This document shows positions 1 to 48,674 of a stretch of 48,674 bases of DNA, piece after piece. Each line of letters begins with the position of its first letter. Position 1 is the first letter of the stretch. Source of the stretch: an archaeon (lineage in GTDB: Archaea; Nanobdellota; Nanobdellia; Pacearchaeales; GW2011-AR1); contig JAUXTS010000047.1 of NCBI GenBank assembly GCA_030679115.1, positions 1-48,674 on the forward strand, in the 5' to 3' direction. The notes beneath the pieces are model-generated. The model was not told the DNA's origin, did no database searches, and saw nothing but the letters and a program-made list of their open reading frames with translations. Position numbers and translations under genes: made by a program.

Positions 1-404
1 ATTATTATATCTAATAAATTTTCTTTAAGCAATCCATGACATACTTTCAAGTCTTTTTCTGGATAGCTTACGCTTCCCTGAACATAACAAACCATGCTTT
101 CTCCCTCAAGTCTGCTTATTCCAAGCTCTCCTTGTGTTGCCGAAACCAGAGTTACTTGTATTCTGCAGTCATCTCCTTCCATTCCAAGAATCTTATATTT
201 CCATGTAGCAGTCGGATCTTCATTTACATATGATGCATGAAGGCAGTTCAAACTTGCATCCTGAAAGCATTCTAAATCCGCGCAAACTCTCTGTTTAAAG
301 AATATTATATAAGTTATAGTTCCAAGTAACAAAACACTAATAATAACGATTGAAACAATAAGGGCAGTTGTCCTCTTAAATTTCACCTCTTCTGGCTTCC
401 TCAT
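1..404 (-). CDS. Hypothetical single-pass membrane protein with Cys-containing ectodomain (runs off the window edge)
   Basis: Manual translation from ATG at 404: MRKPEEVKFKRTTALIVSIVIISVLLLGTITYIIFFKQRVCADLECFQDASLNC...CHGLLKENLLDII, open to position 1. TATA-like sequence about 25 nt upstream. Not in the ORF track. Confidence 0.75.
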   Translation of the reverse strand, partial: MRKPEEVKFKRTTALIVSIVIISVLLLGTITYIIFFKQRVCADLECFQDASLNCLHASYVNEDPTATWKYKILGMEGDDCRIQVTLVSATQGELGISRLEGESMVCYVQGSVSYPEKDLKVCHGLLKENLLDII

Positions 405-440
405 TTTCTAATAAGATATTTATTATATTTAAACTTACCT

Positions 441-626
441 TTAGTTCTTCTCTTCTCTGCCTTCACCAAGATAGTTAATCATTCTTGGAGACAATCTTCT
501 CCAATCTTCTTCAACTTCTTCTCCAGTTATAAAATTCCTTTTAACATATTCTTTATCGCCTCGTATGTCTCTCAAGCCAATAAGTTCATCATAATCAATA
601 TCCCAAAAATCGTCAATTTCTACCAT
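441..626 (-). CDS. Small hypothetical protein
   Basis: 61-aa ORF with an upstream TATA-like sequence; no recognisable motif. Confidence 0.6.
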   Translation of the reverse strand: MVEIDDFWDIDYDELIGLRDIRGDKEYVKRNFITGEEVEEDWRRLSPRMINYLGEGREEKN

Positions 627-670
627 AAAATTAATTTGAAATTTGAGTTATTAAATCTTATTGTGAGAAA

Positions 671-1009
671 TTATTTCTTAAGCATGGGCTCTTCAAGCAG
701 TTTTTTCTGCAGTTCACTTCTCTTGGTTCTTTCAGCTTCTTCATCTGCCTTTTCATTTTCTTCCAAAGGAACGTAGGAGCCATCTGCTTGTTTTATAAAA
801 AAAGATTTAACCCTATCTTTTGATTCTATAATTAAATAATCTTGTCCATCAATTTTTCTTTCTTGAGCCTTGACAGGTTTTCGATAATCTATATACATAT
901 AAGCGCCCAGAGTTATTCCAAAACCTATTCCTGCTATGAGAGTCATTAAAGGAGAAAATATTGAGACACGATTATTATAAGGTTTATCATCAGGCATACT
1001 TTTCCTCAC
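671..1009 (-). CDS. Hypothetical protein with N-terminal TM helix
   Basis: Hydrophobic stretch IFSPLMTLIAGIGFGITLGAYMYI followed by a charged soluble region. Confidence 0.7.
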   Translation of the reverse strand: MRKSMPDDKPYNNRVSIFSPLMTLIAGIGFGITLGAYMYIDYRKPVKAQERKIDGQDYLIIESKDRVKSFFIKQADGSYVPLEENEKADEEAERTKRSELQKKLLEEPMLKK

Positions 1010-1043
1010 AATGTTGCCCTTTTTAAGAATTTGTATTCTAAAA

Positions 1044-2195
1044 TTACAAGCTAATCAAATTAACCTTGCTTTCTTTTATATTTGAAAAATGAGTTGCAGC
1101 CAAATGTTTAACTCCACACTCCTCGCATGCTTCAACTATCGCTCCCAATGCCGAGCCGTCAATCACAACCGCAAAAACTTCTTTTCTTGAATTTCTTATT
1201 GCTCTTGAAACTTCTCTTGAACTTACGCTTCTTATAACATCAAGATTGCTGTCCAAAATCAATGCCTGCTTTGTTCCTTTGATTTTGCTGTAGGATTTGT
1301 TAAGCCCTTCTTTTATGTCTCCAGAATAAACTATTTTCTCTTCAAGTTTTTCAGGCATATCTTCTTTTATGTCCCGTGTTTTGCCCAAAAATTCTCTTAC
1401 AGGAATTCTTCTTCTCAATGCAATGATTATTTCCTTACCCATCAATTCTTCAACTTCTTTTCCATCAGGAGCAACCGCAATATAAGCTATTTTTGCATTG
1501 CTTATAACATTCTTTGCAATCAGCTTTCCGCCTCTGTCTCCATCAACAAAAAGTGTAAGTTCTTTGCCCTGTTCTCCGAGTCTGGCAATTTCAGCAGGCA
1601 GTTTAGTTCCATTCATTCCAATAACATTATTTATTCTATTTTTCAAAAGATTAACAACATCTGCTCTTCCTTCAACAACAATTATTTCATTTCCTGTTAA
1701 GTCTCCGGCAGGCAGTTTCTCTGCTCCGTATTCCTGTATTCTTGCAGCCCTCATTTCTTCTTTGACTGTCTTGCTCATTTCATCAACATTATTTCCAGAT
1801 TCTAAACTCTCAAGCAATTGTTTTGCTCTGTCAATTATGAAATTTCTTTTTGTTCCTCTTACATCTTCAATTTTAAGAATTTTTATTTTTGCTTCTGTCG
1901 GCCCTATTCTGTCAATTGTTTCCAAAGCAGCCGCAACAATAGTAGTTTCAGATTTATCCAATGCACTTGGAATTTGTATTTCCCCGATAGACTTGCCGTC
2001 AACTATTTCAAGATTAACTTCTATTCTGCCTATCTTTCCCTCTTTCTGTAATTCTCTCATTTCTAATTCGCTTCCCAATAATCCTTCTGTCTGCCCGAAT
2101 ATAGCTCCGATTACATCTGGTTTTTCTAATGGTCCTTCTGCCTTAAATGAGGCATAAACCATATACTTTATTGATACTGGACTTACTTTTGCCAT
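1044..2195 (-). CDS. dnaG: Archaeal DnaG-like TOPRIM protein
   Basis: KPDVIGAIFGQTEGLLG, TOPRIM motifs IIVVEGRADV and DGDRGG; typical archaeal DnaG. Confidence 0.95.
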   Translation of the reverse strand: MAKVSPVSIKYMVYASFKAEGPLEKPDVIGAIFGQTEGLLGSELEMRELQKEGKIGRIEVNLEIVDGKSIGEIQIPSALDKSETTIVAAALETIDRIGPTEAKIKILKIEDVRGTKRNFIIDRAKQLLESLESGNNVDEMSKTVKEEMRAARIQEYGAEKLPAGDLTGNEIIVVEGRADVVNLLKNRINNVIGMNGTKLPAEIARLGEQGKELTLFVDGDRGGKLIAKNVISNAKIAYIAVAPDGKEVEELMGKEIIIALRRRIPVREFLGKTRDIKEDMPEKLEEKIVYSGDIKEGLNKSYSKIKGTKQALILDSNLDVIRSVSSREVSRAIRNSRKEVFAVVIDGSALGAIVEACEECGVKHLAATHFSNIKESKVNLISL

Positions 2196-2500
2196 TTTTG
2201 TTTTCTCTGCCTTTTTTAAAGGCTATTATTTTTCAGTCAGAAAGAAGTTATAATACCAACGCAAATGCCCAACATGGGCGTGAATATGATGTAATTAATA
2301 CTAATTACTTCCTTCTTATAATATCCCTTGCAAAAGATGTTATTTAAAGGTTTCTAATTTTGATTTTTTAAGCAGATTTCGAAACCTTTATAATGAACAG
2401 AGTATATCGAAATTTTATTTTAATATCATTATTTTTATTTTATCTAAATATCAAATAATAAGCTTTATATACCTAAAGAATTAGACAGAATTAATTTACT

Positions 2501-2599
2501 ATGAAGAGAAAAGAGGTTGAAAAAGACGCTGAGATAGCCGACGAACACGAGGACGACTTTGAAAACGTTTTCGACGGACTGGAATCTGCAAAAGATTAA
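2501..2599 (+). CDS. Unannotated 32-aa acidic peptide
   Basis: MKRKEVEKDAEIADEHEDDFENVFDGLESAKD*, with TTTATATA about 30 nt upstream and a T-rich tract after the stop. Confidence 0.55.
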   Translation: MKRKEVEKDAEIADEHEDDFENVFDGLESAKD

Positions 2600-2667
2600 G
2601 TATTTATTTTTTTCTTTTATTTTTTTACCACAATAATACTTATATACTTCCTATTCTGGTTTAACTT

Positions 2668-3237
2668 ATGAATATAAAAGAGTCTGTTACAAGAAGAGAC
2701 ATAGATGCTAAACTTCAAGGCATGGGAGATTATGTTAAAATAGATTATCTTGTCCGCTGTTTAAAACAAGCTATGGATTTTGATACAAGAAAATTTGTTC
2801 TTATTAAACTTAGTGAAATTTATGGGCAAAAAGGAATGTATCTTGAAGCCGCGAGAATGCTTGCAGGCAGTGCGGAAATAAATTCAACATTTCAGGCAAA
2901 AATAAATGATTATGTAAAAGCCGCAGAATATTTCATGAGGGGAGGCGATTTTGATAACGCAGATTCAACTTTCAATAAAGCAGTTGTCTGTTGCAATGGA
3001 ATTCAGAAAGAAGCCATAAAAACAAAGAGAAAAGAGCTTTACAAAGCACAGGCAAAAATATACATGCAAAAAGATAAAAGAAATCAGGCTCTTCTAACTT
3101 ATGAAAAGCTTCTTTCAATAGAACAGCTCAATCCAGAAGAAAAACGAGAAGTTCAGTCAACTCTTCTTACATTATATGAAAAACTCGGAAAAATCAAGGA
3201 TTATTATAGCTTAAAGAGAAATATGAACTTGAGCTAG
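2668..3237 (+). CDS. TPR/SNAP-like helical repeat protein
   Basis: Repeated helical-hairpin pattern (AAEYFMRGGDFDNADSTFNKA; ALLTYEKLL; LYEKLG). Confidence 0.7.
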   Translation: MNIKESVTRRDIDAKLQGMGDYVKIDYLVRCLKQAMDFDTRKFVLIKLSEIYGQKGMYLEAARMLAGSAEINSTFQAKINDYVKAAEYFMRGGDFDNADSTFNKAVVCCNGIQKEAIKTKRKELYKAQAKIYMQKDKRNQALLTYEKLLSIEQLNPEEKREVQSTLLTLYEKLGKIKDYYSLKRNMNLS

Positions 3238-3271
3238 TAAAATATATAAAGAGATTTCTTCTATAATTATT

Positions 3272-3805
3272 ATGGTAAAAAAGAAACCCTATACAACTAG
3301 GGAACTTGCACGTTATGCATCAAGGCACTTTGTTCCTGGAGACACCACCCATATAGAAGATTGTACTTATGACATTGCTTTTGCAGACACTCTTATGAAA
3401 AAAGGAGAATATAATGAAGCAATGAAAGCATTAGAATATGCCGGTTCATTTGAATTGCCTTATCTTCCTGAAGAAAATAAATCTAAAGTTGCTCAAGCAA
3501 TTGTTAATCGTGCATATAGGATAGCTAAAAAAGGCAAAAGTTCTCAGTCAGGTATTCATCTTGAGGATAGAGCAAGTAAATTAGAGAAAACTTTACATAA
3601 TCGCTATCTTGATAAAGAAAGGCGTCATTTGAAGTCAACTCTTGCAGCAGCAATAATAAGCATATCTGCAGGTTTATTATTAATCTCTTCAACAATAACT
3701 GGAAGCACTATAACTAATTTGGATTCTACATCTTCAAGTATAATAGGAACAATTTTGGTAGCTGTTGGACTTATCGGCGGATTTTACTGGTTAAAAAAGA
3801 ATTAA
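3272..3805 (+). CDS. Hypothetical protein with two C-terminal TM helices
   Basis: Two hydrophobic segments separated by an ITGSTI linker, followed by a basic C-terminus. Confidence 0.75.
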   Translation: MVKKKPYTTRELARYASRHFVPGDTTHIEDCTYDIAFADTLMKKGEYNEAMKALEYAGSFELPYLPEENKSKVAQAIVNRAYRIAKKGKSSQSGIHLEDRASKLEKTLHNRYLDKERRHLKSTLAAAIISISAGLLLISSTITGSTITNLDSTSSSIIGTILVAVGLIGGFYWLKKN

Positions 3806-4137
3806 ACCAACTTTATATTTTTAAGGGCTTCTTTAATTTTAGGAATATCTTCCTTATATGCACCCCATATTCTATCCAAACTAACTTCAAAATAACCATG
3901 AACCATTAAGTCTCTGAACTGAGACATACTGAACCATGGAACCTGCTTGTTCTTTTCCTTAAGCGCTCTTGGAATATTTCTGCTTGCTTCACCTATTATT
4001 TCAAACCTTCTTACTACTCCATCTTGAAGCAGTTTATTTTTATTAAATTCTTCATGAGAAACGCCCTTCATATATTCTTCTATCTGTTTAATGCAGTCAG
4101 ATATATCGCTGAGATATAATTTGTAATCTCTTTTCAT
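3802..4137 (-). CDS. HEPN (DUF86/HepT-like) RNase toxin
   Basis: EIIGEA and RX4HXY motif (RDLMVHGY); 4-bp overlap with the upstream MNT gene. Confidence 0.9.
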   Translation of the reverse strand: MKRDYKLYLSDISDCIKQIEEYMKGVSHEEFNKNKLLQDGVVRRFEIIGEASRNIPRALKEKNKQVPWFSMSQFRDLMVHGYFEVSLDRIWGAYKEDIPKIKEALKNIKLV

Positions 4138-4433
4138 AAAATAGGTATTTCCTCTCCAAGTATTCGAACTTTTAGTTCTTTTCTTATAGCCCCATATTCT
4201 ACCAAGTCAATCTTCTTTTTAATGGCATTTTCCAGCATATTTTTAATTTCTATAAATCCAAGAAGAGACACATTTTTATTTATTTCTACTAATATATCTA
4301 CATCGCTTTTCTTTTTCTGTTCTCCTCTTGCATAACTGCCGAATATTCCAGCTCTTGTTACCTTATATTTTTTCAAAATAGGAATAATCTTTTGTCTTAT
4401 TAACACTATATCTCTATTCATATCTATAACCAT
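4134..4433 (-). CDS. Minimal nucleotidyltransferase (MntA-like) antitoxin
   Basis: GSX10DXD motif (GSYARGEQKKKSDVD) and KIDLV; paired with HEPN. Confidence 0.9.
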   Translation of the reverse strand: MVIDMNRDIVLIRQKIIPILKKYKVTRAGIFGSYARGEQKKKSDVDILVEINKNVSLLGFIEIKNMLENAIKKKIDLVEYGAIRKELKVRILGEEIPIL

Positions 4434-4459
4434 CTTTTCAACTTTTTAAGTCTTATGAA

Positions 4460-4867
4460 TTAACCAAGAATTTTCTTGAAGAATTTGAAAACATCTCTTT
4501 CTAAATCTATAAGTGCAAGTTTTGAACTTCCAAGTATCAATTTTGGCAGGTTAATATGTGAAGTTTTATGAACATGTTCAGTAGTCGGGTCAATAAAGAC
4601 TATTCCTTTCAACCTGTTTGTTTTTTCAAAATTAATATTATCTAATATTGTAGCATCTTTCGTATCAACAAAAAGAAAATCTGCTTCTTCAACAGCTTCA
4701 AATCTTCCATTTTTTTCAGATTCAAGCATAGTCAATTCAATTTCAAGTTTTTTTAATATTTTCTTCAATCTAAGATATAATTCATGCGCTCTAAGCTGAA
4801 CTTCTTCTCCAATCCCTTCTTCATTATTAATTTTCAAAGAAGGACGAACTAACACCGCTTTTGTCAT
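4460..4867 (-). CDS. Hypothetical protein
   Basis: Probable start at ATG 4867 (MTKAVLV), about 25 nt from a TATA; the longer track ORF runs into the hairpin element. Confidence 0.65.
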   Translation of the reverse strand: MTKAVLVRPSLKINNEEGIGEEVQLRAHELYLRLKKILKKLEIELTMLESEKNGRFEAVEEADFLFVDTKDATILDNINFEKTNRLKGIVFIDPTTEHVHKTSHINLPKLILGSSKLALIDLERDVFKFFKKILG

Positions 4868-4918
4868 ATTTATATCTGGAAAAGGCAGTATAAAAAATTG
4901 TCTATATGAATATAAATT

Positions 4919-5109
4919 AAGAGAAGAGTGTGTTTCAAAAATATTTATGTCAAGAAGCTTGACAGAAAACCACACACTAAAGTGTGTGGTTGTTTCTTGA
5001 GCATCCAAAAGACGAGCACTTTTTCAAACCTCGCCTTTTAAGGCGAGGTGTGCATCGTCTTTTTGATACTAGATGTATTTTTTAATTAATCACTAAACAA
5101 CTCTCTCTT
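4919..5109. repeat. Nested palindromic element (hairpin family 2) downstream of EF-1alpha
   Basis: AACCACACACT-AA-AGTGTGTGGTT (4968-4991) inside TCAAGAA...TTCTTGA; ACCTCGCCTT-TT-AAGGCGAGGT (5028-5049) inside AAAAGACGA...TCGTCTTTT; imperfect outer stem 4919-4936/5095-5109. Confidence 0.8.
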
Positions 5110-5122
5110 TTAAAAAATGAAT

Positions 5123-6406
5123 TTAAATTAATTTCTTTGCCTTTATTTCAATGCAGACACCAGCTCCAACTGTTGCTCCAGCGTCTCTTATAGCGAATCT
5201 TGCCATGTGAGGGTTAGTTGCGTTTGTTTCAATAACTAAGTTTCCGATTGGCTTCAATCTAACTTTAGCAACATCTCCGTTCTTCAAAAAGTCAGGATTC
5301 TTTGCATTTACTCCATCAGGGCTTGTCTTTTCAATAAGCTCAATGAACTGGCATGGAACCTGTGCTGTATGAATGTGGAATACTGGTGTATAACCCTTTG
5401 CAATAACTGTTGGGTGTGCAATAACTGCAATTTGAGCAACGAATTCTTCAGCAATTGTGGCTGGGCTTGAAGCATCACAGACTACATCTCCTCTTGCTAC
5501 ATCTTTCTTTCCTACTCCTCTTATGTTGATTCCAACATTGTCTCCAGCTTCAGCTTCAGACATTTGTTCATGGTGCATTTCAATAGTCTTGACTTCTCCA
5601 GGAACTCCCTTTCCGCTTCTTCCAGGCAAAATTATAACTTTCTGTCCAATCTTCATTATTCCTGTTTCAATCTTTCCAACTGGAACAGTTCCAATTCCTG
5701 TAATTTCATAAACATCCTGTAATGGCATTCTAAGTGGAAGTCCTGTTGGCTTGTTAGGCATTGTAAACAAATCAAACTGTTCCAATATTGTTGGTCCCTT
5801 GTACCATGGCATATTAGTTGATTTCTTAGCAACGTTATCTCCTTTGAATCCAGATATAGCTAAGAATGTTATTGTGTCTGGTTTGTAACCTGCCATCTTC
5901 AAAACAGCAGAAACATCAGCTTTTACTTTATTGAAAACATCTTCTTTGTAATCTACAGCGTCCATCTTGTTTATTGAAACTGCAATCTGTGCAACTCCCA
6001 TAGTCTTCAAAAGCCATACGTGCTCTTTAGTCTGAGGCTGAACTCCATCTTTTGCAGATACTGTCAAGAAAGCGCAGTCTGCCTGTGAAGCTCCAGTAAT
6101 CATGTTCTTGATAAAGTCTTTGTGTCCAGGAGCGTCAATTATTGTAACTTCATACTTATTAGTTATTAATTTTTCATAAGATAAATCAATTGTAACTCCC
6201 CTTTCTCTTTCCTCTTTGAACTTATCCATAACGAATGCGAATTCAAATCCAACTTTTCCGTGCTTCTGTGCTTCAGCCTTAAGTTTTTCAAGCTGTTCAG
6301 GTGATAATTTTCCAGAATCAAACATAAGTCTTCCTATAGTTGTAGATTTTCCGTGGTCTACGTGTCCTACAAATGCAACGTTTATTGTTGGTTTTGTCTT
6401 TGCCAT
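5123..6406 (-). CDS. tuf: Translation elongation factor 1-alpha (aEF1A)
   Basis: [26 protein letters not shown]; archaeal-type domains II/III. Confidence 0.98.
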
Positions 6407-6473
6407 CTTAAATTAGATTTAATTTTGAGGGTATTTAAATATTTGTTTTTTCTATAAGATATTTAAATTAACT

Positions 6474-6890
6474 CTATCTTGAAATTAGACTTCTCTTGCC
6501 GTTTTTTCTTTCAACCATATATGAGGTGTAATCTACTTCAATAGATTGAAAATTTGTCAGCCAGATTTTTAATCTCTGTGTCTGCCTCAAGCTTCCGTCT
6601 TTCTGTCTTTCAGCAGTCGTCTTCATCCACATTTCACTGCTTAATCCATTGTCAACATCAGTTCTATGTTTTGAATCAATATCTCCGTAAAATCTTGGGC
6701 TTCCCAATTCTTTCCCATTATAATCTATAAGTTTAAGTTCAACCCCTCTTAATCCCCCGCTCTCTTCAAAATTTATTACACTTGCCAATCTGCCTCGAGC
6801 AACTATTGCATCCTTTTTCAATTCATATATTCCAGGATTCATGCTTTCTATTTGTTCATCCATATTAACTCTTTCCTCCATTTTGTTCAT
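6474..6890 (-). CDS. Hypothetical protein coupled to the kinase gene
   Basis: Overlaps or abuts the kinase stop; alternative start at the second Met (MDEQ). Confidence 0.65.
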   Translation of the reverse strand: MNKMEERVNMDEQIESMNPGIYELKKDAIVARGRLASVINFEESGGLRGVELKLIDYNGKELGSPRFYGDIDSKHRTDVDNGLSSEMWMKTTAERQKDGSLRQTQRLKIWLTNFQSIEVDYTSYMVERKNGKRSLISR

Positions 6891-8541
6891 ATTTTATTGC
6901 TGCCGCAGTTTCTTCAGTTTCTCGAGTAACTTCTTTAGTTTCTTTAATATCTTCCTTAGTTAGATACGATTTCGCAATAAATGGAATATGTTCCATTGGT
7001 AAAGGTCTTTTCTCTCCCTGCCTGAAACTATCAAGCCATACTCTTGTCGCCTTCGGATCCTTGCATGAAAATGCCAAGTCAGATAAATCATTTTTAGTAA
7101 CTGTTCTTAATGAAGCAGGCGCTTCTTCATATTGAGCATTATATTCTTTAAGCTCGCCGTTTGAAGGGTTTGTTACATAATCTATCACAAGGGGATTTCT
7201 ACTTAGCAATCTTCCAGCTACTCTCAATGAATTATTTGTTGGCCCATATCCAAGAGAATAAATTGCTCCTTCAAGCATTTTAGCAAAATCTCCTGCTGAA
7301 GGACGCTCTTCAGGATTTGGATTTAACCCCTTTCTTATAGCATCGCAAATTTTTAATCTTATTCCCTCTCTGGCACTATCTATCTCTCTCAAGCTATAGG
7401 CAGGGTCTTGAATATAATTAATCTTATTTTCTTCTTCGTCTTTTCTTCCGTCTCTGAATCCAAGTCTCGCTCTCGCACATATTTGAGGAAGCAAATCTTT
7501 TTCATCATTTATTATTCCTCCCTCTATTCTTGGATCTTCATTTAATCTCCAAGGAAGTGCCCCTCTCAAAAGTCTATAGAGTACAAGACTTAATGAATAA
7601 ACATCTGTTGCAGAGGATATATCTAAGCTCATCATCTGTTCAGGAGACATATATTCTGTAGTTCCTAATGCAGTCCCTTCTTTAGCTACCATTTTTGTCA
7701 TTGTAAAATCAGTTAGCTTCACAGTTCCTTTTCTTGTGATTAAAATATTTGCAGGTTTTATGTCTTTATTTGATAAATTAAATTCAGTATGCGCTTCTTC
7801 TGCTCCTCTTGCAACTCTTGAAGCAATAAATGCTCCTAATTGTGCAGTCAAAACATGCATTCTAGGTTTTTCATTGCTATACGGACTTGCCCAATTTCTT
7901 AATGCATCGAGCCATGAACGCAAATCTGCTTTTAATCCTCCAAATCCTCTGACATATTTCATTTCAATAAGTGGAATGCTAAGCATATTGATATCCTGTC
8001 CTCTCTGTCTTGCTTCATCTTCAAGAACATTCTGAACTTCTCTTGGAAGATCTTTATAATTTTTCATCATAAGAGGTTCACAGTTCATAAGATTTTCATG
8101 GTCAAAAAGAGACATTATTTTGCCTTCATTAATCATATTGACAATTCCGCTTGCTTCTCCACTATAACTTGTCATAAACTTTAATGCAACGTCAGATTCT
8201 CCAGAAGGCAATAAATGTCTGCCTTGTACCCAGTGAGTTCTTTTCTTTGCATGCCAAACCTGTCCCTGTCCACCCTGCCCTAATTTTTTAACATATTGAT
8301 AACTTTTCGCGTCAACAAAATCGCAGTTGTCAGGATTAAATGTTGCACTTTGCAACCTCTCATTTTCAAATTTTAATTTTTCTAATTCAGATTTAATTTG
8401 TTCAAGTTCTTGTTCAAGCCCGGCACTCTCGGTCTCGGGCCTCAATATGCCTGGAGTTTGAATCTCCTCCGCTTCTCTTGCTGCCCTTTTCTCTTTAGCT
8501 CTTCTTCTAAGATTTATTAACGTTTTTCTATCCAATGCCAT
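6865..8541 (-). CDS. Hanks-type Ser/Thr protein kinase with N-terminal coiled coil
   Basis: LGQGGQGQV, VALK, KDIKPANIL, TDFT (DFG position), GTTEYMSPEQ, TDVYSL, P..RPS; GGTGA RBS upstream. Confidence 0.88.
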   Translation of the reverse strand: MALDRKTLINLRRRAKEKRAAREAEEIQTPGILRPETESAGLEQELEQIKSELEKLKFENERLQSATFNPDNCDFVDAKSYQYVKKLGQGGQGQVWHAKKRTHWVQGRHLLPSGESDVALKFMTSYSGEASGIVNMINEGKIMSLFDHENLMNCEPLMMKNYKDLPREVQNVLEDEARQRGQDINMLSIPLIEMKYVRGFGGLKADLRSWLDALRNWASPYSNEKPRMHVLTAQLGAFIASRVARGAEEAHTEFNLSNKDIKPANILITRKGTVKLTDFTMTKMVAKEGTALGTTEYMSPEQMMSLDISSATDVYSLSLVLYRLLRGALPWRLNEDPRIEGGIINDEKDLLPQICARARLGFRDGRKDEEENKINYIQDPAYSLREIDSAREGIRLKICDAIRKGLNPNPEERPSAGDFAKMLEGAIYSLGYGPTNNSLRVAGRLLSRNPLVIDYVTNPSNGELKEYNAQYEEAPASLRTVTKNDLSDLAFSCKDPKATRVWLDSFRQGEKRPLPMEHIPFIAKSYLTKEDIKETKEVTRETEETAAAIKYEQNGGKS

Positions 8542-8603
8542 AAATCACCACATTTTTAACACTTTATAAAGTTACCGCCCAAGAGGGACAAAATAAACGA
8601 GAA

Positions 8604-8843
8604 TTAGCAATACTTGCTAAGCGGATGAGCATCCGCTTTAAATTCAGAAGAATTAATCTTAATTTTCTTGACTTCTACAGCTTCTTTCACTTCAGCAACA
8701 TTAATCTTTACTCCACTATTTAACTTTTCTACCTCATTTCTCAAGAAATTCTCAACCTGCCTGCTCATGCTCACCCCATTTTTCTTGCAATGCTTTGAAT
8801 ATTTTTCATACACATCAGCATCAACATTAAATGTCTTTAACAC
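8604..8843 (-). CDS. Ribbon-helix-helix (CopG-like) DNA-binding protein
   Basis: KTFNVDADVYEKYSKHCKKNGVSMSRQVENFL pattern; GTG start with AAGGAG upstream. Confidence 0.7.
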   Translation of the reverse strand: MLKTFNVDADVYEKYSKHCKKNGVSMSRQVENFLRNEVEKLNSGVKINVAEVKEAVEVKKIKINSSEFKADAHPLSKYC

Positions 8844-9004
8844 GTTCTTTCAACTCCTTTTTACATTATTTATAGTTATTTAATCTTAATAAACCTTTCT
8901 CTTTTAGCGTCGTTAAATTTCCCACAATTTACACTATTAAAAGTTATTTAAGGTTATTTAAAAATTTAGAATCACAACTATAATAACAAGTATTTTTCAA
9001 TATT

Positions 9005-9226
9005 CTATTTTTTATCTTTTCTGCAAGCGTTATAAATGCCATATCCTAATGCCCCACTAGCTGCAACGGCAGAAACTATTCCCATAATATAATTTTCAGA
9101 TACTATTTTTTCAGTTGCTTCTCTTACACCTCTAACTTTTGAAAAATAATCTGATGCACAATACCCATTAAATCCAGCAATTGCTCCCCATACGCTCGTA
9201 CTAAGTATTTTTATTAATTTTGACAT
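9005..9226 (-). CDS. Small two-TM hypothetical protein
   Basis: Two Gly/Ala-rich hydrophobic segments; own TATA (AAAGATTTATAAA). Confidence 0.65.
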   Translation of the reverse strand: MSKLIKILSTSVWGAIAGFNGYCASDYFSKVRGVREATEKIVSENYIMGIVSAVAASGALGYGIYNACRKDKK

Positions 9227-9378
9227 TTTATTTTCCCTTAAATTTTATAAAACATTTCATTTATAAATCTTTAGCTTATTTTACCACTTAAAAGTCAATA
9301 ATTAATAATCCTCTACTAATTTATATTATTAGATATTATTTAAGATAACTATAAAACCTCTCCCCCATTATATCTAAT

Positions 9379-9780
9379 ATGATGCCCCATAAACACTTCA
9401 TTATCTCAATGATATTTGTTATTCTTATAGCCTTATTTTTCTTTCCTCCTCTGCCTTACATTCAAATATTTCTCTGGATTGTCCTTGCAGGAATCTTCTC
9501 AATTATTGTAGATTTAGATTCAATCATTCTTTTGTATAGAAGTAATGATAAAAAGCTCAAGCCATTCAAAGATTATTCATATCTAAACAGCCATTTCAGT
9601 CAGTTTATGAAAATAATTTCAGATAATGGGATAATGAAAACCGCTTTAAGAACACACGTAATTCTTTCTGCAGTTTATCTTGCTCTCGCTTATCTTTTTA
9701 TTAATCCTTATTTCATCCCAATATCAATAGGAATTCTCTCACATCTTTTGAGCGATATTCCTAATCTTAAACACTATTAG
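9379..9780 (+). CDS. YdjM-like membrane metal-dependent hydrolase
   Basis: N-terminal H, DLD, RTH and SHLLSD motifs spaced between TM helices. Confidence 0.7.
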   Translation: MMPHKHFIISMIFVILIALFFFPPLPYIQIFLWIVLAGIFSIIVDLDSIILLYRSNDKKLKPFKDYSYLNSHFSQFMKIISDNGIMKTALRTHVILSAVYLALAYLFINPYFIPISIGILSHLLSDIPNLKHY

Positions 9781-9782
9781 AA

Positions 9783-11972
9783 CTACTGATTCTCCGCAAG
9801 TCCTTTTCTCTGCCTGATTGTTCTTACAACATTTGGCTGCAAATCATTAGGTATTTTCTGGAAATTCTGATCCATCAAAGAAGAAATTCCTCTGCCTTCT
9901 GTCGCACTTCTCAAATCGTTGCTCCATCCAATCATTTCAGCAACTGGAATCTTTGCTTTAATCATCGTATCATTTCCTTCCTGCTGAACATCAATTAAAA
10001 CTCCTCTTTTGCTTCCAACTAATTGTGTTACAGTTCCCATAAATTCAATTGGAGCTTCAATCAAATGAGTTTGTATCGGCTCAAGCATTACTGCTCCAGC
10101 TTTTTTCATAGCTTCATACATTCCAAGTCTTAAAGCAGGATAAATTTGAGCAGGCCCCCTGTGCATGTGGTCAACGTGCAATTTTGCATCAAGTAATATT
10201 AATTTAGTTTTCATCATTGGCTCTTTGGATAAAGGTCCGCCATCGATAACCATTCTCCATCCTTCAAGTATGGATTCTATTGCTTCAGGAAGCAGAACTA
10301 GTCCTCTCGTTCTGTCTTCAAAAACATTTCCTTTGTAAATTTCCAAATATTGTCTTGCTTCATCATTTGAAAGCCCCAATTCATTAAGTTTCTTCCATAT
10401 ATCTTCAGCTTTTTTCTTTAATCTTAATTCAGGAAGCTCTCCTCTTTCAATTGCATTATAAACTTCATCTTCCAATGGTTCAATAGAAAAGAAGAATATG
10501 TTGTGTCCATTAGGAGTTCTTATTTCAGTTTTTCCGCTTTCTTTTGAAACACTTTCCCTATAAACTACAATAGGATTACCCATCTTTACTTCCAATCCCT
10601 TTTCAGTCTTGATTCTTCCTTCAATAATTTCCAAATGCAGTTCTCCCATTCCAGACATTAAATTTTCTCCAGTTTCTTCATTAATTTCAATCTTGATGCT
10701 TGGATCTTCTTTACCAACTTTTCTCAAAACTTCAATAAGTTTTGGCAAATCTGCAGATTTTGTAACTTCAATAGATTTTGTAATAACTGGCTGGAATATA
10801 TGTTTTATTTCTTCAAAGGAGGTTTGGGGGTTTTCAGTAATTGTATCTCCAACATCTACATTCAATCCTGAAATTGCAAGAACATTTCCGCACGGAACGC
10901 TATTTAATTGTTCTGGTTTTATGCCATTATAAACTAAAACCTGCTGAACTCTGTATTTCTTTTTTGCGTTGTTTGCATAAACTTCCATTCCATTTTCTAT
11001 TGTTCCAGAATATAATCTCCCGGCAGAAATTTCCTTTCCCGAACGCGGATCAATTACGATTCTTGTAATTACAAATCCTACTTCACCATCTTTATTGCAA
11101 TTCAATAAGTCCTTTCCGAACTGGCTGTCAGAGTCTCCTCTCCATATCTTTGGAATTCTGTATTTCTGTGCTTCTAATGGATTTGGAAGATGTTTTACAG
11201 CCATATCAAGAACAACTTCATACAAAGGAGCATTTGCCCAAACCCATTTCTTTCTTTCGGCTTCTTCCATATCATAAAGTTTATAGACATCTTTGAATGT
11301 GACATTTTTCTTTTTCATGAACGGCAATGATAATGCCCAATTCTCTCTCGCACTCCCAAAAGCAACGCTTCCATCCATAACATTAACCTTCCACTTTTCC
11401 TTGAATTCGGGCTCTGCAATCTGCATAATTAAATTATTAAAATCAGCAATTAATGTCATGAACCTTTCCTGCATCTCTTCTGGAGTTACTTTCAATTCCT
11501 TTATCAGTCTGTCAACTTTATTGATAAACAAAACTGGCTTTACTCTTTCTCTTAATGCCTGTTTCAATACAGTTTCAGTCTGCGGCATTATTCCTTCAAC
11601 TGCGCATACAAGAACGAACGTGCCGTCAATTGCCCTCATAGCTCTTGTAACGTTTCCGCCGAAGTCAACGTGTCCTGGCGTGTCAATAAGATTAATCAAA
11701 TATTCCTTGTCCTGATATGAGTGGCCCATAGATACGTTTGCAGCATCTACAGTCATCAATCTTTCCTGCTCGTCGCCATGCTGCCAAGTAGTCATTCCTT
11801 CATCAAGGCTTCCCGCAATCTTTGCTGACATTAATCCTGCAGCTGCAAGAAGATTATCTGTGAACGCCGTTTTGCCGTGATGTATGTGTGCGCTCGTCGC
11901 TACGTTTCTTATGTTTTCTCTCGTGTTCGTTAATCTTTCGATTTTTTGCAAACTTGCTTCTTTATCTACCAT
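9783..11972 (-). CDS. fusA: Translation elongation factor 2 (aEF2)
   Basis: DTPGHVDF, NKVD, GMGELHLE, HRGPAQ diphthamide loop, LRSATEG. Confidence 0.97.
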   Translation of the reverse strand: MVDKEASLQKIERLTNTRENIRNVATSAHIHHGKTAFTDNLLAAAGLMSAKIAGSLDEGMTTWQHGDEQERLMTVDAANVSMGHSYQDKEYLINLIDTPGHVDFGGNVTRAMRAIDGTFVLVCAVEGIMPQTETVLKQALRERVKPVLFINKVDRLIKELKVTPEEMQERFMTLIADFNNLIMQIAEPEFKEKWKVNVMDGSVAFGSARENWALSLPFMKKKNVTFKDVYKLYDMEEAERKKWVWANAPLYEVVLDMAVKHLPNPLEAQKYRIPKIWRGDSDSQFGKDLLNCNKDGEVGFVITRIVIDPRSGKEISAGRLYSGTIENGMEVYANNAKKKYRVQQVLVYNGIKPEQLNSVPCGNVLAISGLNVDVGDTITENPQTSFEEIKHIFQPVITKSIEVTKSADLPKLIEVLRKVGKEDPSIKIEINEETGENLMSGMGELHLEIIEGRIKTEKGLEVKMGNPIVVYRESVSKESGKTEIRTPNGHNIFFFSIEPLEDEVYNAIERGELPELRLKKKAEDIWKKLNELGLSNDEARQYLEIYKGNVFEDRTRGLVLLPEAIESILEGWRMVIDGGPLSKEPMMKTKLILLDAKLHVDHMHRGPAQIYPALRLGMYEAMKKAGAVMLEPIQTHLIEAPIEFMGTVTQLVGSKRGVLIDVQQEGNDTMIKAKIPVAEMIGWSNDLRSATEGRGISSLMDQNFQKIPNDLQPNVVRTIRQRKGLAENQ

Positions 11973-12041
11973 ATAATAAAATACTCAATCAACTTCTGTC
12001 TCTTGAGAATAAATCGTTATACAAAAATCGGTTTTTAAATC

Positions 12042-12143
12042 TTTAGCTAGTTAAAGCTAAAAGAGATAAAGATTACAATGTAATCTTTAGAACTTCCGCA
12101 TATATAATGCGGAATGGACTAAGAATTTTTATAAAAATTCTTA
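12042..12143. repeat. Four-hairpin element, copy A (family 1), upstream of the EF-2 promoter
   Basis: TTTAGCT/AGCTAAA; TAAAGATTAC/GTAATCTTTA; GAAC; TTCCGCAT/ATGCGGAA; TGGAC; TAAGAATTTT/AAAATTCTTA. Confidence 0.85.
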
Positions 12144-12203
12144 AGATTTAGCTTTTCAGACAAAACAAAACTTTTTATATAGGTATTCATTGATTTATTT
12201 ATA

Positions 12204-13259
12204 ATGAAAAATAAGGAGATAGTTTTTATTTTATTAGGAATGTTATTGGTTTTAGCATTAGTCTCAGCCCAGGAGCAAACTCAGACTTATTCGGGATTTG
12301 ACAGATTTACAGACAATGCTAAAATGTTCTTTTCTTTCGGAGATAAAAAAGTAAATTTAGCATTAGATATTAGAGAGAAAGAATTGAACTCCGCGATTGT
12401 AAATACAAAAGAAGGAGATAATGAAGCTATGTCTGATAATCTTAAAAATGCATGGAAGAAACTTCAAATTATTCAGGAGAAAGTTTCCTTGAATGTCGCA
12501 GATGAAGTTATAAGCAGTTCTTCTCAGATTAGGGAGAGAATATCCAAAGAAGAGAATTTACCAAAAGATTTTAATGTTTACTCTTTAGAAGAAGAGAAAA
12601 CAGGACTTACTGCAGAATGGGTTATAGAATCTAACAGCAAAGAAGAGCAAACATCAACTGGAGAACTTCAATATAAGAATGACGAGATAGATAAAGAAAT
12701 TGATGAGATAGAAAATAAGATTGACGAGATAGAAAATAAGATTGACGAGATAGATAATGAAATTGCAGAGTGGGTTGTAGATAATGATGTTGGGGTGGGA
12801 AAAGATAATGGTTTAAATTGGGAAGTTAAAACTGAAATTGCTAAAGGTGACAATGGTTTGAAACCAGAAGTAAAAACCTATGTTGCAGGGGATGGAACTG
12901 AAAAGAATGAGCCTATTCCTAAACCTGATTTAACTAAGTTTAATCCTGCTTTATACGACCCTAATGCAAGAGCTCCGGGAGATACAATTGACGAAACTTA
13001 TGATGACGAGATTGTTAATGTGGATAAGGGAGGAGGCTATGCTGAAGGAACAACCGCAGAGGGTATCGGGGGAGAAGTAGGAACAGAGGGAATTAATGAA
13101 ATTGGTACAGCCGTAGATTCTAACGAAGGAGACGAAGAAAGTTCTCCAGATGGAGATAGTTCTCCAGATGGAGATAGTGGAATAACGGGAGAAGTTATAA
13201 ATTCTGGAGATAAAGAATCATTTTTAAGAAGAATTCTTAGAGGTATATTCGGAAAATGA
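12204..13259 (+). CDS. Secreted acidic surface protein (DUF5667-like N-terminus) with tandem repeats
   Basis: Signal peptide; 21-nt heptad repeats (IDEIENK) at about 12680-12765; 18-nt duplication (SSPDGD) at about 13140-13175; ITGEVI and an amphipathic C-terminus. The DUF5667 resemblance is from memory. Confidence 0.75.
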   Translation: MKNKEIVFILLGMLLVLALVSAQEQTQTYSGFDRFTDNAKMFFSFGDKKVNLALDIREKELNSAIVNTKEGDNEAMSDNLKNAWKKLQIIQEKVSLNVADEVISSSSQIRERISKEENLPKDFNVYSLEEEKTGLTAEWVIESNSKEEQTSTGELQYKNDEIDKEIDEIENKIDEIENKIDEIDNEIAEWVVDNDVGVGKDNGLNWEVKTEIAKGDNGLKPEVKTYVAGDGTEKNEPIPKPDLTKFNPALYDPNARAPGDTIDETYDDEIVNVDKGGGYAEGTTAEGIGGEVGTEGINEIGTAVDSNEGDEESSPDGDSSPDGDSGITGEVINSGDKESFLRRILRGIFGK

Positions 13260-13942
13260 AAAAACCAGAAACAGAACATATAAAAGAAATTGGCGTTTGG
13301 AATGTAATTTGTTGGATATCTATAGGTTTAGCAGTATTATTTTCTATTTTTTCCACAGTTGTAACAATTAAAGCAGGACAGATATTTGTAGGGCTCCTTT
13401 TTTTAATCCCTGGAATTTTTGCAGCTATTCCAAAAAAATATCTTAGAATTAGCAGACCCTTAAAAGTAATTATATTTATTTTTGTTTATTTCATCCTTAT
13501 AATAATTAGCGGGATGAATGCCCCGAAACTGGAACAGAAATATGAATATTATAATTTAGGGGATTCATTTAATTTAACTTATGGAGAAGAAGTCTTCTCA
13601 ATGAAAATAAACGATATCAATAAAGAGACCAAAGTAATGATTAATGACGGACAAAATATCACTACTTCAGGATTTTATCTTATTGTAAATGGGGGAATAA
13701 CAAATTTAGGGAAAATTACATATCACAATACAAATCTATTCAATATAAAATTCATTTCAGAATTAAAAGATAACCAAGATAATATATATACTATTTTTGG
13801 AACAAATACTAGAGTTGATGGTTTTCAGCCAAATCTGGAAAAACAATTTTATGATATTTTTGAAATATCAAAACAAGCTTCAGGATTAAAGTTTCTTATC
13901 AAAGACAAAACAGAAGTCATTAAGGTTGTAAGTTTAGAATGA
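13256..13942 (+). CDS. Membrane protein with a C-terminal DUF4352-like beta domain
   Basis: Three TM helices followed by ITNLGK...ELKDNQDNIY...FQPN...FEI pattern; ATGA overlap with the upstream gene. Confidence 0.65.
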   Translation: MKKPETEHIKEIGVWNVICWISIGLAVLFSIFSTVVTIKAGQIFVGLLFLIPGIFAAIPKKYLRISRPLKVIIFIFVYFILIIISGMNAPKLEQKYEYYNLGDSFNLTYGEEVFSMKINDINKETKVMINDGQNITTSGFYLIVNGGITNLGKITYHNTNLFNIKFISELKDNQDNIYTIFGTNTRVDGFQPNLEKQFYDIFEISKQASGLKFLIKDKTEVIKVVSLE

Positions 13943-14907
13943 AAAAAGGTTTAATTGTTATAGGAATTGTAATACTGATATTGGGGATTGGAGGATATTA
14001 TTTTATGAATGAAGAAAAAGATTCTAATGAACTTCAAAAGGATAATAATATTGATATAAAAATTTCTTGCCCAGATTATGATAATAATCAAACCGAATGT
14101 TCATTGCATTTAGAATGTGAATGGATTTCAGAAGAAAACATTTGCAATTCACTTAGTGGAGATGAAGGGGAAGAAAAAATTAATTCTGGATTAGAAGCAA
14201 TTGAAATTCAAAATACTCCTTCAAATGAATTATGTAGAAAAATTCCTTTATCAAGCCAGTTTCCTTATGGCGAAAGATATCTATGTTTAGCTATAGTAAA
14301 TCATAATGAAAGATTTTGTGAAGGAGTAGAAGAAGAAAACGAAAATAACATGTGTTTAGCATATGCAAAAAAAGATTCTTCTTATTGCAAACAAATCCAA
14401 GAAGATTCAGCTAAACATGTATGTTATTATCAACTTGCCGTATCAAGTAAAAATGCCTCTTTCTGTAGCGAAATTGATTATTCTCAGAATGAGAAAGAGC
14501 AGTGTTATTTTAATTTCATGAGCAATTTATATCAATGGGGCAAATCTAATGAAATAAAGACAGAATATTGCAATCAATTAGATACTCCAGATAAAAATAC
14601 TTGCCTCGCATTAAAAGCAAAAGATATTTCTCTTTGTGGGGATAATCTTAATTGTTTAACTTTTTTCACTCAAGATTTATCTTTCTGTGAAAAATTTTCA
14701 GAAAAAACTACTTGTATAAAAGATAGAGCAAAAACAGGCAAAAATGTATCTATCTGTGAATTATTATCTCAACCAGACAGAGATATCTGTATTGGGGCTT
14801 ATTGCACACATACAGAACTCAATGTGAACATATGCGATACAATAACGGGCATAAAAGAAAGACAAGAAAGGTATATCGAGTTAGCAATGAATTTAGCTAA
14901 TTGGTAA
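13939..14907 (+). CDS. Membrane-anchored Cys-rich repeat surface protein
   Basis: N-terminal TM and repeated C-x-x-x-A...C-x-x-I...C units; ATGA overlap. Confidence 0.8.
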   Translation: MKKGLIVIGIVILILGIGGYYFMNEEKDSNELQKDNNIDIKISCPDYDNNQTECSLHLECEWISEENICNSLSGDEGEEKINSGLEAIEIQNTPSNELCRKIPLSSQFPYGERYLCLAIVNHNERFCEGVEEENENNMCLAYAKKDSSYCKQIQEDSAKHVCYYQLAVSSKNASFCSEIDYSQNEKEQCYFNFMSNLYQWGKSNEIKTEYCNQLDTPDKNTCLALKAKDISLCGDNLNCLTFFTQDLSFCEKFSEKTTCIKDRAKTGKNVSICELLSQPDRDICIGAYCTHTELNVNICDTITGIKERQERYIELAMNLANW

Positions 14908-15073
14908 ATTTTGCAATTCTTTCTTCAAAAATTTCTACAAAGGAATTTTTAGCATATTCAAATTTAAAATCCTTCGCTTCAACGCCATAATCTGGAGTTC
15001 TATATCTCGGAAGATACTCATCTCTCTGTCTTTTTGCGTTATTGTTAAGCCCATTTAATCTTTTTATTTTCAT
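14897..15073 (-). CDS. Small hypothetical protein
   Basis: ATG at 15073 overlaps the TGA of the upstream gene (ATGA). Confidence 0.5.
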   Translation of the reverse strand: MKIKRLNGLNNNAKRQRDEYLPRYRTPDYGVEAKDFKFEYAKNSFVEIFEERIAKFTN

Positions 15074-15522
15074 TTTATATTGCTTCCACAGGCGCAATTA
15101 TCTTGATAATGCATTGTTTTTCTTTTACCTTCATATTCAAATAATATCTCAAATTTTTTTCTTCTTGATTTTTCAGCATCTTTATTCACACCAAGGTTTA
15201 TCATATATTGATTAAATATTTCCAATGGGACGCCATAATGTTCAGCCATTGCTACATCATTTCCTCTGAATACTTTAAGCATAGTTTCAGCGGCATATCT
15301 AACATCTTCTCTTCTTGATTTATTGTGAAAAAATATCCTCAAAATTCCGTCTGCGTTGCCATGTTTTTTTGCACCGCCCCTAAAAACTTCAGAATTTTCA
15401 CTTATATCATCAAGTACAAGTCCAAGTAATTTTCTTTTTATTTTTATGCTTGCTCTGGGATCGTTCATAACTTCCTCTATTTCTTTCAGCAATTTGCAAT
15501 ATTTATCATCATTTTCTTCCAT
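15070..15522 (-). CDS. Hypothetical protein
   Basis: Probable start MEENDD at 15522, downstream of AAAGATTTATAAA. Confidence 0.65.
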   Translation of the reverse strand: MEENDDKYCKLLKEIEEVMNDPRASIKIKRKLLGLVLDDISENSEVFRGGAKKHGNADGILRIFFHNKSRREDVRYAAETMLKVFRGNDVAMAEHYGVPLEIFNQYMINLGVNKDAEKSRRKKFEILFEYEGKRKTMHYQDNCACGSNIK

Positions 15523-15613
15523 GAACACTCTTAAATTTGCGGTTTTATAAATCTTTCTAAATGTAACTACTAAAAAGAGACTATACAATAGAAACATTTA
15601 AATAATCTATTTC

Positions 15614-16075
15614 ATGAAGATAACTATGGAAAAAACATCTATTCAAAGACAAATTGAGAAAGCCGTAACTTCTGGAAGAGGCTATGATAGAAGAAACACA
15701 GCAAGAATTCCTTTTAATTTAGAAGATAGCGAAATTGGAGTTCAAACCGCATTAGCAAATATGGATGTATGTGACTGGAAGATGGATATGCACGAAACTA
15801 TAGAATTTGGTTCAAGACTAAATGCTTTACTGGGAAAATTTAAACGTGCAGCAATTCCATTAGAAGTTATAACTGATGCTAATGGATTTAGAGTTGCAAT
15901 GATGTCCGTTCATAATTATGAAGAAGAATTCAATCCAGTTATAACACAAGATAAATTACCTCCTGAATATATTATAAGGGATTATTCTTTAAGGGGTTCT
16001 TCTTTAAGGGGTTCTTCTTTAAGGAATACTCCTACTTATCAAATCCAAGACATTTTACAATTCCAAGTTCTTTAA
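15614..16075 (+). CDS. Hypothetical protein, possibly frameshifted near its 3' end
   Basis: TATA upstream; 15-nt tandem repeat (SLRGS) at about 15985-16024; an alternative frame stays open to 16176. Confidence 0.6.
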   Translation: MKITMEKTSIQRQIEKAVTSGRGYDRRNTARIPFNLEDSEIGVQTALANMDVCDWKMDMHETIEFGSRLNALLGKFKRAAIPLEVITDANGFRVAMMSVHNYEEEFNPVITQDKLPPEYIIRDYSLRGSSLRGSSLRNTPTYQIQDILQFQVL

Positions 16076-16229
16076 AGATAATCCCAGATAATTTAGAAAT
16101 AATCCTAAGTTCTCCTGAAGAATTAATTAAAGAAGGTTCTTGGTTCTTTAAAACAAGACATTATTCTAAAAGATAAATAAAATTTTAGGTAATTATATAA
16201 GTTAAAATTAATTTAAGAAGATAACAGAA

Positions 16230-16421
16230 TTATCTAACTAAATAACTTACTGCACTACAAGTTCCCAAAATTAAACCAACATTATAAGCAGTCACAAAAA
16301 ACATATACAGTGCATTCCTAGTGCATAAGCTTTCAAATTCCATATCAGTTATGTCCCCATTTCTGGACTTTAAGCTAAATTCTTCCCTCTCTTTTTTAGC
16401 CTTCTCATCTACGTTAAACAT
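16230..16421 (-). CDS. Small membrane protein (5' end uncertain)
   Basis: C-terminal hydrophobic helix; an upstream ATG at 16461 (MRKELSDLV) is out of frame, so a frameshift is possible. Confidence 0.5.
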   Translation of the reverse strand: MFNVDEKAKKEREEFSLKSRNGDITDMEFESLCTRNALYMFFVTAYNVGLILGTCSAVSYLVR

Positions 16422-16519
16422 TCCTGCAACAGGGAACTAAATCGCTTAATTCCTTTCTCATATTGTTATTTTTATTAATCAAGATATTTAAGCATTTATA
16501 TTATTCAGGATTATCAATT

Positions 16520-16885
16520 TTATTCTTGATGAAATTCTGGAATTTCGGTAATATCTAATCTTATTCTTTTAGAATTACAACTATAAAACTCTCCCCAAAC
16601 CTTTTCTTTCAAATAATCTAAAATATCTCCTAAGGGGGCATGTCCGACATTACATTCTTTATAATTTCGTAATCTTTTTACAAGTCCAGTTTCTTTCCAA
16701 AATTCTACACTATCTGGTAATTTTTCTGTTCTATTTTTCAATGCTTGATATTCTTTAATCATATCAATAGGAAGTTGTAAAAGAATATATGCAGCGTCAG
16801 AAACTGCGTCATTAATCGGAATAAAATCTGTATCTTCAACTTCAATTTGTTCAAAATATTTTTCAACTAATTCAGAAATTTCCAT
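16520..16885 (-). CDS. Hypothetical protein
   Basis: Probable start MEISEL at 16885 after its own TATA. Confidence 0.6.
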   Translation of the reverse strand: MEISELVEKYFEQIEVEDTDFIPINDAVSDAAYILLQLPIDMIKEYQALKNRTEKLPDSVEFWKETGLVKRLRNYKECNVGHAPLGDILDYLKEKVWGEFYSCNSKRIRLDITEIPEFHQE

Positions 16886-16940
16886 AACAAAAAAGATTAT
16901 AAGATAGTTTAAAAATTCTACTTTATATGATTCTGCAAAA

Positions 16941-17552
16941 TTATCTGGCAGAATCTGCCTGTTTCTCGCCCTCATTCTTTTTAACCATTGCATAGCTGTC
17001 CATGCTTCCGTTTGATGCGAGAATTATTTCATTGGCGAGAGTATCAGCCATTTTCTTTTTCTTTCCAAAAGCTTTTGCATAAGCTCCCTGAACAAACCAC
17101 CTCAATGCAAGATTTATTCTTCTCATTGGACTACAGTCAACTGCCTGTGGATATCTTGAACCCGCATGCTCAATAACGGTAATTTCATCTCTTGGACTTC
17201 CATTCTCTATAGCTGTAATTAAAACCTGAACTGGATTTTTCTTTGTTCTTTCTTCAATAATTTTTAAAGATTCAAGCACAGTCCCCATATTCTTGGTGAA
17301 CTTTCCAGAACTCCACGATGTAATTATCTTATGCTTCTTTCCCATATGTCCAGGAACTCCAACATGATTTGCCAATCTTTCAACGACATTAACTTTAACA
17401 ATTGAAAACTTTCCTTTTATTCTTCCGTGAGACTTCAAAAGTAATCTTGGAGTAAGATTAATATAAGGTTTCAAAGCAGGGTCTTTTATTTCTATTTCAG
17501 ATAAACTATATAAATCAAATATCTTGAATTTTTCTTCTTGTTTTTGTTCCAT
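16941..17552 (-). CDS. rps7: 30S ribosomal protein S7 (uS7)
   Basis: VERLAN, NPVQVL..AIEN..PRDE, AVDCSPMRR, LANEII.A; start set at MEQK just after the upstream stop. Confidence 0.95.
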   Translation of the reverse strand: MEQKQEEKFKIFDLYSLSEIEIKDPALKPYINLTPRLLLKSHGRIKGKFSIVKVNVVERLANHVGVPGHMGKKHKIITSWSSGKFTKNMGTVLESLKIIEERTKKNPVQVLITAIENGSPRDEITVIEHAGSRYPQAVDCSPMRRINLALRWFVQGAYAKAFGKKKKMADTLANEIILASNGSMDSYAMVKKNEGEKQADSAR

Positions 17553-17553
17553 T

Positions 17554-17865
17554 TTAGTTATCCTCTCCTCTTTCAAGTTGATAATTATGCGTTTGCAATA
17601 CCACGTTCAATCTTTCAGCTTCGGAATGTTCAGAACCATCCCATGTTGGTTGTAATCTACAATGATATCCCTCATTATTTTTTTTCGCAACTAAAAATAC
17701 ACTGCTCTTTCCTGCTCTGTGAAATACATCATAAACTCTGACAATTCTATTTCCTTCTTCATCTTCATGTCCAATATCAAATTCTGCGCTTCCTTCTTCT
17801 CCTCCAAGTATATCTGTAAGTCTGTCAATCTGTTCTTTTGTTGCATAAAATTTTACTTCTTTCAT
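17554..17865 (-). CDS. Hypothetical protein inserted between rps12 and rps7
   Basis: 103-aa ORF whose stop lies 1 nt before the rps7 ATG. Confidence 0.7.
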   Translation of the reverse strand: MKEVKFYATKEQIDRLTDILGGEEGSAEFDIGHEDEEGNRIVRVYDVFHRAGKSSVFLVAKKNNEGYHCRLQPTWDGSEHSEAERLNVVLQTHNYQLERGEDN

Positions 17866-17923
17866 ATTAATTATGTGAAGGAATACCTCTTATTCCGAAC
17901 ATTTGAAAAAACAAGTTTTTTCA

Positions 17924-18346
17924 TTATCTTCTACCCTTCTCTATCTTGCCCTTCCACAAAAGTCTAAGTGGCTGGTCATTCACTTTAATTACTTGGAATC
18001 TGATTCCGGGAATATCTCCCTTTTGTCTTCCGCTTCTTCCGCCGATTCGCTCAATTATAACTTCATCGTGTTCATCTACAAATTTCTGTGCAAGATTTCC
18101 TGGAATGAATGCTCCGACAGAAATTCCATTTTTAATCAATTGAACTTTACAGCACTTTCTCATTGCAGAGTTTGGCTGTCTCGCTTCTTTTTGCATTTTG
18201 CTAATGACTATTCCTTTTGCCTGTGCACATCCTTTAAGAGGGTCTACTTTCTTCCAAATTCCAAGTGTTCTTTTCTTGAAAGCCTTCTGGCTCCATCTAT
18301 ATTTTTTCCTAGATTTCAAAAATTTTCTCGCATTCATTAAACCCAT
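17924..18346 (-). CDS. rps12: 30S ribosomal protein S12 (uS12)
   Basis: QPNSAMRKC.KVQLIKNG, DEHDEV, GDIPG. Confidence 0.97.
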   Translation of the reverse strand: MGLMNARKFLKSRKKYRWSQKAFKKRTLGIWKKVDPLKGCAQAKGIVISKMQKEARQPNSAMRKCCKVQLIKNGISVGAFIPGNLAQKFVDEHDEVIIERIGGRSGRQKGDIPGIRFQVIKVNDQPLRLLWKGKIEKGRR

Positions 18347-18375
18347 ATTCTATCCTGATTATTTTGCTTTAAAAA

Positions 18376-18474
18376 CCTTTAGCTCGTAAGAGCTAGAGGA
18401 ATAAAGATTATTTTGTAATCTTTAGAACTTCCGTATACGTTTATACGGAACGTATCAGAGATTAAAATCTCTGA
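18376..18474. repeat. Four-hairpin element, copy B (family 1), upstream of the rps12 promoter
   Basis: CCTTTAGCTC-GTAA-GAGCTAGAGG; TAAAGATTA/TAATCTTTA; GAAC; TTCCGTATA/TATACGGAA; CGTA; TCAGAGATT/AATCTCTGA. Confidence 0.85.
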
Positions 18475-18491
18475 GCCTTATTAATACCATT

Positions 18492-18908
18492 TTATACAAT
18501 TTTTAATTCAATCCCGAAAGTATCTTTTACAATCTGGCTCAATTCTTCAAGTCTTTTCTTATTTCTTCCAAACAAAGATGCTTTTACTTGAGTGCTTCCA
18601 GATGTTATGACTGCTCCCTCTGGTGTAACCTCAAGAGATTTGAATCTTATTGGGGCAACAATATCATCTACAAATCTTTGTATATCTCCCAATCCCTCTG
18701 CTTCGCTTATTATTCTTATTTTCTTGCCGAGTTTTTCCTGTAATTCTCTTATATGCAATGCATTTGGTCCAATCGCTCGTGAAACCATGCTTCTTGGAAC
18801 TGCAAAAATAATTGCATTATTATAAATAAAACATTTGCTTGTTCTGACTCTTGAAGCCTTGTCTAATAGATTGATATACCTTATTGTTTGCATATTGATA
18901 GTTGACAT
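18492..18908 (-). CDS. nusA: Archaeal NusA (KH domains)
   Basis: AIGPN, LGKKIRII and LFGRN KH motifs; canonical position between rpoA and rps12. Confidence 0.9.
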   Translation of the reverse strand: MSTINMQTIRYINLLDKASRVRTSKCFIYNNAIIFAVPRSMVSRAIGPNALHIRELQEKLGKKIRIISEAEGLGDIQRFVDDIVAPIRFKSLEVTPEGAVITSGSTQVKASLFGRNKKRLEELSQIVKDTFGIELKIV

Positions 18909-18927
18909 GTTCTATTGGTGAATGCGA

Positions 18928-21900
18928 TTACTTCTTTTTTATTTTAGATAAGGGCCCTGTTACCTCTACCAGCAATCCAGGCAATCCAGTTCCTACAGGT
19001 ATTGCCTGATTCAGAAGAATATTTTCTATTACAGACTTAAGTTCATCCTTCCCCCCTTGAATAGTGGCATTTACAAATTGCTTATCTGGTGTCTCAAATG
19101 TAGCTCTTGCTAAAATACTTGCTTTGTCTGAAATTATTCCCATTCTTGTTACTCCCTTTACAACTCCTGAAGAAGTCATTGCATCTCCAACAAGCTTAAG
19201 ATGCCTTTCATTAATATCAAGTCCTTGACTTTCAATAACTTTATTTATTTCATGAATGATAGTCTGTCTTGCAGCTTCAATTCCTAATACTTCTGCTGTA
19301 TCATGAATATCATTAGAAGTGATTCTATCTTTGTCAATTCCTTTTACTTCTATTACTTCTTTCAAATTAGAGCCTGCAGTTAATATCACAAAATCTTTTC
19401 CTCTTTCTGCAACAACAACCTGCGCAATTCCCTTTATTCCAGAGACTATAGTTTCTTTCAATTTCTCTTTAATTTTATACATCTCTTTGAATCCTTCTTT
19501 TGCAAGATTTACACTCAATTTCAAATCATTTCCCTTTACATTAAATCCTTTTTCCTTCAATCTTTCAACTATTGTATCTGCTCCCACATGCACAGATTTC
19601 AATCCCTTGCTGTCAATAATAACTTCTATTTTCTTGTTTGAAAAGTCTATTTTTATTTCAGACATTATTTCTTTAAGCTTTACTTCTTTTATTTTTTCAG
19701 CAATAACTTTTGCATCTTTTTCATTGTTATGCTCTTTATCAAGATAAATTTCCATTAAAGGAGTTGAAGGCTGTTTTCTTGCATCAAGAATTTCAATTAA
19801 TCTTGGCAAACCCAAAGTAATCTGCATTTGAGATACTCCTGCGAAATGGAATACGTTAAGAACCATTTGTGTTGAAGCTTCTCCAAATGACTGCGCGGTA
19901 ACTACTCCGACTGCTTCTCCAGGAACTGTCTCACTGTCTTTCAAATGCAGTTTTGATACATCCTTTCCATCATCGCTGTACATAAACTGGATTATATTTT
20001 CAGAAGCATCTCTTACTGTCTTGTCATATTCAACTTTCAAATCTTGAAGTGCAGAAACTAATCTTCTATATAAGTAACCGGATTTAGGAGTTCTAAGTGC
20101 AGTATCCATAAGGCTGTCTCTTCCTGTAATGGATGCAAAGAAAAATTCAGTAGGCTTTAATCCCTTAAAGAATGAAGATTTGATAAATCCTCTTGAATCT
20201 GGGCTTAAGTCTCCTCTTTTGAAAAATGGCAGTGTTCTTTCAGTAAATCCGAAATTAATTCTCTTGCTTCCAAGAGCTTGCTGTCCGACTCCGCATGCTA
20301 TCTGAACTATGTTAAGCATGCTTCCTGCCGCTTCCGGCTGAATCATCTTATTGACATTTCCAGTTACTGGGAAATTAGCCTTTACTATCTTGGCAATTTC
20401 AGTTCTAACTTCATTTAATACTTGAAGTATTTTCATTTCTCTAGTATCTTCAAGGCTCTTTCCAGGAACATGAAGTAAGGTTCCACTTTCATAAGATTTT
20501 ACAATTTCTGCAGTTTTCTTTTCTGCATTTGCAATTACTTCATCAGTCATTTTCTTTACTTTGTCTGAGACATTTAAATCATGAAGTGATAAAGTGTACC
20601 CTTTTCTTGAAAGATAAGTTGCTCCAAGAATAAATGCCTTATTTATTGAATCAACTGCAGCTTCCCTTCCGAATTCTCTGTCAATTATTTTAACCATTAC
20701 TCCATCTTCAGCTCCGAAAGAATTGCTTCTTGTTATTTCATGTGGAACTTTAATGCTTGAGCCTTTTGGAATAATTTGTGCAAATATATCTCTTCCACTT
20801 ATTTCTTTTCCTTTTTCGCTGTTTATTGTATCTGCGGCAAATAAAAGCTGATCTGCATCTCTCTTTGAAATAATATCGCTTCCCAATAAGTATAATCCAG
20901 TTACAGAGTCTGAAATTGTTCCTACAAGATTCATATTATTCTTTGAAGAAATAATATTCTGATTGACTTCCAAAAGAGTTTTTGCTTCAGCGATAGCTTC
21001 TTCAGTCTGCGGGCTGTGAATGTTCATTTCATCTCCATCATAGTCTGCATTATAAGGTGCAGCTGCTGCGGGGTGTAGTCTGAATGTTCTGTGAGGCAAA
21101 ACTCTTACATAGTGTGCCATCAAACTTTGTTTATGCAGCGAAGGATGTCTGTTGAACAAAACTATATCTCCATCACTTAAATGTCTTTCAATTTTATAGC
21201 CTGGGCATATCTCCACACATAATTCTTCTTTCAAATCTTCAGTGATTTTCTTTCTTCTGCCATCTGTCCTTATAACATAATTTGCTCCAGGATAATTTTC
21301 TCCCTTTTTGATCAATTCTCTCATTAATTCTATATTACTTGTTGTAACACTTTCAGCAACAGTTATAATTTTTGCAATTTCAAATGGAACTCCAACTTCA
21401 TTTATTTTTATATGCGGATCTGGAGATATAACTGTTCTTGCAGAATAATTGACTCTCTTTCCAGCAAGATTATGTCTTATTCTTCCTTCTTTTCCTTTTA
21501 TTCTTTCAGTAATTGTCTTTAATGGTTGTCCGCTTCTGTGTCTTGCAGGAGGAATTCTTGAAATATTATTGTCAAAGAATGTAGTAATATGATATTGTAA
21601 TAAATCCCACAAATCTTCTATAATGACTTCAGGCGCCCCAGCATTTAGGTTTTCCCACAATCTCTGATTTGACCTGATGATATCAGAAAGCTTGTGAGTG
21701 CAGTCATCTTCACTTCTCTCTCCGCTATCTAATGTAATGGATGGTCTGACAGTTACTGACGGAACAAGCAATAATGAAAGCACAGACCATTCAGGCCTGC
21801 AGGTTTTTGGATTTATTCCGATTTTTATAAGTTCTTCATCCTTTATATTGACTAATCTTTCTCTTGCTTCTATAGGGGATAATCTTTTCTTTCCAACCAT

Positions 21901-22353
21901 AAAAGTACTTGGCTTTTCAAGTTTGACTTTTTCTAATGTTTCTCCGCAATGCGGGCATTTTTTTGCATCTCTTGCTTTCTTGGCTCTCTGGCTTGTAATA
22001 ATTCCACTTTGCTTTTCATCGCTTAATGTAAGCTTTCCGCAGTTTATGCAGAAACTTCTCAAGCAAAGTTCTACCAAAGGAATATATTTAATGTGAAAAA
22101 CAGGCCTTGCAAGTTCAATGCTTCCTGGATGTCCCGGACATTCTTTGACTCTCTTTCCGCATGTTCTGCATCTTACTCCTGGGTCAATTGCTCCAAGTCT
22201 TAAATCCATTAATCCTCCATCTACTGGAAATCCATCTATATCATAAAGTTCAGGAGTAACTATTTTTGCAGAACTCAGCTTCTTAATTTGGTTTGGACTA
22301 AGCAGGCTGAATTTCAAGGCTTTTATCTGTTTTCTAAAATATTTTTCTCTCAT
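18928..22353 (-). CDS. rpoA: RNA polymerase largest subunit Rpo1 (A' and A'' fused)
   Basis: CPGHPG, GKRVNYSAR, NADYDGD, bridge helix TPKSGY, then PGEAVG...TQMVLNVFH and RATFE in a single ORF. Confidence 0.96.
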   Translation of the reverse strand: MREKYFRKQIKALKFSLLSPNQIKKLSSAKIVTPELYDIDGFPVDGGLMDLRLGAIDPGVRCRTCGKRVKECPGHPGSIELARPVFHIKYIPLVELCLRSFCINCGKLTLSDEKQSGIITSQRAKKARDAKKCPHCGETLEKVKLEKPSTFMVGKKRLSPIEARERLVNIKDEELIKIGINPKTCRPEWSVLSLLLVPSVTVRPSITLDSGERSEDDCTHKLSDIIRSNQRLWENLNAGAPEVIIEDLWDLLQYHITTFFDNNISRIPPARHRSGQPLKTITERIKGKEGRIRHNLAGKRVNYSARTVISPDPHIKINEVGVPFEIAKIITVAESVTTSNIELMRELIKKGENYPGANYVIRTDGRRKKITEDLKEELCVEICPGYKIERHLSDGDIVLFNRHPSLHKQSLMAHYVRVLPHRTFRLHPAAAAPYNADYDGDEMNIHSPQTEEAIAEAKTLLEVNQNIISSKNNMNLVGTISDSVTGLYLLGSDIISKRDADQLLFAADTINSEKGKEISGRDIFAQIIPKGSSIKVPHEITRSNSFGAEDGVMVKIIDREFGREAAVDSINKAFILGATYLSRKGYTLSLHDLNVSDKVKKMTDEVIANAEKKTAEIVKSYESGTLLHVPGKSLEDTREMKILQVLNEVRTEIAKIVKANFPVTGNVNKMIQPEAAGSMLNIVQIACGVGQQALGSKRINFGFTERTLPFFKRGDLSPDSRGFIKSSFFKGLKPTEFFFASITGRDSLMDTALRTPKSGYLYRRLVSALQDLKVEYDKTVRDASENIIQFMYSDDGKDVSKLHLKDSETVPGEAVGVVTAQSFGEASTQMVLNVFHFAGVSQMQITLGLPRLIEILDARKQPSTPLMEIYLDKEHNNEKDAKVIAEKIKEVKLKEIMSEIKIDFSNKKIEVIIDSKGLKSVHVGADTIVERLKEKGFNVKGNDLKLSVNLAKEGFKEMYKIKEKLKETIVSGIKGIAQVVVAERGKDFVILTAGSNLKEVIEVKGIDKDRITSNDIHDTAEVLGIEAARQTIIHEINKVIESQGLDINERHLKLVGDAMTSSGVVKGVTRMGIISDKASILARATFETPDKQFVNATIQGGKDELKSVIENILLNQAIPVGTGLPGLLVEVTGPLSKIKKK

Positions 22354-22649
22354 CTTTGTCTTACAACCTCCAGACTACTTATTTCTACAACTCTTGGATT
22401 AAGAACATAATCAATTGTATTAATAAGAACAACCCTTTGAGGTTCGATATGTACTGCTTCCATTCTTCTAGCCAATTCAAATTCATCTCTATCGTTATCA
22501 ATTACCCCTATATTTTCTAATACAGCAATATAATTATTTCCATATTTCTTTCTAAGAGCATTCTCATTCTCTCTAACATAATTTCTTGCTCTTTCAAATC
22601 CTGCTAAAAATTGTTCTTCTTCTGTTCTTGTTTGTGTTTGTTGTTCCAT
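22350..22649 (-). CDS. DUF5678-like small protein inserted between rpoB and rpoA
   Basis: LRKKYGNNYIAV...VID...DEFEL pattern; ATGA overlap with rpoA. Confidence 0.6.
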   Translation of the reverse strand: MEQQTQTRTEEEQFLAGFERARNYVRENENALRKKYGNNYIAVLENIGVIDNDRDEFELARRMEAVHIEPQRVVLINTIDYVLNPRVVEISSLEVVRQR

Positions 22650-22651
22650 GT

Positions 22652-25600
22652 TTATTGTTCAAATTTATTCTTTAAGTCGAATGTAGTATTTATTCCAAGT
22701 GCAAGCAGTTCATCAACCAATAGCTTGAATGCATATGAGACTTCAATTGGTTCAATTTCATTGCCTCCACACATAGTGCAGACAATTTTATTTCTAAGGA
22801 CATCTTCATAAGTCATAAACCCGCATTCTTTGCATATATAGACTTCTGTCTTGTCTGAATCATATCTTTCCTTCAAAAGCAAAGCAGCCCCATGTCCTGA
22901 AAGTGCCTGTTGCTCCATTTCTCCAAGTCTAAGTCCTCCGCCTCTTGATCTTCCTTCAATTGGCTGTCTTGTAAGCAATGCAACTTTTCCTGATGCTCTT
23001 GCGTGCATCTTATTCTTTACCATGTATTTCAATTTCAAATAATACATATTTCCAATGTAAATCTTGGCTTCCATTTTCTTTCCAGTAATTCCATGATACA
23101 TTGTTTCTTTTCCATCAAAGCTGAACCCCATTTCTTTCAATTGATTCTCAAGTTCCTGAACGCTTTGTCCAGAGAATGAAGTCCCATCTATAATTTTTCC
23201 TGCAACTGCTCCGACTTTTCCTGCAAATAATTCTATCAAATGTCCGACTGTCATTCTGCTTGGTATTCCGTGAGGGTTGAATATTAAATCAGGTTTTACT
23301 CCGCTCGCCGTAAATGGAACATCTTCTGAATCTGCAATGAAACCGACTACTCCTTTCTGTCCATGAGGTGTTGAAAATTTATCTCCTGGTTCAGGCAGTC
23401 TCAAATCTCTTGTTCTTACTTGAGCAATCTTGTTTCCCTCTTCATCTACTGTAACAAATACTGCATCAATAGTTCCTCTTTCTTCCTGTCTTATTGCTGC
23501 ACTTGCTTCTTTCTTTGCCTGAATGCTTATGTCTTTTGCTTCACTTAAGAATTTTGGAGGAGTCGTCTTTCCAATAATTACTTCTCCTTGTTCCATACTT
23601 GCTTCAGGATAAACTATTCCATCATCTTCCAAGAATCTGTAAGAAGCTTCAGTTCTATATCCTGAAACATCTTTTTCTGGAATGGTTATCTCATCAGATA
23701 ATCCTCCAGGATATTGTAATTCAGTTGTTGAATACGGCCTGAAATAAGTGCTTCTTCCCATTCCCCTGTCAATACTTGATTTGCTCAAGACAACTGCGTC
23801 TTCAAGATTATATCCTTCAAACGGCATTATCGCTACAATTATATTCTGTCCTGAAGGATAAACTTCCAATGTATCGTATACAAAACTTCTTACCAATGGT
23901 TTTTGTGGATAGTGAAGTATAGAAACATCTGTATCAAGTCTTGTTAAGAAGTTTGCAGCATAAATTCCAAGACTCTGTTTCAATGTCTTGCTTCCTTTGT
24001 TAAGTTTTGGAGCGTGATCGTGATTTGCATAAGGAACAAGGCTCGTGATTAATCCAAATAAATCAATAGGGTCAACTTCAAGATGAGTAGAATCTTGATT
24101 AATTTCTTCCGGATAAAGCGCGACGAGCGCATTATCTTCTTCTGCCGCATCAATATATTCTACAATTCCTTCATTAATCAAATCGATCCATGTTTTTTTA
24201 TTGTTTTCAAGCAATACCAGATGCTCATCTTTCAATCTGCTTGAACCTTTTTCAACAACAATTATTGGCCTAAGAACTCTTCCAACTTCTATAGACATTG
24301 TAATCTGATTAAGAATATTATCATATCTTACACTCAATTCTCTTGGCAATTGCCCTGCTCTTCTTATTTCTCTTACTTTCTGTGCAAAATCCTGTGGATT
24401 TTCAACCATTCCTACAAATCTTCCATTAAAGAAAACGTCTTTGCCTGATTCTTTATTCAATCCTGCTTCATGGAATTTTCTTAAAACATTTCCTTCATCA
24501 AATTCTATCGCAGTCGATATTTTGCTTAAGATAGCGAGATTCTTTCTCAATCCAATTTCAGTTCCTTCTGGAGTTTCAGTTGGGCAGAATCTTCCATAAT
24601 GAGTTGGGTGAAGTGTTCTTGCCATAAAGTTTTCCTGCTCTCCAGGCAACATGGAAGAAACTCTCTGCAATTGTGAGAGCATAGCAAGATAATTTGTCTT
24701 ATCCATGTTCTGAGTTACTCCGCTTCTCTCTCCAATCCAGCTCCCTGTAGCAATCGCGCTTTCAATTCTTTGCGTGAATAAAGTAGATTTGGCAATTGTC
24801 TTTATTGAATAGAATTTTTTTCTCTTAGTTACTTTCTGAAGAGAATATTGTATATCTCTTATAAGAATTCCCATGTTTACTCTGAATAAATCAGACATCA
24901 AATCACCTGAAAGTTTTACTCTCTTATTTGCATAATGGTCTTTGTCGGTTCTTATTTTTTCACTTTCTGTTGCTCTAAGATATAATTTAATAAGTCTGCA
25001 TAAAGTAAGTGCTTTTTCTCCTCTTGAACTTTTATCCGTTCCTATATGAGGTAGGAAAAATGAATCTATTTTTTGCTTTACTCTGTCAATAATTTCTTTT
25101 TTTGTTCCTTGTATTCCTGTTTTTTCAGCAAGATAGGCTATTGCATCTTCGCTTTCCTGTAATTTTGCAAATTCATATAAGTTAACAATTAAAGAATCAT
25201 TTTCGTGTCCAATGTGCTTTGCAATATCGGCTTCTTTTGTCATTCCAAGGACTTTCAAAACAACTATTGCAGGAATATTTTTCAATCTGCTGAAAGTTAA
25301 TTCCAATAATCCTTCATTTGTAGATATAATTGTTGTCGGAATTCTATATGAACCTTTTTGCGAGAAAATTCTTAACATTAATCCATATCTTCCTTCTTCT
25401 ATAAATGGCTGATTTGCAGCCAAATCTTCATTCATTACCATGACTCTTTCATTTCCATTAATTATAAAATATCCTCCAGGGTCAAGAGGATCCATATAAT
25501 TTTCTATCATCTGCTCTTTATTCATTCCATGAGTATTACAGACAGCGCTCTTAACCATGATTGGAATTCTTCCAATTTCAACTTCAGAACTATCAGATTG

Positions 25601-25900
25601 ATTTCCGAATTTAACTGTCAATTCTACAAAAACAGGGGCAGAATAAGTTAAATTTCTCAATTTTGCCATAGTTGGAGTGATAAGACTGCTACTTCCGTCT
25701 GCTTCAATGATATTTGGAGTTTCAATTCTTATTTTTCCAAGCTTAATTTCAACTTCTTCATTATTTATTGTGTCATTTATTTCGTTAATAATAGTCTGCA
25801 TTTTATTTTTAATAAAATCATTGAAAGAAGATACGTTGGATTCAACCAGAGAATGCTGTTCAAGATATTTTTTAATCAATAAATGTTTTTGTTTTTGCAT
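22652..25900 (-). CDS. rpoB: RNA polymerase subunit Rpo2 (B, unsplit)
   Basis: GGYFIING, CPTETPEG, GYNLEDA, GDKFSTPHGQKG, GGLRLGEME, C-terminal Zn ribbon. Confidence 0.97.
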   Translation of the reverse strand: MQKQKHLLIKKYLEQHSLVESNVSSFNDFIKNKMQTIINEINDTINNEEVEIKLGKIRIETPNIIEADGSSSLITPTMAKLRNLTYSAPVFVELTVKFGNQSDSSEVEIGRIPIMVKSAVCNTHGMNKEQMIENYMDPLDPGGYFIINGNERVMVMNEDLAANQPFIEEGRYGLMLRIFSQKGSYRIPTTIISTNEGLLELTFSRLKNIPAIVVLKVLGMTKEADIAKHIGHENDSLIVNLYEFAKLQESEDAIAYLAEKTGIQGTKKEIIDRVKQKIDSFFLPHIGTDKSSRGEKALTLCRLIKLYLRATESEKIRTDKDHYANKRVKLSGDLMSDLFRVNMGILIRDIQYSLQKVTKRKKFYSIKTIAKSTLFTQRIESAIATGSWIGERSGVTQNMDKTNYLAMLSQLQRVSSMLPGEQENFMARTLHPTHYGRFCPTETPEGTEIGLRKNLAILSKISTAIEFDEGNVLRKFHEAGLNKESGKDVFFNGRFVGMVENPQDFAQKVREIRRAGQLPRELSVRYDNILNQITMSIEVGRVLRPIIVVEKGSSRLKDEHLVLLENNKKTWIDLINEGIVEYIDAAEEDNALVALYPEEINQDSTHLEVDPIDLFGLITSLVPYANHDHAPKLNKGSKTLKQSLGIYAANFLTRLDTDVSILHYPQKPLVRSFVYDTLEVYPSGQNIIVAIMPFEGYNLEDAVVLSKSSIDRGMGRSTYFRPYSTTELQYPGGLSDEITIPEKDVSGYRTEASYRFLEDDGIVYPEASMEQGEVIIGKTTPPKFLSEAKDISIQAKKEASAAIRQEERGTIDAVFVTVDEEGNKIAQVRTRDLRLPEPGDKFSTPHGQKGVVGFIADSEDVPFTASGVKPDLIFNPHGIPSRMTVGHLIELFAGKVGAVAGKIIDGTSFSGQSVQELENQLKEMGFSFDGKETMYHGITGKKMEAKIYIGNMYYLKLKYMVKNKMHARASGKVALLTRQPIEGRSRGGGLRLGEMEQQALSGHGAALLLKERYDSDKTEVYICKECGFMTYEDVLRNKIVCTMCGGNEIEPIEVSYAFKLLVDELLALGINTTFDLKNKFEQ

Positions 25901-26107
25901 TTATGCCACCACCCTATAATAAAAATAAACTTTATCTTCGGTTTTTCTTTCAATTTTCAGAACATCTCCAGGAACATAGCCTTGAAGAATTGCAGGATCA
26001 GTCGATTTAATTTTAGGCAATTGAGAAAGAGAAATATTATATTTTTCCAATAAATCTTTAATTTCTTGAGGCTTTAATTTTGTATGTTTGGGTTGTAAGA
26101 TGTGCAT
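25901..26107 (-). CDS. rpoH: RNA polymerase subunit Rpo5 (H)
   Basis: HILQPKH...QLPKI...DP...GDVLKIER...YYRVV. Confidence 0.95.
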   Translation of the reverse strand: MHILQPKHTKLKPQEIKDLLEKYNISLSQLPKIKSTDPAILQGYVPGDVLKIERKTEDKVYFYYRVVA

Positions 26108-26180
26108 GGATATCGTTGGAGTTTACATAAATTTAATTTAAGCAACTCAATTAAATTGATTGCAAAAATGGCTTTTTAAA

Positions 26181-26282
26181 TCTTTTGCCGTTGGGCAAAA
26201 GAGATAGAGAATTCTAAAAGAATTCTCTAAGGACTTTCGACGTAAGTCGAAATGGACAAAGAATTGTTTTTTCAATTCTTTG
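26181..26282. repeat. Four-hairpin element, copy C (family 1), upstream of the rpoH promoter
   Basis: TCTTTTGCC/GGCAAAAGA; TAGAGAATTC/GAATTCTCTA; AGGAC; TTTCGAC-GTAA-GTCGAAA; TGGAC; AAAGAATTG/CAATTCTTT. Confidence 0.85.
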
Positions 26283-26412
26283 GAGTTTTCTTCAAGAAAC
26301 ATTTAACTTCAAAAATAAGCCATTTTTGTAGAATGGCCCCGACGGCTGAAAGAATTTTCGTAACCTCAAATTCTTAGTGCCCTCGGTTCCAATATAATCT
26401 GAAGAGTTTATA

Positions 26413-26487
26413 TGGCCCCGACGGGATTCGGACCCGCGACACCTGGATTAAAAGTCCAGTGCTCTGACCAGGCTGAGCTACGGAGCC
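26413..26487 (-). tRNA. tRNA-Lys(UUU)
   Basis: GGCTCCGTAGCTCAGCCTGGTCAGAGCACTGGACTTTTAATCCAGGTGTCGCGGGTCCGAATCCCGTCGGGGCCA folds as a cloverleaf with anticodon TTT; no intron; TATA upstream. Confidence 0.95.
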
Positions 26488-26545
26488 ATGACAACACGAG
26501 AAAAAGTTGTTATATAAATCTTTATTTTTTGGAGAATTAAGTTTT

Positions 26546-26866
26546 CTAAAAGACTTCATTAATTCTTTTCTTCAATTCTTCTTTTGGCATTGCACCCATA
26601 GTACTATCAATATGCTCGCCGTCCTTGAAAAAAAGCAGAGCCGGAATGCTCATAACTTCAAATCTCTGCGCCAAATCGCTTTCTTTGTCAATATTAATTT
26701 TTCCAAAATGAACTTTTCCTTTCATCTCTTTTGCAAGTTCATCAACAATCGGAGAAAGCATTTTACATGGCCCGCACCATTCTGCCCAGAAATCAACAAT
26801 CACTTTTCCTTCAGAAATAAAATCATCAAAATTCGCCTCTTTTAATTCTGTAACACTTCCCATCAC
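26546..26866 (-). CDS. trxA: Thioredoxin
   Basis: WCGPC active site and cis-Pro motif SIP. Confidence 0.96.
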   Translation of the reverse strand: MMGSVTELKEANFDDFISEGKVIVDFWAEWCGPCKMLSPIVDELAKEMKGKVHFGKINIDKESDLAQRFEVMSIPALLFFKDGEHIDSTMGAMPKEELKKRINEVF

Positions 26867-26943
26867 ATATTTTAAAAGATTAAGTTAATAAATCTTTTTG
26901 TGATATTTTATTTATCGTCGCTGTCGATAAAATTTAAATATAT

Positions 26944-27759
26944 TTATTTGCCTTTCAAGACATCCATCATTGAATAGACTTTTCCTTTCTCTCCAGCAGC
27001 AATCTTTCCGCTTAAGAACCTGATTGCATCAATTGTTCCTGCTGCATAAACCTCTCTTCCGTTTACATTGTGTGTGAATCTAAATAGGACACTTCCATCC
27101 TTAGATTTTAGGGTGTAAGTATGCCATCCATGGCCTGTCAATGACTCTTCAGGTACCTCCATTGCAATTTGCTGTTGAGACTCTCTAATCATCTTAATCT
27201 GTTTTACATCAAATGGAATGCCTAATGAATTGAAATAGTCTACCATTACTTTTGCAGTTCCGCTTGTGTCTGCTTTTCCTTTCTGATGGCTTTCGACTAT
27301 CTCAAGAGAATAATCTTTGAATGCTGCAGGAAAGGTATCAGCAGCATATTTCATCATTGCTTGGAAAGCAACGATTTGTTTTGCCATATTTGGGGCAATT
27401 ACTGCAACAACATCGGAGTCTCTAACTCTTTGCTCTAAAGCGGTTCTGTCTCCTCCGGTTGTACCCATAACAAAAGGCAAATTATGGATGCAATAAAAAT
27501 CTGCATTTGAATTTACTGCAGAAGGATGTGTAAAATCGACGACTATCCCTCCTTTAGGAAAACAACTATCTGCCGCAAAGAAAACTCTTTGGTGGGGTGT
27601 ATAAAGATGAATTTTATTTCCCCCTATCTCTGCCGTCTTTTGAGTTATTTCTGACCCTGTTAAAGAATAATCCCACAGTTCGAGACCTTCAGTTCTCAAA
27701 ACTTGTTTTGCAACTTCTCCAGCCATCTTTCCCGGCAGACCATTAACCATTATTTTCAT
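26944..27759 (-). CDS. dapB: 4-hydroxy-tetrahydrodipicolinate reductase
   Basis: NGLPGKMA, DFT, GTTG, APN, ESHQKGKADTSGTA. Confidence 0.88.
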   Translation of the reverse strand: MKIMVNGLPGKMAGEVAKQVLRTEGLELWDYSLTGSEITQKTAEIGGNKIHLYTPHQRVFFAADSCFPKGGIVVDFTHPSAVNSNADFYCIHNLPFVMGTTGGDRTALEQRVRDSDVVAVIAPNMAKQIVAFQAMMKYAADTFPAAFKDYSLEIVESHQKGKADTSGTAKVMVDYFNSLGIPFDVKQIKMIRESQQQIAMEVPEESLTGHGWHTYTLKSKDGSVLFRFTHNVNGREVYAAGTIDAIRFLSGKIAAGEKGKVYSMMDVLKGK

Positions 27760-27803
27760 TTCCTTCTCTCAAAGAAATAGTTTATAAATCTTTCTCACAA
27801 AAT

Positions 27804-30623
27804 TTACTCTCCACAACCACTTCTCGTCGTCTGCTTGCACGAAGTGCAGTAAATAGCGCAATTGCCCATTCTCTTTGCAGGCCCTCCGCAATGCGGACAA
27901 GTTAAACCTTCATTACCAAATTCCTGCAATGAAACCTGCGATTCTTTCTGAACTTCGAGAGATTCAATTTTAATATCTAAAGTTCCAGTTCCCTCGCCAA
28001 AATTATTAATCATGAATTGAGCTATATAATCTACTATGGAAGAAGCAGTTCTTATTGGTTTTATTTTTTTGTTCAATTCTCCCTCTTCAATATTTTTTAC
28101 AAATCCTGAAGGTTCAAACTTTTGATGCATGAATTTTGCAAATAAATCTTTTACAGGAATGCCGTATTGAAGATTAATGGAGACAGAACGCGCCCATGCA
28201 TCCATAAGTCCTTTGATAGTCGAGCCTTCTTTATGCATTGTTACAAAAAGTTCCCCAGGCTTTCCATTGTCATAAAATCCTACCGTAATATATCCCTTGT
28301 GCCCAGCAATATCAAATTTATGAGTAATTGATTTTCTTGTCTGCGGTAATTTCTTTCTTTCAGTTACCAAGACATTTACAATTTTTTCTTTCTTTACAAT
28401 TTCTCCTTCAGTTTTCTTAGTATTCAAAGGCTGGCTTCTCTTGCTGTTCTCCCGGTATATTGCAACTGCCTTTAATCCCTGCTCCCATGAAAAAATGTAA
28501 GCTTCTGCTATTTCTTGTGCAGTGCAATTTTCAGGCATATTTATCGTCTTGCTTATTCCTCCGCTCAAGAATGGCTGCACCGCGCCCATCATAAGAACAT
28601 GTCCCTTATAATAAATGGACCTTTTTCCTTTAGCGGGCTTAAAAGCGCAGTCAAATACTGGAAGATGATGTTCAAGCAATCCCGGAGCTCCCTCAACAGT
28701 ATCTTCTTTGTCTACATAAGAAATAATTTTATCAATCTGCTCGCTTGTGTATCCTAAATTTTTCAAAGCCATAGGAACACTTCTGTTTACAATTTTCAGC
28801 ATTCCTCCGCCAGATAATACTTTATATTTTACAAGTGCTATATCTGGTTCAATTCCAGTTGTATCACAATCCATCAAAAAAGCAATTGTTCCAGTTGGAG
28901 CAAGCACAGTTGCCTGGGCATTCCTATATCCATGTTTCTCCCCAAGTTCAAGCGCTTCAACCCAGCAATCCCATGCATCGTTCACAAGATATCTTAATTG
29001 AGTAGGTATTTTATTTACAGGAATTTTTTTAACTTCATCTCTATGCATTTTAATTACATTTAACATTGGCTCTCTGTTCTTTTCAAATTCATTGAATGCA
29101 CCAATATGACTTGCCAATAATGCAGAAGTTTTGTAAGCTTCTCCAGTCATTATCGCAGTTATAGATGCAGCAACTGCTCTTCCTTCTTCGGAATCATATG
29201 GCATTCCCAAACTCATTAACAAAGCACCAAGATTTGCATATCCTAATCCAAGAGGCCGAAAATCATGCGCATTCTTGGTTATTTTTGAAGTGGGATAACT
29301 GCTTCCGTCAACAGCAATATCCATAGATATAATAAAATTTTTAATAACCTGCTTAAATTTTTCAACATCAAATTTTCCATCTTCAGTTCTGAATTTCATA
29401 AGATTTATTGACGCAAGATTGCAGGAACTATCGTCGATAAATAAAAATTCACTGCACGGGTTACTCGCATTAATTCTTTCGCTATTCTTGCATGTATGCC
29501 ATTTATTTGTTGTAGTATCAAATTGCATTCCTGGGTCTCCGCAAAGCCATGTTCCTTCAGCTATTTTATTCAATAAATCTCTTGCCTTAAAAGTTTCACA
29601 TACCCCATTTGAAGCAACAAATTTTGTCTGCCACTCTCCATTATTTTTTACAGATTCCATAAATTCATCCTGCGCCCTTACAGAAAGATTGCAGTTTTGA
29701 AAAGCTACTGTCCCATAGGCTTCTCCATTCATCCCGCCCGAATAACCCTGTTCAATTAATGCCCAAGCTTTCTTTTCTTCATTTTGTTTTGCCATTATAA
29801 ATTCCATTATGTCTGGATGATCTATATTCAATATCTCCATTTTTGCAGCTCTTCTTGTCTTGCCTCCAGATTTAATTATTCCAGCATAGGCGTCATATCC
29901 TTTTATGAAACTTACCGGCCCTGAAGCTCTTCCTCCTCCAGTAAGTCTTTCTTTAGAACTTCTCAATGTAGATCTATTAGTTCCTGTTCCAGAACCTGCC
30001 CTGAAAAGATTAGCTTCTGAAACCTGCACCGCAAGAATTGATTCCATATGGTCCTCTACTTTTTGTATAAAACACGCTGAACACTGGGGATTATCATCTG
30101 TTCTTTTAGCTTGAACAACACTATTTGTTGCAAAATCCCATTTGTAAGCCGAAACTCCTCCTGCATCTGGATTATATTCTTGATTAGTTCCTGCATTAAA
30201 CCATACTGGAGAATTGAAAGAGCCTAATTGATTAAGGCAAATAGCAGTCATTTCATCTCTCAAAATTGAACTTTGAATTTCATCAAAATATCTTTGTTTT
30301 AATGCCTGCCTTCCAATAAATCTAGAAACTCTTCCAACAAGCTGTTCTATAGAATTTTCTCTTTCTCCTTTATTTTGGTCTCCCCAGAAATATTTGCTGG
30401 CTACAACTTTTATTGCTAATGTGCTCCAAAAATCCGGCCTTTTGACATTCGGCTGGGTGAATATAGTTTTTCCCATATCATCACTCACTCTGACATCTTC
30501 AGAAATCCATTTTAATGGATTGCCGTAAATATCAAATTCAAACGGATTTTTGCCTTCATGACTCAAATATTTATTAAGTCTAAGTTCATTTTTCAATTGC
30601 AATCTCCCTTTATCAAATTCCAT
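27804..30623 (-). CDS. nrdJ: Class II (B12-dependent) ribonucleotide reductase
   Basis: FNSPVWFN, SACFI, GGKTRRAA, NPCSE, APTGT, ISKTIN; C-terminal TSCPD-like and Zn-finger region. Confidence 0.95.
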   Translation of the reverse strand: MEFDKGRLQLKNELRLNKYLSHEGKNPFEFDIYGNPLKWISEDVRVSDDMGKTIFTQPNVKRPDFWSTLAIKVVASKYFWGDQNKGERENSIEQLVGRVSRFIGRQALKQRYFDEIQSSILRDEMTAICLNQLGSFNSPVWFNAGTNQEYNPDAGGVSAYKWDFATNSVVQAKRTDDNPQCSACFIQKVEDHMESILAVQVSEANLFRAGSGTGTNRSTLRSSKERLTGGGRASGPVSFIKGYDAYAGIIKSGGKTRRAAKMEILNIDHPDIMEFIMAKQNEEKKAWALIEQGYSGGMNGEAYGTVAFQNCNLSVRAQDEFMESVKNNGEWQTKFVASNGVCETFKARDLLNKIAEGTWLCGDPGMQFDTTTNKWHTCKNSERINASNPCSEFLFIDDSSCNLASINLMKFRTEDGKFDVEKFKQVIKNFIISMDIAVDGSSYPTSKITKNAHDFRPLGLGYANLGALLMSLGMPYDSEEGRAVAASITAIMTGEAYKTSALLASHIGAFNEFEKNREPMLNVIKMHRDEVKKIPVNKIPTQLRYLVNDAWDCWVEALELGEKHGYRNAQATVLAPTGTIAFLMDCDTTGIEPDIALVKYKVLSGGGMLKIVNRSVPMALKNLGYTSEQIDKIISYVDKEDTVEGAPGLLEHHLPVFDCAFKPAKGKRSIYYKGHVLMMGAVQPFLSGGISKTINMPENCTAQEIAEAYIFSWEQGLKAVAIYRENSKRSQPLNTKKTEGEIVKKEKIVNVLVTERKKLPQTRKSITHKFDIAGHKGYITVGFYDNGKPGELFVTMHKEGSTIKGLMDAWARSVSINLQYGIPVKDLFAKFMHQKFEPSGFVKNIEEGELNKKIKPIRTASSIVDYIAQFMINNFGEGTGTLDIKIESLEVQKESQVSLQEFGNEGLTCPHCGGPAKRMGNCAIYCTSCKQTTRSGCGE

Positions 30624-30624
30624 A

Positions 30625-31065
30625 TTAATCTTTTAACTCCCTTATTTCTTTTTTAAAATCTGAAACATCTGTAAAATCTTTATATACTGAAGCAAATCTT
30701 ATATAAGCGACTTTATCCAATTTCTTCAATTCATTTGAAACAAATTTGCCTATCATTTCACTCTTTATCTCTTTTCCTTCTTTTTTGAGTTTTTCTTCAA
30801 CAAATACCATCATTTGCGTTATCTGTTCATCAGTTATTGGCCTTTTCTCACATGCCTTTATTATTCCACCCTTTAATTTTTCAGCATCAAAACTCTCTCT
30901 ATTCCCACTTTTCTTAATTACTCTCATTTCACTATGCTCTAAACTTTCAGCAGTATTGAATCTTTTTTTGCATTTTAGGCATTCTCTTCTTCTTTTAGTC
31001 AGAGCATCTATATCTCTCTTATCTAGCACTTTCGTTTCAGGATTAGAACAATATGGGCACAGCAT
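30625..31065 (-). CDS. nrdR: Transcriptional repressor NrdR
   Basis: CPYC...KRRREC..C..RF.T.E Zn ribbon, ATP cone, DKVAYIRFASVY. Confidence 0.95.
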   Translation of the reverse strand: MLCPYCSNPETKVLDKRDIDALTKRRRECLKCKKRFNTAESLEHSEMRVIKKSGNRESFDAEKLKGGIIKACEKRPITDEQITQMMVFVEEKLKKEGKEIKSEMIGKFVSNELKKLDKVAYIRFASVYKDFTDVSDFKKEIRELKD

Positions 31066-31079
31066 TTTCTCTTTTTATT

Positions 31080-31126
31080 ACTCAACAGATTGTGTTTTTC
31101 CGAGAGAAAACCACAACTTATTGTGT
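31080..31126. promoter_or_regulatory. Two tandem NrdR boxes
   Basis: ACTCAACAGATTGTGT (31080-31095) and CCACAACTTATTGTGT (31111-31126) resemble the consensus acaCwAtATaTwGtgt; 31 bp start to start. Confidence 0.85.
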
Positions 31127-31231
31127 TATCAAGTCCGCTACTTTTTTATTTATTTAAACATTTCTATACTCTACTTTCTATCGTCGCTATTATTAAAAAT
31201 AAAATGCGTATTATTTTATGAGTAGTAAATT

Positions 31232-31750
31232 TTATTTATTTTTTGAGTGCCACATTGTTTTTAAAATTGTCTTGCAGATAATCATAGAAGTATCTCCAGT
31301 ACCATAATCTTTATCACCAATCTTAAGATTTAATTTATTCCAGTCAAGGAAATGCAAATTGACATTCTTGCCCCATTTATATAAAAATCCCTCATCATTA
31401 CTTAATAATTCCATACTCCCTTCAAAACATCCAGAATAAGCACATACTCCCTCTCTATTTCTGGGATAATATCCTTCTCCATGCCCTCCTTGATATTTAT
31501 ATTCCCATAATTCTAATGGCTTATCTTTTCTATCGTCTCCTCGAATTAAAAAAAATCTACTAATATATTCTTCTGCTCTTTGCCTATTTGCAAATGGAGA
31601 ATCTTTATATGTAAAAAATACATGCGGAGTTAATATTTGAGCTATAATAACATCTAATTGAATTCCTGCAGGTAATTTTAATGCATTATCTAAAGTAAAA
31701 TTCTCTTTAGATTTTAAATCAGATAAATTAAAAATATCCTTTCTATCCAT
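31232..31750 (-). CDS. Hypothetical protein
   Basis: 172-aa ORF with a TATA upstream; no recognised motif. Confidence 0.65.
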   Translation of the reverse strand: MDRKDIFNLSDLKSKENFTLDNALKLPAGIQLDVIIAQILTPHVFFTYKDSPFANRQRAEEYISRFFLIRGDDRKDKPLELWEYKYQGGHGEGYYPRNREGVCAYSGCFEGSMELLSNDEGFLYKWGKNVNLHFLDWNKLNLKIGDKDYGTGDTSMIICKTILKTMWHSKNK

Positions 31751-31862
31751 AATATAAAAGACTATGAATCGTTTTTAAATATTTATATATTGTAAAAAAT
31801 AACTTAATCTCTTCAGTAATTCCCAATGTAAGATTTATAAACAATGACTCCTTGTATTTAAT

Positions 31863-32114
31863 ATGGCTGACGCATTATCTCTATCTGCAATCTTGGGAGT
31901 TCCGTTATGGCTATTAATCTTAGCAGTAATATGGAGTCTTGTCTGGAAAGCTCTTGCTCTCTGGAAATCCGCACGCCGAAACTCACCAGTTTGGTTTATC
32001 GCGCTTCTTGTAATTAATACATTTGGTATTTTGGAAATACTTTATTTATTCCTATTCTCAAAGATAAAACTGCCAAAAGTAAAGGAAAAAGAAAAATCTA
32101 AGAAAAAGAGATGA
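31863..32114 (+). CDS. DUF5652-like membrane protein
   Basis: WSLVWKALALWKSA....WF..LL.INT.GILE.LY. Confidence 0.8.
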   Translation: MADALSLSAILGVPLWLLILAVIWSLVWKALALWKSARRNSPVWFIALLVINTFGILEILYLFLFSKIKLPKVKEKEKSKKKR

Positions 32115-32341
32115 GCGAACAGAAGTTTAAGAGGCATCAAAAAGTAAAAATTTTAGTTATTCCAAATGAAGAATATGTGGAATATTATACAGATACTCCT
32201 ATAAAGATAACTAAGGGCATGTCTGGAAAAATAAATCTCCTTCTACCAAATGGACAATATCATGTAGAAATTCTTGATGATAAAGAAGAAACCCTTGCTT
32301 ATGCCCCTTTTAACGAAGAAGACTTAGAAGCTGAAGAATAA
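32111..32341 (+). CDS. Small SH3/KOW-like hypothetical protein
   Basis: F..HQKVKIL...G..G.I......YHVE....F.EEDLE; ATGA overlap. Confidence 0.6.
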   Translation: MSEQKFKRHQKVKILVIPNEEYVEYYTDTPIKITKGMSGKINLLLPNGQYHVEILDDKEETLAYAPFNEEDLEAEE

Positions 32342-32351
32342 TTAAATCTTG

Positions 32352-32726
32352 TTAATTTTTTTCTAATGTCTTCTGACAAGATTCATTAGGATGCTCAATT
32401 GCAGAACGAGAGACTTCAAATTGATCTTTTGGGAGATATAACTTTCTTCCATTAACTTTGACACCATATAAAATCTCATCTTTCAAAGTGTCATAGCTTG
32501 TCCAAAGGAATCCGCCATTTTTTACTTTTTTCTGAACAATTTTGTCCTCTACTCCATCACCATTAACATCTCTATAAATTGGAGGATTTGGATTAGATGC
32601 TTTACATGTAGAGTATAATTGTAGTGCCCCAATTGTTGCTATTAATGTAGTCATTAATGTAACCAAACCTAACTCTGAAAATATTATTTCTGTTGCTATA
32701 CCAACAAGGTCTTTAATTTTTGACAT
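32352..32726 (-). CDS. Single-TM protein with DxDxDG-type Ca-binding loop
   Basis: TM helix followed by DVNGDGVED. Confidence 0.7.
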   Translation of the reverse strand: MSKIKDLVGIATEIIFSELGLVTLMTTLIATIGALQLYSTCKASNPNPPIYRDVNGDGVEDKIVQKKVKNGGFLWTSYDTLKDEILYGVKVNGRKLYLPKDQFEVSRSAIEHPNESCQKTLEKN

Positions 32727-32801
32727 TTTTATTTTTCCTAAAATACTTAAAAATCATCAGTTTATAAATCTTTCCAAAGTCATCACTTTAAAATTACACA
32801 A

Positions 32802-32888
32802 CTATTTCTTCTTTCTCTTAACTTTTCCCTTATTAGCATACATCTTAAGTATTCTTTCTCTTCTCTTTCGTCTTATTATTTTTCTCAT
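32802..32888 (-). CDS. Unannotated 28-aa highly basic peptide
   Basis: MRKIIRRKRRERILKMYANKGKVKRKKK*, with AAAGTTTAAAAA about 25 nt upstream of the ATG. Confidence 0.55.
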   Translation of the reverse strand: MRKIIRRKRRERILKMYANKGKVKRKKK

Positions 32889-32932
32889 GTTTCTTTTATG
32901 AATTCTTGATTTTTAAACTTTGTCTAATCAAT

Positions 32933-33193
32933 CTATTTGTTTTTTCTGGAAAAATAGTTATAAAGTCCTGTAAATATCCACCCAATAACTGCACCGACAA
33001 TAAATGCAACTACAATGCCTGCAATCAAAGTCACAAAACTAAACTGTTGTAATGTATAAGGCATCGAAATAAAATGCAGCCGCTCAGCATATTTAATAAC
33101 TCCTAATTGAATTAATAAAATATTTATAGTATGGGTTATGCTAAATAAAACTCCTAACGATAAAGCTACATTCTTTTTGTTTAATTTTTCCAT
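32933..33193 (-). CDS. Small two-TM membrane protein
   Basis: Probable start MEKLN at 33193; two hydrophobic helices ending in GWIFTGLYN. Confidence 0.65.
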   Translation of the reverse strand: MEKLNKKNVALSLGVLFSITHTINILLIQLGVIKYAERLHFISMPYTLQQFSFVTLIAGIVVAFIVGAVIGWIFTGLYNYFSRKNK

Positions 33194-33224
33194 ACCATAA
33201 CAAGCAAATAATTGTATATAAACT

Positions 33225-34337
33225 TTAACTTTTAACAATTTCCCCTAACTCATTAATAACAAAATCAACTTCTTTCCTTCTTATGTTTTCACCAAAAGAA
33301 AATCTTAAACTCCCTGCAATCTCTTTCTCATTCAAGCCAATCGCTTTCAAAACTTTTTTATTATTTTTTCTCTTGCTCTCGCAAGCACTTCCAGTTGAAC
33401 ACATTATTCCTTTCTGCGACAATTTTATCACGGCTTCATCTGCGTCAAGTCCTAAAAAGCTGACATGCACATTCCCCGCAATTCTTTTTTCGCGAGAGCC
33501 GTTTATTTTTCCCCCAATTTCCTCCAATTCAATCATAAAATAATCCCTAATCTTTCTAATTTTATTATCATCAATCTTTTTTGTAATTTCCAATGCTTTT
33601 GCAAATCCTGCAATTGCAGGAACATTTTCAGTTCCTCCCCGCAATCCTTTTTCTTGTCCTCCTCCATAAATCATAGGTTCGATTTCAATTCCATTTTCAA
33701 CATACAAAAATCCAATTCCTTTCATCCCCCCAATCTTATGTCCGCATACAGAAAGCAAACTAATCCCCATTTCTTTGACATTGATTTTTTCTTTTCCAAA
33801 ACTCTGCACCGCATCTGTATGAAATAATGCTCCTTTCTTTTTGCAAATCTCACCTATTTTTCTCAAATCCTGCAAAACTCCAATCTCGTTATTCGCGTGG
33901 ATAATTGAAACAAAAAGAGTATTTTTATCAATATTTTTTTCCAATTCCTTCAAATCAATAAATCCCTCTTCATTAACAGGAATTTCTACAATTTCATAAC
34001 CTTCTCTCTTTAATGCTTTACAAATCTCAAAAATTGAAGAATGTTCAATAGAACTTATCACAATTTTCTTTTTTTCCTTATTTGCTCTAGCCAAACCAAA
34101 AAAAGCAAGATTATTTGCTTCAGTAGCGCCAGAAGTAAAAATAATCTCTTCTACTTTTGCTCCAATTTCTCTAGCAATCACAACTCGGGCATTATCAATC
34201 GCTTTTCTGGCTCTCTCTCCCATTTCATGAGTAGAAGAAGGATTTCCATAATCCTCTAAATAAAATTTTTCAATTTCTTCAGCAACTTCTCTGTAAACAG
34301 GGGTTGTTGCCGCGTTATCCATGTAAATTATTTTCAT
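33225..34337 (-). CDS. iscS: Cysteine desulfurase (IscS/NifS group I)
   Basis: YMDNAATT, GNPSS, FTSGATE, HTDAVQ, GHK (PLP Lys), STGSAC. Confidence 0.93.
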   Translation of the reverse strand: MKIIYMDNAATTPVYREVAEEIEKFYLEDYGNPSSTHEMGERARKAIDNARVVIAREIGAKVEEIIFTSGATEANNLAFFGLARANKEKKKIVISSIEHSSIFEICKALKREGYEIVEIPVNEEGFIDLKELEKNIDKNTLFVSIIHANNEIGVLQDLRKIGEICKKKGALFHTDAVQSFGKEKINVKEMGISLLSVCGHKIGGMKGIGFLYVENGIEIEPMIYGGGQEKGLRGGTENVPAIAGFAKALEITKKIDDNKIRKIRDYFMIELEEIGGKINGSREKRIAGNVHVSFLGLDADEAVIKLSQKGIMCSTGSACESKRKNNKKVLKAIGLNEKEIAGSLRFSFGENIRRKEVDFVINELGEIVKS

Positions 34338-34442
34338 ACTAATATATTCAAAATTTACTTTAATAAGATTGCTATTTAGAATTCCTAAAAATCTATTAAA
34401 TTAATTTAAATAGTTTCTTGTTCTTGTTTATAATAATATAAA

Positions 34443-34931
34443 ATGCCATTTCAGATAAAACTTCTAACAGATACACGGGAAATAATGCCTCTCTATGAAT
34501 TCATAAGACAATTTCCATTAGATTATCCAGATTATTCTCTCTGGTTGAAAAAATGTAAAAGAGAGCTTGAATTAATGTATAAAAAAGCATTTTATGCAAC
34601 TAATGATGCAGGAATTATTGCAGGAAGCGCGATATTTCAGAGACATAAGCAAGAACATTCAATTTTAGAGATAAAAAATTTAAGAGTCTCTCCAGAATTT
34701 GAAAGAAATGGCTTAGGTTCAATATTAATTGATTCAGTAGAACAATTTGCCCGCGAATTTAGATTTAAAAGAATGCAATGCGACGCCCATCCGGAAAATC
34801 CAGCAATAAAATTTCTTGAAAAAAGAGGATTTAGTATAAATGCAGAAGAAACCCTATATTCTATCGGAAATGAAATAATTCTCTGCAAGGATATTCAAAA
34901 TGGAACATCTGGCAATCCTATCAAAAACTAA
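34443..34931 (+). CDS. GNAT acetyltransferase
   Basis: Motif A LRVSPEFERNGLGSILI and motif B N.AIKFLEKRGF. Confidence 0.88.
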   Translation: MPFQIKLLTDTREIMPLYEFIRQFPLDYPDYSLWLKKCKRELELMYKKAFYATNDAGIIAGSAIFQRHKQEHSILEIKNLRVSPEFERNGLGSILIDSVEQFAREFRFKRMQCDAHPENPAIKFLEKRGFSINAEETLYSIGNEIILCKDIQNGTSGNPIKN

Positions 34932-35310
34932 TAATCTTCTCTCCAAAATACTTTCTGGGGAGAAAACTATTGAATCGCGCTGGTACAAGCATAAAAAGGC
35001 CCCTTTTGGAACTCTTTCAAAAGGAGATATAATTTATTTTAAAGAATCGGGCGCCCAGGTAACTGCTCGTGCATCTGTCAAAGATTTTGAAGTTTATGAA
35101 AATCTCTCTCCAGATGAAATTAAATCTATTTTATCAAGATATTCAGCACAGCTTGGAGTTGATATCTCTTATTATGATAATATTAAAGATAAAACTCTGT
35201 GTATGTTAATCTTTCTGCAAGATGTTGAAAAAATTCCTCCTTTCAATGTCAAAAAAAGCTACGGAACTGCCTGGATTTCTCTTGATAGCATTAATAAATT
35301 AAGAATATAA
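34900..35310 (+). CDS. ASCH (PUA-like) domain protein
   Basis: ILSGEKTIESR (GxKxxExR) and GDIIYF; overlaps the GNAT gene. Confidence 0.85.
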   Translation: MEHLAILSKTNNLLSKILSGEKTIESRWYKHKKAPFGTLSKGDIIYFKESGAQVTARASVKDFEVYENLSPDEIKSILSRYSAQLGVDISYYDNIKDKTLCMLIFLQDVEKIPPFNVKKSYGTAWISLDSINKLRI

Positions 35311-35343
35311 ATCCTTATAAACAAACAATTATAATTTAATAAT

Positions 35344-35742
35344 ATGACTGATGAAAAAATAAAATCTTTGGATTCCTTAGAATTCTCAGGAAAATTGTTT
35401 CCTAAACAATGGTGGGCAGAATTTCTGGCAAATCCCTCAGATATATTTATACCAGAACATGCAGAATACGATGGAAAAAAATATATGAAAAAATTTGGCA
35501 GTAAAATTATATATTTTACAGACAGATCTAGATCTATTGAGGTTTACAGATGTATAGAATGTAATTCGATCGTTAATGGTTCGACAGTGATTCATCCAGT
35601 TTGGGATGATCCGTCAGGAATAGGAGGATTTGGTTCAATACCTTATATAGAATCAGTTCCCTATTGTCCAAGATGCGAAAAAGAGCCCAATATTAACGGG
35701 GCGCCGATAAGATTAAATCTTTCTAAATCTAAGGCAAGTTGA
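35344..35742 (+). CDS. Hypothetical protein with Zn-ribbon
   Basis: CIEC ... CPRC pair. Confidence 0.65.
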   Translation: MTDEKIKSLDSLEFSGKLFPKQWWAEFLANPSDIFIPEHAEYDGKKYMKKFGSKIIYFTDRSRSIEVYRCIECNSIVNGSTVIHPVWDDPSGIGGFGSIPYIESVPYCPRCEKEPNINGAPIRLNLSKSKAS

Positions 35743-36566
35743 AAATGATAATTAGCAATTTAATTCAAAAATATATTAAACAGAAAATTAATCCAAGAGA
35801 ATGTCCCCTTTTATTTCCTGGAAATGAAACCTTCACCCCTCATGCTGAAATTTTTCATGGCGGAGCAGAGATACTTGAATTTATGGGAAGCATCAAGCAT
35901 ATTACATTTCATTCATTGCCTCCAAAATTAATAATCTCCGGAATAAATACAACAAATAAAATAATCTATGTGGCTAATGGAGAAGTCACACTCAATTTAA
36001 ACAATCATCATTTATCAATAAGCAAAGGAAAAAAATTCAATCTGCCAAAAGCAGGTTTTCCAACAAAATTAGCTGTCGGAGACGAAGAAACAATTCTTTT
36101 GGAATTTTCAGATAGGGAAAATAATGATTTTTCTTCAATGGCTAATCTAGAATTTGTAAAATCTTCAAAAGGGCATATGTTCAATTCCTTAAAATTCACA
36201 CAAGACTGGCCATCTCCAATAGAGCAGGCAATCTTTGCAGAATACGCTCAGGGAAATTATTCTACCTCTCCTAATATTCGAGGAAGAGAAACTCTTACTT
36301 GGGTTATGGAAGGCAGCGTAAAATCTTATTGGGAAGAGAAAGGAGACCCCATAGCCATATGGCCTCATCCAAAGGAGGATATATTCTTTACCGATGACAT
36401 GTCGAAAAGCCGTCTTTATGGAGTTAGAAATGCTTATGTTTCTCAAGTTGGGAGGCACTATAAATATTATTCAAGAACTCTTACCTTGGCAGATAAAGTA
36501 GCAGAAATAAACCCTGATGTAAGCCCAGGACTTAGAAAAGTTCTTGAAAGAACAAGCGCGCAATAA
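35739..36566 (+). CDS. Hypothetical protein, possibly degenerate cupin fold
   Basis: IYVANGEVTL...SKG and TWVMEGSV resemble cupin strands; the metal-binding His residues are not evident. Confidence 0.55.
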   Translation: MKMIISNLIQKYIKQKINPRECPLLFPGNETFTPHAEIFHGGAEILEFMGSIKHITFHSLPPKLIISGINTTNKIIYVANGEVTLNLNNHHLSISKGKKFNLPKAGFPTKLAVGDEETILLEFSDRENNDFSSMANLEFVKSSKGHMFNSLKFTQDWPSPIEQAIFAEYAQGNYSTSPNIRGRETLTWVMEGSVKSYWEEKGDPIAIWPHPKEDIFFTDDMSKSRLYGVRNAYVSQVGRHYKYYSRTLTLADKVAEINPDVSPGLRKVLERTSAQ

Positions 36567-36605
36567 ATAGAAAACATTTATAAAACTCTTTCTTCTAATT
36601 AAAAT

Positions 36606-37157
36606 ATGGTACTTGGTTGGATACTTATTGCAGTAATTGCAGTAATAGTAATAGCTTTCATAGGATATTATAATAGATTTACAGTAATGGAAAATAGAGT
36701 GAATAACTCTCTTTCACAAATTGATGTTCAGCTTAAGAAAAGAGCAGATTTGGTTCCAAATCTTATAAGCACGGTAAAAGGTTATGCTAAGCATGAAAAA
36801 GGCATTATGCAGGATGTTACCGAAGCAAGAAAAGCACTTCTTTCCGCAAAGACAATAACTGAAAAAGTAAAAGCAGGCGCAGAATTGCAGACTGCCCTCA
36901 AGTCTATTTTTGCACTAGCAGAAAACTATCCTCAATTGAGAGCCAATGAGAATTTCCTTCAGCTTCAACAGGAGCTTTCAGCAATAGAAGACAAAGTTGC
37001 TTATTCAAGGCAGTTCTACAACGACTCCATCTTGACGTTCAATAACATGGTGGAAACCTTCCCAGGATTCATGTTTGCAAGACTTTACGGCAAGAAAGAA
37101 AAACACTTCCTTGAGATAAAAGCCGAGGAAAGAGCTGTTCCTAAAGTTTCATTCTGA
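36606..37157 (+). CDS. lemA: LemA family protein
   Basis: IDVQLKKRADLVPNL...VKGY..HE, AENYPQL.A..NF, RQFYN, FP. Confidence 0.95.
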   Translation: MVLGWILIAVIAVIVIAFIGYYNRFTVMENRVNNSLSQIDVQLKKRADLVPNLISTVKGYAKHEKGIMQDVTEARKALLSAKTITEKVKAGAELQTALKSIFALAENYPQLRANENFLQLQQELSAIEDKVAYSRQFYNDSILTFNNMVETFPGFMFARLYGKKEKHFLEIKAEERAVPKVSF

Positions 37158-37245
37158 GATTCTAAAATTTCAAATCTTACTGAGAAAAAAATCAGAGGCA
37201 CCACCTCGCACTGAGACGCAAGACGACTCAAAGTTATTTTTAATC

Positions 37246-37692
37246 TTAAATAGAATCTAAAGTTCTTTTTAAATTGGTTAAGCTTGCTTCTAAACTACAG
37301 GCATCAAAATTCTTCGCTTTTAATTCAGGTAAACTTTCTCTCATCTCTTGAATAAAAATTTGATCCTTCCTAAATATTTCATCGCTTCTTTTTATAGTCG
37401 CATTATTCAAATATCTCGCAATCCACCTTAATGATTCTCCACCTGCATTCATCATAAGAAATCCTGGATTTCCACTCACAAGTGCTACGATTCCCCAAAC
37501 ATAAGAAATATTTGGGATCCAAACCGAGAGAATCTTCATATCTAGTTCTTCTCTATTAATTCGCTCTCGTTTTGCTTGTAATTCTTCGCTATCAATAATA
37601 AATTCAGAATAAAAAGCCCTCTGGGTATTATAATAATCTGAAAAATCAGTTCCAAGTAAATACTTAGCCAATGTTTCTTTTAATTTTGACAT
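37246..37692 (-). CDS. Hypothetical membrane protein
   Basis: Central hydrophobic hairpin; own TATA. Confidence 0.65.
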   Translation of the reverse strand: MSKLKETLAKYLLGTDFSDYYNTQRAFYSEFIIDSEELQAKRERINREELDMKILSVWIPNISYVWGIVALVSGNPGFLMMNAGGESLRWIARYLNNATIKRSDEIFRKDQIFIQEMRESLPELKAKNFDACSLEASLTNLKRTLDSI

Positions 37693-37863
37693 ATTTATAA
37701 AAAATAGGCTGACTTTTTAAACCTTCCTGCTTATTACCACTATTAAATTACTATTTACATAGTGGCCATTCCTTCCAATTATAAACTATCAATCGGACTT
37801 TTATTTTATCCACTCGTCAGGTCGTAGAACACTGATTATACAAAATTGTTCCAAGTATTCACA

Positions 37864-37890
37864 ACTTCGTCTAACATCATTAGGCTCAAT
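37864..37890. other. dif/lox-like putative recombination site 1
   Basis: ACTTCGTCTAA-CATCA-TTAGGCTCAAT; core repeated directly at 39004-39024. Confidence 0.45.
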
Positions 37891-38016
37891 TAAAAAATCG
37901 TGCTCCCTATTTACATTCGGGCTGGCTCGAAACCATTACGATTATTTTTCTTTCAGAAAAATTAGGGGGTCGGCTACGGGTTGCTTTGCAACAGATAGTC
38001 TTGACTTCGTCAAGAA

Positions 38017-38748
38017 TTATAACTTATCGGCTTCTTTCAACTTCATTCTTGTAGGGCTTAAATCAGAAACTAAATCATAAGTATTTCTAGAATAATCTCC
38101 AAAAATGTGCGAATTACCAAGAGTTACTAAAAATACTTTTTCAGGATTAGCAATATGAATATTTCTGATTTGGGCTGCAATTCTTTCATCTCTTTCTAAG
38201 ACACAGATTCTAAATAGCTCACTTCCATACCTTGAAATAAAATCATTCGAAGCAACCCGATCATATCTTGAATCAACATCTCTTTGATATTCTTCCACAG
38301 AACCCCTGTCAATAAAGTCTTTAATATCCATATCCATTGGCGTCAATAAATCCGCCATAGTTTTTCCACTGGCTAATTGCTGTCTTAACCAAGTTTGTTC
38401 AGCCGCACTCATGGAGTTACCTACCCCTTCATCAAGTTCTTTATCAAGGCAATATAATCTTATGTCTGGCGAGCCATTTTTGTAAACTTTTGGAACCCAC
38501 TCTTCAAAGTAAGAAGAATTAAACATTAATTTTAACCTTGCTATTTGTTCAGGAGTATATAATTTTTGAAAAGGAATTGTCTCGAGTTTTTTCTGTAAAT
38601 CTAAATGAACTTGCCACCCTCTTGTAGCCCCTTGTGGAGTTTGCTCTAAGCCTACAATTGAAGGTTTATAATAATTTAATACTCTTTCCAGTCTTTCTGG
38701 ACCTTTTAAATCATTATGCACTGAACCGACCAATATAATATTTCCCAT
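38017..38748 (-). CDS. TraB/GumN (TIKI superfamily)-like protein
   Basis: LVGSVH, PSIVGLE, ERDERIA..I and LGNSH motifs in the order found in TraB/TIKI proteins. Confidence 0.7.
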   Translation of the reverse strand: MGNIILVGSVHNDLKGPERLERVLNYYKPSIVGLEQTPQGATRGWQVHLDLQKKLETIPFQKLYTPEQIARLKLMFNSSYFEEWVPKVYKNGSPDIRLYCLDKELDEGVGNSMSAAEQTWLRQQLASGKTMADLLTPMDMDIKDFIDRGSVEEYQRDVDSRYDRVASNDFISRYGSELFRICVLERDERIAAQIRNIHIANPEKVFLVTLGNSHIFGDYSRNTYDLVSDLSPTRMKLKEADKL

Positions 38749-38996
38749 ATTAAATATTGTAAAAATTGCTTATTTATAAACTTTTCTATTTATAACTACT
38801 TAATAGTGACTACTCATAACGCCGACCCCCTAAAACCCCCAAGAGACTATCTCGCCAGCCCTCACTTTATTTCTAAAACTTCCCACCCACCCACGCACGA
38901 TTTTTTAACTCTTCGCAACTTCGTTGCTCGTTGTTTCATCTCTGAACTCTCCAGCCCTCAACTCGCTGCCGCTCGTGGAGGGAGTTTTCTAGGAAA

Positions 38997-39023
38997 AATG
39001 AAACTAACATCATTATACTCAAT
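38997..39023. other. dif/lox-like putative recombination site 2
   Basis: AATGAAACTAA-CATCA-TTATACTCAAT; 19/21 identical to 37871-37891. Confidence 0.45.
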
Positions 39024-39129
39024 TTCTCCATTTCGTTCAGAATAATATAGCTACACTTGAAACTAAAATATAGTTTCATCTGAAACACAATTCCCCAAAT
39101 CTTATAAACCTCTAATTATCTATTGTATC

Positions 39130-40029
39130 ATGGCAGAGCGTTTATCCTTTGAAGATGAAATATCAAGAAACAAGTTCAAGTCATTTCTATTGATGATATT
39201 TGTATTCATAATCATAGTTGTCCTTGGATATATAATTTCCTATGCAGTAGACCCAAGCTATTTCTTTTTCATTATGATATTCGCAACAATATTTTCTCTT
39301 CTTTATATTGTTGTAAGCTATTACAATTCAGATAAAATCGCTCTTGCATCTGTAAACGCGAAACCTGCCTCGCAGGAAAGACATAGAATGCTTTTCAATG
39401 CCGTAGAGTCAATGTCTATTGCGTCAGGATTGCCAATGCCAAAAGTCTATGTAATGGAATCCGAACAAATCAATGCATTCGCTTCCGGAAGAGACCCACA
39501 ACACGCAGTCATTTGTGTAACAGCCGGTGCTCTCGAGAAATTAAACAAACAGCAATTGGAAGGAGTGATAGCCCATGAAATGTCCCATATAGCAAACTTT
39601 GACATTCGTTTCATGACTATTACTGCAGTAATGGTTGGGATGATTTCAATAATAGCACAAATTTATCTTCGCAGTTTATGGTTCTCATCTGGAAATAATA
39701 ATAGTAAAAAGAATGGAATTTTCATAATTTTGGGAATTATCGCTGCAATCCTTGCTCCTCTTGTAGCCCAACTCGCAGCATTAGCAATCTCAAGAAAGAG
39801 AGAATTCACAGCAGACGCCACGGGAGTTAAATTCACAAGATATCCCTCAGGATTGCGTTCAGCTTTGCAAGCCATAAAGAATGAACATGTTTCAAGCAAG
39901 GACGCTCACCACTATTCAAAAGCCGTCGCCCCATTGTTCATTTCCGACCCTTTCAAGAAGAAATTTCAGAATTTATTCTCAACGCACCCAGATGTTAATG
40001 AAAGAATAGCAAGATTGGATAGAATGTAA
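39130..40029 (+). CDS. htpX: HtpX family M48 membrane zinc protease
   Basis: NAFASG, AHEMSH (HExxH), SRKREFTAD, FSTHP. Confidence 0.95.
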   Translation: MAERLSFEDEISRNKFKSFLLMIFVFIIIVVLGYIISYAVDPSYFFFIMIFATIFSLLYIVVSYYNSDKIALASVNAKPASQERHRMLFNAVESMSIASGLPMPKVYVMESEQINAFASGRDPQHAVICVTAGALEKLNKQQLEGVIAHEMSHIANFDIRFMTITAVMVGMISIIAQIYLRSLWFSSGNNNSKKNGIFIILGIIAAILAPLVAQLAALAISRKREFTADATGVKFTRYPSGLRSALQAIKNEHVSSKDAHHYSKAVAPLFISDPFKKKFQNLFSTHPDVNERIARLDRM

Positions 40030-40074
40030 ATATTTTAAGGCAAATATTTATAACAAACATTTCTATAGAAAATT

Positions 40075-40614
40075 ATGGATAAGAAAGAGAGAATATCTAT
40101 TTTTATTGATGGAAATAACCTTTATCACAGCTTAAACAGAATAAAAGCAGGAAAAATTGATTACAAAAAACTGATTAACGAACTTGTTGGGAAAAGAATT
40201 CTCATAAATGTTTTTTATTATATCGCACCCTTAGATATAACTTCTAACGAGGAAAAATATTGGAAGCATCAAAAATTCTTAGCAGAATTAGAAAAGATAC
40301 CAGGATTTAAGATAGTTTTATGCACCTTAAGAAAATATCCAAAGCCAGACGGAACTTTTGGCTTTGAAGTCAAGGGCGATGATGTTTATCTTGCTAATGA
40401 TATGCTTGTTGGTGCCTATGAAAATCTCTATGATGGTGCTATTTTGATTTCAGGTGATGAAGATTTTATGCCAGTAGTAAATACTTTAAAGAAATTAAGT
40501 AAAAGAGTAGAGAATCTTTACTTTACGTCTAGTTCTTCTAAAAATCTTAGAAAGACGTGCACAGGCTATTTAAATATAAGAAATATTCTTGATAAAATAA
40601 AACTTGAAGAGTGA
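40075..40614 (+). CDS. NYN (LabA/DUF88, PIN-like) domain RNase
   Basis: FIDGNNL, KGDDVYLA.D and ISGDEDF acidic motifs. Confidence 0.9.
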   Translation: MDKKERISIFIDGNNLYHSLNRIKAGKIDYKKLINELVGKRILINVFYYIAPLDITSNEEKYWKHQKFLAELEKIPGFKIVLCTLRKYPKPDGTFGFEVKGDDVYLANDMLVGAYENLYDGAILISGDEDFMPVVNTLKKLSKRVENLYFTSSSSKNLRKTCTGYLNIRNILDKIKLEE

Positions 40615-40657
40615 GTATAAGTCCGGTATTGCCCGAAGACCATACCGGGATAGTTAT
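40615..40657 (-). ncRNA. Candidate small RNA convergent with the NYN gene
   Basis: Minus-strand AAAGGATTTTTAAAG (40679-40693) with no evident ORF downstream; hairpin CCGGUAU-G-GUC-UUCG-GGC-A-AUACCGG just after the predicted start; 3' end unknown. Confidence 0.4.
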
Positions 40658-40710
40658 TAAAATTACTATTCTCCCAGACTTTAAAAATCCTTTGTTTTTC
40701 TCTGCATCTA

Positions 40711-41036
40711 CTTAGCTTTCTGAAGCTATTTATGAAAAAATAACCTGACTTCGTCGAGGATTATTTTTTCTGAAGAATTATCATTAGTCCGATAAAATAT
40801 CATCTAGGCAGTTAATCAATTAAGCAAGGCTTCTATTGACAAGACCTCCTTATCATATTTATTGACGATATAGGGAACTGCATAGCTTATGTCTCATTCA
40901 TTTTGCAGTTCTCTATCTGGAAAACTACGACTATCTGTGCTATAAATCACGCAGTTATCCATAACTAAGTGACTGGAAATTTATCTTTGGACTATGGACA
41001 AGATAAATTTTAATATTTTCACTTCAGAAAGCTAAG
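40711..41036. mobile_element. MITE-like non-coding element with terminal inverted repeats
   Basis: CTTAGCTTTCTGAAG (40711-40725) and CTTCAGAAAGCTAAG (41022-41036) are perfect inverse complements; several internal hairpins; no ORF of 60 aa or more. Confidence 0.6.
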
Positions 41037-41065
41037 CAATAACGTTTTTCTAAAAAATTTGTATT

Positions 41066-41119
41066 TTCTCAACGCACCCAGACATAAATGAGCGTATTTC
41101 TAGATTGGATAGAATGTAA
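41066..41119 (+). pseudogene. Diverged duplicate of the htpX 3' end
   Basis: Encodes FSTHPDINERISRLDRM* versus FSTHPDVNERIARLDRM* at 39976-40029. Confidence 0.85.
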
Positions 41120-41159
41120 TTACAATAAAGTTTATATACAAATTACTTCAGATATTTTT

Positions 41160-41489
41160 ATGAGCTTATCTTTTCATTATGAATGTAAATCTCCTTTAGT
41201 TCGAAATAAAAAAGAATCAATGGAAATAAGAGAAAAATTAGAAGTTCTTACAAATCTTCTTAGGGAAGCTTATAATATTGAAGGCGAGGGAATGGTTAAT
41301 GTAAGTTTTAGCAGTTTGCCTAGTACAATTTTACTGGAACCTTCAAAAAGAGCTAAAATAAGAAGGATAGGGCAGGACAGATATAGTTCAAGATTAGAAG
41401 GAAAGTTTGTCTGCTCTTCACCATCGCATGTTACAATAGAATTGCATGATAGAAGATATATTATAAGGTATGCTCCCCAGAAGCATTGA
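41160..41489 (+). CDS. Hypothetical protein
   Basis: Probable start MSLSF at 41160 after AAAGTTTATATA. Confidence 0.6.
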   Translation: MSLSFHYECKSPLVRNKKESMEIREKLEVLTNLLREAYNIEGEGMVNVSFSSLPSTILLEPSKRAKIRRIGQDRYSSRLEGKFVCSSPSHVTIELHDRRYIIRYAPQKH

Positions 41490-41533
41490 GTTTCAATTCC
41501 TTCTGGCATCTAGATAAGTTACTATAAAATTAT

Positions 41534-41728
41534 TTATTTCCCAAGCTCAAGTCTCAAAGCAATATATCCCAAATACCCTGTAATTGCAAGGCAAACCCAT
41601 GAAGCCCAAACAGGAACTACAATTTCTCCTAATTGCATTGTCCAGCCATAAGCTAATTTTATAATATTTAGAACAGCAAGCGCAGTAAATACAATCGCGC
41701 TTGCAATGAAATAAGTTTTCTCTTTCAT
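41534..41728 (-). CDS. Small two-TM membrane protein
   Basis: Two hydrophobic helices with a P.WASW loop. Confidence 0.7.
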   Translation of the reverse strand: MKEKTYFIASAIVFTALAVLNIIKLAYGWTMQLGEIVVPVWASWVCLAITGYLGYIALRLELGK

Positions 41729-41861
41729 AGCATAATAAAATTTTTACCCTATATAAACGTTTTTAACGCTCAAATTGGTTGGATTCTTTTTTCCAATTTG
41801 AGGCTTAAAAATCTTAACAATTCAACAGAGGATTTTTAATATATCTGTTCTAATATTTATT

Positions 41862-42323
41862 ATGCAAAAAGTATCAGCAGGACTATTGATGTATAAAATA
41901 AGGAACAATCAATTGGAATTCTTCCTAGCTCATCCTGGAGGCCCATTCTGGAAAAACAAGGACGACGGCACCTGGGGAATTCCAAAAGGAGAGATTCACG
42001 ACTCAGAAGAACCGTTAGAAGCAGCAAAAAGAGAGTTCAAGGAAGAGACAGGAATAACTCCAAAAGAGCCATTTATTTCTCTAGGAGAGATAACTCAAAA
42101 ATCCGGCAAGGTTGTTCACGCCTGGGCTTTTGAAGGCGATTGGAGTGGTTTACTAATGGGCTCAAGCTATGTCACAATGGAATATCCTGCTAAATCTGGA
42201 AAGACAATAAAATTCCCAGAGATAGACAAAGCCGGCTTCTTCACGCTTGAAAAAGCAAAGAAGATTATCAATCCAGCCCAATACGAATTGCTTTTGCGCC
42301 TGAAAGATTACTTGAAGCTATAG
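41862..42323 (+). CDS. NUDIX hydrolase
   Basis: Nudix box PKGE......LEAAKREFKEETG; HPGGPFW subfamily motif. Confidence 0.92.
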   Translation: MQKVSAGLLMYKIRNNQLEFFLAHPGGPFWKNKDDGTWGIPKGEIHDSEEPLEAAKREFKEETGITPKEPFISLGEITQKSGKVVHAWAFEGDWSGLLMGSSYVTMEYPAKSGKTIKFPEIDKAGFFTLEKAKKIINPAQYELLLRLKDYLKL

Positions 42324-43147
42324 GGGATCTTCTTTATCTCCTCTAATCTTTTATTTGCGCTCAGCGAAGAAGAAAAAATCTTCCAGAATATCTTGCTGGC
42401 CCATTCAGCCCACTCCTTGTCTTTTATAGTATAATACAAAAACAACTTCTTGTTCAGTTCTTTTATTTTTCCCGTTGGTTCGCTGACTTCTTTTATCCTT
42501 AATAACTTATTGTCGACTATCACTGCTCTAAAAGGATTCTCGCAATGCCTTATCTCTATAGCTTCTTTTCCATACTTGAAATTCAAGGACAGCATCCTTT
42601 CAATATTTTCCTTTCCAGCGATATCCACCCTGCATACTATCTTTATCGGGATTCCCTTCAGGATAAGTTTCTCAAAAGTCTCAAACATATCCATCTTTTT
42701 GTTATTTAAATTAATGAAAGACAGATTGCCGGAAAAAATCAAAATCTGTTTCTCGGCGCCAAGCATTATCCTGCTCAATTCAGGAATGTTAGTCGACTCT
42801 TCATAATCTACCTCCACTTTCTTTTTATTTGCATCAACATATTGGAAGATGTCAAATGCAGAAAAATCTTCCTTTCTTTTTGCTTTTAGAATATCTTGCT
42901 CAAGTTTTTCCTGGAATATGGAATGGCTTATTTTGTCAACTGAAGCCCAAAAAACAATCTTCAGCGCCCCTCTTGTACCCTCTCTGAAAACTCTTGTGGA
43001 TATAGTTCCAAAATTCTTCTCTATTTCTTCAATATACCTATCAGCAGTCCTCCAGTTTTTCTCGATATGCCCGGCAATCTCCTGCACGCTCCTTGGCTTC
43101 GCATAGACAAAATCCTCTATTTTCTTTATCACCTCTGAATTAATCAT
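42308..43147 (-). CDS. Putative TrmB-like regulator (N-terminal HTH plus PLD-like domain)
   Basis: SVQEIA......WRTADRY HTH; AEKQILI...GIPIKIV...IRH.....RAVIVDNK. Confidence 0.65.
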   Translation of the reverse strand: MINSEVIKKIEDFVYAKPRSVQEIAGHIEKNWRTADRYIEEIEKNFGTISTRVFREGTRGALKIVFWASVDKISHSIFQEKLEQDILKAKRKEDFSAFDIFQYVDANKKKVEVDYEESTNIPELSRIMLGAEKQILIFSGNLSFINLNNKKMDMFETFEKLILKGIPIKIVCRVDIAGKENIERMLSLNFKYGKEAIEIRHCENPFRAVIVDNKLLRIKEVSEPTGKIKELNKKLFLYYTIKDKEWAEWASKIFWKIFSSSLSANKRLEEIKKIPYSFK

Positions 43148-43199
43148 ATAATCTCTAATCTTTCCTTATATTTAATCTTTTTTATTATATACAACACTA

Positions 43200-43217
43200 T
43201 TGACAACTTTTTGTCAA
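43200..43217. promoter_or_regulatory. Palindromic operator candidate between divergent genes
   Basis: TTGACAA-CTTT-TTGTCAA next to the TATA of the kinase-like gene. Confidence 0.5.
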
Positions 43218-43252
43218 AAAGAGGTATATAGTTTACAACTCTATGTATAATT

Positions 43253-43822
43253 ATGAAAGTGATAGAATTTTTGGGAATGCCAAGAGCAGGAAAGACTACA
43301 GCTATTGAAATTATGGAATCTTATTTCAAACACGAGGGAAAGAGAGTCAGGGTGGTATATGAAGGCGCAAGAGTTTCTCCTTTAGATAAGTCTGATAGGT
43401 ATAATTACAACGCTTGGAGTTTTCACAATACTGTAAACAGAATTCTTGAAGCAAGACTAGACCATTATGATTTTATTTTAGTTGACAGGGGGATATTAGA
43501 TCATTTTTCATTTTTAGAAGCCATAACAAAACACAAAGATGCGACTTCAGCCAAAGAATATTATCTTTCATTTTTAAATCTCCAAGATAAAGAAATTTTC
43601 TTTTCGATTAATCCTGAAGAAGCGATTAAAAGAGAAAAAAAGCATAAACCCTTCTTAGGGAGAGTTTTTAATAAGCTATTTTTAGAACAGCTTTTATTTT
43701 CTTATAATAGAACGATAGATTTTGCTCGGTCTAATTTATGTAGAAAACTTATTCATATTGACGGAACCAAAAAATTTGAAGATAACTACCAAGAAGTTAT
43801 AAGGATTGCGCAAACTTTTTAA
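43253..43822 (+). CDS. Thymidylate-kinase-like P-loop protein
   Basis: IEFLGMPRAGKTT, VDRG, AIKR, IDG. Confidence 0.7.
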   Translation: MKVIEFLGMPRAGKTTAIEIMESYFKHEGKRVRVVYEGARVSPLDKSDRYNYNAWSFHNTVNRILEARLDHYDFILVDRGILDHFSFLEAITKHKDATSAKEYYLSFLNLQDKEIFFSINPEEAIKREKKHKPFLGRVFNKLFLEQLLFSYNRTIDFARSNLCRKLIHIDGTKKFEDNYQEVIRIAQTF

Positions 43823-43844
43823 CTGCCTTTCTCTTTTTCTCTAG

Positions 43845-44417
43845 ATGAAACCTCTCCCATTAAATTTCTTCAATAACTCAACAGCCGAAGTAGCCAAAGC
43901 TCTTCTTGGATGTTATCTTGTAAATGAAACTCCACAAGGAGAAGCTATAGGAAAAATAGTGGAAACTGAAGCGTATTTATCAGACGACCCTGCATCTCAT
44001 TCATCCAAAGGAATTACAGAAAGAAACAAACCAATGTTCTCTCATCCTGGAACAATTTATATTTATTTTACATATGGAATGTATCATTGTTTTAATATTG
44101 CGACGCGAGAAAAAGGAATAGGAGAAGCTGTTCTTATACGGGCTCTCGAACCAATTAAAGGATTGGAATTGATGAAAAAACGCAGAAAAACAGACAATAT
44201 CAAAGAATTATGCAATGGCCCGGCAAAATTAGTCCAGGCCTTAGATATTTCAAAAAAACTTAACAATTCTCCCATAAATTCTTCATCATTGAAAATATTT
44301 CAACCAGACAATAATAAAATTAAAATAACGACTGCAAAAAGAATAGGCATTTCAAAAGGAGCAGAACTCCCATTAAGATTCTTTATTAAAGATAATAAAT
44401 TTGTCTCTAAACCTTAG
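43845..44417 (+). CDS. mpg: 3-methyladenine DNA glycosylase (Mpg/AAG family)
   Basis: IVETEAY..D.ASH, YIYFTYGMY, AVLIRALEP, NGPAKL, RIGI. Confidence 0.95.
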   Translation: MKPLPLNFFNNSTAEVAKALLGCYLVNETPQGEAIGKIVETEAYLSDDPASHSSKGITERNKPMFSHPGTIYIYFTYGMYHCFNIATREKGIGEAVLIRALEPIKGLELMKKRRKTDNIKELCNGPAKLVQALDISKKLNNSPINSSSLKIFQPDNNKIKITTAKRIGISKGAELPLRFFIKDNKFVSKP

Positions 44418-44449
44418 ATTTAAATAGGATATTCTTATGATAAACCGAC

Positions 44450-44824
44450 ATGAATATCCATCATTTGCCCGAAACAGCAAAACCGATTTATATAGAAATG
44501 TCAAGAGAATTCTCTAATGTCTCTTATGACGAGCTAAAAATCTATCACATAATGGGTAAGAAAGATTTTAGAAAACTTATAAATGTCGCGTTTGAATATG
44601 CGTATCAGAAAGCAAAGTTCTTTGGGATAGATCAGAAATCAAAAAAATTTATAGAACTATGCCAATCAAGAAGAAGGCAGGATGTTACTGAAATTTTAAG
44701 AGATATAGAATTTGGGAGTAAATTAGGATTCAAGCCAAGTTATGAACCATTTAACGAAGAAGAAATAATTAATTTAATAAAAGAAGAATGTATAAATAAA
44801 ATTAAGGGATATAAGGGAAAATAA
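44450..44824 (+). CDS. Hypothetical protein
   Basis: 124-aa ORF with an upstream TTTAAATA. Confidence 0.65.
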   Translation: MNIHHLPETAKPIYIEMSREFSNVSYDELKIYHIMGKKDFRKLINVAFEYAYQKAKFFGIDQKSKKFIELCQSRRRQDVTEILRDIEFGSKLGFKPSYEPFNEEEIINLIKEECINKIKGYKGK

Positions 44825-44923
44825 TAAACTCCTTGAAGTTTGTTAGGAGTTTATGAGACAAGAATAAAACTATTAAAATAAATTATTCAATTACAGATTA
44901 AAATCTTAGTTTTATTCTTTGGA
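44824..44923. repeat. Two-hairpin element between convergent genes (possible partial family-1 copy or terminator)
   Basis: ATAAACTCCT/AGGAGTTTAT, GAGAC linker, AAGAATAAAACTA/TAGTTTTATTCTT, then TGGA as in copy C. Confidence 0.6.
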
Positions 44924-44926
44924 TAA

Positions 44927-46882
44927 TTACTGCCTATTCAAAAATCCCTTGATAAATCCTGAATGATTTCCTCTATTTGTTACTGAATTCAATTTCCAAC
45001 CTTTCTCAGCTATCTTTTCAACTTTTACTCTGCCCAGCGTCTTCCTGTGGGCTTCTCCAGACATTAAAACATTGGATTCTGCATTATCTGCGAGCTTTCT
45101 TGATACAAGAGATACATTTCCAACAGAAGTGTATTCCATTCCACCCATCTTTGGTTCTATAATCATCTCTCCCTGATGTATTCCTATACCAAATTGAATC
45201 TTCTGCCCATACTTTCTATTATGCTCATTAAATATTTGTTCGGCTTCTTTAGCAAAATTAGCTGCACTTAAGATATTATCCTGCTGTTTAGTTAAAGCAG
45301 GAGAGAATATCACTGATTTGAAACTATCATTCGATTGTATTTTTGCTTTTGATTCTTTTGCTTTTCTCATTACTCTTTCTATAGTTTCAGCAGCAGGCCC
45401 TTCAGAATTTTTAATTTCCTCAAGATTCTTTATCTTTACGCTGACTAAACTGCAAACTTCTTTTCCTGAATTGCTCAAAACTGCTTTCTCTTGTGGCATA
45501 ACTGAAATAATTTTCGGACTATTTTCTGTTATTCTTGCCATTTTTGGCGTTCTTCCCACAAATTGATTCCCAGATATTTTTTTATAATTTACGAAGGCAA
45601 ATGCTCCAAATAGCATTATCAAAAAGAACCAAACTAAAAATGAAGTTGACCAGGCAGTATCCAAATAACCATCCTTTACGGCGATTGCATTTCCAGTAAG
45701 GAAAGAACTTCCTACGACTTTATCTCCACTATCATCTTTAACTAATATGTCATAATTTCCGTCTGGAGCAGCCAAAAAGAACTTTTTGCTCTCTCCAACT
45801 TTTAGATTTAATTCTTTGCTCTTTGAAACTCCGCCGATTACAACTTCAATTGTCTTGTTAAAGATAACATTTCCAGTATTAGTAACAACCAATGTATCTT
45901 CAGTTAAATCGAATGAAGCTTCCTGCAATTCAGTTACATAAAAAGTTTTATCATTTTCAATAGAATCTTTCTTTGCTTTTACTTTCCATCCGCCAGGAGC
46001 ATAATTTTTCCCTATTTCAATTACCTGAACTTCTTTTGATTTTATCATATTTTCTGCAAATATTTCACCAGAAGGAGTATAAATTGTGACATCAACGTCT
46101 TCATTCATAATTGTGCCGTTTTGGTCAAGCAATAAAGAAGTATAACTAATCTCCCCATTAGGATTTACCGTTAAAATATCAAAAGCGATATCAATTTTAG
46201 TAGGAACTTGTCTTATTATAATTTCAATTCCAGTGCTTCCTTCATTTATTGTAGCACCATTCAAATCTTTTTCATATGCTCGGACATTTAATTCATATTT
46301 TCCTGCTGGTGCTTTTGCTGGAAGAATTACAGGAATATCAAGATTTCCATCCCCCACTATTTTTGTAATGCTGATTATTAATTCTGAAGAAGTTATTTCA
46401 ACAAAACCATTCAGATAAGCTCCATTAGTTTTTATTGCCTTTCCAGAAACAATTACGCTTTCTCCCGGTCCAAAAATAGTATTTGAGGCATTTGCTTCTA
46501 CTACAACGCTATTGCTTAATCCAAAATTCTGGCTTTCTCTCTCTTCAGAGCCATATTTTGCCTTTAATATGCATGTCCCCTGCAATTTTCCTACAATTAT
46601 ATAATCTAATCTTAAGTTTATGGGCACAATTTTCTGTTCTCCCCCATTAACTTCATGGCTTGTTCTATAAATCTCGCTTGTCTCTCCATTACAGATAAGT
46701 TTTACAATCAAGAAATCATTTGTTAATACCTGTGGATTAAGACTAATATTGACTGACATTCTATCTCCAAGATTATAAATTGAAGCTGGTTGCCCTATCA
46801 AAACCGAAGCAGATTGAGTTCCTTCAGCGAAACATAAAGGAATAAGAAATATTGCTATAAAGATAAATAACCCTTTTTTCAT
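44927..46882 (-). CDS. Membrane protein with Ig-like ectodomain and a degenerate class III nucleotide-cyclase-like cytoplasmic domain
   Basis: Signal peptide MKKGLF; beta-rich repeats (PAGKYEL.V, PGGWKV.A); TM helix; FGIGIHQGE...GNVSLVSRKL. Confidence 0.75.
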   Translation of the reverse strand: MKKGLFIFIAIFLIPLCFAEGTQSASVLIGQPASIYNLGDRMSVNISLNPQVLTNDFLIVKLICNGETSEIYRTSHEVNGGEQKIVPINLRLDYIIVGKLQGTCILKAKYGSEERESQNFGLSNSVVVEANASNTIFGPGESVIVSGKAIKTNGAYLNGFVEITSSELIISITKIVGDGNLDIPVILPAKAPAGKYELNVRAYEKDLNGATINEGSTGIEIIIRQVPTKIDIAFDILTVNPNGEISYTSLLLDQNGTIMNEDVDVTIYTPSGEIFAENMIKSKEVQVIEIGKNYAPGGWKVKAKKDSIENDKTFYVTELQEASFDLTEDTLVVTNTGNVIFNKTIEVVIGGVSKSKELNLKVGESKKFFLAAPDGNYDILVKDDSGDKVVGSSFLTGNAIAVKDGYLDTAWSTSFLVWFFLIMLFGAFAFVNYKKISGNQFVGRTPKMARITENSPKIISVMPQEKAVLSNSGKEVCSLVSVKIKNLEEIKNSEGPAAETIERVMRKAKESKAKIQSNDSFKSVIFSPALTKQQDNILSAANFAKEAEQIFNEHNRKYGQKIQFGIGIHQGEMIIEPKMGGMEYTSVGNVSLVSRKLADNAESNVLMSGEAHRKTLGRVKVEKIAEKGWKLNSVTNRGNHSGFIKGFLNRQ

Positions 46883-46905
46883 ATTATTTATATCACTTTT
46901 CCGTA

Positions 46906-47030
46906 TATAAACCTTATGCGGAAGCATGAGGTACTGGGAAGTTTACTTCACAGAAACTTGCTGTGGCTTTCAAGTTTTATGCTTGAGAAATTTTCCCCAT
47001 TTCTCAATGTATAAACCTTATGCGGAAGCA
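46906..47030. repeat. 21-bp direct repeat flanking an 83-bp multi-hairpin insert (family 2)
   Basis: TATAAACCTTATGCGGAAGCA at 46906-46926 and 47010-47030; internal GAAGT/ACTTC, AAACTTG/CAAGTTT and TTGAGAAAT/ATTTCTCAA stems. Confidence 0.8.
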
Positions 47031-47068
47031 ACCCCACATTTTATAAATATCCTCTTCTATAAAATATC

Positions 47069-48184
47069 ATGAAAAAAGATGCTGTTGTAAATCCTTGGGA
47101 AGTTTCTGGAAATATAGATTATGAAAAATTATCCAAAGAGTTTGGAATATCTCCTCTTGAAAAGCTTCCTTCCGTATTTGAAAAAAATATATTATTCAGA
47201 AGAAAAATAATTTTTGCTCATAGAGATGTTCAAAGAATTTTAGATGCAATAAAAAATAAGAAGCCATTCGTTATGATGACTGGATTAATGCCTACTGGAA
47301 AATTCCATATTGGACACATGATTATTGCCCAGCAGATGATTTTCTATCAATCTTTGGGGGCTAAAATCTATATTACTATTGCAGATTTGGAAGCTTATAA
47401 TGCGCGTAATCAAAGTTTAGAAGAAAGCAAAGGAATAGCCATTGAAGAATATATCAAAAATTACATTGCTCTCGGCTTAAAACCTGAGAATTGCGAAATT
47501 TATTTTCAGTCTGCCCGTTCAAAAGATGCAAAGAAATCAAATGCATATTACCGACTGCAGAATCTTCTTGCAAAACAAGTTACATTTAATGAATTTAAGG
47601 CAGTCTATGGTGAAATAACTCCTGGAAAAATGCTTTCATCTTTATTACAAGCTTCAGATATGCTTCATTCCCAGCTTCCAGAGTTTGAAAATCCCCTTCC
47701 TGTTGTTATCCCAGTAGGAGTTGACCAAGACCCCCATTTAAGAATAGCAAGAGATATGTCCCAGAGAATAAAATCTCCTAAATTCATTCAGCTCTCTTCT
47801 ACTTACAATTTATTCGTTCCAGGATTGAAAGGCGGAAAAATGTCTTCTTCTGACCCAACATCTTATATCGCTCCAACCGAAACTCCAGAAGAAATAAAAA
47901 AGAAAATCAATAGATATGCTTTCTCTGGTGGAAGAGACACTTTAGAAGAGCACAGAAAATTTGGAGGAAATCCAGATATAGATATCTCATTCCAATATCT
48001 TAAAATGCTTTTCGAATCCGATGATAAAGCTCTTGAAAAAATTTATAAAGATTATAAATCAGGAAAACTTCTTTCTGGAGAATTGAAAGCCTTGCTGATA
48101 GATAAAGTTTCAAAATTCCTTAAAATTCATCAAGCCAGACGCGATAAAATCAGACAGCCAGATATTGACAAGTTCTTCAAATAA
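47069..48184 (+). CDS. trpS: Tryptophanyl-tRNA synthetase (archaeal type)
   Basis: VNPWEV, HIGH, GVDQDPH, KMSSS, AFSGG. Confidence 0.97.
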   Translation: MKKDAVVNPWEVSGNIDYEKLSKEFGISPLEKLPSVFEKNILFRRKIIFAHRDVQRILDAIKNKKPFVMMTGLMPTGKFHIGHMIIAQQMIFYQSLGAKIYITIADLEAYNARNQSLEESKGIAIEEYIKNYIALGLKPENCEIYFQSARSKDAKKSNAYYRLQNLLAKQVTFNEFKAVYGEITPGKMLSSLLQASDMLHSQLPEFENPLPVVIPVGVDQDPHLRIARDMSQRIKSPKFIQLSSTYNLFVPGLKGGKMSSSDPTSYIAPTETPEEIKKKINRYAFSGGRDTLEEHRKFGGNPDIDISFQYLKMLFESDDKALEKIYKDYKSGKLLSGELKALLIDKVSKFLKIHQARRDKIRQPDIDKFFK

Positions 48185-48238
48185 AATATATTACTCAAAT
48201 ATACGATTATTTATAAATGCCTTCTCAATTGTTCTTTT

Positions 48239-48571
48239 ATGAAATCTGATGATGTAAATAAATATTTTATTGGTGCTATTGCAGGGATAGGTTTTACCAC
48301 ATTAATAAGTTTTATCTTTCATGACAAAATAATTCCCTCAGTAAAAGAAGTTCAAGAGGGTTATATTGCTCCATCAAGATTAAGAATAGATTGTGAAGAC
48401 TTGGACAAAAACGGCAAGCTAGAAACTTTTATATATATTGATAAAACACCATACTTATTCAGGGAAGTTAATGGAAAACCAACCCTATCCCCTTACGAAA
48501 TAATTCCTGTAGAAGAAAGTAGGGTGAGAAAATCTCCTCTTGTAGAAAAGTCCTTGCCTGAAATAAAATAA
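48239..48571 (+). CDS. Single-TM protein with DxDxNG-type loop
   Basis: TM helix followed by DLDKNGKLET. Confidence 0.7.
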   Translation: MKSDDVNKYFIGAIAGIGFTTLISFIFHDKIIPSVKEVQEGYIAPSRLRIDCEDLDKNGKLETFIYIDKTPYLFREVNGKPTLSPYEIIPVEESRVRKSPLVEKSLPEIK

Positions 48572-48572
48572 A

Positions 48573-48674
48573 TCACTTAGGCATATTCTCTAAAAATATC
48601 TTTTTTTCTCTTGCTCTTCTTTTTTCCAAGCCTTTTGAAACTTTTCCATTAACATTTACCCATCTGTCAAGCTC
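48573..48674 (-). CDS. C-terminal fragment of a GH24 (phage-type) lysozyme-like protein; N-terminus lies beyond the window
   Basis: Manual translation ELDRWVNVNGKVSKGLEKRRAREKKIFLENMPK* matches the GH24 C-terminal W....G....GL..RR..E...F signature. Confidence 0.7.
   Translation of the reverse strand, partial: ELDRWVNVNGKVSKGLEKRRAREKKIFLENMPK

Follow-up and report, generated by a model that had tools for sequence, protein, structure and literature searches.

The three four-hairpin elements in the window (the whole stretch of 48,674 nucleotides that was analysed) are members of a real repeat family, which is almost exclusive to this lineage. The family is larger than the three copies originally proposed: a fourth full copy (D) was found upstream of ribosomal protein S10, and about ten further copies carry two to four hairpins. 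The explanation that we favour, tentatively, is a mosaic palindrome cassette that would pass between promoters by being copied at the DNA level and would probably serve as a transcript boundary beside strong leaderless promoters.

Architecture and copies of the hairpin family

Copy A (12042-12143) consists of H1 at 12042-12061, a linker, H2 at 12067-12089, H3 at 12094-12114 and H4 at 12120-12143, and it adjoins the TATA box T1 (12032-12041, minus strand) common to the promoter of EF-2, whose ORF extends over 9783-11972 on the minus strand. Copy B (18376-18474; H1 18376-18399, H2 18402-18424, H3 18429-18450, H4 18455-18474) is located between the stop of a NusA-like KH gene (18492-18908, minus strand) and the promoter of rps12 (ORF 17924-18346, minus strand), with T1 at 18368-18375 on the minus strand. 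Copy C (26182-26281; H1 26182-26201, H2 26205-26229, H3 26235-26252, H4 26258-26281) lies beside T1 at 26173-26182 of the minus strand, upstream of rpoH (ORF 25901-26107, minus strand). The copies themselves are assigned to no strand. Reading of the sequence at these positions confirmed all four hairpins in each copy, and the stem differences, the two four-base loops and the single G.U pair of copy B were as described in the original prediction. Folding of the three copies gave z values of -6.6 to -9.7 on either strand (-7.1 on the plus and -7.8 on the minus strand for copy A), and none of 200 dinucleotide shuffles folded as well. The perfect 12-nt inverted repeat (26163-26174/26317-26328, no strand) reported around T1 and copy C was also recovered. 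The conserved promoter-proximal sequence of rpoH forms its left arm, and an inverted duplicate of that sequence the right arm; a length of 12 nt was reached in 0 of 200 shuffles of the flanks (p<0.005).

In this genome, model R1 detected the four full copies at 93-125 bits (125.5 bits for copy A) together with weaker ones. The 68-bp core, formed by the TATA box, H1, a short G-rich linker of 3-5 nt and H2, occurs 13-14 times in the 0.7-Mb genome: core model R2 found 13 copies at E<=2.7e-5 and a fourteenth at 2e-4, copy A scoring 79.3 bits. H3 and H4 are optional, and the number of hairpins per copy varies from two to four. Model-guided alignments of the core were used because those produced by MAFFT were structurally inconsistent; the permissive pattern and hairpin scans gave mostly noise, and only the named rows were counted.

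Several copies stand in copy-paste relationships to one another. The likeness between copies A and D reaches 85% across 116 nt, including their loops, and copies B and E have an identical H1 with the same G.U pair. Copy N carries a 57-nt two-hairpin module inside the loop of H1, and a copy of this module, 98% identical, is found behind tRNA-Pro. Searches of Rfam returned no match for the copies at the gathering score or at E<=1, in agreement with the claim that the family is undescribed. A GC-rich structured stretch situated between copies D and E likewise had no Rfam match.

Promoter geometry and pairing of the stems

Throughout the genome, TATA hexamers are most frequent 30-27 nt ahead of the start codon, which indicates leaderless genes. 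The hexamer of T1 starts 27 nt before the ATG of S12, and T1 lies 29 nt before that of S10, both distances corresponding to the leaderless spacing of this genome. The starts of EF-2 and rpoH are 67 and 73 nt from T1, with leaders of about 40 nt; for rpoH, a weaker A/T box is also present, at a distance of 29 nt from the ATG. Docking on promoters, as originally proposed for the three copies, is thus strict for S12 but not for EF-2 and rpoH. The neighbours of the copies, assigned by Pfam, include EF-2, S12, RpoH, S10, L1, L3, L37Ae, S27e, RpoN and a tRNA endonuclease. The association with promoters is not universal across the genome: some copies are located between convergent genes, as is copy I, or face the other way, and not all lie at the promoter of an opposite-strand gene.

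H1 always starts directly after T1. For the gene that is read away from T1, the arm of H1 nearer the TATA box lies at the BRE position, which bears out the predicted overlap of H1 with the BRE; this arm matches the A-rich BRE consensus of the genome. A-rich, BRE-like bases are present on the other side of T1 as well. A BRE-like sequence also makes up the outer arm of H2, which in some copies abuts a second TATA box that faces outward; this combination of outer arm and box precedes S27e by 28 nt, the gene beside copy P by 29 nt and a GTPase gene of a related genome (G066) by 30 nt. The family resembles archaeal BRE/TATA core promoters, including bidirectional BRE-TATA-BRE promoters, by a T1 placed 27-30 nt before a leaderless start (S12, S10) and flanked by A-rich bases on both sides, and by the two outward-facing boxes of several copies. 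Our literature search yielded no archaeal promoter with its BRE inside covarying palindromes or with stacked upstream hairpins.

Pairing is preserved in spite of the differing stems, as had been claimed: two-sided changes keep complementarity in 15 of 20 pairs, covariation is strong, and H1 covaries as well as H2. Among the 398 stem cells, 347 are Watson-Crick, 14 are G.U on the plus strand and 10 are A.C, equivalent to G.U on the minus strand. The constraint on the stems is therefore strand-symmetric. Because the stems are almost purely Watson-Crick and show no strand bias of G.U pairs, one-strand RNA selection is not demonstrated, and the step from selection on structure to an ncRNA is unsupported in the form in which it was made. 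A strand-symmetric constraint could result from arm-to-arm templated mutation; whatever the origin of the family, covarying stems without strand bias do not by themselves establish an RNA gene.

A proposed copied cassette and its alternatives

The favoured cassette has as its core T1, the palindrome H1 with its BRE arm, the G-rich linker and the palindrome H2 with its BRE-like outer arm, to which H3 and H4 are added as optional palindromes; at least the H1 module also occurs behind tRNA genes. The cassette appears to spread as DNA between strong promoters and not to be an RNA gene. By analogy with REP/BIME repeats in bacterial operons, the stacked hairpins just outside the BRE may act as a transcript boundary. 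Transcripts of neighbouring genes that run into the promoter would be stopped there or have their 3' end capped, and those fired backwards from the symmetric TATA box would be handled likewise. If so, hairpins would separate transcription units in the Archaea, a domain whose known terminators are plain U-tracts. An archaeal terminator has a U-tract of 4-7 at the transcript end, and T-runs are present near the arrays of copies A, C and D, after H4. For four model archaea, PMC8716108 describes terminators as U-tracts without hairpins, which speaks against the proposed boundary.

Several observations weigh against the spread of a cassette. In this 82% complete genome, Y1_Tnp (PF01797) had 0 matches and nothing for TnpB exceeded the cut-off. 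Three matches to reverse transcriptases look DGR-like, one of them with a template/variable repeat pair, and they were not linked to the hairpins. Among 13 copies, no target-site duplications were detected, direct repeats were not above chance save one at p=0.03, and flanking inverted repeats were significant in only two. Many of the stem changes between copies are two-sided, a pattern at odds with an element active in the recent past.

Core model R2 matched 2 of 78 related genomes, with one copy each: none of the 39 that represent other genera in the same taxonomic family, and 2 among another 39 from the order. As regards the orthologous promoters of EF-2, rpoH and S12, most of those in relatives are without the array. 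It is absent from all four EF-2 loci of metagenomic relatives and from four of five rpoH loci, the fifth having a decayed copy. In L051, tRNA-Lys is followed by 37 nt and then a TATA box, with neither trailer nor array. The EF-2 TATA box and the stretch downstream of it are conserved in the hairpin-less relative L050, and those of rpoH in L053/L054 and L045. Further contigs were also compared with positions 11900-26400. A near-identical strain covers copy C with one 750-nt piece carrying 7 differences; the other contigs are a mixture of other organisms and gave no usable variation within the hairpins.

At the S12 promoter, a BRE-abutting palindrome was seen by eye in about half of 12 related loci (L046, L048, L050, L053/L054, L055), each of different sequence, which argues for a selected function in place over mere spread. 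It is possible, if distinctly less probable than the copied cassette, that the hairpins are non-mobile promoter boundaries, with a BRE-embedding palindrome selected at the strong leaderless promoters of the order and the likeness within the genome due to gene conversion between similar promoters. The family layout at the G066 GTPase gene and beside a gene in G040, the fit of the proximal arm to the BRE consensus and the two-sided changes at 15 of 20 pairs point in the same direction. However, this explanation leaves copy I between its convergent genes, the reuse of modules beside tRNAs and the nested module of copy N unaccounted for, and most orthologous promoters in relatives work without an array.

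Among the three origins suggested at the outset, the best fit is a copied or mobile promoter-side element, as in our cassette; a divergent RNA or a cruciform has a lower probability. If the symmetric TATA box also fired a small divergent ncRNA, the transcript would begin at the G-rich linker, some 30 nt from T1, include H2 to H4 and end at the T-run past H4. Its predicted start agrees with the position of the linker, which in most copies is 30-31 nt from the T1 hexamer, the TATA-to-start spacing of the genome, and strong covariation, the BRE-like A-rich bases on the far side of T1 and the T-runs after H4 of copies A, C and D are compatible with such a transcript. Firing of one TATA box in both directions has a precedent in Pyrococcus furiosus (PMC6640164). 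We nevertheless consider this RNA quite unlikely, since H1 would lie outside it and yet covaries as well as H2, G.U pairs show no strand bias (14 against 10 A.C), the GC content of the family is not above that of the genome, the number of hairpins varies from two to four, the orientation relative to neighbours is mixed and Rfam gave no match. The idea that the DNA ahead of strong promoters forms cruciforms or responds to supercoiling has a still smaller chance of being correct: the perfect strand-symmetric palindromes do adjoin highly expressed genes, but copies occur between convergent genes too, and the arms, at 7-11 bp, are short for extrusion. Hardly any weight can be given to an operator array for dimeric transcription factors, for although the base of the H2 stem keeps its sequence from copy to copy as well as in G040 and G066, the two H2 half-sites stand a variable 5 to 12 nt apart with the extra bases themselves complementary, the arms of H1, H3 and H4 change sequence between copies, and one H1 loop holds a 57-nt insert.

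tRNA-linked modules and known palindromic elements

Hairpins of this kind are also associated with tRNA genes. In the window, tRNA-Lys (26412-26488, minus strand) is followed by a hairpin trailer (26329-26411, minus strand) which ends in a second copy of the tRNA 3' end, exact over 13 nt, at about 26333-26345; by eye, the trailer hairpin resembles H4 of copies A and D. Hairpin trailers ending in a duplicated tRNA 3' end were found at 14 of 39 tRNAs. The trailers of tRNA-Gly and tRNA-Cys contain the H1 arms of copy I again, bulge included, and a T-loop copy, similar by eye to T1, directly precedes the start of the tRNA-linked modules. Family hairpins were not seen, by eye, in 12 tRNA introns of the genome. 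RNase P RNA was not found in the whole genome (82% complete).

A bolder reading, which we regard as doubtful, is that these sequences form a new kind of archaeal element, made of gene-less hairpin modules that dock beside one short A/T-rich motif common to TATA boxes and tRNA T-loops. Docking might be carried out by an unknown enzyme or result from template switching at heavily transcribed sites. At promoters, the BRE would be rebuilt as a hairpin arm to give terminator-promoter cassettes for leaderless genes, while at tRNA genes a hairpin trailer would be left with the duplicated tRNA 3' end. A mobile family would then be a promoter- and tRNA-seeking element without a known enzyme.

Of the known systems, bacterial REP/BIME repeats are closer to the cassettes than an RNA gene is. 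Both are short extragenic palindromes with conserved linkers in mosaic arrays, multi-copy, lineage-specific and placed between genes, and REP/BIME repeats are thought to cap or stop transcripts. The differences are that no RAYT/Y1 transposase was found in this 82% complete genome, that there are about 14 core copies here where REP/BIME repeats reach tens to hundreds, though about 85 excess intergenic hairpins of mixed types accompany them, and that the stems are AT-rich with the first palindrome fused to the TATA box and doubling as BRE. PMC12306157 gives counts of extragenic palindromes for some archaea, and the words DPANN and promoter occur 0 times each in its text. PATEs derived from IS200/IS605 are, by description, hairpin-bearing and gene-less, lack terminal inverted repeats and target duplications, and always lie directly beside one short motif; the position of H1 directly after T1 may be comparable. 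A PATE of this type would be inserted directly 3' of a fixed short target, with hairpin ends and a TnpA partner. In contrast, no TnpA/TnpB was above the cut-off here, the copies are not near-identical, and no sharp-bordered empty site was found. A MITE differs from the family by its target-site duplication, absent here, and by its flanking inverted repeats, significant in only 2 of 13 copies.

Although tiny genomes of the DPANN type have next to no DNA to spare, perfect hairpins line the strongest promoters of this one, exactly at their borders, and also lie behind its tRNA genes. Perfect intergenic hairpins with stems of at least 9 number 90, against about 6 expected; the excess of about 85 is of mixed types, and hairpin density is equal in divergent and convergent spacers, which does not favour the proposed boundary function.

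A family of hairpin arrays and the constraint on its stems

The three elements of the window located upstream of EF-2 (copy A, 12042-12143), S12 (copy B, 18376-18474) and rpoH (copy C, 26182-26281) contain four hairpins apiece (H1 to H4), and their sequence matches exactly the layout described in the original prediction. Their folding is better than that of dinucleotide shuffles by 6.6 to 9.7 standard deviations on either strand, none of 200 shuffles being equal. A covariance model built from four full copies (R1) gave scores of 125.5, 108.9 and 93 bits for copies A, B and C, respectively, and 123.7 bits for the fourth full copy, D, on contig C24; weaker members were found as well. The latter retain a constant core, made of a TATA box (T1) followed by H1, a G-rich linker of 3 to 5 nt and H2, while H3 and H4 are variable and optional. 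With a second model restricted to this core (R2), 13 copies were found at E≤2.7e-5 and a fourteenth at 2e-4 in the genome to which the window belongs as contig C30 (698,930 bp in 56 contigs, 33% GC, estimated 82% complete). Comparison with Rfam, which the original prediction had called for, matched no known family at the gathering score in the whole window, nor at E≤1 in the region 11900-26450 and at 24 other loci carrying family members. A solitary H2-type palindrome devoid of H1 and T1 was also observed at positions 26875-26897 of the window, in the spacer of the ORFs 26546-26866 and 26944-27759.

The complementarity of the stems across copies is real. In an alignment of 18 copies guided by the model (this genome supplying 14 and relatives four), 93.1% of the cells were paired versus 78.4% in shuffles, two-sided changes at 15 of the 20 pairs bore out the earlier claim that the stems differ while pairing is kept, and the covariation score was 0.475 versus 0.196 in shuffles (none of 500 reached 0.475) and at most 0.151 in slid controls. 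All these figures are inflated by the use of a model-fitted alignment with paralogous rows. Over all four helices of 13 copies, 347 of 398 cells are Watson-Crick pairs; G.U pairs on the plus strand account for 14 cells and A.C, the equivalent of G.U on the minus strand, for 10, and most of both are found at helix ends. The near-equal numbers indicate that the constraint is strand-symmetric. The conserved half-sites of H2 are spaced by 5 to 12 nt, the inserted bases being mutually complementary, and the H1 loop of copy N carries an insert of 57 nt. These variations point either to a single strand that folds or to arm-to-arm templating that keeps the palindromes perfect.

Position of the arrays relative to promoters

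In 456 upstream regions of the genome, TATA-like hexamers peak sharply 30 to 27 nt before the ATG (246 and 90 in the two peak bins versus 3 to 32 in the others), which indicates that the genes are mostly leaderless; the BRE of these promoters is A-rich. T1 is located 27 nt from the ATG at S12 (copy B) and 29 nt at S10 (copy D), and the TATA-proximal arm of H1 occupies the BRE position. The distance from T1 to the start is 67 nt at EF-2 (copy A) and 73 nt at rpoH (copy C). At the latter two genes, T1 and the adjoining downstream stretch are conserved in relatives that lack the hairpins, which identifies T1 as the native promoter and the BRE as the point where the array starts. In the reversed orientation, the outer arm of H2 and an accompanying TATA box are placed 28 nt ahead of S27e (copy N); the same combination is found 29 nt before the gene adjoining copy P and, in a relative of the same order (genome G066), 30 nt before a GTPase gene. 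The core looks like two outward-facing BRE/TATA units, the BRE of each being inside a palindrome.

The proposed docking on promoters held for the position of H1 at the BRE and for the spacing at S12 and S10, but exceptions exist: copy I sits between two convergently oriented genes, where its H4 overlaps the stop of rpoN, and copies H, J, N and O are located behind a gene of the same direction. Neighbours named by Pfam comprise EF-2, S12, RpoH (Rpb5_C), a NusA-like KH protein, S10, L1, SecE, L3, L37Ae, S27e, RpoN, a tRNA intron endonuclease, an integrase-family protein, a cation exchanger and a nucleotidyltransferase. For nine of the 14 copies, an immediate neighbour encodes a ribosomal protein, an RNA polymerase subunit or an elongation factor, and by rough inference rather than formal test the family appears enriched at such genes.

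Distribution, copying and competing explanations

Among 128 first-look candidates scored per genome, many genomes being incomplete, R1 matched in one of 40 related genomes, while R2 had no match in the other genera searched from the same family (0 of 39) and found a single copy each in two of 39 additional members of the order (G040, 1.9e-9; G066, 4.3e-4). Orthologous promoters were compared in 15 metagenomic loci encoding NusA-like relatives at 54-67% identity. At the S12 promoter, R2 detected a clear two-hairpin copy in locus L055, with two-sided changes in both stems, and a weak two-hairpin copy in L048; at the rpoH promoter it detected a decayed copy in L045. The array was absent from the EF-2 promoter in four of four loci, and from the rpoH promoter in L050, L051 and L053/L054; in L051, 37 nt separate tRNA-Lys from the TATA box, an interval filled in our genome by a trailer and array totalling about 230 nt. 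By eye, around half of 12 S12 loci carry one palindrome abutting the BRE, of a different sequence each time, and the rest none. Perfect hairpins with stems of at least 9 pairs occur at 1.0 per 10 kb in the syntenic loci of relatives versus 2.2 genome-wide here, and copies A, B and C contribute twelve hairpins to a 20-kb stretch of the window. The NusA-like genes of L045-L055 end in codons similar to the H2 stem base, and at L047:750-817 these codons run on into a perfect hairpin that spans the stop codon.

Over 116 nt that include the loops, copies A and D share 85% identity, and H1 is identical in B and E, down to the same G.U pair. The 57-nt insert of copy N, upstream of S27e, is a two-hairpin module (C49:35593-35649) that recurs with 98% identity behind tRNA-Pro (C47:1490-1546), indicating that modules are reused at different sites. 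Perfect intergenic hairpins with stems of at least 9 pairs number 90 versus about 6 in shuffles; per kb, divergent (3.9), convergent (2.7) and tandem (3.5) spacers are equally dense, versus 0.76 in coding sequence. Many of their arms have a common purine-rich start.

The evidence best supports palindromes that form a mosaic specific to this lineage and have been copied, at the DNA level, onto and between strong leaderless promoters. H1 and H2 would be doubly constrained, one arm serving as BRE and the other remaining complementary to it. The array would most likely work as a putative transcript boundary, stopping or capping RNAs that enter the promoter from a neighbour or that the symmetric TATA box fires in the reverse direction. 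Pyrococcus furiosus provides a documented case of such reverse firing (PMC6640164). Known archaeal terminators are U-tracts without hairpins (PMC8716108). The main rival keeps this boundary function and has it evolve at each site, mobility playing no part. The arrays may also give rise to a small RNA that begins at the linker and is transcribed divergently; this reading accounts for neither the covariation of H1 nor the missing strand bias. Against a classical mobile element are the lack of Y1 transposase and TnpB above cut-off in this 82% complete genome, the lack of target duplications at the copies, and the restriction of flanking inverted repeats to two of 13 copies (C and O). A rigid dimer operator is excluded by the variable half-site spacing of H2 and the insert in the H1 loop.

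Extragenic palindromes have been described in bacteria and some archaea (PMC12306157); among the titles and abstracts listed by literature searches, none reports arrays of hairpins joined to BRE/TATA in DPANN-type archaea. We place the family with the REP/BIME kind, as a variant of it with a putative function.

tRNA trailers and other structured features

For 14 of the 39 tRNA genes, 13-36 nt of the gene's 3′ end recur without mismatch 66-166 nt downstream, versus none of 39 in the upstream control, and a chain of hairpins lies in between. One such case is the tRNA-Lys trailer adjoining copy C (window 26329-26411, minus strand). The arms and bulge of one trailer hairpin are the same as in H1 of copies I, J and N, and another resembles, by eye, H4 of A and D. 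These chains often carry an inverted and a direct copy of the local T-loop. The trailers may be scars of integration, or products of template switching or of unusual pre-tRNA processing.

Between copies D and E, a GC-rich stretch of about 180 nt in an AT-rich spacer forms three strong hairpins (C24:18790-18975; about 490-675 of locus L001). It has no Rfam match at E≤0.1, and the genome as a whole gave no RNase P RNA at E≤1, making this stretch a candidate unannotated RNA. A match to SRP RNA at C20:7728-7986, below the gathering score (62 bits versus 96.5, E 4.5e-14), probably represents a reduced form of this RNA. Non-coding stretches with strong structure, repeated on several contigs and near their ends (C11:4150-4340, C56:1900-2140, C46:10380-10560) may be flanks of unassembled rRNA genes. 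This 0.7-Mb genome also contains three reverse-transcriptase matches (C36:8866-9504, C18:3715-4338, C1:25734-26006); the gene on C18 adjoins a pair of 86-nt repeats, 81% alike (2093-2178 and 2458-2543 of locus L088), which by eye resembles the template and variable repeats of diversity-generating retroelements.
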